Source of the DNA: Candidatus Woesearchaeota archaeon
Lineage (GTDB): Archaea > Nanobdellota > Nanobdellia > Woesearchaeales > B29-G15
NCBI GenBank assembly: GCA_017610005.1
Contig: JAFCCU010000002.1
Coordinates: 18,118-82,117, forward strand
DNA length: 64,000 nt
Direction: 5' to 3'
Shown piece by piece: positions 1 through 64,000 of this stretch. Position numbers and translations under genes: made by a program. The notes beneath the pieces are model-generated. The model was not told where the DNA came from. It ran no database searches and saw nothing but the letters and a program-made list of their open reading frames with translations. The stretch's first letter is position 1. Every line of letters begins with the position of its first letter.

Positions 1-365
1 TTCACAGCAAAACAATCAACAGTAAAGTCTTGCAATTGCAAAATCTCAAGTTGAGTACATTGGCTTCTAACCCATTGATCTGAACATGGAAAGTTACAAT
101 CCATTTCAAGAGGTTCATTATATTGCATATCAAAAGGAAGCCCAATACATTTTGGTTCTCCATAAGTAAAGCCATAACAAGTGTCCGAATAACTATCTAC
201 AACAGTTGCTCTTGCAGTAAATCCAATACATGGTTTTTCCCAATAAAAAAGACCTCTTGAAGGACAAACTGGCCCACATAATGGTCCGCCTACACTTTTT
301 GGGAAAAAATATGCTCCAAGTGCCAAAATAAGAAGAATTACTAATATCACATGAACTAGTTTCAT
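1..365 (-). CDS. Secreted Cys-rich hypothetical protein (5' part only; the C-terminus runs off the window start)
   Basis: Minus-strand ATG near 363-365 followed by a hydrophobic signal peptide (MKLVHVILVILLILALGAYF). The open frame continues to position 1 with many Cys. It is absent from the ORF track because no stop lies inside the window. Confidence 0.45.
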   Translation of the reverse strand, partial: MKLVHVILVILLILALGAYFFPKSVGGPLCGPVCPSRGLFYWEKPCIGFTARATVVDSYSDTCYGFTYGEPKCIGLPFDMQYNEPLEMDCNFPCSDQWVRSQCTQLEILQLQDFTVDCFAV

Positions 366-437
366 TATCAATTATTCAATGTGCAAATATAAAAATCCTT
401 CGTTAGCTTTTTAATTGATGAATGATTCTTTTTTGGT

Positions 438-1064
438 ATGCACACTGCACTTTATTATAAATGGGAGGAGCAGGGTAGACCTGCTTTAACGAGGATAAAG
501 AAGAGGGATTCTATCCCTCCTCCAGAGAAACTAGAATTCTTAGCGATTTTACCCGAGAACCCAGCACAAGTTTTGGCTCAAATTTATCAAACTCAATTAG
601 TTTTCGCATATAGAGGGATAGCAAAGCCAATTGATTCTCGTTATCCTAATGGTGTTCAAGGTTTCGTGATTGAAGCAACAGATGAAGTTCCAGAAGAAGA
701 TGAAGCTCCAATAGAAAGAGGGTTTGATTTTCAAAGATGGAAAGCCCCAGTGGGGCTTCACAGGGAATTGGTAGACCATAGAAAGGCTTTAGGAGATGCG
801 GTAAGATTTTATCTATTTGATCCACTCTTGGCTGCTCGCTATGGAAATAAATCTTACTTGATTGTGAGAGACAAAGCGCTTAAAGAGTTAGAATGTAATG
901 ATCCTAATCTCCTTAATATACAAGACTTGATTGATTTGGAGTCTAAACTAGGGATTATCCTGAAAATTGCAGATGTTATGTTTGAAGGAAACGGGAAAGC
1001 GGAAATGAGGGCAATGGGGCTCTTCAATGTTAAAGACACTTCTAAACAATCAAGATACCTTTAA
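438..1064 (+). CDS. Hypothetical protein (208 aa), no recognisable domain
   Basis: Clean ATG-initiated ORF with codon usage consistent with its neighbours and no signal peptide. Confidence 0.5.
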   Translation: MHTALYYKWEEQGRPALTRIKKRDSIPPPEKLEFLAILPENPAQVLAQIYQTQLVFAYRGIAKPIDSRYPNGVQGFVIEATDEVPEEDEAPIERGFDFQRWKAPVGLHRELVDHRKALGDAVRFYLFDPLLAARYGNKSYLIVRDKALKELECNDPNLLNIQDLIDLESKLGIILKIADVMFEGNGKAEMRAMGLFNVKDTSKQSRYL

Positions 1065-1090
1065 CCCGAAAAGTTTAAATCCTCTTTTTT

Positions 1091-1345
1091 ATGAAGGATA
1101 CATTAATCCAGGGCTTGCACGCTGGTGGAAAAATAATCAAAGCTTATTTTGGTCAAACCTTAGAAACAGAAGTTAAACAATCTCAATCTCACATTGTTAC
1201 TAAGGCTGGGGCCAAGGTTACAGACTATAAGGGGGAAGAAATTAACTTTGAAGTCATTCCTGAAACTTACAAGAGAAATTTTGAGATTGCAATAGCTCCT
1301 CCATCGATACATCCAGAATTAATTGAGCTTATCCGAAAAGTTTAA
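1091..1345 (+). CDS. Small hypothetical protein (84 aa)
   Basis: ATG ORF in the same orientation, just upstream of the proteasome subunit. No motif recognised. Confidence 0.4.
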   Translation: MKDTLIQGLHAGGKIIKAYFGQTLETEVKQSQSHIVTKAGAKVTDYKGEEINFEVIPETYKRNFEIAIAPPSIHPELIELIRKV

Positions 1346-1412
1346 ATAAGACTGCTGATTCAATTGACTTAAGTTTTTCTGAAAATGATAAAGCTTCTGA
1401 GAGGGTAGTATA

Positions 1413-2057
1413 ATGGAAACCAAAGATAATGTACTAAAAACTGGCACCACTACTATGGGTTTAATGTGTAAAGATGGTGTAGTTCTAGCAGCTGACAAAA
1501 GAGCAACTGTTGGTAATTTTATCGCAGATTCAAAAGCACAGAAGATTCATGAGATCGCACCCCATATTGGAGTTACTATCGCAGGCAGTGTTTCAGATGC
1601 ACAATTAATTATTAAGATCTTAAAGGCAAATGTAAGATTAAAAGACATTGCCACTAGGAGAAGTTCAAGTGTAAGAGAAGTTGCAAATTTCCTTTCTGGA
1701 GTGATCTACTCAAGCATAAGAAAATTCTCTGCAATTCCTAGCATTTCTCATTTTATTATGGGTGGAAAAACATACGATGGATATGAGCTTTATGATATTT
1801 ATCCAGATGGTTCATTAACTGAAATTGAAACCTTTGTATCAAGTGGTTCTGGTTCAGTTATGGCACTTGGTGTTTTAGAAACTGATTACAAAGCAGGCAT
1901 CAGTATTGAGGAAGGAGTAACTCTAGCTAGAAAGGCATTAACGGCAGCACTTCGTCGTGATTCTGCATCTGGTTCAGGGGTAGAAATTATATCAATTACT
2001 AAAGATGGCATCAAAAAGATGTTTGAAAAGGATTTAAGTGTTGATATTAGAAAGTAA
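1413..2057 (+). CDS. psmB: Proteasome subunit beta
   Basis: Short propeptide followed by the G|TTT active-site threonine context (KTGTTTMGLMCKDGVVLAADKRAT). Length is 214 aa. The Ntn-hydrolase beta-subunit pattern is established. Confidence 0.9.
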   Translation: METKDNVLKTGTTTMGLMCKDGVVLAADKRATVGNFIADSKAQKIHEIAPHIGVTIAGSVSDAQLIIKILKANVRLKDIATRRSSSVREVANFLSGVIYSSIRKFSAIPSISHFIMGGKTYDGYELYDIYPDGSLTEIETFVSSGSGSVMALGVLETDYKAGISIEEGVTLARKALTAALRRDSASGSGVEIISITKDGIKKMFEKDLSVDIRK

Positions 2058-2059
2058 AG

Positions 2060-3967
2060 GTGTTTCTATTGCCAGATATAATAAAAGAAATACTCAAGCA
2101 TATACCGGATAAGAAAATCTCTGAAGCCGCATTTGAAGGAGCAAATATTGTGCTCTACACTAAAGATGCAAAGTTCTTTAGAGAGAATAGCAGTTTAATA
2201 AAAGAGATAGTTAATACTATCAAAAAAAGAATTGAATTAAGACCGGATCCTTCCATATCCATGGAGGAAGATGATGCTGAAAAAGAGATTAAAAAATTAA
2301 TCCCTAAAGAAGCAGGGATCACAAATATTATCTTTGATGGCCAACGTTCCAAGGTAATAATAGAGGCTGAAAAACCAGGACTTGCAATTGGAAAAAGAGG
2401 AGATATCTTAGCAACAATTCGAGAAAAATGTTTCTGGATCCCAGTTATTAGAAGAACTCCTCCGATTAAATCTGCATTAATTGAAAATATTAGGGGTGTA
2501 TTGTATGAGCATAGTGATTACAGAAGGAAATTTTTAGACAAAGTAGGCCATAGGATTTATGATGGCTGGATTCGAGAGAAGAAACAAGAATGGATAAGAG
2601 TTTCAGTACTTGGTGCAGGGAGGCAGGTAGGAAGATCATGCTTTTTATTACAAACTCCTGAAAGTAGGGTATTATTGGATTGTGGAATTGATGTTGCTTC
2701 TTCTGAAAAAGATGCTTACCCTTATCTTGATGCACCTGAATTTAATATTAAAGAACTTGATGCAGTAATCCTCTCTCATGCACATTTAGACCACTGTGGT
2801 TTTGTGCCTTATCTTTTTAAATTCGGTTTTAGGGGTCCAGTTTATTGCACTAAACCAACAAGAGATATTGCAGCATTATTGCTTTTAGATTATGTAAAAA
2901 TTATGCGTTCAGAAAATAAAAAACCAATATTTGACCAAGATGACATTAAAGAGATGGTTAAACATACTATAACTTTAGAATTTGAAGAAGTAACTGATAT
3001 CACACCTGATTTGAGAATTACATTATATAATGCTGGGCACACAATTGGTTCAGCAATGATTCACATACATGTGGGCAATGGTCTTCATAATATGATGTAT
3101 ACAGGAGACATGAAGTATGGAAAAACTGAATTATTGAACCCTGCTGCAACCTCTTTTCCAAGACTTGAAACTTGTATACTTGAAAGTACATACGGTGGAA
3201 GAGATGATATTTTACCAAGAAGGGCAGACTGTGAAAATGAATTAAAAGATATTATTGCAAAGACCATTAAAAGAAAAGGAAAGGTTTTAATTCCTGTTTT
3301 AGGTGTTGGACGAGCTCAGGAAGTGATGGTAGTTGTTGAAAAGATGTTAAAAGAGAAGAAGCTCAAAAAAGTTCCAGTTATAGTTGACGGAATGGTTTGG
3401 GATGTTACAGCAATTCATACAACCTATCCTGAATTTTTAAACAGAGAACTTAAAAAAATGATCTTTCATAAAGACACTAATCCTTTCTTATCTGAATGTT
3501 TCAGGAGAATTGGCTCTCAAAAAGAACGTAGTCAAGTTATCGAAGATGAAGGCCCTTGTATAATTATGGCAACCTCCGGAATGCTTGTTGGCGGCCCTTC
3601 TGTTGAATACTTAAAACGCCTTGGAGATAATCCTAAAAACTCCCTAGTCTTTGTATGTTATCAGGGAGCAGGCTCTTTAGGAAGAAGAATTCAGAGAGGA
3701 GAAAAAGAATTAATTATGGCAACAAATGGAACCAAGCAAGAGATATTGCATTTGAAAATGGAGCACCACACTATCTCTGGTTTAACTGGACACTCTGGAA
3801 GAAATGAATTAATGAACTTTATCCAAAACTGTAGTCCTAGACCTAATAAGGTAATTTTTAATCACGGTGAAAATTCAAAAGTTTTAAACTTAACAAGCTC
3901 CATGCATAAACGCTTTAGAATTGAAACAATCGCACCAAGAAATCTTGAATCTGTTAGAGTTAAGTAG
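2060..3967 (+). CDS. fttA: Archaeal CPSF1 homolog (aCPSF1/FttA-type KH + metallo-beta-lactamase + beta-CASP ribonuclease)
   Basis: 635 aa with an MBL motif HAHLDHCG and downstream beta-CASP motifs. N-terminal KH-like region. GTG start 1 nt after the proteasome stop, giving the typical psmB-aCPSF1 neighbourhood. Confidence 0.9.
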   Translation: MFLLPDIIKEILKHIPDKKISEAAFEGANIVLYTKDAKFFRENSSLIKEIVNTIKKRIELRPDPSISMEEDDAEKEIKKLIPKEAGITNIIFDGQRSKVIIEAEKPGLAIGKRGDILATIREKCFWIPVIRRTPPIKSALIENIRGVLYEHSDYRRKFLDKVGHRIYDGWIREKKQEWIRVSVLGAGRQVGRSCFLLQTPESRVLLDCGIDVASSEKDAYPYLDAPEFNIKELDAVILSHAHLDHCGFVPYLFKFGFRGPVYCTKPTRDIAALLLLDYVKIMRSENKKPIFDQDDIKEMVKHTITLEFEEVTDITPDLRITLYNAGHTIGSAMIHIHVGNGLHNMMYTGDMKYGKTELLNPAATSFPRLETCILESTYGGRDDILPRRADCENELKDIIAKTIKRKGKVLIPVLGVGRAQEVMVVVEKMLKEKKLKKVPVIVDGMVWDVTAIHTTYPEFLNRELKKMIFHKDTNPFLSECFRRIGSQKERSQVIEDEGPCIIMATSGMLVGGPSVEYLKRLGDNPKNSLVFVCYQGAGSLGRRIQRGEKELIMATNGTKQEILHLKMEHHTISGLTGHSGRNELMNFIQNCSPRPNKVIFNHGENSKVLNLTSSMHKRFRIETIAPRNLESVRVK

Positions 3968-4000
3968 TCTTCAGACTTCTTACTTCTTACTTCAGACTGC
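3965..4000. repeat. Octamer repeat family element (CTTCAGAC / GTCTGAAG units)
   Basis: agtcttcagacttcttacttcttacttcagactg immediately after the aCPSF1 stop. Part of the dispersed family listed in the findings. Confidence 0.5.
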
Positions 4001-4058
4001 TAACTGTTTGATCGCAAGTTTTATATATTTGTATAGTAAAATAGTGTCTGAGGGAAAA

Positions 4059-5507
4059 ATGTCAAAAAAGGTGTTTTTAGTATTACTAATACTGCTATGT
4101 GCTAGTTTTACATATGCAGAAGAATCATTAGATGTTCAAATTGAATTGATTGCAAATGACTTTTCACTTGTACAAGGCACTAATCAATTTGCAGAGTATG
4201 GGATAAAACTTACTAATCCTTATTCTTATGAAGATACCTTTGAATTTCGTGTAAAAGATTTTTCTTGGAATATTTGGACTAATCCCTTATCTGATTATGT
4301 TGGAGGGGGAGTGGATGTTCAACCAGGCGAAACTTATGAAGTCCAGCTTTTTATCGCCCCCACAGGAACTAAAAATATTGGAAGATATTCTATTCCTTTA
4401 ACAATCACAACAAGGTCTAATGGGGAAAAAATCCAAAAGAATCTTGTTGTAGATATTGTTTCAGGAGTCCCAACAATAAAAGAATATGAATTGGGGATTT
4501 TAGTTAATGTTGATCTACCTTCAGTTATCGATCCCCGTGGTAAAACCACCCTGGTTGTTGATGTAGAAAATGTATTTCCTCGAAATATTACTAACATAAA
4601 GTTAGAATTGATTTCAGAATTAATCAGGGGCAGGTCAAACTTTTCACTTGGAAGACTGGGTGAAGAAACATTAGAGTTTCCAATCGAATTAAATGATTAC
4701 CAAAGCCCTCTTCAAGACAAACTTGAATTAAGATTCTCTAAAGATGATGAAGTCTTTAAATCCGTTAAGGTGAATTATGCTGTTTTAAGTTACTCGATTG
4801 TAAATACTGTTTCTGATGAAACCTATGGCAAATTTTTAAAATCAACAAGAGTAATTGAAGTTCATAATGATGGAAATATCGCAAAAAGTCATCAGATTAG
4901 AATACCTTTAAAATTTGGAAGTGGAATTTTTACCAGGACAGATCCAAAAAACTATCTTGTAAAAGATGAAGAAGGCACATTTATGGTTTGGGATTTAAAT
5001 CTTGATAGTCAAGCCAAGTCAACAGTCACAATTAATCAAAATTATCAAGTATTATTTTGGTTTGGCGTTGTTATTATTTTGATAGGATTATTTTATTGGT
5101 TTATGCGTTCACCTGTGTTAATTGCAAAAGAGGCAAAAGTAGTTGAGATTAGAGATGGTGCAGTATCACAGTTGAAGGTATTGCTTCATTTAAGAAATAG
5201 AACTAACAAACCAATTACGGCAATTAAAATTGCAGATCGTGTCCCAGATATTGCACAAATTCTAGAAGAGTTTGACGTTGGTACAATTAGACCTGAAAAA
5301 ATTGTTAGAGACTCCAAAGGAGGTACTTTAATTAAATGGTCCATTTTGAAGCTTGATCCATATGAAGAACGAATTATCAGCTATAAATTAAGATCCAAAC
5401 TTCAAGTTCTTGGAAGCTTTGTCTTGCCTAGCGCCCTTGTTAAATTCAAGAGCCCCGGCGGTAGCAATCTAAAGTCTAAGAGTAAAATGGGGAAAATTAA
5501 TCAGTAA
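4059..5507 (+). CDS. Membrane protein with N-terminal signal peptide, large extracytoplasmic region, one internal TM helix and a C-terminal cytoplasmic domain
   Basis: The ORF-track ORF starts at 3921 but overlaps the aCPSF1 3' end. The in-frame ATG at 4059 (MSKKVFLVLLILLCASFTYA) gives a signal peptide. TM segment VLFWFGVVIILIGLFYWFM. Confidence 0.6.
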   Translation: MSKKVFLVLLILLCASFTYAEESLDVQIELIANDFSLVQGTNQFAEYGIKLTNPYSYEDTFEFRVKDFSWNIWTNPLSDYVGGGVDVQPGETYEVQLFIAPTGTKNIGRYSIPLTITTRSNGEKIQKNLVVDIVSGVPTIKEYELGILVNVDLPSVIDPRGKTTLVVDVENVFPRNITNIKLELISELIRGRSNFSLGRLGEETLEFPIELNDYQSPLQDKLELRFSKDDEVFKSVKVNYAVLSYSIVNTVSDETYGKFLKSTRVIEVHNDGNIAKSHQIRIPLKFGSGIFTRTDPKNYLVKDEEGTFMVWDLNLDSQAKSTVTINQNYQVLFWFGVVIILIGLFYWFMRSPVLIAKEAKVVEIRDGAVSQLKVLLHLRNRTNKPITAIKIADRVPDIAQILEEFDVGTIRPEKIVRDSKGGTLIKWSILKLDPYEERIISYKLRSKLQVLGSFVLPSALVKFKSPGGSNLKSKSKMGKINQ

Positions 5508-5526
5508 GAAGTCTGGAGTCTAAAGG
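5502..5526. repeat. Octamer repeat family element
   Basis: cagtaagaagtctggagtctaaagg overlapping and following the stop of the 4059..5507 gene. Confidence 0.4.
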
Positions 5527-5739
5527 GTATGGCTCAAAATTCAGGGGGGTTTGTAGTATTCAGTTTTTTAAATTTCTTTAGAGGGTTGTTAATTTTTTTG
5601 AAGATGTCATAATTGGGCCTGATTTAGAAAAACTCCAAAAAAGATTGTAAAAAATTAAAAAAATTAATTAAGGATGGCATAATACTTATTAATGAGAGAA
5701 CCCATTATGGATGATAAGTGCATAATAAAAATAAATTAA

Positions 5740-7551
5740 ATGGGTGAGATTATTAGGCAAAGATCTTGGTTAACAATTATTGTATCAATTTTGTTATTAT
5801 CTGTTCTTCTTTATTTGATTATGTTAAATGGCTATAAAGATAACAGAATTGCAGATGCAAAAGTAATATTCTGTGAGGTGATTTTAACACCTGCAACTGA
5901 AAGAGTGTGCGAAGTTGTAACAGGAAGTAATTCTTTGCTCATAAAAGGGAATGTGCTTGACCCAGATATAATTTATCATGGGGGAGAAGTTCTTGTTGAT
6001 GAAACTGGGTTAATTAGGTATGTTGGATGTAGTGAAAACAGACCAGAAGAGCTAGATGCTATCGCATTAGGGGCAACAAAAATTGAATGTGCAGAAGGTG
6101 TTGTTTCTCCAGGGCTTATTAATTCCCATGATCATTTGAATTATAATAATTACCCCTTAGCTGAAACTGGCAAGCGATATGACCATCGCAATGATTGGAG
6201 GTCAAGTTTATCTCCTTTCCCCTATAATTCTTCTCAAGAGAAAGTAACTTGGGCAGAGATGAGACAAACAATGGTGGGCACCACTTCTATTGTAGGCTCT
6301 GGGAATACATTTGGTTTTGTTCGTAACCTTGATTCTGAAAATGAACACTGGGAGATCGTTAACCAAACTGAAATAGTCTCAGATACATTCCCTCTTGAAT
6401 CTCCTGAAGATTATATTCAAAATGATAGGGAATGTTCCCTTTACTCCAAAAAGAATAGATTGAATCCTTATCCTGGGGTTTATGTGCCCCATGTTGCAGA
6501 AGGGGTTAATGAGGCCGCTCATAATGAATTTATTTGTTTAAGTAAGGAAATTGAGAGGAATTTCGCAATTGTTCATGGAATTGCTTTAGATGCTTATGAT
6601 GGAAAACTCATTGCAGAAAGGGGAGCTTCAATAATTTGGTCACCTAGGTCCAACGTAGCCCTGTATGGCAATACTGCCCCGGTTAAAATGCTAAAAAATC
6701 AAGGGGTATTAATTTCATTAAGCACCGATTGGACTCCCACTGGTTCAATGAACCTTGGGCGGGAACTTTTGTGTGCAGATGAATTGAATAAAAAATATTT
6801 TGGCAATATATTTAATGATAGGGAATTGTGGTTAATGGTTACTTATAATCCTGCGGTAGCATTACAAATTGATGATAAACTTGGATCATTAAAACCAGGC
6901 CTTTTTGGAGATATTGTAATTTATGATGGGAGGGGAAAAGATAATCCTTACCGTGCAGTTATAGAAGCGAATGTAAAAAGCACAGTTCTTGTTCTACAAA
7001 GATCATTATTTTCTCAAGGAAATTCTGTGTATGCTGGGAGTATTGCACTTTATGGGGATTCAGAAATATTAAAGGCATTGCCAGAACATGAGATTCAGGC
7101 GCCCCGTTTTGGATTTAGCAAACCCCTTTGCGAGCTAATTTCTGTTTGTGGTGTTGAAAAGACAATATGCCCCGTAAGGGAAACTTGGTGGACTATTTTA
7201 GAAGGTCATACTCCTCTTTCTATGGATGATTTATACAAAAAGAACCAAGATTCTTATCCTTTGTTCTTTTGTGGGGAACCCATTGATGAACCTACATGTA
7301 CTCCTTTTAGGTCAGGAGAATACACTGGAATTATTGCTAATAATGATCTTGATGGAGATGGGATACTTAATATTAATGATAACTGCAAAAATATCTTTAA
7401 TCCCATAAAACTAATGGATGGTAACATCCAACCAGATGCAGATAATGATGGAATTGGAGATGCGTGTGATAGATGCCCATTGGATGCAGGCAAAATGTGT
7501 AATTCATTTAATCCCTACACAAAAGAGATAATTAATATCTTTGATGGATAA
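5740..7551 (+). CDS. Membrane-anchored amidohydrolase-superfamily protein with C-terminal thrombospondin type-3-like Ca-binding repeats
   Basis: N-terminal TM (LTIIVSILLLSVLLYLIMLNG). Metal-binding HxH motif GLINSHDHLNYNNYP typical of amidohydrolases. C-terminal DxDxDGxxDxxDNC repeats (NNDLDGDGILNINDNC, DADNDGIGDACDRCPLD). Confidence 0.7.
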   Translation: MGEIIRQRSWLTIIVSILLLSVLLYLIMLNGYKDNRIADAKVIFCEVILTPATERVCEVVTGSNSLLIKGNVLDPDIIYHGGEVLVDETGLIRYVGCSENRPEELDAIALGATKIECAEGVVSPGLINSHDHLNYNNYPLAETGKRYDHRNDWRSSLSPFPYNSSQEKVTWAEMRQTMVGTTSIVGSGNTFGFVRNLDSENEHWEIVNQTEIVSDTFPLESPEDYIQNDRECSLYSKKNRLNPYPGVYVPHVAEGVNEAAHNEFICLSKEIERNFAIVHGIALDAYDGKLIAERGASIIWSPRSNVALYGNTAPVKMLKNQGVLISLSTDWTPTGSMNLGRELLCADELNKKYFGNIFNDRELWLMVTYNPAVALQIDDKLGSLKPGLFGDIVIYDGRGKDNPYRAVIEANVKSTVLVLQRSLFSQGNSVYAGSIALYGDSEILKALPEHEIQAPRFGFSKPLCELISVCGVEKTICPVRETWWTILEGHTPLSMDDLYKKNQDSYPLFFCGEPIDEPTCTPFRSGEYTGIIANNDLDGDGILNINDNCKNIFNPIKLMDGNIQPDADNDGIGDACDRCPLDAGKMCNSFNPYTKEIINIFDG

Positions 7552-7576
7552 AATTTTTTCTTATTTCCCCCACAAT

Positions 7577-7586
7577 CTTTATAAAT
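7577..7586 (+). promoter_or_regulatory. Putative archaeal TATA box for tRNA-Tyr
   Basis: ctttataaat centred ~27 nt upstream of the tRNA 5' end, the expected archaeal spacing. Confidence 0.4.
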
Positions 7587-7609
7587 CGGGTAATTTTTCA
7601 CAGTCTAAT

Positions 7610-7733
7610 CCTCGCCTAGCTCAATGGTAGAGCGTTCGGCTGTAGATCGTTGCTCGACTGTGTTATGATAACATCGAATGATAAGCAGCCAGCCGTTACC
7701 GAAAGGTTCCTGGTTCAAGTCCGGGGGCGGGGA
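7610..7733 (+). tRNA. tRNA-Tyr (anticodon GTA) with a ~52-nt intron at the canonical 37/38 position
   Basis: Hand-folded. Acceptor CCTCGCC/GGCGGGG plus discriminator A. D-arm GCTC-AATGGTA-GAGC. Anticodon stem TTCGG/CCGAA with loop CTGTAGA. Intron ~7647-7698. T-arm CCTGG-TTCAAGT-CCGGG. Short variable loop, i.e. archaeal/eukaryal class I Tyr. Confidence 0.75.
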
Positions 7734-7793
7734 CTCATTTTCTCAGTCTGAAGATAATAGTCTGGAGTACGGAGTCTGCAGTCTGGAGTAAAT
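7704..7793 (+). repeat. Direct repeat copy 1 (tRNA-Tyr 3' third plus ~55 nt downstream)
   Basis: aggttcctggttcaagtccgggggcggggactcattttctcagtctgaagataatagtctggagtacggagtctgcag is repeated almost exactly at 7878..7957. Confidence 0.8.
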
Positions 7794-7877
7794 ATATTTC
7801 CGCCATTCTCTTTAGAGGGTTAATTCGTAGAATTTACCCGAAAGTTTGCTCCTCTGCTTTACAAAGCAGAGACTGTA

Positions 7878-7957
7878 AAGGTTCCTGGTTCAAGTCCGGG
7901 GGCGGGGACTCATTTTCTCAGTCTGAAGATAATAGTCTGGAGTACGGAGTCTGCAGT
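7878..7957 (+). repeat. Direct repeat copy 2 (duplicate of the tRNA-Tyr 3' third plus downstream sequence)
   Basis: Same ~80-nt sequence as 7704..7793. It is preceded by two strong hairpins (gggttaattc-gta-gaatttaccc and ctctgcttt-aca-aagcagag). Confidence 0.8.
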
Positions 7958-8110
7958 AAATATGTATTGAAAACTGAATTTTTCTCTCGTCTAAGCTCCC
8001 TACAGAAAGATTTATAAACAACTCCCAAATCACACAGTAGAGATGGGGCATTTTATCTTCTGAGAGCAATAACAAGTTGTTATAGTTATTAGTAGGTCAA
8101 ATGCAAACAC

Positions 8111-8248
8111 GCCCTGGTGGTGTAGTCGGACTATCATAAAGCCCTGTCGAGTTATTGGAAATGAAAATTTTCAAACACAGCAAGGCTTTGACCCGGGTTC
8201 GAATGGTTGAGTGTGAAAGCACCAACACAGAAAATCCCGGCCGGGGCG
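8111..8248 (+). tRNA. tRNA-Asp (anticodon GTC) with two introns: canonical (after the anticodon loop) and non-canonical (just after the T-loop)
   Basis: Acceptor GCCCTGG/CCGGGGC plus discriminator G. D-arm GTGTAGTCGGACTATCAT, similar to known archaeal tRNA-Asp. Anticodon stem AAGCC/GGCTT with loop CTGTCGA. Intron 1 ~8151-8183. T-stem CCGGG, loop TTCGAAT, then a 31-nt insertion (8205-8235) before the T-stem 3' strand CCCGG. Confidence 0.65.
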
Positions 8249-8264
8249 TATCCCATAATATTTT

Positions 8265-8360
8265 GGGTCGGTAGCTCAGGCTGGTAGAGCGCTTGGCTTT
8301 TAACCAAGCGGTCGCGAGTTCGAATGGTTTTAAACAACCTAGAAAATCTCGTCCGACCCA
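8265..8360 (+). tRNA. tRNA-Lys (anticodon TTT) with a 22-nt non-canonical intron just after the T-loop
   Basis: Acceptor GGGTCGG/CCGACCC plus discriminator A. D-arm GCTC-AGGCTGGTA-GAGC. Anticodon arm CTTGG-CTTTTAA-CCAAG. T-stem GCGAG, loop TTCGAAT, insertion 8326-8347, T-stem 3' CTCGT. Confidence 0.7.
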
Positions 8361-8381
8361 ATAAACGGAGTGGGCCAAAAG

Positions 8382-8618
8382 ATGGAATTTGATATAACGA
8401 AACATTCACTTACCCCCAAGCACACTAAACTTGATTCTAAAGAGGAAGAAAAGTTCTTGGAAGATACAAAATATAGAAAAGTTCACTTGCCAAAGGTCTT
8501 TTTAGAGGATCCCAGCATTCAGCATTTAAAACCTGTTGTGGGAGATATTATAAAGATTGAGAGAAAATCTCCAACGGCAGGTGTAGCTTATTTTTACAGG
8601 GTGGTCTCAGATGAGTAA
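8382..8618 (+). CDS. rpoH: DNA-directed RNA polymerase subunit H (Rpb5 homolog)
   Basis: ~78 aa with the characteristic ITKHSLTPKH ... IIKIERKSPTAG ... YFYRVV pattern. ATG at 8382; the ORF-track GTG at 8370 lies only 10 nt after tRNA-Lys. Its stop overlaps the rpoB'' start (ATGAGTAA). Confidence 0.85.
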   Translation: MEFDITKHSLTPKHTKLDSKEEEKFLEDTKYRKVHLPKVFLEDPSIQHLKPVVGDIIKIERKSPTAGVAYFYRVVSDE

Positions 8619-10098
8619 TCACGGTAGAGTATTATTAAAAAAGTATTTTGAAGAACGCTCTTTAGTTCAGTCAGACATTGATTCTTTCAACAACTTTATT
8701 GATTTTGAGTTACAAAAAATCATTGATGAAAATAAGGAGATCGTTCCAACAATTATTCCTCAGAATATTGAGGAGTTTAAAATCAAACTTGAAAAAATTA
8801 AGGTAGGCAAACCAGAGATCACCGAAGCTGACGGCAGTAAAAGGCCCATTATGCCAATTGAAGCAAGAATTAGAAAGATTAGTTATGCTGCTCCAATTTT
8901 TTTAACAGTTTCTTCTTATATTAATGGCACTCAAAGGGAATCCTTTGAAACCCAGATTGGAAAGATTCCAATTATGCTTCGTTCTAAATACTGCAATATG
9001 CATGGCTTAAAACGTGAGCAGGTTATTGAAATGGGTGAAGACCCAGATGATCCGGGAGGCTATTTTGTCATAAATGGTTCAGAAAAAGTCTTAGTAAAAG
9101 TTGAAGATTTGGCAGCAAACCATTTTATGGTTGAAAGGACTCCAACAAGCCCATCTCCATTTACAGGTAGATTATTTTCAGAACACGGATCTTATAAGAT
9201 TCTTCACAACTTTGAACGCTTAAAAGATGGAATATTCTATGTTTCATTCGTAAGATTGCAAAGAGTGCCAATAATTGTAGTTTTAAAGGCACTTGGAATG
9301 CTTAAGGATGAAGAGATTATGAAGACAGTAACATCTGAAAAAGTGCTTGATGAAGTTTACATTAATCTTTATGAGTTCTCAGATATTAAAAACAGTGAAG
9401 ATGCAATGGATTATCTTGCAAAAAAGGCAGGTATTACTCAGAGCAGGCAAATCAGACTTGAAAGAATTCAGGACATGCTTGATAGATATTTATTACCTAA
9501 CATTGGTACTGATGAAAAGTCAAGAAAATTAAAAGCCTATAACCTTTGTAAAATGATTAAGAAGTTTATCTATATTGAACGGGGTATTGTTCCTACAGAT
9601 GATAAAGATCATTACAAAAACAAAAGGATCAAACAATCAGGAGATCTTTTGGCAGACTTATTTAGGGTAAACTTGAAAGTTTTAATTAGCGACTTACTTT
9701 ACAATTTCCAAAGAATTGTAAAGCGAGGTAAGTTCCCTTCAGTTAAGGTTATTATTAGAGAAAAATTACTTACTTCAAGAATTCAAAGTGCGATGGCGAC
9801 TGGTTCTTGGGTTGGTGGAAGAAAGGGTATCTCTCAGAGAATTCAAAGAAGAAATTATCTAGATTTGCTTTCACACTTGCAAAGAGTTGTGAGTCCACTT
9901 TCAGCAACACAAGAAAATTTCAAAGCAAGAGCACTTCACCCAACACATTTAGGAAGACTTTGTCCAATTGAAACTCCAGAAGGAACAAATATTGGATTAA
10001 AGAAAAACTTGTCAATTCTTTCAGACATTACAAACAATGAACCTGAAAAAGACTTATTAAAAAAACTCAAGGAAATGGGCTTGAGTATGGTGGGATAA
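8611..10098 (+). CDS. rpoB2: DNA-directed RNA polymerase subunit B'' (N-terminal half of split RpoB)
   Basis: 495 aa; immediately followed by B'. Split B''-then-B' order is typical of archaea. Confidence 0.9.
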   Translation: MSNHGRVLLKKYFEERSLVQSDIDSFNNFIDFELQKIIDENKEIVPTIIPQNIEEFKIKLEKIKVGKPEITEADGSKRPIMPIEARIRKISYAAPIFLTVSSYINGTQRESFETQIGKIPIMLRSKYCNMHGLKREQVIEMGEDPDDPGGYFVINGSEKVLVKVEDLAANHFMVERTPTSPSPFTGRLFSEHGSYKILHNFERLKDGIFYVSFVRLQRVPIIVVLKALGMLKDEEIMKTVTSEKVLDEVYINLYEFSDIKNSEDAMDYLAKKAGITQSRQIRLERIQDMLDRYLLPNIGTDEKSRKLKAYNLCKMIKKFIYIERGIVPTDDKDHYKNKRIKQSGDLLADLFRVNLKVLISDLLYNFQRIVKRGKFPSVKVIIREKLLTSRIQSAMATGSWVGGRKGISQRIQRRNYLDLLSHLQRVVSPLSATQENFKARALHPTHLGRLCPIETPEGTNIGLKKNLSILSDITNNEPEKDLLKKLKEMGLSMVG

Positions 10099-10099
10099 A

Positions 10100-11902
10100 A
10101 TGGCAGACGTACAACTCAACGGAAGATTCGTAGGAACTGTTGCAGACGCAAAAAAGTTCGTTGAATCAATTGTTACAGAAAGAAGAGCAGGAGGAGTTTC
10201 AAAAAATGTTAGTGTTCATTATTCTCCTGAAATTGATGAAGTTCATATTGAAAACCTAGGTGGTAGGCTAAGGCGACCTTTGGCAGTGGTAAATGATGGA
10301 AAAATCTTGCTAAGCGATAAAGAGATTGTAGGGTTAGAAAAGGGATCATTAAGTTTTACTGACTTGGTTTCTCAAGGGATCATTGAATACATTGACTCTG
10401 CAGAAGAAGAAAACTCATTAGTTGGATTCTTTGATACTGAAATCACACCAGATTCAACTCATGTTACAATGCATCCGATTGATATGTTTGGGTTGACTAC
10501 AGCACTAGTTCCTTATTCAAATTTTTCAACTACCCAGAAAGTTAATACTGGTTCAAAAAACCAAAAGCAGGCACTTGGATTTTATGCTGCAAATTTTCTA
10601 ATAAGAATTGATATGGATGTAAATCTTCTTCATACTCCACAAAGACCAATTGTAAAATCAATTATGCATGATCTACTAGATTATGATTCCCACCCATCTG
10701 GGCAAAATCTTGTAGTTGCAGTTATGTCTTACAAGGGGTACAATATGGAGGATGCAATTGTTATTAACGGCGGTTCAATTGAAAGAGGCATGGGTCGTTC
10801 TTCATATTATAGACCATCTGTTGCAGAAGAACTTCGATATTCCGGAGGCCTTTTAGATGAAATCTCAATTCCTGATAAAGAAGTTAGGGGCTATAAGAGT
10901 GAAGAAGATTATAGAATGCTAGAAGAAGATGGAATTATTTATCCTGAAGCAGTTGTAAGAGAAGGGGAGGTTGTTATTGGTAAGACTTCTCCTCCAAGAT
11001 TTTTAAGTAATTTAGGAGACTACCAACTTGCAACTACTACAAGACGTGAATCTAGTGAATACTTAAAACACGGAGAAAAAGGTAAGATTGATCTTGTGGT
11101 TTTAACTGAAAATGAAGAAGGAAATAGATTAGTTGAAGTTAAAATGCGTGATGAACGTGTTCCTGAAGTTGGGGATAAGTTTACCTCAAGACATGGACAA
11201 AAGGGAGTTATTGGTTTGATTGTACCTCATGAAGACATGCCATTTACTGCAAATGGTGTTGTTCCAGATTTAATTTTCTCACCAATGGGTATTCCTTCAA
11301 GAATGACAGTTTCACATTTAATAGAACTTCTTGCTGCAAAAACTGGTGCAATGGGCGGTAGATATGTTGATGGTACTGTTTTTGATGCTGAGCCTCAAGC
11401 AGATTTAAGAAAAGAACTTGAATCTTTGGGTTTTAGAGAAAATGGAACTGAAACTATGTACGATGGAATAACCGGAAGACAGTTTCAAGTTAAAATTTAC
11501 ATTGGAGATATGTATTATCTAAAATTAAAACACATGGTTGCGAATAAAATCCACGCAAGAGCACGTGGGCCAATCCAACTACTAACTAGACAACCAACTG
11601 AAGGTAGAGCAAAAGGCGGTGGTCTAAGATTAGGAGAAATGGAGAAAGATACTTTCATTGCTCATGGAGCATCTCTCTTATTAAAGGAGAGATTTAATTC
11701 AGATTCGGCAATGGTTCCTATCTGTGAAGAATGTGGCCTTGTGGCAATTCACGATTCTTACAAAAATAGAAAGTTCTGCCCAGTATGCGGAGAGGACGGC
11801 AAGATCGAGTTTGTGGAGATGGCGTATGCATTTAAGTTGCTGCTTGACGAACTTAAGAGTTTGTGCATTTATCCAAAATTAGTTTTGGGGGACAGGTATT
11901 AA
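10100..11902 (+). CDS. rpoB1: DNA-directed RNA polymerase subunit B' (C-terminal half of split RpoB)
   Basis: 600 aa. Conserved RpoB C-terminal motifs (SRHGQKGV, GGLRLGEME) and a C-terminal Zn ribbon CEECG...CPVCG. Confidence 0.95.
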   Translation: MADVQLNGRFVGTVADAKKFVESIVTERRAGGVSKNVSVHYSPEIDEVHIENLGGRLRRPLAVVNDGKILLSDKEIVGLEKGSLSFTDLVSQGIIEYIDSAEEENSLVGFFDTEITPDSTHVTMHPIDMFGLTTALVPYSNFSTTQKVNTGSKNQKQALGFYAANFLIRIDMDVNLLHTPQRPIVKSIMHDLLDYDSHPSGQNLVVAVMSYKGYNMEDAIVINGGSIERGMGRSSYYRPSVAEELRYSGGLLDEISIPDKEVRGYKSEEDYRMLEEDGIIYPEAVVREGEVVIGKTSPPRFLSNLGDYQLATTTRRESSEYLKHGEKGKIDLVVLTENEEGNRLVEVKMRDERVPEVGDKFTSRHGQKGVIGLIVPHEDMPFTANGVVPDLIFSPMGIPSRMTVSHLIELLAAKTGAMGGRYVDGTVFDAEPQADLRKELESLGFRENGTETMYDGITGRQFQVKIYIGDMYYLKLKHMVANKIHARARGPIQLLTRQPTEGRAKGGGLRLGEMEKDTFIAHGASLLLKERFNSDSAMVPICEECGLVAIHDSYKNRKFCPVCGEDGKIEFVEMAYAFKLLLDELKSLCIYPKLVLGDRY

Positions 11903-11903
11903 A

Positions 11904-14498
11904 ATGATAGCATCACCAGTATTCAAAAAAATCGACAAGATTGTCTTTAACGCATTATCACCTCAGATGATTAAGAAAATGTCATCAGCAAAGGTTGTTA
12001 CACCAGAACTGTATGATAAAGAAGGTTATCCTGTTGATGGTGGACTAATGGATGTAAGGCTTGGTGTTATTGATCCAGGGTTAAGATGCGCCACATGTGG
12101 TTCAAGACTAAAAGAGTGTCCAGGGCACTTTGGGCATATTTCTTTAGCAAGACCTGTTATTCATGTTAAATATATTAGAACAATTCTAAGTTTTTTAAGA
12201 GGAACTTGCCAGGAATGTTCTCATGCATTAATGGATGAAAAGAAAGCCAAGAGATATATCAAAGAATTAGCAGATTTAAGACAAATCAAACCTGATATCT
12301 ATTGGGATAAAGTTAGAAAGGTTATGGCAGAGATGACAAAACAAACTAAATGCCCTCACTGTAATGCTAAGCAAAACCATGTTGTTTTGGAAAAACCAAC
12401 TACTTTTGTTGAAAAAGAAACTCAATTAAGAATTAGTCCAATTGAAATTAGGAGCAGATTTGAAAAAATCCCTGATGAAGATTGTGAACTATTCGGATTA
12501 AATGCTGAATCATTAAGACCTGAATGGATGGTATTAACAATTCTTGCAATCCCCCCAGTCACAGCTAGACCCAGTATCACATTAGAGTCTGGTGAAAGGA
12601 GCGAAGATGATCTAACCCATAAATTGGGAGATATTGTTAGAATCAACCAAAGGTTATTTGAAAATATCAATGCTGGTGCCCCTGAAATTATTATTGAAGA
12701 TTTATGGGACTTATTACAATACCATGTTACAACTTTCTTTGATAACAATATTTCTCAAGTGCCCCCTGCAAGACATAGATCTGGCCAACCTCTAAAAACT
12801 CTTTCTGAGAGAATTAAGAGTAAGGAAGGGCGTGTTAGAAGGAATTTGGCAGGTAAAAGAACTAATTATTCTGGTCGTACTGTGATTTCACCAGATCCAA
12901 TGCTAGAACTATTTGAAGTTGGAGTTCCAATGGATATGGGAACAGTATTAACAGTTCCTGAAATTGTTACTGAATGGAATTTAGAATATCTAAAGAAATT
13001 TATTGAACGTGGACCAAAAGAGTACCCTGGTGCAAATTATGTTATAAGGCCTGACGGTAAAAAGAAGAAGATTACTGAAGAGACAAAAGAAACTGCAATG
13101 GAAGAACTTGAGCCAGGTTATATTGTTGAAAGACATATTATGGACGGAGATGTTGCATTATTTAACAGACAACCATCACTTCACAGAATGAGTATGATGG
13201 CTCACAGAATTAAGATGCTTAAGTATAAAACCTTAAGATTAAATCCAGCAGTTTGTCACCCATACAATGCAGATTTTGATGGGGATGAAATGAACTTGCA
13301 TATTCCACAAACTGAAGAAGCAAGAGCAGAAGCTGAATTATTACTTTCTGTAAAGAATCATTTAATCTCGCCAAGATATGGGTTGAGTATTATTGGTTGT
13401 GTGCAAGACGCTCTTGCAGGCAACTATCTTTTGACAAGAAGTGATATGAAAATGCCATTTAACGAGGCAGTTTCTCTTCTAAATAACTCAAATGTTACTG
13501 ATTTTTCAGGGCTTCCAAATAAGGATACTGTAACTGGTAAAGAAGTTTTTAGTGCACTGTTACCACCTGACTTTTCATTTACTGGGGAATCGAAAGCAAT
13601 CGATCTTGGTGAAACCGGTAAAGAAGTATTAATCAGAAAAGGTAAGTTGACTAAGGGAGTTATGGATTCAAATAACTTAGGTCAAGGCGCTGGAATGATG
13701 TTAAGAAAGCTTCACGAGATGTATGGCCCAAATACAACTATTATAATCTTGGGAAATATTTTCAAGCTTGGAATTCAAATGCTTATGAAAAGAGGATTTA
13801 CAATCGCATTGTCTGATATGGATCTTCCAAAAAAAGTAAGGGATGGAATTAATGCAGCACTTGATGGTGCCGAAGAAGATGTTGATAATTTAATTAATAG
13901 CTTTCATGCTGGAGAATTAAAAGCATTACCTGGCCGAAGCAGAAATGAAACTCTTGAATTAAAAATTATGGAGAGACTAAATGCTGCACGAGATGAGACA
14001 GGTAATATTGTTGCGGAAAATGCAGATCCTAAATCGCATACAATGATTATGGCAATTTCTGGAGCAAGAGGTAAACTTCTAAATCTTGCCCAGATTGCAG
14101 GCTCAGTTGGCCAACAGGCACTTCGTGGTCAAAGGATTAGTGGTGGATTTAAAGGAAGAACATTATCTTGCTTTAAAGAAGGCTCATTAACTCCTGCATC
14201 TAGGGGATTTATTAAAAGTTCATTTTCAGGTGGTATGAGGCCAGATGAATTTTTCTTCCAGGCAATAACTGGTAGGGATTCATTGATGGATACTGCTCTA
14301 AGAACTCCAAAATCTGGTTATCTTTACAGGAGACTCTCAAATGCAATGCAGGATCTAAAAGTTGAATATGATAATACTGTAAGGGATGTTTCAAAAAAGA
14401 TTATCCAATTTAGGTATGGAGAAGATTCAATAGATGTAAGTAAATCCGAGGGTGGAAAGCTAGATATTGCTCCAATCCTTGAAGAGGTGCAAAGATGA
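11904..14498 (+). CDS. rpoA1: DNA-directed RNA polymerase subunit A'
   Basis: 864 aa. Zn-binding CATCGS...CPGHFGHI, the [10 protein letters not shown] catalytic aspartate triad, and the clamp/trigger region. Confidence 0.95.
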
Positions 14499-15601
14499 AA
14501 CTCCCTCCAAAAATTAAAGATGATATTAAAGACGCAACAGCAAATTTAAATGTTGCCCAAAAGAAAATAGTCCAGGACATGGTTGAAAAGAAATATGCAC
14601 GTATGAGGGTTCAAGCTGGTGAATGTGTTGGTATTCTATCAGCTGAATCAATTGGCGAACCAGGCACCCAGATGACATTAAATACATTCCACTTTGCAGG
14701 AGTTGCTGAGATGAATGTTACTGTTGGACTTCCTAGATTAATTGAGATTTTAGATGGAAGAAAATCAATTTCCACCCCAAATATGGAAGTTTATTTGCAA
14801 CCCCCTTATAACAAGGGAAAAGATATTAAGAAAATTGCAAACGAAATTAAAGAGATTAAAATGAGTGAATTAATCTCAGAAATTTCATTAAATATTGCAG
14901 ATTCTTCTCTTGAACTTTCTTTAGATAAGGCAATTTTAGAAGATTTAGAATTAGACTCAAAAACTGTTAAAACTCTTCTTACAAAGAAATTAAAAGCAGG
15001 TTTTAAGGCTGAACTTGCTGAAGAATTTTTAATAATTGTAAGATTAAGTGAAAAAACAAAAGATTTAAAGGAACTTTATAGGCTTAAAGAGACTATTAAA
15101 GGAGTATATGTTAAGGGTGTAAAGGGTGTTACTCAAGTTTTGCCAATTAAGAAAGGTGATGAATTTATAATCATCACTGCAGGAAGTAACTTTAAGGCAA
15201 TTTTAAAGCTTGATTATGTTGATCCAATAAGAACTGTTACAAATGATATTTTCCAAATCGAAGAGGTTTTAGGAATAGAAGCAGCAAGATCTGCTATTAT
15301 CAATGAAGCTTATAAAGTCATTCAAGAACAAGGATTAAATGTTGATATTAGACATTTAATGCTTGTTGCAGACACAATGTGTGTGAATGGCAAAGTAAAA
15401 GGAATTACAAGGTATGGTATTATCAGAGAAAAAACAAGTGTGCTTGCAAGAGCATCTTTTGAAACTCCACTTAGGCATATTTTCAATGCTGCAAAGATTG
15501 GAGAAGAAGATGTTCTAAATTCAGTTGTTGAAAACGTCATGATAAACCAACCTGTACCAATTGGTACTGGACTTCCTGGGCTTGTTACAAAGGTGAAATG
15601 A
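14495..15601 (+). CDS. rpoA2: DNA-directed RNA polymerase subunit A''
   Basis: 368 aa. ATGA overlap with rpoA'. Trigger-loop-containing A'' region ([20 protein letters not shown]). Confidence 0.95.
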
Positions 15602-15602
15602 T

Positions 15603-15866
15603 ATGACATTAAATGATGAGATTAAAACTGGACTTGATAAGGGAACTATTGTCTTAGGTGAAAACGCAGTTATTAGAAGAATTAGGCAAAGTAAAATATC
15701 AAAGGTAGTATTGGCCTCAAATTGCTCACTTAAAGTTAAAGAAGAAGTAGTTTTTTTATGTGACACCTCAAGCATTGCATGTGAAAACATTAACTTGACA
15801 AATATTGACTTGGGAGCAATGTGTAAAAGAAGCCATTCAGTTTCAGTATTAGGGTTTACCAAGTGA
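15603..15866 (+). CDS. rpl30e: Ribosomal protein L30e
   Basis: 87 aa L7Ae/L30e-fold protein at the canonical position after rpoA'' in the archaeal RNAP operon. Confidence 0.8.
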   Translation: MTLNDEIKTGLDKGTIVLGENAVIRRIRQSKISKVVLASNCSLKVKEEVVFLCDTSSIACENINLTNIDLGAMCKRSHSVSVLGFTK

Positions 15867-16285
15867 AAAACATTAAGTTTGATAAAGATACAATAGGATT
15901 CATTTCACTATTTGAAAAACTCACCCATGCAAAAATAAAGGATTGTTTTACTGATCAAAATGAAATTTTGGTTTTTGTTGTTGAAGATGGAGATATTGCA
16001 AAAGCACTTGGTAAACAAGGGCGGACTGCAAAGATGGTTACAATAAAATTCAAGCGTAAAATCAAGATAGCTGAGTATTCAGCTGATTTGATTAAGTTTA
16101 TAAAGAACCTCATTCTCCCTTACAAAGTTGATGATATAACCCAAGTGGGTGGAATTGTCACTTTAAAGAGCGAGGACGTGCAAGTTAAAGGTTTGCTTAT
16201 TGGTAAAAACGGGAAAAATCTACGCAATTACGAGTCAATTGCAAAAAGGTATTTTTCTGATTTAGAAGAAATCAAGGTCATATAA
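15863..16285 (+). CDS. nusA: Archaeal NusA homolog (two KH domains)
   Basis: 140 aa with [10 protein letters not shown] and [18 protein letters not shown] motifs. Operon position between L30e and S12. Confidence 0.85.
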
Positions 16286-16286
16286 A

Positions 16287-16724
16287 ATGGGAAGAAAAAC
16301 AAGTGGCTTAAATGCTGCAAAAAAATTAGTAAAAAGAAGAACAAAGGGCAGATGGATGGATATTAAGTATAAGAAAAAAACCCTTCATTTAAAAGAAAAG
16401 TCAGATCCTTTGAGAGGATCATCTCAGGCAAAAGGGATTGTTCTTGAAAAAGTACAGCTAGAAGCAAAGCAACCAAATTCTGCAATGAGAAAATGCGTCC
16501 GTGTTCAGTTAATCAAGAACGCAAAGCAAGTAACTGCATTTGCACCAGGTGATGGAGCAATTAAGTTTATTGATGAACACGATGATGTAGTCATTGAATG
16601 TATTGGCGGTAATAAGGGCGGATCCAAGGGAGATATCCCTGGAGTTAGATGGCAAGTTATCAAAGTTAACGGCCAGTCACTCGTTGGCTTAATTAGCGGC
16701 AAGATTGAAAAAGCAAGAAGGTAA
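16287..16724 (+). CDS. rps12: Ribosomal protein uS12 (S12/S23e)
   Basis: 145 aa with the conserved [13 protein letters not shown] and GGxxxDIPGVRW motifs. Confidence 0.95.
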
Positions 16725-16726
16725 GG

Positions 16727-16785
16727 CAGTCAGAAGTCAGAAGTCTGAAGTCAGAAGTCAGAAGTCTGAAGTCTGAAGTCTTCGG
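16727..16785. repeat. Tandem octamer repeat (GTCAGAAG / GTCTGAAG x ~7) immediately 3' of rps12
   Basis: ggcagtcagaagtcagaagtctgaagtcagaagtcagaagtctgaagtctgaagtcttcgg. A related unit (cttcagac) sits at 16848-16860, directly after the stop of the convergent lipid-kinase gene. Confidence 0.85.
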
Positions 16786-16858
16786 TGTATATATTTATTG
16801 TAGATTTTAAATTGTTATTGGTTTTAATAGAAAATACTTTTTACTGTAAACTTCAGAC

Positions 16859-17830
16859 TCAAAATTGTTTCACAATTTTGTACGCTTTTGGGATAACTCT
16901 TACAGAATATTGAGTTTCTTGAAGTTGCCCAGATATTACATTTCCATCTGATTCAATGAAATGTCCTTCCCTCAGCTTAAACTCGATATGCTCTCCCTTG
17001 TATAATTTTGCATGTCTTGGTTCATGTTGATTAAGGCAGGTTAAGGGTGAATTTAGAATCTGACCTTTGTTCATTGCATCATAAACAACTATTCTTGCGA
17101 GTCCGTCATCAAGGGGCCCAGGAGGCGCTACCCAAATGCCTGCTCCAGGCGTGAAACCTTTTGCAATAATTAAATCAAATGCCGGTTTATTTCTTTCAAC
17201 AATCTTACCATCAACTTTCAACCATTCAATATAAATTGGTTTGTGGGGAATTAAATTCAGCAAGCCTGCTCCTACATGGGCTGGAATTCCCCTAGATTGT
17301 TTCCTTTCTTTTAATTTTTCAACCCTCTTAATATGTTCAGCAGTCCAGCCAAACCCAAGAAAGTTAAGTGAGTAAGCATCAATCCCTCCAGTTATTTCTA
17401 AAATATCTACTTCTTTTGATTTTCCTTCAACTCCTAAAAGAAATAAATCTTCAAGCGCGTTTGGCAAACCGAGAGCGAAAGCATACCCATTTCCTGTTCC
17501 TGCAGGAATCCATACAATTTCAGGCATATTTTCAAGATGATGGTGCCTTAAGTATGTAACAAAATCAAGCACAGTTCCATCCCCTCCAATCCCCCAAAGC
17601 CTTTCATGGATCCCTGGGTCAAAAAAAGGCATTTGAAACACACCATTAAGAAGCACGGTCTGAGAAATATCTGGGGTAAAGTCATGCCCCGCAGCATTGT
17701 AAACTTCAACATATTGTTCTATATCAAAAGAAATGGGTTGCTCCCGACTAAAAAAACTCCTCCTGCGCCTAACTCCTTCAGCTGCAGGATTAGTAAGTAT
17801 TAGGGCACCATTCACAAAAATGAGAAGCAA
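16859..17830 (-). CDS. DAGK-catalytic-domain family lipid kinase (YegS/BmrU-like)
   Basis: GIGGDGTVLDFV (GGDGT) and WIPAGTGNGYAF (P.GTGNDFAR-like) motifs. TTG start 16 nt downstream of the ileS stop. Confidence 0.7.
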   Translation of the reverse strand: MLLIFVNGALILTNPAAEGVRRRRSFFSREQPISFDIEQYVEVYNAAGHDFTPDISQTVLLNGVFQMPFFDPGIHERLWGIGGDGTVLDFVTYLRHHHLENMPEIVWIPAGTGNGYAFALGLPNALEDLFLLGVEGKSKEVDILEITGGIDAYSLNFLGFGWTAEHIKRVEKLKERKQSRGIPAHVGAGLLNLIPHKPIYIEWLKVDGKIVERNKPAFDLIIAKGFTPGAGIWVAPPGPLDDGLARIVVYDAMNKGQILNSPLTCLNQHEPRHAKLYKGEHIEFKLREGHFIESDGNVISGQLQETQYSVRVIPKAYKIVKQF

Positions 17831-17846
17831 TCATCGCTAAAAAGGG

Positions 17847-20800
17847 TTACGGTTTAAGAGAAATCACAAACTTCTTCCCAATAATCTCAAAACTTCCCTT
17901 ATGCTTAAACTTATTCTCCCCAAAAGAGAGCTTGCTAACACCACATTTTAGTTTTATCTGAGATGAAAAATTCTTAAACATTTTATCACTGACATCTAAT
18001 TCAACTTTATCTTCTTTTTTTAGCCCTGCCTTCTTTCTTAAGTCCTGTACTCTCCTCATAAGCTCTCTTGCTAAACCTTCTTTTTCAAGTTCTTTTGTTA
18101 GTTCAGTATTTAGATATACACGACCGTAGTGGCATTCTCCCATTTGGTAATCCCCTGGCAGGTGTTCTTCAATTACTAAATCATCTCCGTCTAGCTCATA
18201 TTTACCAAGTTTAAATTTTCCTGCTGTAGCTTTTCCTACAAGCTTAGCTGGATTCTCTTTTGCTATAAGTTTTTCAACGTCTCTAACCTCTGCACCATAT
18301 TTTTTACCAAGGGTTTTAAAGTTAGCTTTTACAGCATAATTCACTTTAAAGGTTTGTTTTGTAACAATACTTTTTACATTAGTATGCTTCTCCATCAATG
18401 AAATAAGTGGTTTGATTTTACTTGTAAATTCTTTTTTATTTGGAATGATTGTAGCTTCAATTACTGGCCACCTTATTCCTCTATTTGCTTTTTCTCTGGC
18501 AGCTAAAATTGCCCCAATAAATCCAGTTGCAAGGCCCATTGACTCTTCAAGTTTTTTGTCAATTACTCTTTCATCAGCTTTAGGCCATTTGCAAAGATGA
18601 ACTGATTCTTCTTTTAGATTTAATGGCTTGCGTAAATTTTGCCACATTGCTTCAGAAGCAAATGGGGTAATTGGTGCGAGTAATTTTAAAGAACCAACTA
18701 AAACTTTTCCAATTGTTTCTGCAACAAGCCCAGGATCAACAATTAATTTTTCTCTTGTAAATTGAATATAACTTCTAGACAATTCTAAGAAAAGCTCTTC
18801 AACCTTGCCAGGAATTTTATCAATCTTGTAATTATTAAATAATTCAGTTACTTCTTTGATTGTGGAATTTAATTTTGATAATATATATCTCTCAACTAAA
18901 TCTTCTTTGCCTTTTTTCTTGAAGTTAACATATCCAAGCAAGTAATTATGAACATTCCACAAAACCCCTAAACTTCTATACTTTGTTTTAACATCGTCTG
19001 CATTGTAATTTAAATCAAGCCCTGCATTTGCTCCACCAATACTATAAAAGCGAAAGGCATCTGCCCCAAAGTCTTTTATTACTTCTTGAGGTGAGATTAT
19101 ATTTCCTAAGGATTTTGACATCTTCCTTCCTTTAGAATCCTGGATAAAGCCGTGCATATAACAAGCCTTAAACGAAGGCTTTTTCATTGCAACCATTGAA
19201 CTAACGAGAAGCAGGTTAAACCACCCCCTAATTTGATCTTTACCTTCTAAAATAAAATCAGCAGGGAAAAGTTTTTCAAAATTTTTCTTTGTTGCAGGAA
19301 AGTCTAGGCAATTCCAAGATGAAGTGCCTGCATCAATCCAAACATCTAAAATATCAGGAGACCGAATCATAGTGCCCCCACATTTACATTTCCATGTGCA
19401 TTTGTCAATGTAAGGTTTATGTAAATCCTTTGGAACAAAACCCGCTTTCTTTTCTAGCTCCTTAACTGTACCAATTACATCATAGGCATTGCATTTTTCA
19501 CATTGCCAAATTGGCAACGGAGTTCCCCAGTACCTTTGTCTTGTAATTGAATTATCACGAAGTTGGGTTAACCAAGAATCAAACCAGTTTTGACCAGCCC
19601 AGGCAGGCTCCCATTTAATCTTTTCATTTTCTTTTTTTAAATCTTCAATTAAATCTTCAACCTTGAAAAACCATTGTTTGGTTGTTCTAAATATAACTGG
19701 ATCTTTGCAACGCCAGCAATGGGCATAATCGTGTTCAACTTTGGTTGTTGCAATTAACGCCCCTCTTGATTCTAAATCTTCAATAAATTTCCCATCATCC
19801 TTTTTGGCAGTAAGCCCAGAAAATTTCCCCATTGATTCAGGAAAAACTCCATCCTCCTGCAGGGAATTAAATGGAGGAATACCTTCTTTATGACCTACTT
19901 CATAATCCTCTGGCCCACAGCCAGGTGCCATATGGACAAGCCCTGTTCCAGCAGATAAATCCACGTAGTCTCTACTTAAAACTACTGTGTGGACTTTTTT
20001 ATTTTTTATTTTTTTAAAAAAATCAATTTCGTCAGTTTGTGGATGGACATATTTTAAACCCTCAAGCTCTTCACCTTTAAATTCTTCTATTACCTTGTAA
20101 GGTTTCCCTACAACTGCGTTTAGGAATGGTGCACAAAGTCCAGCCGACACAATCCAGATTTCTCCTTCAACTTCTATTCTTACATAATCTAGCTCGGGAT
20201 GAACCATGACCCCCATATTAAATGGAATTGTCCAAGGAGTAGTTGTCCAGATTACTAAATACTCTCCAGGTTTATCTTTAATTTGTAATTTTACAAAGAT
20301 TGAATCCTCTTTGACATTATGATATTCAAGCTCATGTTTTGCAAGCGCAGTTGAACATGATTTACACCAATGCATTGTTTTCTCGGCTTGGTAAAGCCTT
20401 TTATTTTTTTCTGCTTGTTTTATCAGCCACCATTCACCTTCAATGTATTCTTTTGTTATTGGCATATAAGCGTTATCAAAGTCCATCCAAACTCCAAGAC
20501 TTTGAAATTCTTCATTCATAAAACCCATATTTTCCAGGGCAAATCTCTTACATTCAATTATAAACTTGGCAATCCCATACTTTTCAATATCTTCTTTTGT
20601 TTCTAAATTTAATTTTGCTTGCACTTTTCTTGCAGTAGGGAGCCCATGCATATCATAGCCAGCTCGATCCCATACATCTCGCCCAGCCATCCTAAAATAT
20701 CTGAGAACAGTATCTTTTAGTGATTTATTCCAGGCAGTACCAATGTGAACATGTCCTGAAGTATAAGGCGGGCCATCTAGAAAATAGAAAGACTTTTTCC

Positions 20801-20906
20801 CAATATTTGCTTTTTTTGCCTTTTTGTAAGTATTATTATCCTTCCAAAATTTACTTATTTCCTTTTCTATCTTGTGTGGGTCAAAATTGGACATCATAAT
20901 CACCAA
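17847..20906 (-). CDS. ileS: Isoleucyl-tRNA synthetase
   Basis: 1019 aa class I aaRS. HIGH-type motif GPPYTSGHVHIGTAWNK, YDMHGLP (the IleRS WDCHGLP equivalent), KMSKSLGN, and a CP1 editing-size insertion. Length fits archaeal IleRS. Confidence 0.9.
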   Translation of the reverse strand: MVIMMSNFDPHKIEKEISKFWKDNNTYKKAKKANIGKKSFYFLDGPPYTSGHVHIGTAWNKSLKDTVLRYFRMAGRDVWDRAGYDMHGLPTARKVQAKLNLETKEDIEKYGIAKFIIECKRFALENMGFMNEEFQSLGVWMDFDNAYMPITKEYIEGEWWLIKQAEKNKRLYQAEKTMHWCKSCSTALAKHELEYHNVKEDSIFVKLQIKDKPGEYLVIWTTTPWTIPFNMGVMVHPELDYVRIEVEGEIWIVSAGLCAPFLNAVVGKPYKVIEEFKGEELEGLKYVHPQTDEIDFFKKIKNKKVHTVVLSRDYVDLSAGTGLVHMAPGCGPEDYEVGHKEGIPPFNSLQEDGVFPESMGKFSGLTAKKDDGKFIEDLESRGALIATTKVEHDYAHCWRCKDPVIFRTTKQWFFKVEDLIEDLKKENEKIKWEPAWAGQNWFDSWLTQLRDNSITRQRYWGTPLPIWQCEKCNAYDVIGTVKELEKKAGFVPKDLHKPYIDKCTWKCKCGGTMIRSPDILDVWIDAGTSSWNCLDFPATKKNFEKLFPADFILEGKDQIRGWFNLLLVSSMVAMKKPSFKACYMHGFIQDSKGRKMSKSLGNIISPQEVIKDFGADAFRFYSIGGANAGLDLNYNADDVKTKYRSLGVLWNVHNYLLGYVNFKKKGKEDLVERYILSKLNSTIKEVTELFNNYKIDKIPGKVEELFLELSRSYIQFTREKLIVDPGLVAETIGKVLVGSLKLLAPITPFASEAMWQNLRKPLNLKEESVHLCKWPKADERVIDKKLEESMGLATGFIGAILAAREKANRGIRWPVIEATIIPNKKEFTSKIKPLISLMEKHTNVKSIVTKQTFKVNYAVKANFKTLGKKYGAEVRDVEKLIAKENPAKLVGKATAGKFKLGKYELDGDDLVIEEHLPGDYQMGECHYGRVYLNTELTKELEKEGLARELMRRVQDLRKKAGLKKEDKVELDVSDKMFKNFSSQIKLKCGVSKLSFGENKFKHKGSFEIIGKKFVISLKP

Positions 20907-20929
20907 AAAACAATTGAGTATTTAATATT

Positions 20930-21075
20930 TTTCAAAAACCACCAGTGAGTTCACTTGTGGCCTGTTGAAAATAGTGGTTTTTGATGCTCAGAATTCTACC
21001 CACAAGTGGCATTTTTGAGCACACAGATTCCACTTTGACCACCCATCTGGGGTGGAATTCTGTTGTTTTAAAGAA
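20930..21075 (-). repeat. MITE-like intergenic repeat, copy A (reverse orientation)
   Basis: Shares termini TTTAAACAACAGAATTCCACCC ... CACTGGTGGTTTTTGA and internal blocks (gaattctgagcatcaaaaaccac; tgtgctcaaaaat) with copies at 27762..27932 and 54199..54485. Confidence 0.75.
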
Positions 21076-21198
21076 ATTGGCCCCTAGTTAATTCCTATAA
21101 TCATAAAATTTCCAAAGGATTTCATATTATCAAAGAATAAGAAGTATATTTTAAAGCTTTCGTAAGATTTATTAATCTGGAGCCATTATCAAGTTAAT

Positions 21199-21546
21199 AT
21201 GAAACCTCTTGCTGCAGAATCCCTAGACCAGGGGAGATATTATAATCTAATGGCCGGCGAAGATATTGTTATGGCAAAATACATTCTTGAAAGTGGGGAA
21301 TATTTACATTTTTTAAGTGTCTCTAAATTTCCTAAAAAAAGATCTGCTGTAATTGAATATAGAGTTCCCCTCAGATATGCGAAAGTAAATTGGAGAGGAA
21401 TAATAAGTGGAGGGATTGAAAAAATAACAATTGCCATGTGGTCGCCTACAACCCCATTATCTCCATCAGACTTATCTACACAAGTCTTGGAGACAGCAAA
21501 AAGAATATCTCTGCCCAAAATGCGGGCCTTGCAATCTCTAGGTTAG
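21199..21546 (+). CDS. Hypothetical small protein (115 aa); weak call
   Basis: ATG ORF in a ~900-nt intergenic region. A 92-aa antisense ORF overlaps it, so the coding status is uncertain. Confidence 0.25.
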   Translation: MKPLAAESLDQGRYYNLMAGEDIVMAKYILESGEYLHFLSVSKFPKKRSAVIEYRVPLRYAKVNWRGIISGGIEKITIAMWSPTTPLSPSDLSTQVLETAKRISLPKMRALQSLG

Positions 21547-21623
21547 AACAAGAAGTTACAAATTATTCTGATTTATCGAACACTTTATACCCTAGACTAT
21601 ATACTCTAGACTATTATTATGGG

Positions 21624-21768
21624 GTGTAAGGTTTAGGAGATAATATTTTTCACTCCAGACTCCAGACCCCAGACCCCGTACTCCAGATTGTTGTAGGGTA
21701 TAAGGTATAAGGTTTAGGAGATATTATTTTTCACTTCTGACTTTAGACTTCAAACTTCAGACTGATAG
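21624..21768. repeat. Tandem ~70-nt duplication upstream of the first surface-protein gene
   Basis: Two copies of ggtataaggtttaggagataatatttttcact-C/T-c-A/T-gact... Each ends in octamer-family units (ccagactccagacc / cttcagact). Confidence 0.7.
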
Positions 21769-21772
21769 AATA

Positions 21773-21782
21773 CTTTAAATAT
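21773..21782 (+). promoter_or_regulatory. Putative TATA box for surface-protein gene A
   Basis: ctttaaatat ~35 nt upstream of the ATG at 21814. Confidence 0.3.
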
Positions 21783-21813
21783 AAGTTAACCAGAAATAAC
21801 CCTTGTGATCACC

Positions 21814-23841
21814 ATGATAAAAAAGAGCTGGTTAATTTTCTTAGTAGCACTGCTACTTACATCAACAATAGTTACTGCAGGAGATTATTTATTTCCTGGC
21901 GCTTTTGAAGATAATTCTTTTTGGATCGTTTCAATTGAGAGAGATGATGCAATCCTCCCATGCCTTGGGATGATTGAGATTGGATCTGATGCAATTTTGG
22001 TTTCTCCAGAAGGAGAAGAACATCCTACTGAGATTATTTATGGGCCTCATTTCTTTTCTGAAACCTTTATGAATCGGTGGAGAATTGGTGCTGCAGGATT
22101 AAAATTACCTGAAGAACTATTGGGAGAAGGATGGCAACTTAAGTTAACTTGTGAAACCGAAACAGTAAATTGTGTTGACCAATTGTTTTACAGAGATGAT
22201 GATGGGGTTGAAGAAGAAAAATTACCTGGTTTTGCTTATGGTATTTATGAAGATGAACTACAAAGGGTTGATAATATTTGTGAAGATGATATTGTAACTC
22301 AAGCAGTTTGTAGTGATGACAACATAAGTGTTGAGATAGTAAATCTTGAATGCCCAGCAGGTTGCGCTGGGGCTCACTGTGCTCCTGTATTTGTATGCAT
22401 TGATTCAGATATTGATGAAGAAGATTTTACTGTTATTGCTGGTTTTGTTAATATAACAAGGTATGATGAGGAATATAATGAAACCATTTCTATTGCAGAA
22501 TCTTTAGATGTTTGCGATACTAGGGCATTAACAGAATATTATTGTGAAGATGAAACTGCAACAGAAGCAACTTCTGTTGTAATTTACTGTGATCCTGAAT
22601 GTGCTGACGAAGGATCTTGCATGACCCCAGAAGTTGTTATTGATTGGGATAATATCTCTGGATGTTGTTTAAACAAATTAACAGAGCCTTGCAGATATTA
22701 TGATTCGGCTTTAGAGTGTTGCCCAGTAGAAGGTTATGAAGATGTTGTCGATACCTTTGCGCCTCAAAATCAAGAGGAATGTTTGGCTGACTTCTTTTTC
22801 GAATCAGATAATGCTGAAGCATGTGCAGAGATGGGTCCTGAAGATGCAGAAAATTATAGACTTTGTGAAAAAGGATGCTGTTGTGAATATACGACTGCGG
22901 CTGTTGATTGTGGGCCTGAAGAGGAAACTTGTGAATCAACATTAACGGTTACTGCGGCAAATCAATTATCTAGTGTAGCATGTGCAGTAATTGAAGGCCA
23001 CAGGGCTTACTACACATTTGAAACTATTGAAACTTGTTCAATTGAGTCTTGCTCTGAAAGATTAGGAGGAATAGCTGAAAATCAACCTCCTGTATTTGAG
23101 TTATTAGAAGGTCAAATTGATGTATGCCTTGGAGATGAAGTTAAGTTTGATGTTCAGGCAATTGACGCCGATTCAGACTTTTTAATTTATTCAACTGGAG
23201 TTTTACCTGAAGGTGCAACCTTTCAACAAAAAACAATTCCTCAATATGTTGATGAAGGTTATTCAAGTGAGGGGTATGTCTTTACGTGGACTCCAAGTGA
23301 GGTAGAATCAGTTACTCTTAACTTTTCTGTAACTGATAATCTTTATGAAGTCTCACAAGGAGTTGTAATAAATATTAGTGATTGTAATCCAGTCACAATC
23401 AGCGAATGTAAACCAATGACTCCTCCAAATAATAATACAATTTGTTTGGGAGATAAATTCTCATTTTGTTTAGGGATGGGAGAAATATCAGCAGATTCAT
23501 TGCCTGAGGGAGCAACTTTTAACCAAAATTGCTTTGAATGGGAACCAACTGAAGAAGGCCAATATACTGTAACTTTCGTAAAGGAAGATTGTGAAGAACC
23601 ATTAAATCAAGAGCTGTTTGTACAAGATTGTGATAATGGTTTGGGAGAGTGGATAAAGGGTTTATTTATTGGGGCAGGCATTGCCGCAATAATTGTAGCA
23701 ATCCTTGCTTTTATTGTATGGAAAGGGGTCCTGACGATTGTTTGGTTTGGAATTTCCCTTGCAACAGCTCCTTTGCTATTTATGTCCATATTTGTAGCAA
23801 TCGGAGCAATAGTGGGCGCACTGGTCTGGGGGCTTCTCTAA
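21814..23841 (+). CDS. Cys-rich modular surface protein A: signal peptide, CxDxDGG-type Cys repeats, GCC...GCCC signature module, two He_PIG/cadherin-like domains, C-terminal double TM anchor
   Basis: ATG at 21814 (the ORF-track GTG at 21805). MIKKSWLIFLVALLLTSTIVTA signal. Signature module ~22660-23050 (GCCLNKLTEPCRYYDSALECCPVEGYE...EACAEM...GCCCEY). LPEGATF...W(T/E)P He_PIG-like motifs. C-terminal hydrophobic helices. Confidence 0.8.
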   Translation: MIKKSWLIFLVALLLTSTIVTAGDYLFPGAFEDNSFWIVSIERDDAILPCLGMIEIGSDAILVSPEGEEHPTEIIYGPHFFSETFMNRWRIGAAGLKLPEELLGEGWQLKLTCETETVNCVDQLFYRDDDGVEEEKLPGFAYGIYEDELQRVDNICEDDIVTQAVCSDDNISVEIVNLECPAGCAGAHCAPVFVCIDSDIDEEDFTVIAGFVNITRYDEEYNETISIAESLDVCDTRALTEYYCEDETATEATSVVIYCDPECADEGSCMTPEVVIDWDNISGCCLNKLTEPCRYYDSALECCPVEGYEDVVDTFAPQNQEECLADFFFESDNAEACAEMGPEDAENYRLCEKGCCCEYTTAAVDCGPEEETCESTLTVTAANQLSSVACAVIEGHRAYYTFETIETCSIESCSERLGGIAENQPPVFELLEGQIDVCLGDEVKFDVQAIDADSDFLIYSTGVLPEGATFQQKTIPQYVDEGYSSEGYVFTWTPSEVESVTLNFSVTDNLYEVSQGVVINISDCNPVTISECKPMTPPNNNTICLGDKFSFCLGMGEISADSLPEGATFNQNCFEWEPTEEGQYTVTFVKEDCEEPLNQELFVQDCDNGLGEWIKGLFIGAGIAAIIVAILAFIVWKGVLTIVWFGISLATAPLLFMSIFVAIGAIVGALVWGLL

Positions 23842-23930
23842 CTTTTTTTTAATTAACTCCTTTATGGAGACCATTTTAATACGAAATATTTAAAAGAACA
23901 AGCTAACTTTCGTATTCTTGGTGATTATTT

Positions 23931-24362
23931 ATGGCAATTGTAGGATTTGGATTCACAAAAATACTTGTTGAGAAGAAAAAACAGTTAACCTCAAAAATTA
24001 ACATTAAAAATAATATTGCAATAAAAGATATTGTAGAACATGATTTTCATGATGCAGGAAAAGATAGGCAAGGCCTAAAATTTATATTTGAGTTTATATC
24101 AAGTTATGATCCTGGAGCAGCCGAAATAAGACTTCTTGGAGAGGTTTTTTTTATTGCTGAAACAAAGAAATCTCAAGAAATATTAAACACATGGAAGAAA
24201 GACAAGAAAGTAACAAAAGAAGTTATGCCAATTGTCTTAAACTATGCTCTGTCAAGATCTAATGTTATGGCAATTTCATTATCAAAAGATGCTGGACTTC
24301 CACCTCCTTTGCCCATGCCAAGGGTAAACAATGAAAAGGCCGATAACTCTTATATTGGCTAA
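23931..24362 (+). CDS. Hypothetical cytoplasmic protein (143 aa) between surface-protein genes A and B
   Basis: ATG ORF with no signal peptide and no motif recognised. Confidence 0.4.
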   Translation: MAIVGFGFTKILVEKKKQLTSKINIKNNIAIKDIVEHDFHDAGKDRQGLKFIFEFISSYDPGAAEIRLLGEVFFIAETKKSQEILNTWKKDKKVTKEVMPIVLNYALSRSNVMAISLSKDAGLPPPLPMPRVNNEKADNSYIG

Positions 24363-24397
24363 AAGTTTATATATTTGTTATTCAATTTTTTATCTTA

Positions 24398-26581
24398 ATG
24401 ATTAGATATACTGCTTTCTTCATAGCATTTTTATTAGCAGTGTCAATTGCTTCGGCAGCTTGCACTGATACAGATAATGGTAAAACTTACTATGAACTGG
24501 GTAATTGCCAGGCCCCAAATGGATACCCTGGTGATGATGAATGCTGGGACTGGCAAATTGTTAGAGAAAAATTCTGTCAAGATGACGAATCCTGCTGGTT
24601 TTATGATCACCCCTGTAGATATGAATGTGAAGATGGGGCTTGTATTCCTAATCCTAACGAATATTTGATTCCTGTAGGATATGATGGCAAGTGGTACGGC
24701 GCAAGATATCCAAGTAAAAATGACAATATCCCACCTTGCCTTGCATCAGTTAATGAGGGAGATTCAATCAACCTTGTAACAGCAGAATGGCTGGAATTTC
24801 CTGCAAGGGTAGAAGAGGCGCCTCATTCATTTAGGGAGCATATGAATGATTTCCAGATTGTTATTACTGATAATTCAGTTTCAGAGGGACAAAGGCAAGG
24901 GTTAATATTTTCCGCAAGTTTAATTTGTGAAGATGATAGGATGCAATGTATTGATCAGGCAACAAAGGTTAATACTAATAGATACCCAGATGATGGTGAC
25001 TGGATGCCAGGCTTCGCATTTGGAAATTTTTCAGATGAAATTGTGAGAAAAAATAATTATTGTATTGATGATGAGAACTTAACAATATACACATGTGCTG
25101 ATAAATACAATATTCAAAATGTAACAGTTGTATGTGAAAATGGATGCAGTAATGGTCATTGTAAACCTAGATACTTCTGCGAGGATTTTGATGAAGGTCT
25201 TGATCTAAGAACCCCCTCATATGTGGAGATTACAATTGAGCTCGATGGAGAAGAGGATTTTGTTAGAGTATATGAAGATTATTGCAACGGGGATAAAAAA
25301 ATAACAGAGAGAACTTGCAATAGAGATGGAACCTACAAATCAAATATTGAATCATGCTCTTGTGAGGAAGAAGACTGCTGCGATGAAGGAGCATGTGTCA
25401 GTGGGGGGAGCATTAGTGATGTTCCAACAACAATAATCCCTCAAGACCCTGCAGGAACTGAAGATTCTGGATGTTGTTTAAACCCAAATAGGGAAGCATG
25501 CGCCTATTACGACCGGGCGGAAAATTGCTGCTTGGAATGGGAAGATGAATATTTAGTGGAGGGGGGCCCAGTTGATCAGGCAGATTGCCTTGCAAATTAC
25601 TTTTTTGTCTATGAGACAGATGATGCTTGTGCAGTAATGGGAGAAGCATACAATTCATTTGCAAATTATGAGATGTGTTCTTATGGGTGTTGTTGTGTCA
25701 AGGGCCCCATGGGAGATGAAGACTATGTTTATACTGCAACAATTGAAAGAGGGGCTCTTTGTATGGAAACAGATGATAAAATGTGGAGTCCTTTAGCAGA
25801 CATAATTAATTGCGATGAAGCAACTTGTAGGGGGATTATTGCAAATGGTGGGAGCATCAGTGATATTCCCACTATTGCTGACCCTATTATTGATGACCCA
25901 ATTATACCCTCCTCTACTGAACCAATCGAAGATGAAGTTTGCGCTAACGAGGAATTTAAATTATGTTTAGATACTATTGATCCCTTGGGGGGATTTTATC
26001 ACTTCCAAGCAACCTCTGTTCCTTCAGGGGTTGTATTTCATCAAGATCAAGGTTGTATTGTTTGGACTCCAATAATGGAGAATTTGGGTTGGAATATAAT
26101 GAAATTTCAAGACACTGAAAAGGGCAAGGAGGCCCAGATGGGAATAAATGTTTTGTCTTGCTGTCCTGAATTTGTTGAATTACCAAATCAAGAGTCTTGC
26201 ATTAACCAAAATTTAGAATTTTGTTTAGAGGCAGAACCCAATAATGGGAATTTAATCTTTTCAGCAACAACTTACCCTACTGGTGCTACTTTCACTCCCC
26301 TATCGGCTTGCTTTTTATGGAAACCAGAAAAAGAAGGACATTACACAGCTGATTTTTCAGTGTCCAACGGAGAATGTGGAGATCAAATGCAGGTTTCAAT
26401 TTATGCTGGCTCTTGTGGGGCAGAAATCAGCAGCGAGGATGGAGGAATTGATTGGGGACAAATGTGGGTGGGGATAGGTTTAGCGGTGTTGGGTATACTT
26501 GCAATAGCTTTAAGCTGGATTGCTTTCCCAGTATTTTTCGTTATAGAAGCAATTGCAATTGCAATTATGGTATTTTCATAA
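24398..26581 (+). CDS. Cys-rich modular surface protein B (closest paralog of A)
   Basis: Signal MIRYTAFFIAFLLAVSIASA. Signature module ~25469-25840 (GCCLNPNREACAYYDRAENCCLEWEDEY...DACAVM...GCCCVKG). Two He_PIG-like motifs (VPSGVVFHQDQGCIVWTP; YPTGATFTPLSACFLWKP). C-terminal TM. Confidence 0.8.
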   Translation: MIRYTAFFIAFLLAVSIASAACTDTDNGKTYYELGNCQAPNGYPGDDECWDWQIVREKFCQDDESCWFYDHPCRYECEDGACIPNPNEYLIPVGYDGKWYGARYPSKNDNIPPCLASVNEGDSINLVTAEWLEFPARVEEAPHSFREHMNDFQIVITDNSVSEGQRQGLIFSASLICEDDRMQCIDQATKVNTNRYPDDGDWMPGFAFGNFSDEIVRKNNYCIDDENLTIYTCADKYNIQNVTVVCENGCSNGHCKPRYFCEDFDEGLDLRTPSYVEITIELDGEEDFVRVYEDYCNGDKKITERTCNRDGTYKSNIESCSCEEEDCCDEGACVSGGSISDVPTTIIPQDPAGTEDSGCCLNPNREACAYYDRAENCCLEWEDEYLVEGGPVDQADCLANYFFVYETDDACAVMGEAYNSFANYEMCSYGCCCVKGPMGDEDYVYTATIERGALCMETDDKMWSPLADIINCDEATCRGIIANGGSISDIPTIADPIIDDPIIPSSTEPIEDEVCANEEFKLCLDTIDPLGGFYHFQATSVPSGVVFHQDQGCIVWTPIMENLGWNIMKFQDTEKGKEAQMGINVLSCCPEFVELPNQESCINQNLEFCLEAEPNNGNLIFSATTYPTGATFTPLSACFLWKPEKEGHYTADFSVSNGECGDQMQVSIYAGSCGAEISSEDGGIDWGQMWVGIGLAVLGILAIALSWIAFPVFFVIEAIAIAIMVFS

Positions 26582-26606
26582 TTTTTTAACATTAAATTTT
26601 GTAAAC

Positions 26607-27684
26607 ATGAAAAAAGTAATTCTCTTGCTAATTTTTCTTTTAAACATTTACACAGTCTCAGCAGGATGCTGCATCAATCCAAATAGCTACGCTTGTTAGA
26701 TAGTTGATACTCAATGTTGCCCAACAGATGGAGAATACTCTTCTCCTTTTGGCCCCTCTGGACCAAATGACTATAAGACTTATTGGTTTTATGATTCAAC
26801 ACATCCAGAAGCATGCGCAATAATGGGGCTTGAGTCAAGCCCAAATTACCAATTATGTGAATTTGGATGTTGCTGTGAGCTAATGCCAGAGGGGATAACG
26901 AATGGAAAGCCTATGGCCCAGGCAGCTTGCATGGATAATCATCAACGTTGGCACACTTTTGATCAAATACCAGATTGTTCACCAACAAATTGCGCAGCAA
27001 AATTTAACACAAAAGCTGTTGGAGCAACAACTACTACAATAAATTTAGAAACAGCAAGAAGGAGAACTGAGGAATCAGGAGTTGAAGCAGAAGACTTCTT
27101 TGAAAGAGTGCAAGCATGTATTGGAGAACAGTTAGTGTGGTGTCACGATTGGTATATAATTGAGGAAGGTAAAATCCTCCCAGTGGGCGCAATAAGGGTG
27201 AATGATTGCTTTCATTGGACTCCTGACCAGGAAGGAGAATATCAAATAAGTTTAGGATATACGTTTGATGTGCCAAGTTATATAGAAAGAATGTTGCCAG
27301 AACCCACTTTGAATATTTCAGTGGATTACTGTGGTGATTGCTTTCTTATTGCAGAGATTGCTGATGAAAATACTGCAGAAGGGATATGATCCCTTTTATG
27401 GTTGAAGCTGCAGATGAAGAAGGGGATTTACTCACTTACTCAGCATTAAATTTACCAGAGGGCGCAATTTTCAAAACTGATATTGGATTATTTTTTTGGC
27501 AGAGCAAGGATGCAACACCCGGCATATATGAATTAGAATTTGTTGTAACAGATGGAAAATGCACTGTTTTGAGAAAGTAACTCTTGAGATTGAAGAGTGC
27601 GGCGACACATCAATAGTATCACAGATTCTTGCTATGCTTGCTATAATTTTTGGTGGGGCAACTGTTTATACAATTGCTGCATGA
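26607..27684 (+). pseudogene. Decayed paralog C of the Cys-rich surface-protein family (in-frame TAG plus at least 2 frameshifts)
   Basis: Signal peptide and GCCINPNSYAC then TAG at 26697-26699, exactly where paralogs have the conserved Tyr (C-x-Y-x-D). The frame then continues through CCPTDGEY...EACAIM...GCCCE. Frameshifts near 27386 and ~27575. The He_PIG-like and C-terminal TM remnant (ILAMLAIIFGGATVYTIAA) are in other frames. Confidence 0.75.
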
Positions 27685-27761
27685 GTTGGTTTAATTGATG
27701 CCCCAGCCCATGTAAAACAATATGGTAAATTTCTCGCTGATACAACTGGTCTTGGAACTTT

Positions 27762-27932
27762 TTTAAACAAAAGAATTCCACCCTTCTATTGAAGGGTGGT
27801 CTAGGTGGAATTCTGTGTGCTCAAAAATTACCTATGATCGGTGGAATTCTGAGCATCAAAAACCACTCAACAGCGAGCAAGCTTTTCAACATGCCACCAA
27901 TGTATTCACTGGTGGTTTTTGACAAGCAGTTG
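27762..27932 (+). repeat. MITE-like intergenic repeat, copy B
   Basis: Same family as 20930..21075 and 54199..54485. Lies between the pseudogene and surface-protein gene D. Confidence 0.75.
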
Positions 27933-27985
27933 CAATGCATTTTAATAGAAAAATTTAAATGTTAAAACCTTAAATAATAATAACA

Positions 27986-29587
27986 ATGAAGAAATTTGTA
28001 TTTGTAGTCATTCTTTTTTTACTCTTTTTAACAGCGTGTGACAAAGATACAGATGGTGATGGAATTTCTGATACTGAAGATAATTGTATTGGTATTAGAA
28101 ACTCGGATCAAATAGATTCAGATAAAGATGGCTGGGGGGATCCATGCGATTTTAATGAAGATCTAAGTGAAACACTTTTATATTTTTCCGCAACCTGGTG
28201 TACTTATTGCCATGAACAGTTACCAATTATTCGAGAACTTGATCAAGACTTTCCAGATTTAGAAATTCAATATCTTGATTTTGATGCAAGGCAAGATTTA
28301 GTTAGGGAATATGGTATTGTGGGTGTGCCTCATTATGTATTTATAAAAGGAGATTGTTGGAAAAAAACAAGAGGTACAACAAGTTATTCAGAATTAGTTA
28401 ATTGGATGGGAAAGGGTGCTTGCGCAAGATCAGCAGCAGTCCGTAGCCAAGGAGTCAATTTGCAGTCTGAAGTCATAAGTCAGAAGTCACTCAAACCCCA
28501 AACCCCAAACCCCAAACCCCAAACCTTACCAACTGGTTGTTGTATAAATCCTAATGAAAATGCGTGTGTTTATTCTGATGATATTGATAAATGTTGCCCA
28601 GTAGATGGTTATGAAGAATCAATAGGACCGCAATCACAAGCTGAATGTAAAGAACATTGGTTCTTTCCCCACGCAACAGAAGAAGCATGCAGCGTAATGG
28701 ATCCATTAACTTATGAAAATGCACAATATTGTGAATTTGGGTGCTGTTGCGAGGCTACCCCCATAGGTATAGCTGCATTTGCCTCAGAAAAAATCAAGTG
28801 TAATGATTATTGGGGAAGTTATGAAGAATTAAATTGCACGGTAAATGATTGTTCTAAATTTATTGAAGGGGGGGCAACATTAAAGACTGCTTCTCGTGTT
28901 TCTCCAATGGCAACAATCTCAGTTACTCAAACAGAAGATGAAACTTGCGTTGATGAATTGTATATTTTTTGTACAGTAAATCCTTTAGCTACTGAGATAT
29001 CAAATTTACCTGCTGGCGCAATAATTACTAACAACTGCATTGAATTCACCCCCACTGAAGCCCGTAGTTATTCAATTACGTTTAGAGAGGGAGATTATTA
29101 TTCAGAGGTACTAAACTTAGAGGTAATAGACTGCTCTGATCCGCCAGTTTTAGGATTCTTGCGAAATCGGAATGTATACAAAAATCAGATATTTAGTATT
29201 AGGGTACGTGCTACTGGGACAGGAGATTTGACATATGTAGTAGAGGATATGCCTGATGATGCCAAATTCAATCCAAAAAAATTAAAATTTTCTTGGATTC
29301 CAAGAGAGGAGAACGTTGGCAAACAATATAATGTTAAATTTATTGTGATAGATTCAAATGGGAGAACTGATGAAAAAACAGTTGAACTTAATGTTAGAAA
29401 TTATTCTTTCATGTGGATAGCTGGTTTGTCATTGGCCCTTGCAGGTTTACTTTACTTAGGTGCATTATTTTCCGGATTGCTTGAATCTCTAACATGGTTT
29501 TCCTCTTCTGCATGGATATATGTTGCAGGGGCTTGTATTGCGATATCCTTTATTCTGGTCGCGCTTTATTTTCTTTCGGGATTATGA
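27986..29587 (+). CDS. Cys-rich modular surface protein D with thrombospondin type-3 repeats and a thioredoxin-like CxxC domain
   Basis: Lipobox-like signal (FLLFLTAC). TSP3 repeats DKDTDGDGISDTEDNC / DSDKDGWGDPCD. Trx-fold motif LLYFSATWCTYCHEQ...GVPHYVFI. Pro/Thr linker encoded by repeats. Signature module ~28535-28860 (GCCINPNENACVYSDDIDKCCPVDGYE...EACSVM...GCCCEA). He_PIG-like LPAGAIITNNCIEFTPT. C-terminal TMs. Confidence 0.8.
   Translation: MKKFVFVVILFLLFLTACDKDTDGDGISDTEDNCIGIRNSDQIDSDKDGWGDPCDFNEDLSETLLYFSATWCTYCHEQLPIIRELDQDFPDLEIQYLDFDARQDLVREYGIVGVPHYVFIKGDCWKKTRGTTSYSELVNWMGKGACARSAAVRSQGVNLQSEVISQKSLKPQTPNPKPQTLPTGCCINPNENACVYSDDIDKCCPVDGYEESIGPQSQAECKEHWFFPHATEEACSVMDPLTYENAQYCEFGCCCEATPIGIAAFASEKIKCNDYWGSYEELNCTVNDCSKFIEGGATLKTASRVSPMATISVTQTEDETCVDELYIFCTVNPLATEISNLPAGAIITNNCIEFTPTEARSYSITFREGDYYSEVLNLEVIDCSDPPVLGFLRNRNVYKNQIFSIRVRATGTGDLTYVVEDMPDDAKFNPKKLKFSWIPREENVGKQYNVKFIVIDSNGRTDEKTVELNVRNYSFMWIAGLSLALAGLLYLGALFSGLLESLTWFSSSAWIYVAGACIAISFILVALYFLSGL
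28461..28527. repeat. In-frame simple-sequence tract inside gene D: octamer-family units followed by (AAACCCC) x 4.7
   Basis: cagtctgaagtcataagtcagaagtcac then aaacccc x4 plus aaacc (28493-28525). It encodes QSEVISQKSLKPQTPNPKPQT. Confidence 0.85.
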
Positions 29588-29648
29588 GCTTAGATATACT
29601 TAAGGATTTATAAAAACCTTTTTAAGTTCTCTGATATAACCTAAACAA

Positions 29649-31037
29649 ATGCTAAGAGTATTTAACACATTAACAAGGAAGAAAGAAGAGTTTATCCCAA
29701 TAAAACAAGGAGAGGTAAGAATGTATTCTTGCGGACTTACTGTTTATGGATTTGGGCATATTGGAAATTTTCGCGCGTTTATTGCATCTGATTTAATTTC
29801 TAGGTATTTAAAATATAAGGGATATAAGGTTACAAAGGTAATTAACATAACAGATGTTGATGATAAAACAATCAGGGGAGCAATTAAAGAAGGAGTCTCT
29901 TTAAACAAATACACTGAAAAATATATTAAGGGTTTTTTTGATGATATTAATACATTAAATGTTGATCCTGCTAATTATTATCCTAAGGCAACTGATTATA
30001 TTAAAGAGATAGTTGAACTTATTGAAAAATTAAAGGCTAAAGGCCATACTTATGAACAAGATGGCTCAATTTATTTTAAGATTTCAAGCGATAAAAATTA
30101 TGGGAAATTAGCGCATTTAGATTTTTCTAAATTAGTTGATAACGCGCAAGGACGGTTAGATTCTGATGAATATGATAAAGATAATGCAAGAGACTTTGTA
30201 TTATGGAAGGGTTACAAAGAAACAGATGGCGAAATATTTTGGAATACAAAGCTTGGCAAGGGAAGACCTGGATGGCACATTGAATGTTCTGCAATGTCAA
30301 CCAAATTATTGGGTGACTCTTTTGATATTCATACGGGTGGAGTTGATTTAATATTCCCTCACCACACAAACGAAATAGCTCAAAGTGAAAATGCAACTTG
30401 CAAACATTATGTGAAGTATTGGCTTCATAATGAATACTTAAAAGTTGAAGGCGAAAAAATGTCAAAGTCTTTGGGGAACTTTTTCACATTAAAAGATTTA
30501 TTAGAAAAAGGACTTGATCCAATAGCAATTCGTTATGAACTTTTAGCAACAAATTATAGAATGCCATTAAATTTTACAATAGATGGCGTAGGGGCATCAA
30601 AGGTTGCAATTGAAAAATTAAATAATTTTGTGTGGGAATTGACTGTTGCAAAAGAAGGAAAGTTATCAGAAAATATTGAAGAATTAATCAAATCAGCAAA
30701 AGATAACTTTGAATCTGCAATGGATGATGATTTTAATATATCTAGGGCACTTGCAAGTATATTTGACTTTATGAAATCAATCTTTAAAGAAGGATTTACA
30801 TCTGCTGATTCAAAACTAATTCTAAGTTTCTTAAAAAGTATCGATTCTGTGCTAGGAGTTATCTCTTTTGAAAGAGATACTGAGATTGATAAGAATATTG
30901 AGCAACTAATTGAACAAAGAAATATTGCAAGAAAAAATAAAGACTTTACAACAAGTGACAGAATTAGAGATGATCTGCTCAAGAAGGGAATTGAACTTTT
31001 AGACGGGCCAGAAGGCACTAAATGGCGCAAAAAATAA
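29649..31037 (+). CDS. cysS: Cysteinyl-tRNA synthetase
   Basis: 462 aa class I aaRS with MYSCGLTVYGFGHIGNFR (HIGH), KMSKSLGN, and the CysRS length and anticodon-binding tail. Confidence 0.9.
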   Translation: MLRVFNTLTRKKEEFIPIKQGEVRMYSCGLTVYGFGHIGNFRAFIASDLISRYLKYKGYKVTKVINITDVDDKTIRGAIKEGVSLNKYTEKYIKGFFDDINTLNVDPANYYPKATDYIKEIVELIEKLKAKGHTYEQDGSIYFKISSDKNYGKLAHLDFSKLVDNAQGRLDSDEYDKDNARDFVLWKGYKETDGEIFWNTKLGKGRPGWHIECSAMSTKLLGDSFDIHTGGVDLIFPHHTNEIAQSENATCKHYVKYWLHNEYLKVEGEKMSKSLGNFFTLKDLLEKGLDPIAIRYELLATNYRMPLNFTIDGVGASKVAIEKLNNFVWELTVAKEGKLSENIEELIKSAKDNFESAMDDDFNISRALASIFDFMKSIFKEGFTSADSKLILSFLKSIDSVLGVISFERDTEIDKNIEQLIEQRNIARKNKDFTTSDRIRDDLLKKGIELLDGPEGTKWRKK

Positions 31038-31065
31038 ATACTAGGGTTGTTGATTCTTAAGTATT

Positions 31066-32469
31066 GTGAAAAAAGAACTTATATATTTTTTAATGGCATT
31101 AGTATTATCTTTCTCAGTTGTTGGTGCTGGTTGTGATGGTTCAACCGGATTATGTGATGCTCCAGAAGAAGGACAAGAATGTATTTACGAAACAGATTAT
31201 GGATTTAATCTATACTTAAAAGGAACTTGTTCTGATGGGCAGATTGATCCAGTGACAGATAAATGCTCACAAGAAAGAGTGGGCGTGCCAGTTCAAATTG
31301 AAGAGTATTACTGCAATACTTACGGGCAGTGCCACATGATGCAAAAATGGTGCCCCAATGGGTGTTTAAATGGGGAATGTTTGCCTTCTGGTATACCTAC
31401 AACTTCTGCTACTCCTGGATGTTATGATGAAGATGGGGGTATTTTTTACGATCGACAAGGTACTTGCACAGATAAATTTGGAACCCACACAGAAAGTTGT
31501 GATTATGCAAAAGGGTATAGAATAACTGAATATTATTGTGTAAATGTAACTGGGGGAGATGGATGTGGGGGAGGAGTTTGTGGGGATGATGATGTTCCTG
31601 AATTCCGATGCATGGCGCAAGGCACAAGATGTAGTGGGGGTTATTGTGAGAGGGGCGCTTGTACAACTGAACTTTATATGGATAGTGCAACTCCTGGTTG
31701 TTGTTTGAACCCTAAAACAAGACCTTGTGATTATGTTTCTAATATTAGATCTTGTTGTCCTTCATCTTGGCAGGGATATGCTGCATGGGATGAACCTGGA
31801 CCAAAAGGGATATTTGATTGTGCAGCTGCTTGGTTTTTCCCTTCTGACTCTCCAGAGGCTTGTGCAGCCATGGCAGAAGCTGAGCATCCAAAAGCAGACA
31901 TGTGTGGCTTTGGCTGTTGTTGTTACAAAACTCCTAGTGATGAAATAAGGTCAGACCAACAAACCCAGTCAGAATGTACTGGCACCGATAAACAATGGGT
32001 AAATTTTGGTACAATAACTGAATGTACCCCCCAATATTGCCATGGTTACTTTGATGGGGGCACGCTTGCAGATGACCCAGATGTTCCAACCACAACTACC
32101 AGTGTGGAATACACTCCTGGCTCACCTCAAGAAGATGATGATGGGGATGGGGTAGTGAATGGGATTGATAATTGCATAAATACATTCAATTCTCAGAATA
32201 ATATTGATAATGATGAGTTTGGAGACGCATGTGATCCTGATATGGACAATGATGGAATAATAAATGAGGAAGATGAATGTCCTCTTGATATTACAAAATC
32301 AGTTAAACCTTGCAGTGACAAACAAATAGCCCCATTGTGGTTTTTGGCAGGAGGCGCATTAGCGGGATTAATTGCATCTTTTTTTATTCCTGGCGCAACA
32401 ATTATTATTGGATTGCTTATTGGTGCGATTTTAGGATTAATTGCATTATTATTGGTGAGTTCATTATGA
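31066..32469 (+). CDS. Cys-rich modular surface protein E (two CxDxDGG-type repeats, signature module, TSP3 repeats, C-terminal TM)
   Basis: GTG start. Signal MKKELIYFLMALVLSFSVVGAGC. Signature module ~31696-32050 (GCCLNPKTRPCDYVSNIRSCCP...EACAAM...GCCCYK). TSP3 DDDGDGVVNGIDNC...DPDMDNDGIINEEDEC. TM FFIPGATIIIGLLIGAILGLIALLLV. Confidence 0.8.
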   Translation: MKKELIYFLMALVLSFSVVGAGCDGSTGLCDAPEEGQECIYETDYGFNLYLKGTCSDGQIDPVTDKCSQERVGVPVQIEEYYCNTYGQCHMMQKWCPNGCLNGECLPSGIPTTSATPGCYDEDGGIFYDRQGTCTDKFGTHTESCDYAKGYRITEYYCVNVTGGDGCGGGVCGDDDVPEFRCMAQGTRCSGGYCERGACTTELYMDSATPGCCLNPKTRPCDYVSNIRSCCPSSWQGYAAWDEPGPKGIFDCAAAWFFPSDSPEACAAMAEAEHPKADMCGFGCCCYKTPSDEIRSDQQTQSECTGTDKQWVNFGTITECTPQYCHGYFDGGTLADDPDVPTTTTSVEYTPGSPQEDDDGDGVVNGIDNCINTFNSQNNIDNDEFGDACDPDMDNDGIINEEDECPLDITKSVKPCSDKQIAPLWFLAGGALAGLIASFFIPGATIIIGLLIGAILGLIALLLVSSL

Positions 32470-33605
32470 AAAAGTATTATACTAAGAGTAATAATGCAAA
32501 TGATATCATGAAACAAATCATATATTTTTTAATTGCAGTTTTATTAATTTGGAATGCTACTGCTACAGCTTATGATCACAGTTGTACTGATAGTGATGGG
32601 GGTAAGAATTACCATATTAAAGGTAATTGTGTTGACTATGACCAATCTGAGATGGACTACTGCAATGGTTATAATTATATCCAAGAGTGGTATTGCTTTT
32701 CTGGCTGTATGGACTTCCCCATGGAAGCTAGTTCAGAATTGCAAGGCCATGATCCTAATTGTATCTGGGGTTGTTATGATGGTAGATGCGCAAGTAATGG
32801 AGAAATCATTGAAAGTTTAGGTTTAATTTACACTCCGGGAGAGTGCCTTGATACAGATGGAGGAATTGATAAATTCACTGATGGAATTTGTATAGACTCA
32901 GATGGGAAGTATTACATCGAACAATGCAATAAGGGGAATGTAGAGGAATATTATTGTGAAAGCAATATGTGCAAAAGAGCATTTGGAGAACAGGATACTT
33001 ATTGTCCTGGTGGAACAGGTGAGATGCAGGATCAGGGAGGATGTGAAGCTGGCGCTTGTAAGAAAGTTGATGAAACCTTAAGTGGGTGTTGTTTTAATCC
33101 TGATACTGTTGCTTGTGAATGGATAGATAAAAGAGATGACTGCTGTCCTGTTTTTGGAGATTATGAAAAAGATTTGCCTTTTGGGCCAGATAAGACAACT
33201 GATTGCATTAATAATTGGTTCTTTAAAACTGAAAAGAGCGAAGAATGCCCTCCTAAATTAGATGTGTTTGAAAATAGTAAACATTGTCTTAATGGTTGCT
33301 GTTGCTTTAGAGATCCTGAAGGAGTTGCTCACGCAACTATTCTTCCCCAATTAGTTTGTAAATGGTGGCAGCCTTTTGAAGCTGTAGAAGAATTTGGTTG
33401 TGTTGATTCATATTGTGAAGAAATTGTGCCAATTGTAGAAGCAGGGATTGTTCCGCCTAAAGCTACAACTACAATTTTACAAGAGTCTCCGACAACAATA
33501 AATATCCAAGAACCAGAAGGAACTGGACTAAATACGTTTCAAATCTCAATTATAATTTTTATTATCCTTGTATTGTTCATCCTTGCAGCCCTCTTTTTGC
33601 TGTAA
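32466..33605 (+). CDS. Cys-rich modular surface protein F
   Basis: ATG at 32466 overlaps the stop of gene E (ATGA), so the two are translationally coupled. The ORF-track N-terminal extension from 32337 is an artefact. Signal MKQIIYFLIAVLLIWNATA. Signature module ~33084-33420 (GCCFNPDTVACEWIDKRDDCCPVFGDYE...GCCCFR). C-terminal TM. Confidence 0.8.
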   Translation: MKKYYTKSNNANDIMKQIIYFLIAVLLIWNATATAYDHSCTDSDGGKNYHIKGNCVDYDQSEMDYCNGYNYIQEWYCFSGCMDFPMEASSELQGHDPNCIWGCYDGRCASNGEIIESLGLIYTPGECLDTDGGIDKFTDGICIDSDGKYYIEQCNKGNVEEYYCESNMCKRAFGEQDTYCPGGTGEMQDQGGCEAGACKKVDETLSGCCFNPDTVACEWIDKRDDCCPVFGDYEKDLPFGPDKTTDCINNWFFKTEKSEECPPKLDVFENSKHCLNGCCCFRDPEGVAHATILPQLVCKWWQPFEAVEEFGCVDSYCEEIVPIVEAGIVPPKATTTILQESPTTINIQEPEGTGLNTFQISIIIFIILVLFILAALFLL

Positions 33606-33659
33606 AATTGGGAAAATTTTATATACCTTGGACATAACTTTTATATCCATAGATAACAA

Positions 33660-35078
33660 ATGTGCAAAATGAAAAGATTAATACCCCTGTTTATATTCTT
33701 ATTTGTAATTAGTTTTGTGTATGGTGGGACATACAATCCTCCAGCTCAAGGAATTGGGGCAATGACTTCTGCTTGGTGTATTGATGGAGATGGGCCCGAC
33801 ACTGGAGATTTTAGTACTCATCCAGATTATAGTGGAGACACAAACTGGGCCCCAGAACCAAGAAAAGTTAAAAGTTTTTGTACAAGCCAAATAGATTACC
33901 CTCATCAAAGAGAAGATTCTTGTGTTGATGGATTGTACTCTTTAATGGAATGGGAATGTACTGGCTGTGCAGGTGGGGGCAGTCAAGAATGCGATAACCC
34001 TTTAGATACTTGCGAATTTGGGTGTGTTCATGGGGCATGTTTAGATTCAAGACAAGATTTATTGAACCACATTTATGGGGCAGATAGCCCTGCTTCACTT
34101 TGGTTTGAAGGCCAGTGTAAGGATTCTGATGATCATGATGGGTTTTTATATGATAAATATGATGGAATGGATTATACCGTCCAAGGGGTCTGTGTTGATA
34201 GTAGAGGAGATGTATTTATTGATTATTGCAATAAAGGGCATTTACAAGAATATGTTTGCACTACCGGGGGAGACTGCACTCCACTTGATGAACCAGATGA
34301 TAATGAATGTGACTTGTGTAAGAATGGTAAGTGTATTACTCTTGATAAAACAGTTAGTGGATGTTGCTTAAGTGAGTTTACAACTGGGTGTGGGTATGTT
34401 GATAAATTAGATCAATGCTGTCCAGATTATGGCACTTACGCAGGTGATGATGAGACTGGTCCCACTAGCCCCGGAGATTGCCGTGATAATTATTTTTATG
34501 AAAGAGAAGATACAGAAGCTTGCAGTTTAATTCCTGATACTTTTGAAAATAAAGATTTATGTTTTAGTGGCTGCTGTTGCGATCTTGATACTGAAGGTAA
34601 TCCTCTTGGAAAGCCTTTAAAAAAAGTTGAATGTAACTTATGGCTTGCAGATGGTGTAATGGAACAATTTGGGGGATGTAATCCAGAAAATTGTTTAGTC
34701 GCATCAGGGGGGCAATCATTAATTTCAGGAGAGAGGGATAGCGATCAAGATGGGGTTAATGACGCAGAAGATAATTGTATTTATATCCCAAATCCAATAA
34801 ATGATGATGGGATCCAACTAGATTCAGATAATGATGGTTTGGGAGATGCCTGCGATCCAGATGATGATAATGATGGTATTTTGGATGTAGATGATGACCC
34901 AATAGTCCCTGAAACTTTTATGGAAAAATTATTTGCTTCAGAATCTTTCTGGGGGATACTTATTGCAATATTTGTTGTCCTTGCATTAATATTTTTTACT
35001 TCATTAACTTGGATACCAATTACCCTAATAGGTATTGGAATAGCACTAGCAGGAGTTTTAATTGAGTTTTTGGGGTGA
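33660..35078 (+). CDS. Cys-rich modular surface protein G (signature module plus TSP3 repeats plus C-terminal TM)
   Basis: Signal MKRLIPLFIFLFVISFVYG. Signature module ~34359-34700 (GCCLSEFTTGCGYVDKLDQCCPDYGTY...EACSLI...GCCCDL). TSP3 DSDQDGVNDAEDNC...DSDNDGLGDACDPDDDNDGILD. Confidence 0.8.
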   Translation: MCKMKRLIPLFIFLFVISFVYGGTYNPPAQGIGAMTSAWCIDGDGPDTGDFSTHPDYSGDTNWAPEPRKVKSFCTSQIDYPHQREDSCVDGLYSLMEWECTGCAGGGSQECDNPLDTCEFGCVHGACLDSRQDLLNHIYGADSPASLWFEGQCKDSDDHDGFLYDKYDGMDYTVQGVCVDSRGDVFIDYCNKGHLQEYVCTTGGDCTPLDEPDDNECDLCKNGKCITLDKTVSGCCLSEFTTGCGYVDKLDQCCPDYGTYAGDDETGPTSPGDCRDNYFYEREDTEACSLIPDTFENKDLCFSGCCCDLDTEGNPLGKPLKKVECNLWLADGVMEQFGGCNPENCLVASGGQSLISGERDSDQDGVNDAEDNCIYIPNPINDDGIQLDSDNDGLGDACDPDDDNDGILDVDDDPIVPETFMEKLFASESFWGILIAIFVVLALIFFTSLTWIPITLIGIGIALAGVLIEFLG

Positions 35079-35131
35079 ATTATTAACATTTGCCCACAAA
35101 GTTTAAATAACATTTTTTTTATTTAATTAGA

Positions 35132-37624
35132 ATGAAGTATTCACTTTCTTTACTCCTTTTCTTACTAATCCCCCTAACCTTCGCCGCAACACTTGAGACT
35201 TATGAGGGCGGAGCTGTTGACCCAGCAGGATTTTCTATGAGTGCTAGTGGCGCGCAAACACTTAGCATTAGTAAAACTGTTTATACTGACAGCACAATTC
35301 CCTTACAAATCTCCAATTCAATATATGGTTTTTCAATTTCAGGCAACTTCAATTTACAAACAGACTCAGCAACATTAAGAGTGATTTTAATAGATAGTAA
35401 TGACCAAGAATACTTGGTTTTTGAAGCATATAACTTGCTTTATGGCCAAGGTTATGGCTCATTTAATTACATCTGCGAAGAAACCTGCTTACTTCATGGA
35501 GTTAACCCAAGTAATCTAAAAGTTGAAATTGATGGTGCAACAATGGATATAGCTAATGCCCATTATATAACCCAAAGGCCTCTTTCTCCGCAGGCCATTA
35601 GTACACAGAAAAGTGATAATCAACAATCTCAAACAAATTTTAAAATCCAAAAGTTAAATGAAAAAGCAGAAGGCTGGATTGCTGGAGAAACTGAGGTGGG
35701 GAATTTATTATATTCAGAAAAAAAAAATCTTTTTGGAGGAGAAAAACTTCCTAACTTGCAAGGATTTGAATATTATAAAGGAGGAGTATTCTCTTTTGGC
35801 AAAAGCACAACAGTTAATCAAAAAAATTTAAACTTCCAGTTTCCAATTAAATTTGATTGGCGTGACCGCCATGGCAAGTCTTGGATTCCCAATATTGAAT
35901 CTCAAGGTCATTGTGGCGCTTGCTGGGCGTTTGGAGTATCATCAACAGTTGATGCAGTAATTAATTTGTATTATAATCGAAGGTTAAACATTGACATGTC
36001 TGAACAACACATTATTTGTGATAAAAAGGGTTCGTGTGTGGGTGGAGCTTGGCCACAAAGAGCTTTAAACCTTTTTAAAAATGAGGGAATTGTTGAAGAG
36101 AATTGTATGTATTATTCTGCAAGGGATGATGATTGTGATAGGTTATGTAATGAATGGCAAAAATCTCTTTGGAAGATTGAGGATTACCATCTTGTATTGG
36201 GATCAGATGATTCAATAAAAAAAGCATTAATTGAGCATGGGCCTTTAACTTTTGCGACTGCATTTTGGGATGGGAGATCAATGGAAGGTTCAAATTACGG
36301 AAATTTCCCGGATGGTCCAAGGCCTTGGGCAAATCATGCGATGAGTCTTATTGGATATGAGACTGGTTCATTAGAGACTATTTGGATTGTTAAGAATTCC
36401 TGGGGCCGTACCTGGGGCCAAAATGGTTATGGCTATATTCAACTGCCTTTTATTCAAAGATGGTCTATATACTGGATTGAACATCCTTATTTGGAATATG
36501 ATCCTGATAGATTTGAAGTGAGATGTGAGGATAAGGATGGAGATAATTATTGTAATTGGGGAATAATTGGGGATAAACCTGTTACTTGCCCAGAGAATTG
36601 CCTTCAATTAAAAGATTGCGATGATTCAAATCCTCACTTTGGCCCATACTCAGATACATTTGAATGTATTGAAATAACCTCCAGCAGGGCAGGAATTTCA
36701 GTAAAGAATGATTCAAAAGGGTGTTGTGTAAATCCCTATAGCGAGGCATGTGTGATATCCACAAAAAATCAGTGTTGCCCAGATGAAGGATATGGGGTTA
36801 CAAAAGATTTGGGACCAATTTCAAGAGAAGAATGTGAATCTCATTTTTTTTACCCTTCTGAATCAGCTGAAGCATGCGTGCTTATGGATTTATCAAGTTT
36901 TCCAAATGCTAATTTTTGTAATGCTGGTTGCTGCTGCACTAGATTTGAAGATTCTAAATTTTCTTTCCCTCTGCTGGAGGGTGAAGAAAAAATAAAGGCT
37001 CAATGTTTAAATGATTATCAAAGATGGTATACTTATCAGGAAGTAGGAGGATATTGTTCTAATTGGGAATGTGGGAATATTGCTTCAGGCATAGCCAGTA
37101 CATCAGGAACTCTTTATGGATCGCATCCGATAGATGAGTTTAATAGGCCACTTATTTCTTCTGCTATAGAATACAAGGGAACTGTGGGTGAAGAGTTAAT
37201 GTTTAGAATTGAGGCCACTGGGGCAAAACCAATTACTTTTTTAATGTTAGAATTTGAAAAGCCAATCCCTAACGGTGTTGAATTTAATCCAATCACTGGG
37301 GTTTTTAAGTGGACTCCAAAAAAAGCAGATGTTTTTACATTCAAGGTTGTAGCTCAAAATAAGAATGGTTATGATTCTGAATTGATTCAAATAGATATTT
37401 TTGATAATTCTCCTGCAGGGAATAACCTTATGTGGGGGTTAATCTTAGCAGGATTAGCTCTTTTTGTGGCAATTATAGGGATTGCTTTTTATGGGCTTAT
37501 TGGTTTTGTTGCAGGGTTTTTGGGGCTTGCAGGGCTCTGGGGAATGATAATTTCTGGAGTAGCAATAATATTGGCTGCACCTTCAGCTGGTTTTATTTTA
37601 GGATGGATATTGGGTTTTTGTTAG
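35132..37624 (+). CDS. Cys-rich modular surface protein H carrying a papain-like (C1A) cysteine peptidase domain
   Basis: Signal MKYSLSLLLFLLIPLTFAA. C1 motifs ~35850-36450: FDWRDRHG, QGHCGACWAFG (catalytic Cys), ANHAMSLIGYE (His), VKNSWGRTWGQNGYGYI (Asn). Signature module ~36719-37080 (GCCVNPYSEACVISTKNQCCPDEGYG...EACVLM...GCCCTR). He_PIG-like IPNGVEFNPITGVFKWTP. C-terminal Gly-rich TMs. Confidence 0.85.
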   Translation: MKYSLSLLLFLLIPLTFAATLETYEGGAVDPAGFSMSASGAQTLSISKTVYTDSTIPLQISNSIYGFSISGNFNLQTDSATLRVILIDSNDQEYLVFEAYNLLYGQGYGSFNYICEETCLLHGVNPSNLKVEIDGATMDIANAHYITQRPLSPQAISTQKSDNQQSQTNFKIQKLNEKAEGWIAGETEVGNLLYSEKKNLFGGEKLPNLQGFEYYKGGVFSFGKSTTVNQKNLNFQFPIKFDWRDRHGKSWIPNIESQGHCGACWAFGVSSTVDAVINLYYNRRLNIDMSEQHIICDKKGSCVGGAWPQRALNLFKNEGIVEENCMYYSARDDDCDRLCNEWQKSLWKIEDYHLVLGSDDSIKKALIEHGPLTFATAFWDGRSMEGSNYGNFPDGPRPWANHAMSLIGYETGSLETIWIVKNSWGRTWGQNGYGYIQLPFIQRWSIYWIEHPYLEYDPDRFEVRCEDKDGDNYCNWGIIGDKPVTCPENCLQLKDCDDSNPHFGPYSDTFECIEITSSRAGISVKNDSKGCCVNPYSEACVISTKNQCCPDEGYGVTKDLGPISREECESHFFYPSESAEACVLMDLSSFPNANFCNAGCCCTRFEDSKFSFPLLEGEEKIKAQCLNDYQRWYTYQEVGGYCSNWECGNIASGIASTSGTLYGSHPIDEFNRPLISSAIEYKGTVGEELMFRIEATGAKPITFLMLEFEKPIPNGVEFNPITGVFKWTPKKADVFTFKVVAQNKNGYDSELIQIDIFDNSPAGNNLMWGLILAGLALFVAIIGIAFYGLIGFVAGFLGLAGLWGMIISGVAIILAAPSAGFILGWILGFC

Positions 37625-37781
37625 GAATATCCTATTGCTTACAGTGGATGGGTGAACATGAGCTACATAAAAATGGGGATTACTAACATTAAAAATACTC
37701 AGAAATGCCCTCATTTCTGGTACCAGAAACCCTGTTTCTTTGTACCCCTCAACTTGTTGAGGTTGGGATTTTTACTTAGTT

Positions 37782-40220
37782 TCACATGAGCTCTTCATGC
37801 AACTTAACATCCATCTTAATTTTAAATTCTTCAGAGACAAGTTCCATTGGGTCTCCATAAACAATTCTTAAAGAATTTGTGGTAGTCCTTAGGGTTTCTT
37901 CAAAGTCGGCAAATTGTTTTTGGTACTTTTTCTCAATTGTCAACACATCAATTTGCTTTTTTAAACTTAAATCGCGAATTGATTTAAACTTTCTAATCCT
38001 TGAGATAATATCAACAACTTGGTCTCCATGTTCTTGGACTTTTATTTCCTTTAATTCCTTGTCATAAGTTGGCCAAGAGGTTAAATGAATACTTTCAACA
38101 CTCTCATGATCCTTGAAGAAATAAGAGTATACTTCTTCAGTAATGTGGGGTAAGATCGGTGCCATCAACTTAAGAATTGTCAACATTACTTTATACAGAG
38201 TATACTGTGCAGATCTTCTTTCAGGAGAAGCTTTTTCTTCTGAATAAATCCTGCCCTTAATCATCTCTAGATAATTATCACAAAATGTATGCCAAAAGAA
38301 ATTTTCAACCATTTGTTTTGTCTTTGAAAATTCATAATTTTCAAAAGTAGCTGTACTTTCTTTAACAATATCTTGAAGTTTTGATAAAATCCATTGGTCA
38401 ACTGGATTAAGCACATCTGGTTTTGAAAAATCATAGTCTTCTAAGTGTATTATAGAAAACTTTGATGCATTCCAAAGTTTGTTTAGAAATTTAGTTCCAG
38501 TAACTAAGTCTTTTTCTTGGTAAGGAAGGTCATCTCCTAGTTTACTTGAGGCTGCCCAGAAACGGAGTGCATCAGCTGAATATTCTTTTAATACATCTCC
38601 AGGGGTAACAATGTTCCCTTTTGACTTAGACATTTTCTCTCCTTTTGGATCAAGTACAAATCCATTAATCATTGCATCTTTCCAAGGTAACTTCTTTTTA
38701 TGTAAGTAGGACTTTACAATTGCATTAAACAGCCAAAATGTAATGATGTCGTGCCCGTTGCTTCTAAGGGCGTATGGAAAAATTTTATCAAAATATGCCT
38801 CGTCTTCATGCCATTTTGCTGGCAAAAATGGAGTTAATGAACTTGTTGCCCAAGTATCTAAAATATCTTTTTCAGGAACAAATTCAGTGCATTTACATTT
38901 TGGACATTCTTTAACTGGTGGAGAATCAACAAGAGGGTCAACTGGCAATTGTTCTGGGGTAGCAACAATTTCAGTACCACATTCTTTACAATACCATACT
39001 GGAATTGGTACTCCGAAGTACCTTTGCCTAGAAATGCACCAGTCCCATTTTAATCCCTTTACCCAGTTGTCGTATCTAACTTTCATATGTGCAGGATACC
39101 AGTTTAATTTTTCACCTAGTTCTAAGAATTTTTCTTTTAAGTCTAAATATTTTATAAACCACTGTTTTGATACGATAAATTCAACTTCTGTACCACATCT
39201 TTCATGTACATTTACAAAATGGCTAATTGGTTTTTGATCTTTAAGTAAGGCCTTTGCTTCCATATCTTTTAAAATCTCTAATCTGGCTTCTTTCATTGAT
39301 AAGCCTTCATATTTGCCTGCAAGAGAGTTCATCTTGCCCCCTTCTGTAATGCAAATTCGAAGCGGCAGATTATGTTGTTTATACCATTCAATATCAGCTT
39401 GGTCCCCAAATGTGCAACACATAACAATTCCTGTGCCTTTTTCCATATCTACAGTATTATCCGCCAAGATCGGAACTTTGTGTTCAAATACTGGCACTTT
39501 TGCTTCTTTTCCTTCTAAATGCTTATATCTTTCATCATCGGGGTGATAAAAGAGTGCAACACAGGCAGGTAATAATTCTGGTCTTGTTGTTGCAATAATC
39601 AAATTACTTGATCCCACTTTAAACACAATATTATTAAACGTTGATGCAAATTGTTTATCTTTAAGTTCTACTTGGGCTATGGCTGTATGACATTCAGGAC
39701 ACCAGATAATTGGTGATTCTTTGCGGTATTCACGCCCTTGTTTGTAAATATCAAGAAAAGATAATTGAGACATCTTTTGAACTGGTTTGTCAATTGTATG
39801 GTAAATTGTATCTGTATCCGGAGAAATTCCTAGCGCTAAAAACTGTGATAACATTTTTTCTTCGGTTTCTTTTGTTGTTTCAAGGCATAATTTTACAAAG
39901 TCCTCGCGTTTCATTTCAGTTGCTTTTTTACCAGTTTTTCTCTCGACAAACCGTTCAGTTGCAAGCCCATTATCATCAAAACCCCAAGGATAAAACACTT
40001 CAAAATCATTCATTCGCTTAAATCGCATTACAAAGTCTGCTTGAGAATAGGCCATAGCATGCCCAATATGCATAGATCCAGAGACTGTTGGGGGAGGAGT
40101 ATCTAGGGCAAATACAGTTTTTTTAGTATCTTCATTAAACTTGTAAATGCCTTTATCTTTCCACTCTTTTTGTAACTTCTTTTCAACATCCTTTGGTTCG
40201 TATCTTCTGGGCAGTTCCAT
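37782..40220 (-). CDS. valS: Valyl-tRNA synthetase
   Basis: Class I aaRS with TPPPTVSGSMHIGHA (HIGH), KMSKSKGN, and FDDNGLATE. ATG at 40220 (MELPRRYEP...); the ORF-track TTG at 40280 extends through repeat sequence. Confidence 0.8.
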   Translation of the reverse strand: MELPRRYEPKDVEKKLQKEWKDKGIYKFNEDTKKTVFALDTPPPTVSGSMHIGHAMAYSQADFVMRFKRMNDFEVFYPWGFDDNGLATERFVERKTGKKATEMKREDFVKLCLETTKETEEKMLSQFLALGISPDTDTIYHTIDKPVQKMSQLSFLDIYKQGREYRKESPIIWCPECHTAIAQVELKDKQFASTFNNIVFKVGSSNLIIATTRPELLPACVALFYHPDDERYKHLEGKEAKVPVFEHKVPILADNTVDMEKGTGIVMCCTFGDQADIEWYKQHNLPLRICITEGGKMNSLAGKYEGLSMKEARLEILKDMEAKALLKDQKPISHFVNVHERCGTEVEFIVSKQWFIKYLDLKEKFLELGEKLNWYPAHMKVRYDNWVKGLKWDWCISRQRYFGVPIPVWYCKECGTEIVATPEQLPVDPLVDSPPVKECPKCKCTEFVPEKDILDTWATSSLTPFLPAKWHEDEAYFDKIFPYALRSNGHDIITFWLFNAIVKSYLHKKKLPWKDAMINGFVLDPKGEKMSKSKGNIVTPGDVLKEYSADALRFWAASSKLGDDLPYQEKDLVTGTKFLNKLWNASKFSIIHLEDYDFSKPDVLNPVDQWILSKLQDIVKESTATFENYEFSKTKQMVENFFWHTFCDNYLEMIKGRIYSEEKASPERRSAQYTLYKVMLTILKLMAPILPHITEEVYSYFFKDHESVESIHLTSWPTYDKELKEIKVQEHGDQVVDIISRIRKFKSIRDLSLKKQIDVLTIEKKYQKQFADFEETLRTTTNSLRIVYGDPMELVSEEFKIKMDVKLHEELM

Positions 40221-40297
40221 TTTAGAATATCTCTCTCTATTAAATTGATTTATATAGAAGAATAAGGTAGTCAGAATCAATTTATAAGGTTTGCCAT

Positions 40298-40415
40298 ATC
40301 AGTCTGGAGTTAGAAGATTGAAGTTTGAAGTTTGAAGTTTGAAGTTTGAAGTGAAAAAAGAAGTTCAAACCACAAAACTCACACCTCAAATCTCATATCA
40401 GTCTGAAGACTGAAC
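40298..40415. repeat. Octamer/heptamer repeat element in the divergent valS / ABCE1 intergenic region
   Basis: atcagtctggagttagaagattgaag then (gaagttt) x4 then ...atcagtctgaagactgaac, which ends in the hairpin cagtc-tgaa-gactg. Confidence 0.8.
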
Positions 40416-40460
40416 TATTTGCCCAAAAGATTAATAAAAGCGCTGGCAAAAATAGTCCTT

Positions 40461-42218
40461 ATGTCACGAATTGCAATTGTTGAGCGTAAGAAGTGTAATC
40501 CTACTAATTGTGGGAATTTTCTTTGCCAAAGAGTCTGCCCAGTTAACCGTAAGGGAGATGAATGTGTATTTGAAGCAGAAGGGAAGGTAGGAATTGATGA
40601 AAGTCTTTGTATTGGGTGTGGAATTTGCGTCAAAAAATGCCCATTTGAGGCTATTCAGATCATTAATCTACCTGCACAGCTTGATAAGCCACCAATTCAT
40701 TGCTATGGCAAGAATGGATTTCACTTATTTAACCTGCCAATGCCAATTTTTGGAAAAGTTGTGGGAATTATTGGGAAAAATGGGATTGGAAAGACAACTG
40801 CAATTAATATTTTATCTGGGCTTCTCAGTCCCAATCTTGGTGTGCCTAGAAAGAAAGCAAAATTAGCTGAACTTATTGAATATTTTAAGGGAACTGAACT
40901 TCATAATTACTTTGAAAAATTAAATGCTGGAGAAATAAATGTTGCAGTAAAACCTCAACAAGTATCAATGCTTCCAAAACACTTCAAGGGAAGCGTAAAA
41001 GAATTATTAATTGAGATGGATGAGAAAAAGCAACTTAATGAAATTGCTAAGACCCTTGAATTAGAGAATATTTTTGATAGAAAACTTGATCAAATTTCTG
41101 GTGGAGAATTACAAAGAGTTGCAATTGCTGCTTGTGTTTTACGTAAAGCAAATGTTTACTTTTTTGATGAACCAACTTCTTATTTAGATATTAAACAAAG
41201 AATTAAGGTTAGTAAATTTATTAGAAATTTAGCAGATGAAAATACTGCGGTAGTTGTGATTGAACATGATTTAATTATTCTAGATTATATGACTGACCAA
41301 ATTCACATAACTTTTGGTGCGCCTTCAGCTTATGGTGTTGTGTCAAGTATTGCGGCCACAAAAGAAGGGATTAATGAATACTTGGCAGGCTTTTTAAGAA
41401 AAGAAAATATGAGATTTAGGGCCAATACAATCTCTTTTGATGATAAACCTCCAGTAAAAACTATTCAAGGAGATTTGTTAGTTTCTTGGGATAATTTATC
41501 TAAGACTCTCGGAAGTTTTAAATTTAGGGCATCCCCTGGAGGACTTTCAAGAAAACATGTCATTGGAGTTTTAGGAGAAAATGGAATCGGCAAATCCACT
41601 TTTATGAAAATTTTAGCTGGAGAATTAAAAGTTGATTCTGGCAAGGTTTCAGATAAGGTTTCTTTAGCATATAAACCCCAATATATTGATACTGATTCAG
41701 ATATGATTGTAAGAGAATATCTTAAAGAAGTAATTGCAAAATTTTCAACCGAACTTGTTGCACCATTAAAACTTGAGAAATTGTTTAATGAACCATTAAA
41801 GCAGCTTTCAGGAGGAGAATTACAAAAAGTAATGATTGCAAAAACCCTTGGTCAAGAAGCTGTTAATCTATTCTTATTAGATGAGCCATCTGCCTACCTT
41901 GATGTTGAACAAAGGTTAATTACTTCAAAAGTCATTTCAAAGCTTATTCATAACAGCGGCAAAACTGCATTAATAATTGATCACGATTTATTATTCATGG
42001 ATTATTTGTCTGAAGATTTAATCGTATTTGAAGGTGAACCTGCAAAGCGAGGTCAACTTGAAGGCCCATTTGAAATGGAAAAAGGCATGAATAAATTTCT
42101 AACAGACTTAAACCTTTCAATGAGGCGTGATCAAGAAAGCAAACGCCCAAGAGTTAACAAACTAAACTCTCGACTAGACAGAGAACAAAAAGGAAAAAAG
42201 AAGTTATATTATAGTTGA
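40461..42218 (+). CDS. abcE1: ABCE1 / RNase L inhibitor homolog (ribosome recycling factor; 2 x 4Fe-4S plus two ABC ATPase domains)
   Basis: ATG at 40461 (MSRIAIVERKKCNPTNCG...). Fe-S clusters CNPTNCGNFLCQRVCPVN and CIGCGICVKKCP. Two Walker A sites (GKNGIGKTT; GENGIGKST) and two ABC signatures (LSGGELQ). Confidence 0.9.
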   Translation: MSRIAIVERKKCNPTNCGNFLCQRVCPVNRKGDECVFEAEGKVGIDESLCIGCGICVKKCPFEAIQIINLPAQLDKPPIHCYGKNGFHLFNLPMPIFGKVVGIIGKNGIGKTTAINILSGLLSPNLGVPRKKAKLAELIEYFKGTELHNYFEKLNAGEINVAVKPQQVSMLPKHFKGSVKELLIEMDEKKQLNEIAKTLELENIFDRKLDQISGGELQRVAIAACVLRKANVYFFDEPTSYLDIKQRIKVSKFIRNLADENTAVVVIEHDLIILDYMTDQIHITFGAPSAYGVVSSIAATKEGINEYLAGFLRKENMRFRANTISFDDKPPVKTIQGDLLVSWDNLSKTLGSFKFRASPGGLSRKHVIGVLGENGIGKSTFMKILAGELKVDSGKVSDKVSLAYKPQYIDTDSDMIVREYLKEVIAKFSTELVAPLKLEKLFNEPLKQLSGGELQKVMIAKTLGQEAVNLFLLDEPSAYLDVEQRLITSKVISKLIHNSGKTALIIDHDLLFMDYLSEDLIVFEGEPAKRGQLEGPFEMEKGMNKFLTDLNLSMRRDQESKRPRVNKLNSRLDREQKGKKKLYYS

Positions 42219-43978
42219 CCTTGCCCAATCATATAAGCCAGATTTCTTGGTTGGTTCATTAAAGAACTAGGCATTACTAAACTTCCATCTGGCTTAATAG
42301 TTTGGTAAATTAAGGCCCTTCCAAGTGGGAAGTGTGAAGTTGCCTGTTCAATCATGTTTTTTCTTGACATATCAATTGTTGCATCTCTAAAGGTTCTCCA
42401 ACCTTCAAGGTCACCAGTGGCCTTATAATCGCCTAGTCTTCCCAATAATTTTGGAATTTCTCTTCTCATAACCTGGAGGTCAACTTTGTAAGTTGGTGTT
42501 CCTGCGTGGCTAGTATCCTCAACAAATCCTCCTGTTTCAAGGAAATAGTGGAAGATTATATTTCTAGCACCGCTATGATCTAAAGGAGGAAATCTTAAGG
42601 AGCTAATTCCTGAAAGTAACATATCATAGTAACCTGCTAGTTCATGTTCTTTTGTTATAGCTCCTGCTTCAACTAATTGTGGTAAGGCCCACATTCCAAA
42701 GACCTCTGCTCTTGCTTCTTCAAGCACCGAATATTCTTTACCAAAGACCTTTCGGGGCATTTGAATAACACTGCCACCTAGTGCGTGACCTACTTCGTGT
42801 TCAGCGGTGTGGATATCTCCCACATAGGCCATCAAAGGTAAAATATCATTTAATAGCGCCGCATCAAAGAACAACTCACCCCATCTTCTATTTCCTCCCT
42901 CCCCAATTGCCGCTGAAACATTAATTGGAAGCACAATTATTGTACCATACTTTTCTCTAAATTCTTGTTCATCAGGTAAATTTTGGCCTGCAATTACTGA
43001 TGGCCAACAATTTGAGAAACCTGACCAGTTTACTGCATCTACAATTTTTAATACAGGCAAGACCTTGCCATCAATTGATTCTTTATGTTTCCATGGCGCA
43101 GTTTCAACTTGCATACTTACAAGATCAAGAATTTGAACTTCAAGATCCCTAAACTTTGGATTACTAACATAGAGTACTCCCTGTGCGGCCCCAAGTGCTC
43201 CATGAACTTTATCTAAGTAAGTTTCTCTTCCTGTTTCAATGATAAAATCAACTGGTTGAGTTTTATTGCCAAGCCAAATTCTATCTGTTTCAAATCTGCC
43301 TGGTTTTGAATCAGATTGTAATGATACTATCTTGGCCGCAAGGTAAGCTTTTAACTCAGGGTTTTTAGTTATCCCCATTGCTTTTCTCATATGGCCAAGC
43401 ACAACTTCTAGTTCTGGACCAAATCTCTCATAATTTGGAACAATTGCAGGAGTTCCATCCTCTCCCCGGACAACAGTGGAAGCTAAAGCATCCCCTAATT
43501 CAAGTTTCTTCCTCTCTTCTAGGGGCATATCTGCTGGATATAAACCAGAACCTTCAACAAACTTGGCATTTCCCCAAAGAACATCTGCAAATTCCATAAT
43601 AGGATCATCTTTAGGAATATCTCCCCATCCTACTGGAAAAACATAACTCATTTGAAAGCTATCAAATATTGTTGAACTTGCAGTTAATCTGTTTAAAAAA
43701 TGAGTAATTGCTTCAGGATTTTGGGCCCTGTCTCGGTAATCAATAACTGCTTTTACCAAAGGAATCACTTTTTCATCTTGCTGCTTGGCATAAATTGGCT
43801 GCAATGCATCAACAGCCAGAGAAAGTTCATGAATTAAGGCTGTTTGATCTGGAGTAAATCCTGACAAATCAACTTCTACAGGAATAATTTCTCCTGATTT
43901 TCTTGCCCCATCTGATCTTAGGTATTCAATAGTATTTAATTGTGTACTTACTTGTCCACCTGGTGGAAAATCATTCAT
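42209..43978 (-). CDS. Zn metallopeptidase, DPP III (M49)-like HExxH ... EExRAE motifs, paralog 1
   Basis: HEVGHALGG ... EEARAE. ATG at 43978 is preceded by AGGAGG 6 nt upstream; the ORF-track GTG at 44008 sits inside the conserved leader. Convergent 10-nt overlap with the abcE1 3' end. Confidence 0.55.
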   Translation of the reverse strand: MNDFPPGGQVSTQLNTIEYLRSDGARKSGEIIPVEVDLSGFTPDQTALIHELSLAVDALQPIYAKQQDEKVIPLVKAVIDYRDRAQNPEAITHFLNRLTASSTIFDSFQMSYVFPVGWGDIPKDDPIMEFADVLWGNAKFVEGSGLYPADMPLEERKKLELGDALASTVVRGEDGTPAIVPNYERFGPELEVVLGHMRKAMGITKNPELKAYLAAKIVSLQSDSKPGRFETDRIWLGNKTQPVDFIIETGRETYLDKVHGALGAAQGVLYVSNPKFRDLEVQILDLVSMQVETAPWKHKESIDGKVLPVLKIVDAVNWSGFSNCWPSVIAGQNLPDEQEFREKYGTIIVLPINVSAAIGEGGNRRWGELFFDAALLNDILPLMAYVGDIHTAEHEVGHALGGSVIQMPRKVFGKEYSVLEEARAEVFGMWALPQLVEAGAITKEHELAGYYDMLLSGISSLRFPPLDHSGARNIIFHYFLETGGFVEDTSHAGTPTYKVDLQVMRREIPKLLGRLGDYKATGDLEGWRTFRDATIDMSRKNMIEQATSHFPLGRALIYQTIKPDGSLVMPSSLMNQPRNLAYMIGQGQL

Positions 43979-43980
43979 TT

Positions 43981-44160
43981 TTATCCTCCTAAAAAATATA
44001 TATCTCACAGAATCGCAAGGTCTTCACCTCTTAAAAATTAGAATGAAGCTTGATTAATAAACTTTTGTATAAAGGAGTATATAACAAGGCCAAAACCCAC
44101 AATCATTATAACAATTAAACCTCAATATATTGGTTTATGCTGAGGATATCTTAGCAAAAT
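43981..44160. repeat. Conserved upstream block, copy 1 (shared with 46098..46262)
   Basis: ttatcctcct...cacagaatcgcaaggtcttcacctcttaaaaattagaatgaagcttgattaataaac...ggccaaaac...aaacctc is ~85-90% identical to the block upstream of the paralogous peptidase. Confidence 0.8.
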
Positions 44161-44226
44161 TTCTAACAGCGCTTGACCCCTCAATGAGATCAAGAGTTAA
44201 CTCGCGACTAGAGAACAAAAAGGAAG

Positions 44227-46095
44227 TTATAGTTGACCATTTTGAATCATGGCCGGAATAGTTCTCTTTTGATCCATATACTCTTTTGGCCATGATACCT
44301 CATAAGATGTTCTCCCCGAACCAGCAATTTCTCCCACTTTGATTTGTGGGAAGACCAACAATCTTCCAAGGGGTCTGTCTGAAGTAGTCTTTCTAACCCA
44401 ATGAGCCCTTTTCATGCTAATATACTTGTCAAGATGGGCTTCAGTGGATTCATAGTCTCCAACCGCTTTCCAATCAGTTAACTTACCAAGCAGTTCTGCA
44501 GTTGTAGCTTCCCATTTTTCAATATCAATTGTGAATTTCTGAGAAACACTTTCTCCTGGCCTTGCATGTGCCCTTGTGTGATGGGACACAATTGCTCCTT
44601 TTTCAAGGAAATAGTGGAAGCACATGTTGGCTGCTCCAGAATGATCTTCTGCAGGGAACATTAATGAAAATGCCCAACCTATTAACTCGTTATAATATCC
44701 TGCAATCTTTTGTTCTTCCGTAATTACTCCCATTTCAACTAGATCTGGGAGAGTCCAGGAGGCAAAAAGATTGGCTCTTGCCTCTTCAAATTCAGAGAAT
44801 CTTGCATCATGTTCTCCAAAGTAATCATCAGGAGATTTTGGAAGATCATAGCCTCCTGTGGTGTGCCCAAGTTCGTGTTGGCCCATGTGTAGCTGCGACA
44901 TAAATCCAAACAGTGAGACATATTGGTGAGCTTCAGGCATTAAGAATTGATCTGCAAGTTCTGTTCCAACAGTCAATTGAACTGCCCTGTGAATATTAGA
45001 GAATATCACATTGACTGTTCCATATTTTTCTGCAACTTTCTTGTCATTTGGTAAGGATTCTGCAGCAGTTATAAACGGGAAATGGTCGTAGTTTCCAGTC
45101 CAAGATAAAACCTCGAGGAATTTTATAATTGGGACATTTTCAAGCGTTGCTTCATCCTTCTTATGATCCCAAGGAGCATTTTTCTCCCAATAAGTCATCC
45201 TTGCCTTAAGTTTTTCGATTAATGGATCAAATTCATGATTTACAAGACCAACCACTCCTTGAGCCATTCCTCTAATTCTAGCTATTCCATCAGAATATTT
45301 TTCAATACCAGTGCCAATAATAAAATCAAGATCACTTTTACTACCAATCCAAGCAACTTCACTTGCAGTTAAACTCTCTTTTGATCCAACTTGAAATTGA
45401 TTAATTGTTGCATCAAGATATGCCTCTAAGGTTGGTTCCTGAGTTAACTCTTTAGCCCGTTGTAAGGAGCTAATAATTGGTCTTAATTCTATTGCAAATC
45501 TTTCTTCATTTAAGGGGGCTATGTACCCTTCAGAAGTTTTAACAACTGTTGAATTAACTGCATCCCAGTTTTTAAGCCGTTTAATTTGTTCAAGAGGTAA
45601 TTCATCAGCAACAAGTCCTCTTGCTTTTGGGGGATCGGTGTGATCCCAAAGAGGGAGATCTCCTTCTAAAAATCCTTCAGGGATTCTATCTCTAGGGATA
45701 GGGAAAGGCAATGACCAGTGAAAAGCATCCCAAGGCGTATTTGATGCACTAATAAGTCTTGCATAATCTGTAACTTTTGCTTTGTCTTCTTCATCTTCTA
45801 AGGAATCTCTAACCTGGATCAATTCTCTTTGAAAATCAATCATTCTAGGATCTTCCTGGATTGCATAAATCGGATTAATTGAATCAACCCCTTCAGCTAT
45901 AGCTAAAGCAGTTTGCATTTGTGAGGGGGGGGTGGCTCTTAAAACACTTTCATCAATATCAATAGGAATGATCCAATGATCTCTTGTTTCAGTTACCTTT
46001 CCATTTGTTCTAGTATAAGGAACCCTTTTTAGTTCTGGCTTTTCTCCTACTTCCCTAACAATTGTACCTGTTTTTCCAACATTACTTGCTCCCAT
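44227..46095 (-). CDS. Zn metallopeptidase, DPP III (M49)-like HExxH ... EExRAE motifs, paralog 2
   Basis: HELGHTTGG ... EEARAN. AGGAGGATAAG then ATG. ~30-35% aa identity to paralog 1, judged by eye. Confidence 0.55.
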   Translation of the reverse strand: MGASNVGKTGTIVREVGEKPELKRVPYTRTNGKVTETRDHWIIPIDIDESVLRATPPSQMQTALAIAEGVDSINPIYAIQEDPRMIDFQRELIQVRDSLEDEEDKAKVTDYARLISASNTPWDAFHWSLPFPIPRDRIPEGFLEGDLPLWDHTDPPKARGLVADELPLEQIKRLKNWDAVNSTVVKTSEGYIAPLNEERFAIELRPIISSLQRAKELTQEPTLEAYLDATINQFQVGSKESLTASEVAWIGSKSDLDFIIGTGIEKYSDGIARIRGMAQGVVGLVNHEFDPLIEKLKARMTYWEKNAPWDHKKDEATLENVPIIKFLEVLSWTGNYDHFPFITAAESLPNDKKVAEKYGTVNVIFSNIHRAVQLTVGTELADQFLMPEAHQYVSLFGFMSQLHMGQHELGHTTGGYDLPKSPDDYFGEHDARFSEFEEARANLFASWTLPDLVEMGVITEEQKIAGYYNELIGWAFSLMFPAEDHSGAANMCFHYFLEKGAIVSHHTRAHARPGESVSQKFTIDIEKWEATTAELLGKLTDWKAVGDYESTEAHLDKYISMKRAHWVRKTTSDRPLGRLLVFPQIKVGEIAGSGRTSYEVSWPKEYMDQKRTIPAMIQNGQL

Positions 46096-46097
46096 CT

Positions 46098-46262
46098 TAT
46101 CCTCCTATAAAAATAATAATTACCCCACAGAATCGCAAGGTCTTCACCTCTTAAAAATTAGAATGAAGCTTGATTAATAAACCTTTGTGTAAAGAAGTAA
46201 ATAAGGAGGCCAAAACTTACAATTATCACAACAATCAAACCTCCAATAAAAACAGAACTCTC
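46098..46262. repeat. Conserved upstream block, copy 2 (overlaps the 3' coding end of the 46158..46571 gene)
   Basis: See 43981..44160. Here the block also encodes the C-terminal TM anchor ...GLLIYFFTQRFINQASF of the neighbouring small secreted protein. In copy 1 this coding frame is broken by a 2-nt deletion. Confidence 0.8.
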
Positions 46263-46571
46263 CTTACCACTAACCTTCACTGGCACAATAATCTCACTAT
46301 TATTCTCCTTGATAATAACCTCATGCTCACCAGGTGGCAACTCAAAGGTTACCTTCGTCCAATCGTTAACAGTCTGAAGTTGAAAGTCTGAAGTTGAAAG
46401 TAACTTTAGACTTCGGACTTCGGACTTCTGACTTATTTGGGCTGTCCACACCTCAAACCCCTCTCCCCTAACCCGCAAAACAACTTCTCCATCAGTCTCA
46501 ATACTAGCTGGTGACACTGCAATTCCCTGGGCCAATGGAATTAATAATAAAAAAAGAATTAGATATTTCAT
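46158..46571 (-). CDS. Small secreted protein with a C-terminal TM anchor (137 aa)
   Basis: Signal MKYLILFLLLIPLAQG and a C-terminal hydrophobic helix. Translationally coupled to the upstream LTD protein (4-nt overlap). It contains an in-frame octamer-repeat palindrome at 46369-46435. Confidence 0.6.
   Translation of the reverse strand: MKYLILFLLLIPLAQGIAVSPASIETDGEVVLRVRGEGFEVWTAQISQKSEVRSLKLLSTSDFQLQTVNDWTKVTFELPPGEHEVIIKENNSEIIVPVKVSGKESSVFIGGLIVVIIVSFGLLIYFFTQRFINQASF
46369..46435. repeat. Octamer repeat family element, imperfect palindrome, in-frame inside a CDS
   Basis: cagtctgaagttgaaagtctgaagttgaaagtaactttagacttcggacttcggacttctgac. It encodes ...ISQKSEVRSLKLLSTSDFQLQTV... on the minus strand. 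Confidence 0.8.
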
Positions 46572-47605
46572 TTTGAAGCAGAGACCACAATTTCTCCAAA
46601 ATGTTTTCCTTCATTAATCCCTGGAGGGCTTTCAAATTGAAAGCTAACTGCCATCACTGTATTTACAAATAGTTCAAATTGAAAAGGCAATGTAAAAAAC
46701 TCATCCCCTAATGAAACTGAAATGTAATCACTTGTAATTGGACCAATTCCTGTACTTGAAAATTTTATATTGCATGGGACATTCCCAATGTTTTTTATTG
46801 TGGGGTGATTGATTGTATCAATGTCCGTGTCTCCAATAACGAGGAAGTTTTCAACAATTAGATTGTTTGTGTCCATAATAAAACCAAGAACTTCCATAAC
46901 AGTAAAATCAAAATTTTCAGTTGTACATTCTTGATTATTACAAATAATCACCATTAAATTATGAAGCCCTGGAATCATTGTTAAAGGAATATTTAAACTA
47001 ATAATCTCCACTCCATCCAGCAAAATTTGTGAAGAGGTAACCCCTCCTTGTACAATTAAATTAATCTCTTTTTCGCCAGGCAATACTTGGACTCCAGTAA
47101 TTTCAGATGCGTCATCAATAATAGAAAATTCAATTATGCTTGGAGCAGAACTTTCAACAGTTAATTCAACATTAATAATGTGAGAATTTTTGTAAGATCC
47201 ATCTGGGGTTGCAACTCCACAACCAGTTTCATAATAACTTTCTCCTTCGGTGCAGTCTCCAGGATAGGAAAGTTCAGCAACTATCCCTCCCTCAGAAAAT
47301 AATTTAACATAACCTCCTAAATTATTAAGAGTCATATCTTCTTCATAATCAGCTCCATTATTATAACCTTCATCAGCAATTAAGATTGTTCCAGAAAATG
47401 TAAAACCTAAAGGAAAAGTAACATCTCTTTCAGAGCTGGTTGTATTTAACCAAAACCCAGAGATATCAACTTCTGTTTTAGAATACAGTTCTACATACTC
47501 TGATTCATATTCAGATCCAATTGGATTGTAATGGATCTCATTTATAGTTATTGCATTTGCACTGCTAATGCAAATTAAGATTAAAAAGAGGGTTATTTGT
47601 TTCAT
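46568..47605 (-). CDS. Secreted lamin-tail-domain (LTD) protein
   Basis: Signal MKQITLFLILICISSANA followed by ITINEIHYNPIGSEYESEYVELYS, the characteristic LTD opening (INEIxYNP...E-hydrophobic-ELYN). Confidence 0.6.
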   Translation of the reverse strand: MKQITLFLILICISSANAITINEIHYNPIGSEYESEYVELYSKTEVDISGFWLNTTSSERDVTFPLGFTFSGTILIADEGYNNGADYEEDMTLNNLGGYVKLFSEGGIVAELSYPGDCTEGESYYETGCGVATPDGSYKNSHIINVELTVESSAPSIIEFSIIDDASEITGVQVLPGEKEINLIVQGGVTSSQILLDGVEIISLNIPLTMIPGLHNLMVIICNNQECTTENFDFTVMEVLGFIMDTNNLIVENFLVIGDTDIDTINHPTIKNIGNVPCNIKFSSTGIGPITSDYISVSLGDEFFTLPFQFELFVNTVMAVSFQFESPPGINEGKHFGEIVVSASK

Positions 47606-47767
47606 CTTTATTAGCCTTCCATTACCTTAAAAATAACTTACTACAAATTTTCCGGAAGATTTTCAAAGCAACTGCTAAAAATATATTTTTAATAGTAACC
47701 CTATTTTTTTAATAGCATTTAAATACCCTCCCCTGGTTTTTTAATATCTCTTAGAGGTGTGGAAAAA

Positions 47768-49495
47768 GTGTGTGGAATTGTGGGGATAACATCCAAAAAA
47801 CCATTTTCAGTTAAAGATGATTTAATATTTGCATTAAAGAAGCTTGAATATAGAGGATATGACTCTTCTGGTATTGCTACAACTGAAGGAATTGTTCAAA
47901 AAGAAATTGGTGGGATTTCAAATTTAATTAAGAAATTACCTGATTCTTTAAAGTCAGTTACCGGCATTGGCCATACTAGGTGGGCAACACATGGTGGAAT
48001 TACTAAAGCTAATTCTCATCCTCATCAATCAAATAATATTTTCTTAGCCCATAATGGGATTATTGAGAACTTTGAAGAATTAAAAGAAAATTTAGAGAAA
48101 AAAGGCTATAAATTCTACTCTGAAACTGATTCAGAAGTAATTGTTAATTATTTAGAAGAAGAATTAAAGAAAAAAACACCACAGGAAGCAATTAGAACCT
48201 TTATGAGGGAAGCTAAGGGCACTTATGGAGTATTATTCTTCCTTAAGGGAGAAGATACTTTATGGGCATTTAAGAAGGATTCTCCGCTATGCTTGGGAGT
48301 ACATGATGGCGTGACTCTTGTTGGATCAGATATCTATGCTTTTTCCCATGTAACAAATAAGGTAGTTTTCTTAGAAGATTATGAATTTGCAAAAATCACT
48401 CCTGGAAGTTATACATTATATAACTTGGAAGGAGACTTGAAAAAAGACACAATCACAATTGAATGGGAGCGTGAGCCAGTTTTTAAAAAACACTTTGATC
48501 ATTATATGTTAAAAGAGATTTATGAGCAACCTGAAGCAGTTAACAGATTATTAAAATCACTAAGAACTACTCAAAAAACCCAGGTTAAAGAAATCGGAGA
48601 AATGATTAAAGGCGCATCAAGAGTTTTATTTCTTGCTTGTGGCACATCCTACCATGCTTCTTTGATTGGTTCTTATTTATTAACCAGGCGTGGTTATGAA
48701 GCACACGCAGTTATTGCTTCTGAATTTGAGGCATTTTCATTAATTGATGAAAAGACTGTAATTATTGTTGTTTCTCAATCGGGAGAGACAATGGATATTA
48801 TATCAGTTTTAAAAGATGTTGCAAAATTTAATCCAAAACTTGTCGCAATTGTCAATTATCCTTATTCAACAATTCATAGAATGGCAGATAACTATCTTGA
48901 GATGATGGCTGGGCAAGAAATCTGTGTTGCTGCAACAAAAACTTTTACTAATAGTTTAATCGCATTATATGAAATTGCAAAAGTGCTTGATAACCACATT
49001 ACCCTTGATAAAATTCCAGAGAAAATTGAGTATGTGTTAAAGAACAATGAAAAGAAAATACAAAAGCTTGCTAAAAAATTAAAAAATTGTAAAGACATAT
49101 TTGTACTTGGTCATCAAATAAGTTATCCAGTATCAAGAGAAATTGCATTAAAATTAAAAGAGATTAGCTATGTGCACGCAGAAGGGATGATGGCAGGGGA
49201 GTTAAAACATGGTACAATTGCTCTTATTGAAAAGGGAGTGCCAGTAATTGGATTATCTTATGATACTGTTGCTACCCGAATGAAATCTGCATTAAGAGAA
49301 GTAGAAGCACATGGAGCAGATGTCTATAATATTGGCAATGGAGATTCAGACTTTGATTTGCCTGAAACAAATGAAGAAGAGTTTTCAATTTTATCAACAA
49401 TTATTGGCCACTTATTAAGTTATTATATTGCAGTAGAAAGAGGTCTGCCCATTGATAAACCAAGAAACTTAGCAAAAAGTGTGACTGTAAAGTGA
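47768..49495 (+). CDS. glmS: Glutamine--fructose-6-phosphate aminotransferase (isomerising)
   Basis: The GTG at 47768 gives an N-terminal M-CGIVGI, the Ntn Cys after Met removal; the ORF-track GTG at 47759 would put three residues ahead of it. Class II GATase domain followed by two SIS domains. ~575 aa. Confidence 0.9.
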   Translation: MCGIVGITSKKPFSVKDDLIFALKKLEYRGYDSSGIATTEGIVQKEIGGISNLIKKLPDSLKSVTGIGHTRWATHGGITKANSHPHQSNNIFLAHNGIIENFEELKENLEKKGYKFYSETDSEVIVNYLEEELKKKTPQEAIRTFMREAKGTYGVLFFLKGEDTLWAFKKDSPLCLGVHDGVTLVGSDIYAFSHVTNKVVFLEDYEFAKITPGSYTLYNLEGDLKKDTITIEWEREPVFKKHFDHYMLKEIYEQPEAVNRLLKSLRTTQKTQVKEIGEMIKGASRVLFLACGTSYHASLIGSYLLTRRGYEAHAVIASEFEAFSLIDEKTVIIVVSQSGETMDIISVLKDVAKFNPKLVAIVNYPYSTIHRMADNYLEMMAGQEICVAATKTFTNSLIALYEIAKVLDNHITLDKIPEKIEYVLKNNEKKIQKLAKKLKNCKDIFVLGHQISYPVSREIALKLKEISYVHAEGMMAGELKHGTIALIEKGVPVIGLSYDTVATRMKSALREVEAHGADVYNIGNGDSDFDLPETNEEEFSILSTIIGHLLSYYIAVERGLPIDKPRNLAKSVTVK

Positions 49496-50808
49496 GATAC
49501 TTTGGGACAGATGGTATCAGGGGGGAAGCAAATAAGTTTCCATTAGTTCCAGAATTCTTAGTTAAATTAGGAAAAGCTACTGTAACCTATTTTGATAATG
49601 ATAGCAGGGCAATAATTCTTGCAGGAGACACTAGGCAAAGTACAACAATGATTGCATCAGCATTATCTTCTGGAATTGTTGCTAGTGGTTGTGATGTTTT
49701 AGAATTAGGTATTGCCCCAACCCCTGTTTTAGCATATTTTACAAGAATATTAAAAGCAAAATGTGGAATAATGGTGACTGCATCTCACAATCCCTGGCAA
49801 GATAATGGGGTAAAATTTTACAAGAATGATGGAACTAAACTTTCTGAACACCAAGAAGAAAATTTTGAAAAATTAATTGATTTGGATATAAATGAAGATT
49901 CTGAGCCAGGTGCAATCCATCCACTAATTGAGTGGCAGGAAGATTATATTGCCCATCTAAAAACCTTATTTGATTTAGACCTTGCAAGCGTGGAAATTAC
50001 CTTGGATTGTGCAAATGGCCCCACTTCTTTTTTAGCTCCAATGGTCTTTGAAGCGTTTAATGCTAAACCAAAAGTAATTCATAATGCCCCCGATGGAAAA
50101 AACATTAATGAAAATTGCGGTGCAACAAGTCTAAATAATTTAAAAAAAGAAAGGCAAGGAGTGGGAATTGCATTTGATGGTGATGGGGATAGAGTAATAA
50201 TGATTGATGAATTGGGAAACACAATTGATGGTGACCATATTATGGGGATTATCGCAGTTGATTTAAAAGAAGAAAATAAACTGCAAAAAGATTCAATCGT
50301 GATTACTAAATACTCTAACATGGGATTAAGAGTTGCTCTTTGGGAAAAGGGAGTAAAGGTTGACTATGCTGATAATGGAGATCAATATGTTTCTGCATTA
50401 ATGAAAAACCACGGCTATTCTCTTGGTGGAGAAAAAACAGGGCATATTATCTTAAGCGAGTATGAAACTACTGGAAATGGCATCATTGTTGCACTAAAAG
50501 TGCTTGAGATTATGAAAAAGAAAAATAAAAAATTACATGAATTAAATTTCTTAAAAGAGTATCCTCAAATTTTGATCAATGTAGAAGTAAAAGAAAAAAT
50601 TCCAATTGAGAATTTGCCAAATGTAATCCTAGCAATTGAGGGCGTTGAATCCAAGCTTGGGGATAATGGGCGGGTGTTTGTAAGATACTCAGGCACCCAA
50701 AATCTTGTAAGAATCATGATTGAAGGCCAGGATAAAGATTTAATAAGAAGCTATGCAGATAAGATTGCAGAGGAATTTAAACAACAAAATTCCACAGGGA
50801 ATGAGTAG
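49492..50808 (+). CDS. glmM: Phosphoglucosamine mutase / phosphohexomutase
   Basis: Active-site TASHNPWQDNG motif, Mg site GIAFDGDGDR, 438 aa. GTG start overlapping the glmS stop. Confidence 0.85.
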   Translation: MRYFGTDGIRGEANKFPLVPEFLVKLGKATVTYFDNDSRAIILAGDTRQSTTMIASALSSGIVASGCDVLELGIAPTPVLAYFTRILKAKCGIMVTASHNPWQDNGVKFYKNDGTKLSEHQEENFEKLIDLDINEDSEPGAIHPLIEWQEDYIAHLKTLFDLDLASVEITLDCANGPTSFLAPMVFEAFNAKPKVIHNAPDGKNINENCGATSLNNLKKERQGVGIAFDGDGDRVIMIDELGNTIDGDHIMGIIAVDLKEENKLQKDSIVITKYSNMGLRVALWEKGVKVDYADNGDQYVSALMKNHGYSLGGEKTGHIILSEYETTGNGIIVALKVLEIMKKKNKKLHELNFLKEYPQILINVEVKEKIPIENLPNVILAIEGVESKLGDNGRVFVRYSGTQNLVRIMIEGQDKDLIRSYADKIAEEFKQQNSTGNE

Positions 50809-50863
50809 TGCTCTGAATGTGTTCCGAGCAAACACTTTAAAAACAATTTTACCAGAGGTTGAC

Positions 50864-52051
50864 ATGCAAGGAATAATACTAGCCGCAGGCCATTCAACAA
50901 GATGCTTTCCATTAACAGTTAATATTCACAAGGCATTACTAAATGTTGCTAACAAACGAATTATGGATTATAACCTTGATTGTTTTTTAGGGCTCGTAGA
51001 TGAAGTGATCATTGTAATTGGCAACAATGGAGATAAAATTAAGAAAGTTTATGGAGATAATTATAAAGGATTAAAATTAACTTATTTTAGGCAAAGAGGT
51101 TTGAAGGGAACTGGGGATGCAATGATCCAAGTTTCTAAATTAATCAAAGACAGTTTTATCTTAATGCATGGTGATGATATTTACAATAAAGAAGATATTA
51201 AACAATTAGCTAAGTTTGAAAATGCTATATTGGTTTCAGAATCAGAGAATCCAGAATTGTTTGGAGTGATCCAACATAAAGCGGGAAAAGTTACTGGCAT
51301 TATTGAGAAGCCAAAAAACCCAAAGAGTAAGCTTGTTAATGATGCATGCTATATACTTGAAAATGCTATTTTTGAAGAACTCAAAAACTTATCTCCAAGC
51401 GAAAGAGGAGAACTTGAGTTTACTGATGCAATAACTGCGTATGCTAAACAGTACGAGGTAAACTTTTCTGTTGCCAAGAACTGGATTCCAATTGGATACT
51501 CTTGGGATTTACTTGTTGCAAATGAGAAAATACTAAGAACTATGAAGAAAAAAATCCAGGGAAAAGTTGAAAGAGGAGCTACAGTAAAAGGAAAATTAAT
51601 TTTGGGCAAGGGTTCAATAATCAAATCAGGCGCATATCTAGAAGGAGATATTTGTATTGGAGAAAATACTGTGATCGGCCCTAATTGTTATATTCGTGGC
51701 CCAACTTCAATTGGATCAGATTGTAAGGTTGGAAACGCAGTTGAAATTAAAAATGCAATTTTGATGGACGGAGCAAAGATTGGTCATTTAGGCTATTTTG
51801 GAGATTCAATAATGGGTGAAAAGAGTAATTTTGGTGCCGGAACAAAAGTTGCAAATCTAAGACATGATGGCAAAAACGTTTTCTCAGCAATCAAGGAAGA
51901 GCTTGTAGACACCGGCAGAAGAAAGCTTGGAGCAATTATCGCAGAACATGTTCACACAGGTATTAACACAAGTATTTACCCAGGCAGAAAACTCTGGCCA
52001 AATACTATGACTCTTCCCGGGGAAGTTGTGCAGAAGGATATTACAGAGTAA
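50864..52051 (+). CDS. glmU: Bifunctional sugar-1-phosphate nucleotidylyltransferase / acetyltransferase (GlmU-like; N-terminal NTP-transferase plus C-terminal left-handed beta-helix)
   Basis: ATG at 50864 (MQGIILAAGHSTRCFPLT); the ORF-track start at 50753 overlaps glmM. Hexapeptide repeats GDICIGENTVIGPNCYIRGPTSIGSDCKVGNAVEIKNA. Sits in a glmS-glmM context. Confidence 0.7.
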   Translation: MQGIILAAGHSTRCFPLTVNIHKALLNVANKRIMDYNLDCFLGLVDEVIIVIGNNGDKIKKVYGDNYKGLKLTYFRQRGLKGTGDAMIQVSKLIKDSFILMHGDDIYNKEDIKQLAKFENAILVSESENPELFGVIQHKAGKVTGIIEKPKNPKSKLVNDACYILENAIFEELKNLSPSERGELEFTDAITAYAKQYEVNFSVAKNWIPIGYSWDLLVANEKILRTMKKKIQGKVERGATVKGKLILGKGSIIKSGAYLEGDICIGENTVIGPNCYIRGPTSIGSDCKVGNAVEIKNAILMDGAKIGHLGYFGDSIMGEKSNFGAGTKVANLRHDGKNVFSAIKEELVDTGRRKLGAIIAEHVHTGINTSIYPGRKLWPNTMTLPGEVVQKDITE

Positions 52052-52089
52052 TCGATATATTTATTAGTATAAGATTTTCTAAAGTATAT

Positions 52090-53844
52090 ATGCTAAAGGA
52101 GTTTAAAGAAATTCTTCAAGGATTTGGAAAAGTTACTAAACTATTACACAGAAAAGAAAAAATTACTTTAGGCTTTGCAACATTTATCATGCTCATCACA
52201 GGATTTTTAGTCAACTTACCTGCTGTAATCTTAGGAAAGTTTGTTGATAGAATGATTGGGATGGAAAACGCCACTTTTGCTATTGCAGTCCCATTTTTAG
52301 TCTTAATTATTATTATAATCATTTCTAAAGAACTTCTTAATGTGCTGAGAAAATACTTAGTAGAAAATATAGCAACTCAAACAGAAAAGAAGCAAACTGT
52401 TGCAGTAATTGATAGATTACTTAGGACAGATATTACTTCATTTATTAACAAATTCCAAATTGGCGCGTTGCACGGCAAAATGTTTAGATCAATCCAAGGC
52501 TTAATCAAGCTTTTAAAGCTTGGTTTTTTAGATTTCTATCCAGCACTTTTTGCAGGAATTGCAGCACTAGTTATTGCTTTTGTTCAAAAACCTGCATTGG
52601 CTTCTTTCATGATTCTTGTAATCCCCACAGGGCTATATATTGTGGTAAGGCAAGTTGCATCTCAGAAAGGTATTAGGGTTTCTTTACTTCGTGGAAAAGA
52701 AAAGATAGATGGAAAGGTTGTTGAAATGATGGGTGGTCTTGAAACAATAAGGGTTGCAAATACAACAGATATTGAAGTTAGCAAAGTTGAAGCAATAACT
52801 GAAGATTTAAGAAAGATTGAAATTAAACATCACATCTGGATGGCTTTTTATGATGCCTTAAAATATCTAAATGAAGCATTTTTCTATGTGCTTGTTGTTT
52901 CTGTTTCAATATATTTTGCAGTTAATGGAATGATCACAAAAGGAGATATTTTAACTTACTCAATATTGTTTATGAGCGTCATCGGCCCCTTAAGACAAAT
53001 TCATAGGATATTAGATGAAGCGCATGAAAGCTCAATTAAGGTGCAAGATTTGCATGATTTAATGACTCAACCCTTAGATGAATCTTTTTCAAAATCATTG
53101 AGAATCAAAGGTAAAAAATCCAAATTTGTATTAGAAGCAAAAAACATTGCTTTCAAATACGGAAAAGAAAAAGTACTTGAGAATGTTAACGTAAAGATAT
53201 TGTATGGAGAAAAAATTGGGGTTGCAGGGGCTTCAGGGTGCGGCAAATCCACTTTTGTTAAGCTTCTTTTGCGATTAATTCATAATTACACTGGAGAACT
53301 ATTATTCTTGGGAAAAGACATTAAACAATTATCAAGAAAAGAAATAGCAGAAAAAATCGCATATGTGCCTCAAAAAACTTACATTTTCTCTGGCACAATT
53401 GAAGAAAATATTGTTTACGGCTGTGGCAAAGTAACTAAGAATGATTTAATTAAAGCGGCAAAGAAAGCCAATATTTACAATGAAATTGTTAAAAAGCTAG
53501 GAGGCTTTGAAGGATACGTAGCAGAAAATGGCAACAACTTAAGTGGAGGCCAGAGACAAAGATTGGCAATTGCAAGACTAATCTTAAAATCCCCAGAAGT
53601 ATTAATCTTTGATGAGGCGACATCTGCTCTTGATAACACAAATGAAACAATCATCCAAAAAAACATCGAGCAAATCTTTAAAGATAAAACTATGATAACA
53701 ATCGCACACAGATTAACGACTTTAAAAAATTCTGATAAGATCTTAGTATTCGATAAAGGCACAATTATTCAAGAAGGTAAGTTTGAAGCGCTTTCTAGCG
53801 TAGAAGGGAAGTTTAAAGAGTTTTTGCATCAGAAGAAGGAATAA
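52090..53844 (+). CDS. ABC exporter, fused permease plus ATPase (MsbA/lipid-multidrug exporter type)
   Basis: Six predicted N-terminal TM helices. Walker A GASGCGKST, signature LSGGQRQRLAIAR, Walker B LIFDEATSALD. Confidence 0.85.
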   Translation: MLKEFKEILQGFGKVTKLLHRKEKITLGFATFIMLITGFLVNLPAVILGKFVDRMIGMENATFAIAVPFLVLIIIIIISKELLNVLRKYLVENIATQTEKKQTVAVIDRLLRTDITSFINKFQIGALHGKMFRSIQGLIKLLKLGFLDFYPALFAGIAALVIAFVQKPALASFMILVIPTGLYIVVRQVASQKGIRVSLLRGKEKIDGKVVEMMGGLETIRVANTTDIEVSKVEAITEDLRKIEIKHHIWMAFYDALKYLNEAFFYVLVVSVSIYFAVNGMITKGDILTYSILFMSVIGPLRQIHRILDEAHESSIKVQDLHDLMTQPLDESFSKSLRIKGKKSKFVLEAKNIAFKYGKEKVLENVNVKILYGEKIGVAGASGCGKSTFVKLLLRLIHNYTGELLFLGKDIKQLSRKEIAEKIAYVPQKTYIFSGTIEENIVYGCGKVTKNDLIKAAKKANIYNEIVKKLGGFEGYVAENGNNLSGGQRQRLAIARLILKSPEVLIFDEATSALDNTNETIIQKNIEQIFKDKTMITIAHRLTTLKNSDKILVFDKGTIIQEGKFEALSSVEGKFKEFLHQKKE

Positions 53845-54130
53845 TTCTTAAACCTTCCTTTTCAGGGATAATTGAAACACTTTCAGATTCTTTTAACTTA
53901 TACTTCTTAACAAGCTCCCTTGGAATCCTTATGCCCAGGCTCATCCCCCATTTAGAAAGTTTAGCATTATATTTTTTTAAAGTTCTGTATTTATCGGCAA
54001 TTGCGTGGAGCTGGGACATATCAACAATCTCTTCCCCACAAGAACATTTGAAATATTTATATTCCATTCCTTCAGGCGTCTTGCCAGTAAGTTCCTTCAT
54101 CCCTTTCCCGCAAACTGAACACTTTTTCAT
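53813..54130 (-). CDS. Zn-ribbon plus AbrB/SpoVT-like swapped-hairpin DNA-binding protein
   Basis: N-terminal CSVCG...CSCG. C-terminal LSKWGMSLGIRIPRELVKKYKLKESESVSIIPEKEGLRI resembles the AbrB/MazE fold. Convergent 32-nt overlap with the ABC exporter. Confidence 0.55.
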   Translation of the reverse strand: MKKCSVCGKGMKELTGKTPEGMEYKYFKCSCGEEIVDMSQLHAIADKYRTLKKYNAKLSKWGMSLGIRIPRELVKKYKLKESESVSIIPEKEGLRIIPSSDAKTL

Positions 54131-54198
54131 TTTTTCATCACAGTTATTATCTTAATTTTATTATTTGTCCTCACACCAATGCAAATGACCTTTATTCG

Positions 54199-54485
54199 TT
54201 TAAACAACAGAATTCCACCCATCTCATGGAAATGCAAAGCATTTCTAGGACAACAGAAATCGAGATTTCTATTTGTAATGATAGGTGGTAAATGTGGAAT
54301 CTGTTTGCTCAAATGCTTAAAAATCAAAGATTTTTAGCACTCTGAGAAGCAAAGCTTTTCAGTTGAACCACCAAACAGCGAGCAAGCTTTTCAACATGCC
54401 ACCAGTGTCTTTGAAATTGTAACAATTTCTAAGGCACAAAAAACACAAAGTGTTTTTTCGTGTATTCACTGGTGGTTTTTGACAG
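54199..54485 (+). repeat. MITE-like intergenic repeat, copy C (longest copy)
   Basis: Termini tttaaacaacagaattccaccc ... cactggtggtttttgaca. Shares the ccaccaaacagcgagcaagcttttcaacatgccacca core with copy B. ORF-track ORFs 54127..54327 and the N-terminal part of 54460.. lie inside it and are probably not coding. Confidence 0.75.
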
Positions 54486-54633
54486 TTTATATCGCTTTCC
54501 AAAATCAGATATTTTTATTGTACTTTCTTTTCTGATTTTCTCAAGCTTTTTTAAGTATTCTTCTTTAGCTTTTTTCTCCATAAAGATTTTTAAAATCCTA
54601 ACTTATTTAAATATTACTAACTTCCCAAAACCC

Positions 54634-54987
54634 ATGACTGATATCGTAATAACTTTAGGCTCAGGTAAGGGCACATGGACTTACTTAGTTGAATTAATCA
54701 AAAGAGAGAACTGGACAAATGTTATAGTTGTGACAAATGCTTTTGGTGCAGAAAATTTTACTGTTGAAGGCAAACAACTTACCTTTGTTATAATTGATGA
54801 CAGAAAGAAGATGAGGCTTCTCGTTGAAGATATCTTGCCTCAATTAAAACTAAGTGGCACAACAGTTGCCTTAAATATGGTCTCAGGAGAGGGTAAGCTG
54901 CATATGGCAGTATTGGCATCAATTCTTAAAACAGGACTTGGAGTGAGGCTTGTTGGAATAAAGGACTATAAGGTAACAGAATTATAA
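54634..54987 (+). CDS. Hypothetical protein (117 aa from the ATG at 54634)
   Basis: The ORF-track GTG start at 54460 is inside the MITE-like repeat. The in-frame ATG (MTDIVITLGSGKGTW...) gives a compact soluble protein. No motif recognised. Confidence 0.45.
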   Translation: MTDIVITLGSGKGTWTYLVELIKRENWTNVIVVTNAFGAENFTVEGKQLTFVIIDDRKKMRLLVEDILPQLKLSGTTVALNMVSGEGKLHMAVLASILKTGLGVRLVGIKDYKVTEL

Positions 54988-55176
54988 CACTTGCTCATCA
55001 ATAAATTTCTGTAATTTTTTAGCTTCTTGCTCAACTTTTAGAAGTAGTTTTGTATCATTAAAAAGCTCTTTAGCACATTTTTTACAATAGTAATTATTTG
55101 TACCTTTAATTTGATACTCTGCAGGTCCGTCACAAATATTACACTTAGGCATTTTGATAAACTCTAAATCCTCCAC
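54982..55176 (-). CDS. Small Zn-ribbon protein (CxxC ... CxxC)
   Basis: MPKCNICDGPAEYQIKGTNNYYCKKCAKE. The start is either the GTG at 55176 or the ATG at 55152. Overlaps the stop of the upstream methyltransferase gene. Confidence 0.45.
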   Translation of the reverse strand: MEDLEFIKMPKCNICDGPAEYQIKGTNNYYCKKCAKELFNDTKLLLKVEQEAKKLQKFIDEQVL

Positions 55177-55729
55177 TTCTTTCTAAGGTAATTGAGCTAC
55201 CAAATATATTCTCCATAAAGCTATTTAAACTTTTCCCACCCTTGTTATGCCTAGCAACAAAGTTTAGTTTACCGTCGGGAGTTAAAAAATTCTTACTTTC
55301 TTCAATCAATTTTTCACATAGCTTTTTCCCAGCAGTTTGTGGGGGGTTAAGTAAGATTAAATCAAACTTTCCTTCAATTTTACTAAATCCATCACTTTTA
55401 AAAGCAATTGCATTAGATATCTTATTTAATCTTATATTCCTTTTTGTAGTTGTAATTGCTCTTTCATTAATATCACACATTACAACCACGCATTTAGCTG
55501 ATTTGGCAATTGAAATTCCAATAATCCCATTACCACACCCTAAATCAAGGACTCTTTGCCCATCTGTAACAACCGCGGTTTTAGCTAGTAAATAAGAACC
55601 CTTATCAACTTTCTTAGCTGAAAACACTCCGGAGGCTAGATAAAATACCAAATCATTGCCCCTCATCTTAATTTCTAACTTTGTTAGTCTTAATTGAGAG
55701 TCTTGTTTTTCAGAGTAATAATGTTCCAT
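55145..55729 (-). CDS. Class I SAM-dependent methyltransferase, MTS family (RsmC/RsmD-like, NPPQ motif)
   Basis: Motif I VLDLGCGNGIIGI, acidic-loop MCDIN, motif IV LILLNPPQ, 194 aa. Confidence 0.8.
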   Translation of the reverse strand: MEHYYSEKQDSQLRLTKLEIKMRGNDLVFYLASGVFSAKKVDKGSYLLAKTAVVTDGQRVLDLGCGNGIIGISIAKSAKCVVVMCDINERAITTTKRNIRLNKISNAIAFKSDGFSKIEGKFDLILLNPPQTAGKKLCEKLIEESKNFLTPDGKLNFVARHNKGGKSLNSFMENIFGSSITLERSGGFRVYQNA

Positions 55730-55731
55730 TT

Positions 55732-56328
55732 TTACATAATCCCATATAGCATAAACAAAAATCTGTCAACTGCTCTTACAAGTTCAAAACCGCTGCCTTG
55801 GAAAATAATGCAGTTATCTACTGCTGTGATGCTTGTGACATTTGATTTTTGAAGAAGGAATACTGATTCATTGGTATTGGTGCAGGTTATAATTTCTTTA
55901 GGGGGGCAAACTCCTTCAAATTCTTCTGTGCATGCTGAAGTAGGGATAATTTTGAAAATTTTAGCTAAAGAGATTGATAATTCGCTAGCAGCTAATGCAA
56001 CATATTGCAAATCTGTATCTTCTGGGTTAAAAGTGATATACAGGGGGTCAAGAGAAAATTCGTATATTTCACCATTAATTGTAACATTTTCAGTCTGCTC
56101 TGGATTATACCTAAAAGGAATTGTATACTCTGTGTTGCCAGAAATCCACTTGGTCCACCACATATCTGCAATTCTTTCAAATTCAAAATGATTATATGTT
56201 AGAAAATTGTCTTCTTCATATTGCTTTTGCTCTCGAATATTATTATATCTTGTTATTCCGATAATAACAAGTACAATTAAAACTAAAATCAAAAAAGCTT
56301 TTGTTCCAGAACTAAATTTAATTTTCAT
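55732..56328 (-). CDS. Membrane-anchored hypothetical protein (tandem paralog of 56325..56912)
   Basis: ATG at 56328 overlaps the upstream gene's stop (ATGA). N-terminal TM AFLILVLIVLVIIGI. C-terminal region alignable by eye with the neighbour (ITC.N...NC..I...A.D...L.GI). Confidence 0.55.
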   Translation of the reverse strand: MKIKFSSGTKAFLILVLIVLVIIGITRYNNIREQKQYEEDNFLTYNHFEFERIADMWWTKWISGNTEYTIPFRYNPEQTENVTINGEIYEFSLDPLYITFNPEDTDLQYVALAASELSISLAKIFKIIPTSACTEEFEGVCPPKEIITCTNTNESVFLLQKSNVTSITAVDNCIIFQGSGFELVRAVDRFLFMLYGIM

Positions 56329-56912
56329 AGTATTCCTAAGAGCTTGTACACAATCCAATCCTTAACTGCAAAAAATTCATAACGCGTTTTTGCAGTAATT
56401 TTTAGACAGTTTCCAAATGGTTTTATCGCTGTTTCATCCCTTTGTTCAAGGTAGATTACTGGATTTTCGGGAGTTGAATTGAGGCAGGTTATAACTGGTC
56501 TTTTGGAGACGCCTTCTAATGTATAGGAAGGAATTGGCCTGATACCTAATTTGATTAGGTTAGTGCCAAGTAAGTACTCTGTTTCAGCAATGTCTTGTGC
56601 AATATCAGATAATGGATCAGAGGTTGTATAAACAACTTTTTTACCTTGAATTACTTCAATTCCACTAAATGAATTATTTGTAAATGAACTAGGCAGGAAA
56701 TGAAATTCAAATGGCACATTTTGAATCTTTAATTCATAAGTTCCCCTATCAGTTATTTTAAAGGAATAGTCGCCAAATTTTATTTTGCCACTTCCTTCAG
56801 AACCAATGATTCCTAAGATTGAAGAGACCATAATAAAGATAATAACTCCTCCTATGATGTACTTGGCTTTCTTATTCTCGTGATGTACCTGCTTGTCCTT
56901 AATCTGTTTCAT
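56325..56912 (-). CDS. Membrane-anchored hypothetical protein (tandem paralog)
   Basis: N-terminal TM YIIGGVIIFIMVSSILGIIG. Shares a C-terminal pattern with 55732..56328. Confidence 0.55.
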   Translation of the reverse strand: MKQIKDKQVHHENKKAKYIIGGVIIFIMVSSILGIIGSEGSGKIKFGDYSFKITDRGTYELKIQNVPFEFHFLPSSFTNNSFSGIEVIQGKKVVYTTSDPLSDIAQDIAETEYLLGTNLIKLGIRPIPSYTLEGVSKRPVITCLNSTPENPVIYLEQRDETAIKPFGNCLKITAKTRYEFFAVKDWIVYKLLGIL

Positions 56913-57036
56913 TTTTAAATAAGTAAAAAACGCCTATTTAAATTCTTTTTGATAGATTTTGGTGGATAAATAAGATACCACTTAATAGTACTAAAATACA
57001 AAAACATTTATAAATGATTAATACATGATATTGTAA

Positions 57037-58044
57037 ATGCTCCCAAGAGATGTTAAAGATTGGTTGATTTTGTGTAGTGCGAATGGTATGCGAAGTCCAG
57101 TGTTTCATAGATTTTTAGAATATGAGTTACTTGAAAGAGGTATTGATGCTAATGTAGTTAGTAGAATGGCTGCAAAAGGTGAGAGAGTAGGGGAAGGACT
57201 TTCTTTGATTGCAGAGGAGACAATTTTGAAATTTTTTAATGACCAAGAATTTGTAGAATCTCATAGATCCCTTGATGCTTCTGCTCGCGATCTTAGTAAT
57301 GCATCTATAATTCTTGGAATGTCTAATGACCATGCTACAAGAATGAGAAGATTAGTTGAATCATATGATGAGAATAATTGTTGCAAGGCATATTCAATTT
57401 GGGAACTTTTACAAAGGGAAGACACCCTTGCAGGATGGATTTCCTCTTTTAGGGAAGCAACAAGAAGGGGGGCGAGAGAGAATATTGTGACTTCCTATGG
57501 GAGAGAGATGAGTTCCCTTGTTAAGTCACTTTTAAATTTAGAGAATTTGCCCCTAAAGACATTAGACACAGTTTTTGGAGAAGAGATAACGAAACGTTTT
57601 GAGAATTTTAACTTGACTTTTTTAGGGACAGATGAAAGGAGAATTGAGTTGGGATCTGATTCCCTATTTGCATATAAGGCTTTGGTTGGTTTAGTTGATC
57701 AGGCAAGGTATCTCATGAGGCAAGGAGAAATAGAAACTCCGTTAATTGAATTTAATAAGGCACTTAATCTGGAAATTAAGCAATATTTTCCAGAAGGGAC
57801 CAAATTTGTTGGAGGATGCAATGAAAAAGATCCCTTACTGGCTGGAGAACATAGAAGATTTGCCGGTACAACCTTGTACACTCATCTAAGAGGCATGGCT
57901 CAACTTGCAAGAAAAAAGATGATTAATTCTCCAAGAAAAATTGCTGTTGCATATTCAAATTTGGGTTATTTGGTGGAAGAGGTTGGAAGTAAGGTATTGG
58001 GTCTTGAGGCAATTAAACATTTATACCAAGATCTTTCTAACTAA
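57037..58044 (+). CDS. Hypothetical protein (335 aa), Arg/Glu-rich, no recognised domain
   Basis: Long clean ATG ORF. Its coding strand looks visibly more G-rich than its neighbours. Confidence 0.5.
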   Translation: MLPRDVKDWLILCSANGMRSPVFHRFLEYELLERGIDANVVSRMAAKGERVGEGLSLIAEETILKFFNDQEFVESHRSLDASARDLSNASIILGMSNDHATRMRRLVESYDENNCCKAYSIWELLQREDTLAGWISSFREATRRGARENIVTSYGREMSSLVKSLLNLENLPLKTLDTVFGEEITKRFENFNLTFLGTDERRIELGSDSLFAYKALVGLVDQARYLMRQGEIETPLIEFNKALNLEIKQYFPEGTKFVGGCNEKDPLLAGEHRRFAGTTLYTHLRGMAQLARKKMINSPRKIAVAYSNLGYLVEEVGSKVLGLEAIKHLYQDLSN

Positions 58045-58357
58045 TACAAACACTACACCCAACATACCCAAGCGCTTCTGCATCAGCAATTGTCTTTATG
58101 CAGATCATATTTTCTTGCTTTATCCTATCAGCAAAAGCACAGTCACATAGATGATACTTATTAGAAGTCTTGCTGGCCACAATATTTGTTCCTTCAGGAC
58201 AGCCAAAAGCTTGACATCCAGTAAAGGTGTTTCCAACAGTTATGTTTGTCGCACAAGAGTGTACATTCCACACTCCAACTTCTTTTGCAACAAAACACAA
58301 TAGGGCAACAATTAACAATGATAAAAATACATAGAAAAACCATGTGCCACTCTTCAT
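58037..58357 (-). CDS. Small secreted Cys-rich protein (106 aa)
   Basis: Signal MKSGTWFFYVFLSLLIVALLCFVA, 10 Cys, and a C-terminal CSVC. Confidence 0.45.
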   Translation of the reverse strand: MKSGTWFFYVFLSLLIVALLCFVAKEVGVWNVHSCATNITVGNTFTGCQAFGCPEGTNIVASKTSNKYHLCDCAFADRIKQENMICIKTIADAEALGYVGCSVCIS

Positions 58358-58467
58358 GTGGTTAGTTTGGATTACAAACTATATAAATTATTCTCCCAAA
58401 ACAACTTCTGATTTATACCCGTGTACAATAAGGGTTGGAGAAACTGAGAAGTATTGTACAATGGTTG

Positions 58468-60264
58468 TTAAATAGCTAAAATTAATATGCTATAAAAAAC
58501 AGCCGATATTGCTAAGAACATCAAACTAAAAGAAATTAAAAAACTGGCATTTACATTTTCTTTGTAGTATATATTAACCCAGACATTCTTCTTAAAATAC
58601 TTTTCATATACAATTAAGGTTAGAATCGTAAATGCAAAAGCAGTAGATATAACCCCTAAAATTAGGGGTAAATCAAAATAAAAAAAAGCAGATAGTAATA
58701 TTATATAAATTGGAAAGCTTACTGCAATTATAATATATTTGTAAATATTTCTCACAGTAAAATCAAATTTATATTTTGGATATTCGCGAGTAAGTTTCAC
58801 AGCCATAACAATTATTCCAATAACTGCAATTGTGCCAATTAATGCAGCAAATCCTTCTAAATCCCAGTTCATTGATGTAACAATCACAAATAATCCAGCT
58901 AGGAAAAATAATGTAAAAGCAGTCCAATACATTTTCCAAGGTGAAAAGTAAGTTTCTTTATCTTTAATATTATAAGGCAATTCATTTTTCCTTGATTTAA
59001 TAAAACTACTCGAGGCAAAACCGTATCCAAAGAGAGTTGCAAAATTAAATAATCCTAGGTAAAAAAGTAAGCTCTTTTTTTGTGATTTGTAATAAATTGA
59101 TCCAGCAATAAAAGATGCAAGACAAGAAGAAATTGCAAAAATTATTATAGCGATTAATCCAGTGTTTCTTCTTAAGAAATTAAAGTAACTAATTTTTGCA
59201 GGCACTTTATCTTCAATATACAAATCATTAACATAAGCATTTGATTTACCATTAATCAAGATTCTTGTGTACTCTACGGAAGATGCAAATCCAACTGTTA
59301 CATCCCTTGTTTCCATTCTTTTATAGTTCTCATCAAAATAGTACTCTCTTATGTGGTCATTTAATGTGTACTCTTCATCAGAAAAAAATCTTTCTAATTC
59401 TAAATCAAAAGTTACTCTCCCTTTTCTATAAGTTACTTCTTCTTCAAGTCCTGGGAACAATTCAGGACTCACATAACCTATCACATAGATTGCTGCAGGA
59501 ACCTTTTTATTTCCATAAACAGAGGTTGGTTTAAGAGGAAAAAACATCTTTTCTGTTGGGAACTTAACATATGCACCAACTTTAAACTGATTATATCCAT
59601 CTCTTCTATACCCTCTCGCTACCACATTATCTTCATTAAACTCTTTAATATCTGTAATAAACCCTACAACAAAAGAATAATCTTCTCCCAAATATTCGCT
59701 CTTTAGCACAGGAGAAAGTTCAGTTGGAAGTATCAAATCTTTACTTGCCAAATATTCTTCAAATTCAACAATATTTTTAGCTGTTACAAGTTCAAGGGTT
59801 AACCCCCTCCTGGTTACTGATTGATGAACTTCCGCACCTCCCTGTATTGAGGCAAAGTCCGCCATTTTAGAAAATCCTCCAATTCTAGATAATAATGTAA
59901 AAGGAATTGGCCAAAGTTGGGATGCTGCAAATGAGGCATAGGGCGCAATCAGAATTTCTTTTAATCCAACTTCAATATCTTCGCCCATAAATTGAGGAAA
60001 TCCTTTTAAAATATCAATGTCAATATTTTCTGGATTTCCAGGGATTGGGAAAAGCCACACAGCTTCATTATAAGAGTCTCCTGTGTCAATTCCAATTAAA
60101 AGTTCTTGAATACCTTTATCATATTTTATTGCAGCAAATTGTTGTTCTTCATCTCCAAGTAACCATGGTTGCCCCATGTCTGGAGGGGGCCTAAAGACAC
60201 AACCATCACCGTAAACAGCAGGAATAAGTAAAAGAAGTAACAAAACAACATATAGCTTCGCCAT
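58468..60264 (-). CDS. Large membrane protein: signal peptide, ~380-aa extracytoplasmic domain, C-terminal polytopic region (at least 6 TM)
   Basis: MAKLYVVLLLLLLIPAVYG signal, followed by multiple C-terminal hydrophobic helices. Confidence 0.6.
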   Translation of the reverse strand: MAKLYVVLLLLLLIPAVYGDGCVFRPPPDMGQPWLLGDEEQQFAAIKYDKGIQELLIGIDTGDSYNEAVWLFPIPGNPENIDIDILKGFPQFMGEDIEVGLKEILIAPYASFAASQLWPIPFTLLSRIGGFSKMADFASIQGGAEVHQSVTRRGLTLELVTAKNIVEFEEYLASKDLILPTELSPVLKSEYLGEDYSFVVGFITDIKEFNEDNVVARGYRRDGYNQFKVGAYVKFPTEKMFFPLKPTSVYGNKKVPAAIYVIGYVSPELFPGLEEEVTYRKGRVTFDLELERFFSDEEYTLNDHIREYYFDENYKRMETRDVTVGFASSVEYTRILINGKSNAYVNDLYIEDKVPAKISYFNFLRRNTGLIAIIIFAISSCLASFIAGSIYYKSQKKSLLFYLGLFNFATLFGYGFASSSFIKSRKNELPYNIKDKETYFSPWKMYWTAFTLFFLAGLFVIVTSMNWDLEGFAALIGTIAVIGIIVMAVKLTREYPKYKFDFTVRNIYKYIIIAVSFPIYIILLSAFFYFDLPLILGVISTAFAFTILTLIVYEKYFKKNVWVNIYYKENVNASFLISFSLMFLAISAVFYSILILAI

Positions 60265-60316
60265 GATTTATATTAAAAAAAAGAGTATTTAAACTTATTG
60301 AAAACTTCAATTGAAG

Positions 60317-61771
60317 TTATAGGCTTTTTGCAATATAAACTACTGCTTTAGCCTCATTGCCTGTAAAGGGGCATTTAGCACCTTTTTTAGGCACTTCATC
60401 AAAAGGAATAATAATTGTCTTACCGCCAGTTTGAGCTTTAATGATTTCATCAGTGTCTTTCTCTCTGTCAAAGATAGTCTTTACAATCTTGCCTTCCTTA
60501 ACATACTTGGCAATCTTTTTAACATCTTTTTCTTCTACAACAATTGAATCATCTAAGAATTTTTTTGCTTTGTTATACATATCCTTGTGCATTGTTTCAA
60601 GCATCTTACTTACTTTTTCCTTAAGATTTTTTGCAGGTATATTCTCCTTTTGTAATATGTCGCGCCTTACAACAGTAACTTTTTTTGCATCAACTTCTTG
60701 TTCTCCAATTTCAATTCTGATTGGATAACCATAAAGTTCAGCTTCATTAAATTTCCAACCAACAGAATAATTCTCTCTGTCATCTAAGAATGGATTAAAA
60801 GTTGCAAGCTCTTTTTTAATATTCTCTGCAAATTTCAAGACTTTTTCTTTATTATCTTTCCTTATAATTGGTACAATTATAACTTTATGTTCAGCAACTT
60901 TTGGTGGTAACACCAAACCATGAGAATCTGAATGCATCATAACCATTGCCCCAATTGATCTGGTTGATAATCCCCAAGAATTTTGATGAACAAACTTCTT
61001 CTTTTGGTCAGTATCAGTAAATTGGATATTAAATGCTTTAGCAAAGTTTTGGCCAAGGTAATGAGTGGTTCCGCCCTGGATTGCTTTTCCAATTGGTAAA
61101 AAAGGCTCAACAGACATTGTGTGAACTGCTCCAGCAAATTTTTCTTTTTCAGATTTAAACCCAAATAAAACTGGAATTGCAAGCACCTCTTCATACATCT
61201 TTTTGTAAACATCAATTAAGATGTCTTTTGTTTCTAAAACAGCTTCCTCTTTTGTTGCAAATACAGTATGTCCTTCTTGCCAATAAAATTCTCTTGTTCT
61301 AAGAAATGGTTGAGGATGTTTAAATTCCCATCTTACAACATTGCACCATTGATTTAATTTTAATGGGAGATCATTATGGCTCCTTACCCATTTAGAATAA
61401 GCAGCATACATTACTGTTTCAGAAGTAGGTCTAATTGCAAGTCTCTCGGCAAGCTTTGAGTTCCCACCATGGGTAACCCATGCAACTTCGGGCGCAAATC
61501 CTTCAACATGTTCTTTTTCTTTTGTTAGCAAATGTTCTGGAATAAATAGGGGGAAGGCGGCATTTTTAACTCCTTTTTTCTTAATTTTCTTATCCATATA
61601 CGCTTGAATTTGCTCCCAGATATACCAGGCTCTTGGTTTTAGAATATAACACCCAGATACATCAGTGTATTCAATAAGATTTGCTTTATTAATTACGTCA
61701 GTATACCATTCATTGGTCTGCTCGGTCTTGTCAAATTCTATTCCTGATTTGTTTTTTCCCATATTAGGCAA
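60317..61771 (-). CDS. proS: Prolyl-tRNA synthetase (archaeal/eukaryal type)
   Basis: 484 aa class II aaRS with the archaeal-type N-terminus (FDKTEQTNEWYTDVINKANLIEY...), motif 2/3 regions, and the C-terminal Zn-binding extension ending ...YIAKSL. Confidence 0.85.
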   Translation of the reverse strand: MPNMGKNKSGIEFDKTEQTNEWYTDVINKANLIEYTDVSGCYILKPRAWYIWEQIQAYMDKKIKKKGVKNAAFPLFIPEHLLTKEKEHVEGFAPEVAWVTHGGNSKLAERLAIRPTSETVMYAAYSKWVRSHNDLPLKLNQWCNVVRWEFKHPQPFLRTREFYWQEGHTVFATKEEAVLETKDILIDVYKKMYEEVLAIPVLFGFKSEKEKFAGAVHTMSVEPFLPIGKAIQGGTTHYLGQNFAKAFNIQFTDTDQKKKFVHQNSWGLSTRSIGAMVMMHSDSHGLVLPPKVAEHKVIIVPIIRKDNKEKVLKFAENIKKELATFNPFLDDRENYSVGWKFNEAELYGYPIRIEIGEQEVDAKKVTVVRRDILQKENIPAKNLKEKVSKMLETMHKDMYNKAKKFLDDSIVVEEKDVKKIAKYVKEGKIVKTIFDREKDTDEIIKAQTGGKTIIIPFDEVPKKGAKCPFTGNEAKAVVYIAKSL

Positions 61772-61847
61772 TAAGCAAGATTTGCTTTATAAAGGTTTTT
61801 ACTGGAATTCAAAAAGTTTAAAAAAAGAAGCAGAATATCTGATTCTT

Positions 61848-62597
61848 ATGGACCTGTCTATATTAGTAAAAGACCCCCTGGAAAATTTACCTCAAAATAG
61901 GGCGTTATTGGTAGTAAATGACTCCTCACCGGTTTCTTTAGAGGACGCGCTTAAAATTGATATTGAGCTTGCTGTTTTAATAGACGGAACCGATGAAGAA
62001 AAAGAAAGATTTTATGAAACTTTTAAGGGCAGAGAATCAAGTGATGATGGAAAATTTATTGTTGCGCCCCTCCCTTATTATGAGGGTGCAGATATCGTAA
62101 TTGCATACACACAAGGGTGGGAGTTTTTTAACCCTCCAGATACTCATGACGGATCTGATGCTGATTATTTTGCACATCACAAGGATAAGCAAATGGCCTT
62201 ACAAGGATTTGGAGATAAGGCCATTTCCACTGTTCATAAGCACCTTTTTGGGGATCCTAAAAGTGTAAGAGAATTATTCTGGTCATTTCATGGAGAGCTA
62301 TGGGACCTTGTAGAAAATAAACTTCATGGACTTTCAAGGGATAAACATGTTGTATTTGATGTTGGAAAAAATTATGAACTTTCTCAAGATGGTAAACTGT
62401 ATGTTCCTGGAACTCCTGTTATTTGGACTCATTCTGGTCAGCCATTAAAGATATATTCCAATGAAGTTCATCAAGCAGGAACCTCTAGGAAACCATCATT
62501 GGCAGCCTTATGGATGGGAGAATTTATGGTCCATGATCATTGCAAACGTAATGAGCGCATAGGGGAAGCGCTTAGAAGAAACCAGTTTTACAAGTGA
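61848..62597 (+). CDS. Hypothetical protein (249 aa from the ATG at 61848)
   Basis: The ORF-track GTG start at 61665 would overlap the proS 5' end by ~100 nt. The internal ATG (MDLSILVKDPLENL...) avoids that overlap. Confidence 0.45.
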   Translation: MDLSILVKDPLENLPQNRALLVVNDSSPVSLEDALKIDIELAVLIDGTDEEKERFYETFKGRESSDDGKFIVAPLPYYEGADIVIAYTQGWEFFNPPDTHDGSDADYFAHHKDKQMALQGFGDKAISTVHKHLFGDPKSVRELFWSFHGELWDLVENKLHGLSRDKHVVFDVGKNYELSQDGKLYVPGTPVIWTHSGQPLKIYSNEVHQAGTSRKPSLAALWMGEFMVHDHCKRNERIGEALRRNQFYK

Positions 62598-63279
62598 AAA
62601 TTGCCATATATGCAATTGGTGAGAGCTTTTCAATAACTATTTCAAGTTCAACTTTTTTAGCAAGATTCTTTAGCGTATCTTTTGAGAATCTTAAAGAAGT
62701 TATTCCTCCTTCAAGTGATACTGAAGAGATTTTATCTTGGATTATTTTTAGATCATTTTTCATATACCATTCTAGTTGCGCTTCTCTTGCATTTTCAGAA
62801 TATGCACTGATCAATATTTTTCCATCCTTTTTTATTACTCTTTTCATCTCTTTAAGAATTCCAAACCTTGTTTTTTCGTCCCAATTGCCAGCAGTTGCCC
62901 CTAAGCAAATTACGAAGTCAAATCTTTTGGTCCAAAATCTCGGTAAGTTGAGCGCGTTCCATTTTGAAATATGGACATTTAATTGATTCTTAAATCTCTC
63001 CTTGCACATATTAATTTGATGTTCTGCAAGGTCTATTCCAAAAATTTCAATAGGCAATTTACTAATGCCCATAATCCCATTTCCATGACCTCAACCAACA
63101 TCCAAAACTATTCCAATTTTATTCCCAATATGCTTCTTAATACATTCTTTTTCTGCTTTATGGTACAAAGAAATTGCTGGAGTTTTCTTTTCTTCCATCA
63201 TCACTATATGACTTAGCCTTGGAGACTCGAAAAATTCTCTCAACTTCACTAGATTTTCATCCAATCCTTTTTTTGCCAT
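62572..63279 (-). pseudogene. Class I SAM-dependent methyltransferase interrupted by a single in-frame TGA inside motif I
   Basis: Two same-frame ORFs (63279..63091 and 63072..62572) read ...KIGIVLDVG-TGA-GHGNGIMGISKLP...FDFVICLG...LKEMKRVIKKDGKILIS. The TGA at 63091-63093 sits where motif I (VLDVGxGxG) normally has Cys/Ser/Ala, and TGY to TGA is a single substitution. Confidence 0.65.
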
Positions 63280-63382
63280 ATGTAATCACTATACAGTAAT
63301 ATCTACTTATTTATTAAACTATCTTGAGAATATTTTAACAGAAGGAAAAACTTTTAAGTGATTAACTCTTTAAGTTAATAAA

Positions 63383-64000
63383 ATGACAAGTATTTCCATA
63401 GATCAGAAGGACAAGCGTATTCTTTTTGAACTTTCCATTAATGCCAGGGCTTCAATTTCATATATAGCAAAAAAAGTGGGACTTTCTAAACAAGTTGTTA
63501 AGTATAGGATGGACCTGCTTGAAAAAAGAGGTATTCTGGAAGGTTATTATGTATTAATCAATATTGCTAAACTAGGATATAGCTACTACAGATGTTTCTT
63601 AAATTTTAGAAATGTTGATCCAGAAACTGAGCAAGAAATTGTAGAATATTGTGTTAAGAATAAAAGCATAATGTGGGTTGCACAGGTTGATGGAGACTTA
63701 GATTTTATTTTTGTAGTCAATGTAAAAAATGCAGTTGAATTTCAAGAAGTTTTAGGGGAAATGCTCAATAAATACGGCCAGTTTTTTGAGGAGAAATATA
63801 TTTCAATTGCAACTTCAATCCATCATTACCCCCATAAGTTTTTATTAAATATTAAGGCTGACGATGAAATAATTATGGGTGGTCCAATACAAAACTTGAC
63901 ATTAGATAAAATTGATTTTCAAATTCTTGAACAATTAACAATTAATGCAAGAAGGTCTCTCTTAGACATTGGATCAAAATTAAAAATTCATGCAAAGGTC
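63383..64000 (+). CDS. Lrp/AsnC-family transcriptional regulator (appears to carry two HTH-AsnC units); 3' end beyond the window
   Basis: MTSISIDQKDKRILFELSINARASISYIAKKVGLSKQVVKYRMDLLEKRGIL (HTH_AsnC), followed by a RAM-like region and a second DKIDFQILEQLTINARRSLLDIGSKL unit. Confidence 0.7.
   Translation, partial: MTSISIDQKDKRILFELSINARASISYIAKKVGLSKQVVKYRMDLLEKRGILEGYYVLINIAKLGYSYYRCFLNFRNVDPETEQEIVEYCVKNKSIMWVAQVDGDLDFIFVVNVKNAVEFQEVLGEMLNKYGQFFEEKYISIATSIHHYPHKFLLNIKADDEIIMGGPIQNLTLDKIDFQILEQLTINARRSLLDIGSKLKIHAKV

Follow-up and report, generated by a model that had tools for sequence, protein, structure and literature searches.

Papain-type enzymes are well understood, and standard probes and inhibitors such as E-64 and DCG-04 are available for them. 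The N-terminal exclusion domain of cathepsin C (DPPI) closes off the cleft past S2. In Clostridioides difficile, Cwp84 (PDB 4ci7) cleaves the S-layer precursor SlpA. The papain family is reported from every major lineage of Archaea, DPANN among them, and prokaryotes have numerous multidomain C1A proteins, which are mentioned without analysis (PMC10380794). In Nanohaloarchaeota, which are part of DPANN, SPEARE proteins have a proposed role at symbiont-host contact (PMC6642349).

Set beside these systems, gene H, which lies on the + strand of the window (the whole 64,000-nucleotide stretch of DNA that was analysed), gives a well-known enzyme an uncommon architecture. Compared with papain-family zymogens (procathepsins H, L and B, pro-Der p 1 and procaricain), it has no detectable ERFNIN/GNFD or cathepsin-B-type propeptide signature, and it adds a jelly-roll domain before the pro-region and four C-terminal modules including a probable membrane anchor. 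Bacterial Cwp84 is, according to the literature, held by cell-wall-binding repeats, whereas gene H has a putative TM tail and no Pfam match to CWB2 or other cell-wall-binding repeats, Peptidase_C1 and He_PIG being the only families that appear. The jelly-roll of Cwp84 comes after the catalytic domain and that of gene H before it, and what follows the catalytic domain in gene H is a Cys-rich mini-domain, not a Cwp84-type lectin-like domain. Much as is proposed for the gene H protein, SPEARE proteins are large, mostly extracytoplasmic DPANN proteins that combine protease and adhesion domains with a TM segment near the C-terminus (PMC6642349), but theirs is a serine protease accompanied by a cytoplasmic restriction-endonuclease part in proteins of 3,000-8,500 aa, and no sequence kinship with gene H is expected. 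Finally, an unnamed multidomain C1A subfamily, spanning Patescibacteria/CPR, Bacteroidota, Desulfobacterota, Beggiatoa-like bacteria and some archaea, shares with gene H a collinear jelly-roll, pro-region, C1 domain and DCDDxNP Cys-rich mini-domain, but the C-termini of its members are PKD, Big, T9SS-type sorting or other domains, or their genes adjoin sortase genes.

The single gene and its papain-family domain

Gene H (35132..37624, + strand, stop codon included) appears in the ORF list as a single 830-aa ORF with 0 internal stops, and an identical 830-aa protein (P0001), encoded on a 111-kb contig, is found in NCBI and JGI. This continuous frame bears out the claim of the preliminary description that the protease runs on in one polypeptide into the signature module, the Ig-like domain and the TM tail. 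Separate genes or a chimeric assembly are ruled out by the lack of an internal stop together with the same fusion at a syntenic position in an independent metagenome. The archaeal nature of the genome, likewise claimed early on, agrees with its RLI/ABCE1, archaeal-type ValRS and split RNA polymerase B. The nearest named relatives of this ValRS are Woesearchaeota, and the placement of the organism as a Woesearchaeota-like DPANN archaeon is taken from them. A TATA-box-like TTTAAATA read from the sequence 24 nt upstream of the gene H ATG (35101..35108, + strand) is possibly the gene's own promoter, which would yield a leaderless or short-leader mRNA.

The catalytic domain, first placed at 35850-36450, corresponds to a Pfam Peptidase_C1 (PF00112) match at 35843..36442 (+ strand, aa 238-437; 128 bits, E=7.4e-37, cut-off 20.7), and phmmer against the PDB returned 167 papain-family matches, headed by cathepsin C (2e-24), neither result being at chance level. 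All three motifs quoted at the outset (QGHCGACWAF, NHAMSLIGY and NSWGRTWGQNGYGYI) are present in the translation. BLASTP against mature papain puts Gln258, Cys264, His402, Asn422 and Trp424 in register with papain Gln19, Cys25, His159, Asn175 and Trp177, which confirms that the catalytic residues are intact. The QGHCGACW motif (35903..35923, + strand) contains the oxyanion-hole Gln258 (35903-35905) and the nucleophile Cys264 (35921-35923), and the remaining residues lie within 36335..36403 on the same strand (His402, 36335-36337; Asn422, 36395-36397; Trp424, 36401-36403). Invariant disulfide cysteines in the protease family (C296, C302 and C335) fit an extracytoplasmic enzyme. An AlphaFold (AF2) model of aa 19-520 (pLDDT 91.6, pTM 0.91) displays the two-lobed papain fold, and its best superpositions are with procathepsin zymogens and take in the pro-region. 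Gene H encodes an apparently intact papain-family protease precursor, of a kind common among uncultured bacteria.

Could the papain fold and the jelly-roll be a mere binding head on a stalk, a pseudo-protease acting as a silent adhesin in the manner of the Cys-rich heads of the paralogs? The other paralogs' heads, on the same scaffold, have no recognisable enzyme domain, and a ~21-aa lineage-specific, low-confidence insert abutting His402 weighs against reading gene H as an ordinary active enzyme. This insert belongs to a 26-aa segment directly before the catalytic His (36257..36334, + strand), which is modelled at pLDDT 53-61 and exceeds by ~21 aa its counterpart in 78 of 83 homologues and in P0132, the one other complete fusion, which shows a 19-aa gap there when aligned with gene H. 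The active-site surroundings of P0132 are themselves degenerate, with the Cys22 equivalent lost, the spacing from the oxyanion Gln to the Cys shortened by a 1-aa deletion, and a weaker Peptidase_C1 score (67 bits), changes that hint at relaxed constraint. Against such an adhesin stand the five intact catalytic and oxyanion residues of gene H, the catalytic Cys, His and Asn kept even in P0132, and the conservation in family alignment A2 of Cys (84/84), Gln (83/84), His (84/84), Asn (82/84) and Trp (80/84). Moreover, keeping a zymogen-type pro-region would be sensible only in an active enzyme, and we consider the pseudo-protease very unlikely.

A shared protease unit with a zymogen-like pro-region

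The protein starts with a putative signal peptide (35132..35188, + strand; hydrophobic aa 1-24), whose predicted cleavage site lies between MKYSLSLLLFLLIPLTFA and A, and an N-terminal hydrophobic segment is present in 99 of 119 protease-family homologues. It is followed by a beta-jelly-roll domain (aa ~35-150, 35234..35581, + strand), conserved in the protease family and carrying a CEETC motif, the modelled fold of which resembles CBM36/CBM6 jelly-rolls when compared with known structures. The pro-region (aa ~151-237, 35582..35842, + strand) consists of a long helix, then a short strand and a helix, with a conserved LPNLQGFEYYKGGVF segment, and the low-confidence linker at aa ~219-238 is the likely zone of activation cleavage. 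That a pro-region precedes the catalytic domain, which the preliminary description gave as possible, is upheld by superposition, since the gene H model aligns over 240-253 residues with procathepsins versus 187-200 with mature enzymes, a surplus of 40-55 residues (occupation of the cleft being judged from these aligned lengths alone). By sequence, no likeness to known propeptides was found: aa 1-237 gave no Pfam match at E<=1, and a profile of 22 pro-region sequences retrieved no procathepsin from the PDB, its sole match there, a phycobilisome-linker, being spurious.

For part of a propeptide that is cut away, the motif LPNLQGFEYYKGG in the pro-region is conserved to an unusual degree, which weighs against a full zymogen reading, and the segment may remain bound and modify specificity. 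A related idea is that gene H is an exopeptidase, its cleft narrowed by a retained part of the pro-region or by the insert preceding His402, in the way of the cathepsin H mini-chain or the cathepsin C exclusion domain. The N-terminal domain differs from that exclusion domain, since only 214 residues align with 3pdf_A, whose 351 aa comprise exclusion and catalytic domains, and the N-terminal domain is CBM36/CBM6-like instead; nothing indicates that part of the propeptide is retained, and the insert is missing in P0132 and nearly all homologues. We consider an exopeptidase highly improbable.

Jelly-roll, pro-region, C1 domain and Cys-rich mini-domain together form a unit (aa ~35-515) common to more than 500 mostly bacterial proteins. 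More than 100 homologues are collinear with gene H over these ~480 aa at 31-42% identity, and alignment A2 contains 13 invariant and 60 nearly invariant columns. The mini-domain (aa ~445-515, 36464..36676, + strand), which runs from CEDKDGDNYCNWG to DCDDSNP and has conserved columns in A2, marks the end of the unit, homologue coverage stopping at aa ~515; PF11617, annotated in some homologues, has no match in gene H at E<=0.1. Most of the more than 500 proteins have signal peptides and many finish with recognisable domains for secretion or adhesion, such as T9SS-type sorting or PKD domains, a C-terminal hydrophobic segment occurs in 1 of 119 homologues, and the signature module is absent from all of the best 120. 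A genome-contig scan with gene H brought up proteins that share the unit distantly, but none closely related. The early view that a surface C1 protease is unusual in an archaeon was therefore overstated, given how widespread C1A enzymes are and how many secreted multidomain relatives exist: a secreted multidomain C1A protease is not in itself unusual. What survives of that view, and is the real rarity of gene H, is the joining of the C1 unit to the signature module and to a probable C-terminal TM anchor.

The signature module and a conserved genomic position

The signature module (aa 528-653, 36713..37090, + strand) was defined by 13 Cys conserved in an alignment of seven paralogs (A1), with the pattern GCCxNP..C..CCP..GP..C..FF..C..C..GCCC..C..C..C. 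All 13 are present in gene H, where the module profile scores 133.7 bits over aa 528-653. An exhaustive HMMER search of 1.84 billion representatives found it in 38 clusters only, 2 of which are complete fusions; the module is rare and lineage-specific. It is modelled by AF2 at pLDDT >90 over most of its length, and a PDB fold search gave no match. Next comes a probable He_PIG/cadherin-like Ig domain (aa 683-749, 37178..37378, + strand), for which He_PIG (PF05345) scores 23.2 bits in the full protein, under the cut-off of 24, and 24.5 and 26.0 in sub-sequences (the latter on scanning aa 515-765 alone); this region folds as a beta-sandwich with weak cadherin-like matches. The protein ends in an uncharged 69-aa tail rich in Gly, Ala, Ile and Leu (aa 762-830, 37415..37621, + strand) identified by a hydropathy scan, which is probably a membrane anchor of 2-3 helices, a topology that hydropathy alone suggests. 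Paralogs A, B, E and G have comparable tails, as do P0132 and the ortholog fragment on contig L008. With its 13-Cys module, signal-peptide-like N-terminus and hydrophobic C-terminal tail, gene H is a member of the signature-module family.

The complete fusion is found in one other protein only, P0132, encoded on an independent metagenome contig (L007, 49% GC), where its gene is flanked by CysRS (65% identity) and by a convergently oriented ValRS (57% identity). This syntenic ortholog answers the question raised in the preliminary description of whether relatives keep the fusion architecture, and its occurrence at the same CysRS/ValRS site in a related archaeon means that the fusion is real and conserved. 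In a third relative (L008), a gene-H-like gene encoding module, He_PIG and TM tail occupies the same position and is truncated by the contig end. In a further relative, whose ValRS is 69% identical, two TSP_3-bearing genes stand beside ValRS; they are probably signature-module family members at that syntenic site, and no C1 gene was found within 10 kb of this ValRS. A metagenome-contig scan with the junction and module alignment gave no match.

This distribution bears on whether gene H might be a dedicated, Cwp84-like protease that matures the paralogs next to it or other envelope proteins of the same cell, with the shared module bringing substrates near. We regard this as quite unlikely, since organisms that lack the module family have more than 500 proteins with the protease unit, the fusion is the sole family member between CysRS and ValRS in L007, the relative with the two TSP_3 genes lacks a nearby C1 gene, and no conserved candidate cleavage motif was found in the paralogs. 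A broader, still unlikely scenario is that the signature-module genes are a Woesearchaeota-specific display system with swappable heads at the contact with a partner, gene H cutting the partner envelope. It would, no more probably, rely on an undescribed disulfide-rich fold carrying as heads adhesive Cys-rich domains, a thioredoxin (paralog D) and the gene H protease. In this scenario gene H, kept at CysRS/ValRS, would establish contact or feed the symbiont, which is just as doubtful.

A proposed tethered zymogen and what it would mean

The explanation that we favour, and consider reasonably probable, is that gene H is a Sec-exported C1A zymogen that after activation stays tethered outside the archaeal cell, where it cuts nearby proteins. 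Of this, the analysis shows which domains are present, that the catalytic residues are intact, that the fold is zymogen-like and that one gene carries the fusion, which a syntenic ortholog keeps; export, the activation step, membrane topology and substrates are what we infer. From the membrane outwards, the 69-aa anchor would be followed by the He_PIG Ig spacer, the 13-Cys module and the small Cys-rich domain and, further out, by the catalytic domain, the pro-region and, at the far end, the jelly-roll domain. As in procathepsins, the predicted position of the pro-region is over the active-site cleft, until a cut in the flexible linker around aa 219-238, made by the gene H enzyme or another protease, would free the jelly-roll domain together with the pro-region. 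The Cys264/His402/Asn422 enzyme would then stay anchored a few domains above the membrane and cleave proteins that approach the cell surface. Its substrates are most likely environmental or partner-cell proteins, which would serve as a source of peptides or be cut to open the partner envelope, obligate processing of the paralogs being the weakest of the substrate ideas.

If gene H were an ordinary nutritional protease, the finding would reduce to routine annotation. Dependence on other cells is presumed for DPANN archaea, yet very few molecules acting at their surface are known. Gene H is a concrete candidate for such a surface enzyme, borne on a rare lineage-specific stalk and encoded at one genomic position conserved in related archaea, and it would make the signature-module family a modular scaffold bearing enzymes as well as binding domains. 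It also points to a large uncharacterised prokaryotic papain-like subfamily in which a C1 domain is preceded by a jelly-roll and an unusual pro-region; we know of no structure or activity reported for this subfamily.

The protease unit of gene H

Gene H, the last of eight + strand genes (21.8-37.6 kb of the window) that have a Cys-rich signature module in common, is one uninterrupted ORF of 830 aa (35132..37624, + strand), which contains the stretch (35850-36450) where a papain-like (C1A) domain had been noticed. A Pfam search places the domain there, with a Peptidase_C1 (PF00112) match over aa 238-437, i.e. nt 35843-36442 (128 bits, E=7.4e-37, cut-off 20.7), and 167 papain-family PDB chains match the protein in phmmer, cathepsin C coming first (2e-24), followed by zingipain and Der f 1. 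The catalytic context had been described as intact, which holds up: QGHCGACWAF, NHAMSLIGY and KNSWGRTWGQNGY are all found in the translation, and BLASTP against mature papain aligns them with the segments bearing Gln19/Cys25, His159 and Asn175/Trp177, respectively. The catalytic and oxyanion residues of gene H are thereby Gln258, Cys264, His402, Asn422 and Trp424.

In an 84-sequence alignment of the protease-unit family, the nucleophile Cys264 and the catalytic His402 are conserved in 84/84 sequences, Gln258 of the oxyanion hole in 83/84, the catalytic Asn422 in 82/84 and Trp424 of the NSWG motif in 80/84, while the disulfide cysteines Cys296, Cys302 and Cys335 are invariant. Nothing at the sequence level suggests a pseudo-enzyme. 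The segment directly ahead of His402 (window 36257-36334) spans 26 aa in gene H versus 5 aa in 78/83 homologues; this insert of ~21 aa, which the model shows at low confidence, is peculiar to gene H and is missing from P0132, its ortholog at the syntenic position.

The protease unit extends well beyond the catalytic domain, since, of the 120 best homologues (505 matches in total), more than 100 are collinear with aa ~35-515 at 31-42% identity, and homologue coverage falls abruptly beyond aa ~520. Downstream of a signal peptide-like segment (aa 1-19), an AlphaFold model of aa 19-520 (84-sequence input, pLDDT 91.6, pTM 0.91) displays (i) an all-beta N-domain (aa ~35-150), (ii) a long helix with short elements (aa ~151-237), including a lower-confidence linker (aa ~219-238), and (iii) the papain fold, followed by a small Cys-rich domain (aa ~445-515). 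The pro-region has no known sequence match and is strikingly conserved within the protease-unit family (W-x-AGET, LPNLQGFEYYKGG). A cathepsin C-like exclusion domain was also considered and was rejected because 3pdf aligns over the catalytic part alone (214/351 residues).

A rare stalk on a widespread protease

The C-terminal half is of a different nature. It comprises the signature module (aa 528-653, 13 conserved cysteines), an Ig-like domain (aa 683-749) that is a borderline He_PIG match (23.2 to 26.0 bits, cut-off 24) and a predicted TM tail, the last 69 residues being uncharged and rich in Gly/Ala/Ile/Leu. Protease, module, He_PIG-like domain and tail are thus parts of one polypeptide, as the preliminary description had it. 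In an exhaustive search of 1.84 billion cluster representatives, a module profile built from seven intact window copies matches 38 proteins only, including several window genes, and the GCCC motif, which occurs eight times in the six-frame translation, is confined to the eight module genes. Tails like that of gene H end paralogs A, B, E and G, P0132 and an ortholog fragment on the contig of a relative (L008).

These tails, found in most intact paralogs (21805-37624) and in L008 (4594-5379), are Gly/Ala/Ile/Leu-rich stretches of 40-70 aa with repeated GxxxG spacing, which have few or zero charged residues (zero in gene H, 37415-37621) and exceed the length of one TM helix. Other family members have their own peculiarities. 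Paralog D (27986-29587, +) adds another enzyme head to the module scaffold: a thioredoxin domain (PF00085, E=1.5e-11), whose WCTYC motif is intact, and a TSP_3 repeat precede the signature module, He_PIG domain and hydrophobic tail. Thioredoxin is present in 3/39 module-family proteins, and paralog D might serve extracellular oxidation or isomerisation of the family's many cysteines. Paralog C (26562-27600, +) is a decayed copy: the frame from ~26562 encodes a signal peptide and the module start before an in-frame stop (…GCCINPNSYAC*IVDTQCCP…), the remainder is ORF 26823-27389 and the He_PIG-like stretch goes on after 27380 in another frame. Elsewhere in the window, a 603-aa protein (5740-7551, +) starts with a hydrophobic segment, contains an amidohydrolase domain (PF01979, E=1.9e-14) and has a TSP_3 repeat at its C-terminus; it is another enzyme combined with a thrombospondin-type-3 repeat, but without the signature module.

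Is a surface C1 protease unusual in archaea, as had been proposed? Not as far as the protease is concerned, since a survey reports the papain family from every major archaeal group, DPANN among them, and mentions, but leaves unanalysed, many multidomain prokaryotic C1A proteins (PMC10380794). Gene H's protease unit represents one of these widespread multidomain families, with source names including Paceibacterota, Dojkabacteria, Patescibacteria, Pseudomonadota, Beggiatoa, Marithrix, Desulfobacteraceae, Draconibacterium and "archaeon". A signal-peptide-like N-terminus is present in 99/119 homologues, a C-terminal hydrophobic segment in 1/119. The rarity resides in the signature module and TM tether, not in the protease. 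Two of the closest homologues (P0003 and P0004, ~37-41% identity) lie on bacterial contigs, one or a few genes from sortase genes (L011 14292-15158, L012 6356-7144). This suggests that sortases anchor the proteins there and that the unit came from bacteria, and it would fit with a transfer between CPR bacteria and DPANN archaea.

Genomic setting and conservation of the fusion

The window has an archaeal gene content: RLI/ABCE1, archaeal-type ValRS (PRK13208), IleRS, CysRS, a proteasome subunit, FttA, split RNA polymerase B and RNA polymerase A'/A''. Its ValRS has its closest named relatives in Candidatus Woesearchaeota (70%, 60% and 57% identity), with Nanoarchaeota next, which makes the organism (35% GC) a DPANN archaeon. 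CysRS lies within the module-gene array, and ValRS, on the opposite strand, is convergent with gene H. A few kb downstream are a Peptidase_M49 (DPP III-like) gene (44227-46095, -) and a lamin-tail-domain (LTD) gene (46568-47605, -); M49 adjoins RLI in another contig (L009) too, and an LTD gene is also found in the corresponding neighbourhood of the ERZ1426824 contig.

The fusion architecture has been kept in P0132 (811 aa), the only other module-bearing representative with a protease unit (34.5% identity to gene H over aa 34-501), downstream of which come the module, TSP_3 repeats and a hydrophobic tail. P0132 is encoded on a JGI metagenome contig (L007, 49% GC) in the same neighbourhood, where CysRS (65% identity to that of the window) immediately precedes it and a convergent ValRS (57%) follows; the ortholog itself is only 33% identical to gene H. 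It retains Cys, His and Asn, has lost the Cys22 equivalent and has a 1-residue deletion between the oxyanion Gln and Cys. The alternative, that the protease is a separate gene joined to the module by misassembly, is rejected on two grounds: the ORF is uninterrupted, and P0132 has the same architecture at the syntenic position. The fusion is therefore an inherited single gene.

The fusion is non-universal, as seen when three relatives closer than P0132 are compared at the syntenic position. In the closest relative found (ValRS 76% identity; L008), the gene convergent with ValRS encodes a module + He_PIG + TM protein that matches gene H aa 526-827 (36% identity, 191 bits, versus at most 74 bits for other paralogs), and the contig end coincides with the expected start of the protease. 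The relative with 69% ValRS identity (ERZ1426824) has two TSP_3-bearing genes adjoining ValRS, probably module-family members, and no C1 gene within 10 kb, while the one with 70% has an unrelated gene at the site.

Relatives differ greatly in how many module genes lie between the conserved housekeeping genes (window 29649-31037 versus L007 511-1902 and the ERZ1426824 contig), with eight in the window (one decayed) and one between CysRS and ValRS in L007. The module family is thus one of fast expansion and contraction.

A putative membrane-tethered protease

In the best-supported reading, the gene H product would be exported by Sec as a zymogen, whose pro-region would shield the cleft until it is cut within the flexible linker, and the active C1A domain would then sit above the membrane, still anchored, on a stalk comprising the Cys-rich domain, module and Ig domain. 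As for substrates, the paralogs themselves had been put forward. Obligate processing of these is less likely than degradation of external proteins in general because hundreds of unrelated proteins, secreted or at the surface, use this protease unit; moreover, the L007 fusion is the single module gene between CysRS and ValRS, and the 69%-identity relative has its TSP_3-bearing genes by ValRS without a nearby C1 gene. Woesearchaeota are probably partner-dependent. In a DPANN cell, general degradation could be directed at partner-cell envelope proteins or serve peptide scavenging.

Two precedents come closest in function. Cwp84 is a C1A enzyme associated with the cell surface, which has a jelly-roll accessory domain and cleaves SlpA (PMC4089489), and the SPEARE proteins of Nanohaloarchaeota, anchored at the C-terminus, have both protease and adhesion domains (PMC6642349). 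The domain noticed earlier is confirmed and its interpretation partly supported, and gene H is a new architecture of a very well known enzyme family. Its appeal lies mainly in a rare, structurally unmatched stalk module, a conserved genomic position and the accessibility of a putative DPANN surface enzyme to standard cysteine-protease tools.

Follow-up and report, generated by a model that had tools for sequence, protein, structure and literature searches.

Two genes for divergent DPP III-like metallopeptidases, here called pepA and pepB, lie in tandem in a small-genome (DPANN, Woesearchaeota-like) archaeon, between flanking sequences that are far more alike than the genes they enclose. The locus was studied in a window of 64 kb, the whole stretch of DNA that was analysed, which belongs to a metagenome contig of 111,263 nt. 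The order of genes and flanks, X-pepA-Y followed by X'-pepB-Y', marks a tandem segmental duplication in which both neighbouring genes were clipped, abcE1 on one side and a gene for a small protein (orf137) on the other. The unit does not have a single age along its length: its flanks are 90-100% identical, whereas the peptidase bodies show about 50% DNA identity with saturated synonymous sites. Flanks and bodies have separate histories that were brought together by recombination. The explanation that we favour, with a probability of roughly 40%, is an old tandem duplication within the lineage, the short flanks of which would have been kept alike by gene conversion from copy to copy.

The two peptidase genes

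pepA (42209-43978, minus strand) encodes a protein of 589 aa and pepB (44227-46095, minus strand) one of 622 aa. Over 607 aligned residues the proteins share 33% identity (BLASTP E 9e-102), and the DNA is about 50% identical. In a sliding plot of one unit against the other, identity through the gene bodies is about 0.35-0.65, compared with 0.78-1.00 across the upstream flank (43990-44105 against 46106-46225). A preliminary description, made from the letters of the DNA, had proposed tandem divergent paralogues with much more similar flanks, and these values (about 90% for the flanks) bear it out. At four-fold sites of identical residues, 22 of 72 third positions match, against a fraction of 0.35 expected from composition; identity at codon position 3 is 42%, and the NG86 method gives a dS of 1.7 and a dN of 0.70. 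The synonymous sites of the two bodies are saturated.

Assignment to an M49-like family, also suggested in that description, stands for pepB, which matches the Pfam M49 model (PF03571) at 53.8 bits (cut-off 21), and for the joint family profile, which matches DPP III (MEROPS M49) structures at E values from 3e-44 to 1e-9. Among these is the short DPP III of the bacterium Caldithrix abyssi (PDB 6eom), at 3e-44. pepA alone has no PF03571 match at the Pfam threshold. The second zinc motif, EEXRAE, is present as EEARAE in pepA and EEARAN in pepB, while the first is a five-residue HEXGH variant (HEVGH in pepA, HELGH in pepB), unlike the canonical six-residue HEXXGH of DPP III. The Caldithrix enzyme is likewise reported to have a five-residue motif. 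Members of the family are mutually about 30-40% identical, with H394, E395, G397, H398, E420, E421, R423 and A424 as invariant columns. At the other family loci examined a single peptidase gene was found in six of six cases, in varied contexts and with no tandem pairs. In the protein collection pepA is clustered under an unrelated representative of 54 aa, so that its seeming absence there is a clustering artefact.

A sister relationship between pepA and pepB is weakly to moderately supported, the two grouping in 52-77% of neighbour-joining bootstraps with P0001, the peptidase of the syntenic Woesearchaeota locus L001, as next relative. Long-branch attraction was considered as the cause of this grouping, and is argued against by the rise in support under stronger rate correction. 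pepA and pepB are 40% and 37% identical to P0001, as against 33% to each other, and a C-terminal fragment of 43 residues from the nearest relative (locus L014) matches pepB at 20 of 43 positions and is closer to it than pepA is. Both genes have host-like codon usage, their distances to the window being 0.19 and 0.197 (against 0.208 +/- 0.041) and their GC3 values 0.24 and 0.26. GC content and codon usage are even across the region. No third peptidase paralogue was found in the window.

The shared flanks

The abcE1 gene (RLI/ABCE1 ATPase; 40461-42218, plus strand), with Fer4_RLI, Fer4 and two ABC_tran domains (Pfam), is convergent with pepA, the two genes overlapping by 10 nt at their 3' ends. 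The functional 3' end of abcE1, designated X (42093-42218, plus strand), supplies in antisense the last pepA codons, GQL-stop (stop at 42209-42211), together with T-runs (complement of 42187-42191 and 42194-42199), a possible archaeal terminator of pepA transcription. On its 3' side pepB is flanked by X' (44157-44226, plus strand), a decayed copy of the same abcE1 end that is broken in frame near its own end and carries a T5 run (complement of 44217-44221). Colinear blocks (13, 11, 14 and 16 nt long) in which X and X' are about 90% identical are set apart by about six deletions, and their alignment score of 73.75 compares with 24.0 +/- 3.2 for shuffled sequence and was reached by 0 of 1000 shuffles. 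The shared downstream block of the preliminary description is therefore real, although it begins earlier than was claimed, at 42093 and 44157. Identity extends about 5 nt into pepB, covering the stop codon and part of the last codons, and both peptidases end in GQL-stop because this is the antisense of the C-terminal ...YYS-stop codons of abcE1. X' is far closer to X than is the 3' end of L001 abcE1 (64% nt).

Upstream of pepA lies Y (43981-44127, minus strand), which consists of a Shine-Dalgarno sequence (AGGAGGATAA; 43981-43990, minus strand), an AT-rich spacer, a 57-nt core and a truncated orf137 stub. Its counterpart upstream of pepB, Y' (46097-46248, minus strand), has its Shine-Dalgarno sequence at 46097-46106 and its core at 46126-46182, and its distal part is the real C-terminus of orf137. 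This shared block had been placed as far as 44160 and 46262; it is genuine, but it ends at 44127 and 46248. Y and Y' match at 133 of 147 ungapped columns, with 5 gap columns (90% identity), and the Shine-Dalgarno sequences at 11 of 11 nt. Identity is highest in the middle of the block and drops toward both edges. The core is an exact run (44006-44062 equal to 46126-46182) that occurs twice in the window against 0 expected, and it is longer than chance would give under an even spread of differences (P 0.003-0.01). It thus forms a block-like tract of identity, of a kind that purifying selection on a promoter would also yield.

The orf137 stub in Y (44038-44121, minus strand) comprises 27 codons and a stop in frame (GLIVIMIVGFGLVIYSFIQKFINQASF followed by the stop) and is cut by an in-frame TGA at 44122-44124. 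It diverges from the end of orf137 by 14-20%, its 28 codons carrying about 7-8 replacements and 4-5 silent changes, and contains a possible ORF of 22 codons with an ATG start. The proposal that each peptidase gene has one functional flank and one frameshifted relic accordingly holds for X', in which the frame is broken, but not for Y, in which the orf137 stub is in frame.

Within the core an A/T box (TAATTTTTAA; 44031-44040, twin at 46151-46160, minus strand), with its T5 run directly after the stop of orf137 or of its stub, is a TATA-box candidate, which lies about 57 nt before the ATG of pepA, its twin about 60 nt before the ATG of pepB. Y and Y' may act as promoters. A structured RNA or riboswitch leader was rejected, as a search of 43900-46400 gave no Rfam match at E<=1 and the leaders fold no better than shuffled sequence (z 0.30 and -1.09). 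A scan for bacterial-type promoters and terminators gave nothing over background, which says little since the models are bacterial and the host is an archaeon. The region upstream of the L001 peptidase gene has no similarity to the core.

Geometry of the duplication and gene order in relatives

The pairs of direct repeats are in tandem register, with a spacing of 2030-2120 nt across the whole unit. The end of one unit meets the start of the other at 44128-44156, between Y and X', in a junction (assigned to no strand) without significant similarity to anything in the window; in comparison with abcE1, 260 of 1000 shuffles score equally well. The junction is bordered by clipped copies of the neighbours, the orf137 C-terminal stub in Y and the abcE1 3' stub in X', which indicates that the entire unit was copied, beyond any regulatory element. 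A longer abcE1 relic, reaching back to 41672 with AAACCTCAATA as shared microhomology, was considered and dropped as unsupported, because the 17-mer match overlaps the Y homology and the junction is not significantly abcE1-like. In the 64-kb window Y and the core each occur just twice, and there is no regulon motif, recombinase gene or dispersed repeat copies of the kind associated with a mobile element, an att duplication or a MITE. The genes around the locus are housekeeping genes.

The source of the stub in Y is the 3' end of orf137 (46158-46571, minus strand), the small protein product of which has a signal-like segment at its N-terminus and a membrane helix at its C-terminus. Proteins of comparable build are encoded in the same position at L001 (162 aa) and at the related locus L015 (154 aa), with no detectable sequence similarity to orf137. 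The order abcE1, peptidase, small membrane protein, LTD protein is common to relatives with an ABCE1 68-74% identical to that of the window, including L001 (70% aa identity). The number of peptidase genes at the syntenic position varies, with one at L001, at least one at L014, and none at L015, where the small membrane-protein gene directly adjoins abcE1, or on the contig carrying P0165. These syntenic relatives have a GC content of 45-50%, compared with 35.5% here. Protein searches with pepA, pepB and ABCE1, an exhaustive profile search and scans of genomes and metagenomes found no close relative, and the collections searched contained no peptidase above 40% identity to pepA or pepB and no ABCE1 above 74%.

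Origin of the similar flanks

On the explanation favoured here, a unit of about 2.0-2.1 kb would have been duplicated in tandem within the lineage, comprising the abcE1 3' end, the peptidase gene together with its promoter and Shine-Dalgarno sequence, and the final ~28 codons of orf137. The peptidase bodies would be old paralogues that diverged to saturation while the zinc-site motifs were kept in both, and the flanks would have stayed alike, or been reset, by recombination of each flank with its counterpart. Such gene conversion, or concerted evolution, would then have been limited to the only stretches still similar enough for pairing. The duplication would thus be old and in situ, and the youth of the flanks due to conversion rather than to a recent joining of two variants. 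Flank-limited conversion had been put forward in the preliminary description and is viable. An origin within the lineage fits the sister grouping of pepA and pepB and the host-like codon usage of both genes, the syntenic relatives having 45-50% GC. The discordance begins at the ATG and stops at the last four codons, which is the limit between protein selection and neutral, pairable sequence. Furthermore, the identity peak in the middle of Y and the over-long perfect run are to be expected, since conversion tracts need homology on both sides.

Several observations weigh against this explanation. Stubs without evident function would have had to persist, in a compact genome, for as long as synonymous sites took to saturate. 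X' has about six deletions but only about 10% substitutions, so that it was still an unbroken good copy as little as about 0.1 substitutions per site ago, with no conversion thereafter, and resembles a young relic more than one maintained for long. Fresh, identical bodies of 1.8 kb would have been far better substrates for conversion than flanks of 70-150 nt, yet the bodies escaped completely. Lastly, support for the sister grouping is moderate, both peptidases being nearer to P0001 than to each other, and the L014 fragment lies closer to pepB than pepA does.

The main alternative, somewhat less probable, also viable and likewise raised in the preliminary description as cassette-like replacement between shared arms, is that two old variants with the same abcE1 and orf137 flanks were stacked recently, about 0.1 substitutions per site ago. 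Related genomes would each have carried the pepA or the pepB type, and unequal or illegitimate recombination would have set a second unit beside the first, clipping abcE1 and orf137 and leaving the perfect 57-nt core as a repaired crossover zone; homology-facilitated illegitimate recombination and single-crossover integration of a circularised fragment are possible routes. Such an event would account for the similar youth of the two relics (about 10% for X', 14-20% for the Y stub), for the fresh deletional decay of X' and for a junction without homology, and it is in keeping with the varying peptidase count among syntenic relatives. Comparable stacking with leftover gene pieces is known from T6SS effector-immunity arrays and Rhs loci (PMC5361080). 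It requires, however, an unobserved donor with flanks about 90-100% identical and a peptidase only 33% identical, a divergence as deep as that to L001, whose ABCE1 is only 70% identical, and the collections searched contain no such relative. Nor does stacking on its own account for a discordance that is bounded so exactly by the start codon and the last four codons. An unlikely extension is that the shared arms, a promoter arm and an abcE1-antisense terminator arm, are a recombination scaffold on which peptidase bodies are stacked, popped out and exchanged in the population. If so, the locus would be a small gene-cassette site with 0, 1 or 2 peptidase variants per genome, and a tandem pair would keep two old variants fixed within a single haploid genome.

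As the window comes from a metagenome contig and assembly k-mers are commonly about as long as the exact 57-nt repeat, two strains or species could have been joined at shared k-mers, with pepA and pepB residing in different genomes. This is improbable. The deleted, frame-broken abcE1 stub X' directly follows a Y-type block, so that the order Y, junction, X', pepB, Y', itself the mark of a tandem, must exist in at least one real genome. Even in a chimera, a divergent peptidase would have to lie between near-identical flanks, and GC content and codon usage are uniform over the region.

Still less credible is an intermediate of displacement in situ, in which one peptidase gene would have arrived recently from a distant archaeon with the same gene order and come to lie beside the resident. 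The conserved order among relatives would allow this, and the bodies have diverged as much as different lineages of the family. Both genes, however, have codon usage and GC3 typical of the host, whereas the known syntenic relatives have a GC content of 45-50%; the synonymous positions of X' agree with the resident X far more closely than do those of a distant abcE1; and orf137 evolves too fast for such a donor to provide a Y that is 80-100% identical.

There is very little to recommend purifying selection as the sole cause, with the flanks acting as promoter, leader and terminator or encoding small products. The over-long core, which covers the A/T box, the identical Shine-Dalgarno sequences and the in-frame stub with its possible short ORF are in its favour, and constraint may explain the perfect core itself. 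X is constrained as abcE1 coding sequence, though, and X' would need an unrelated reason to retain the same sequence; the replacement and silent changes in the stub indicate no strong constraint, and the Rfam and folding results offer no structured product. Strong regulatory constraint on the leader, suggested in the preliminary description, fails as a general explanation, as much of the shared sequence consists of non-functional neighbour stubs and the L001 upstream region has nothing in common with the core. A plain recent tandem duplication with very fast protein evolution, to which the tandem geometry and the long branches of both copies might point, is refuted, since random identity at four-fold sites beside neutral stubs only 10-20% different lies beyond the reach of any positive selection on the protein. 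The preliminary description had named coding regions as similar as the flanks as the sign of such a duplication, and the two peptidase bodies do not show it.

Comparison with known systems and significance

Tandem duplications with concerted evolution share with this locus the tandem direct repeats, the end-to-start junction, the clipping of both neighbours and a sharply bordered, more similar part. Typically, though, it is coding sequence that is homogenised or that varies at a few selected sites; at this locus saturation extends over the whole 1.8-kb body, and likeness is confined to the non-coding or stub flanks of 70-150 nt. T6SS effector-immunity and Rhs/CDI orphan arrays resemble it in having divergent tandem homologues, a conserved repeat by each, gene fragments and a joint without homology. 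Those are bacterial toxin/immunity loci for which many alternative alleles have been observed; here, a cytoplasmic-type peptidase is involved in a DPANN archaeon, no alternative haplotype has been seen and both genes are complete with a putative promoter.

The locus joins the flanks of a tandem duplicate to bodies with a different history in a member of the DPANN archaea, about whose recombination almost nothing is known. As it is one locus on one metagenome-derived contig, its wider significance is limited until genomes of relatives come to light. If gene conversion is responsible, homologous recombination in these cells would act on tracts of only about 70-150 nt. If two variants were instead stacked recently, the locus would be a captured intermediate of gene replacement at a conserved site, implying exchange of DNA between close relatives. 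Each peptidase gene would have its own copy of the same promoter and leader and end at the same abcE1-antisense T-run, and pepA and pepB are therefore probably co-regulated. Either way, one promoter sequence would serve two divergent DPP III-like peptidases, which predicts their co-expression, possibly with different substrate ranges.

Organisation of the peptidase locus

Two tandem genes for M49-like peptidases of the dipeptidyl-peptidase III (DPP III) type, pepA (42209-43978, 589 aa) and pepB (44227-46095, 622 aa), lie on the minus strand, convergent to abcE1 (40461-42218, plus strand), which forms one border of the pair. The other border is orf137, a small membrane-protein gene (46158-46571, minus strand), after which comes the gene for an LTD-domain protein. 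The window is low in GC (35.5%) and its host is judged, from ABCE1 and the best protein matches, to be a Woesearchaeota-like DPANN archaeon. On the plus strand the region runs X (the 3' end of abcE1, 42093-42218), pepA, its upstream block Y, a 29-nt junction, X' (44157-44226, a copy of X downstream of pepB), pepB, its upstream block Y' and the remainder of orf137.

The preliminary description had reported closely similar flanks around divergent peptidase bodies, and this pattern is real and statistically solid. When the two units are aligned globally, identity is ~0.35-0.65 in the gene bodies and climbs to 0.78-1.00 5' of both start codons. Y (43981-44127) and Y' (46097-46248) are identical at 133 of 147 positions, with three small indels, and share an exact run of 57 nt (44006-44062 = 46126-46182). 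This core occurs only twice in the window and is longer than expected under an even spread of differences (P 0.003-0.01). X' matches X in colinear exact or near-exact blocks with about six deletions between them, giving an alignment score of 73.75 against 24 +/- 3 in shuffles. The flank blocks thus exist as first described, although their borders were slightly displaced from those given here.

X is the genuine end of abcE1 and X' a deletion-bearing stub that is finally out of frame; Y' holds the genuine C-terminus of orf137 and Y a 27-codon in-frame stub of it, truncated by a TGA. This is the end-to-start order expected of a tandem duplication of 2.0-2.1 kb with breakpoints inside both neighbouring genes. 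The first deletions in X' (plus strand; 21 and 9 nt in total) preserve the abcE1 frame (KFLTALDPSMR..SRVN..SRLE), and a possible ORF of 22 codons, MIVGFGLVIYSFIQKFINQASF, lies within the Y stub (44038-44103, minus strand); both features may be due to chance.

The peptidases and their relatives

The two proteins are 33% identical. Their family profile matches solved DPP III structures, the best being 6eom (E 3e-44), and both carry the five-residue HEXGH motif and EEARA(E/N); the Pfam M49 threshold is reached by pepB but not by pepA alone. The family is large (1701 representatives at E<=0.001) and its members are highly divergent, the nearest having 40% identity to pepA and 37% to pepB. In the protein collection the 90% cluster of pepA is represented by an unrelated 54-aa Logan fragment, which hides the protein from representative-based homology searches and makes it seem absent from the databases; such an absence was rejected, as pepA is filed under that representative.

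Neighbour-joining places pepA and pepB as sisters in 52-77% of bootstraps, with support that increases under stronger rate correction, and the next relative is P0001, the single peptidase of the syntenic locus L001. Gene order at L001 is the same (LTD protein, small protein, peptidase, convergent abcE1, tRNA synthetase), and both ABCE1 and the synthetase there share 70% identity with their window counterparts. A second syntenic locus, L014 (ABCE1 74%), has at least one peptidase gene at the point where its contig ends, and there is none at the locus in L015 or the P0165 contig (ABCE1 68% in both). Family members examined at other places are single genes in unrelated contexts. The codon usage and GC3 of pepA and pepB are typical of the host.

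Age of the flanks and bodies

At four-fold third positions of residues identical in both peptidases, 22 of 72 match, against 0.35 predicted from base composition; identity over all third codon positions is 42%, and the NG86 estimates are dN 0.70 and a saturated dS of 1.7. The non-functional stubs differ little, X' by ~10% and the Y stub by 14-20%. This combination excludes a recent duplication with fast protein evolution. The locus is a tandem segmental duplication with young flanks and old bodies, a pairing that requires recombination.

Purifying selection, including the regulatory constraint proposed at the outset, cannot be the general cause. X is held by the coding needs of abcE1, which do not apply to X'; no similarity was detectable between the fast-evolving orf137 and its positional counterpart in L001, the region upstream of the L001 peptidase has no similarity to the core, and there is neither an RNA family nor a significant fold.

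Possible signals in the flanks

Both peptidases end in GQL-stop, which reads the C-terminal ...YYS-stop codons of abcE1 in antisense. At L014 a peptidase-like gene terminates ...MQGQL-stop, and at L015 the gene that runs into abcE1 in this register is a small membrane-protein gene ending FQL-stop. In this clade, any gene that converges with abcE1 ends QL-stop, be it that of the peptidase (window 42209-42218; L014 5347-5479) or that of the small membrane protein (L015 1886-2350), since it reads the conserved abcE1 codons in antisense. T-runs directly 3' of both peptidase stops come from antisense reading of the lysine-rich end of abcE1 and are plausible candidates for archaeal terminators. Within the core, a T5 run and A-T box at 44031-44040 and 46151-46160, right behind the orf137 stop and 57-60 nt 5' of each peptidase ATG, could plausibly, from sequence, form a terminator-plus-TATA element; downstream of the A-T box is the Shine-Dalgarno AGGAGGATAA, the same in both copies. 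The perfect core may have arisen as a tract of recent conversion or crossing-over, or it may be a promoter under constraint.

Other features of the window

A 7-nt periodic motif, AGTCWGA(AGTC), has 23 matches against 1.2 expected, mainly intergenic (3967-3998, 5510, 7773, 16728-16780, 21739-21763, 28464-28488, 40400, 46371-46433), with a tandem array of seven units at 16728-16780, and is apparently a family of short repeats specific to this genome. At 46371-46433 two oppositely oriented sets fold into a long, imperfect hairpin structure (DNA fold z = -3.9) in frame within orf137, as though the coding sequence had received a repeat element. ARAGORN, which found zero tRNAs across the window, missed one that Rfam places at 7610-7733 (50 bits) and that has an intron of 55 nt. 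The 3' half of this tRNA and adjoining heptamers recur 175 nt downstream as an exact 81-nt repeat (7702-7782 = 7877-7957), which could be a partial duplicate or a second tRNA whose 3' half is identical. Asp-rich repeats of calcium-binding type (thrombospondin type 3-like; 7345-7470, 28046-28162, 34737-34895) occur in several large genes (families D2, D3, D8), which probably encode surface proteins.

Origin of the mosaic

The candidate causes first listed were of the right kinds. The leading explanation, to which we assign a probability of about 0.4, is an old tandem duplication within the lineage, after which gene conversion would have persisted in the flanks only. This is in agreement with the sister grouping and native composition of the two genes, with identity borders that fall at the two ends of the coding sequences, and with the peak of identity in mid-Y. 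The long survival of useless stubs is, however, hard to explain in this way, and X' is deletion-rich but substitution-poor, like a young relic.

Somewhat less probable, as the main rival, is the recent stacking, by unequal or illegitimate recombination, of two old variants from closely related genomes in which both already had these flanks. The route would be like that suggested for arrays of T6SS and Rhs genes (PMC5361080). Stacking would account for the equal youth of both stubs, the lack of homology at the junction and the variability of the locus among relatives, but the donor it requires has never been seen and the exact borders stay unexplained.

An assembly chimera is improbable. Recent acquisition from a distant donor is unlikely, slightly more so than a chimera, given the host-typical composition of both genes (syntenic relatives have 45-50% GC) and the match of X' to the resident X, which at synonymous positions is far better than that of a distant abcE1 (64% at the nucleotide level for L001). 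Selection alone is the least credible of these, and together with a mobile element the three take up most of the remaining probability.

The term that suits the pattern best is mosaic tandem duplication. The processes involved (segmental duplication, gene conversion, illegitimate recombination) are all already known, and the locus is a new instance of them, mildly surprising in a compact DPANN genome. Related genomes or raw reads would make it informative on recombination in these organisms.
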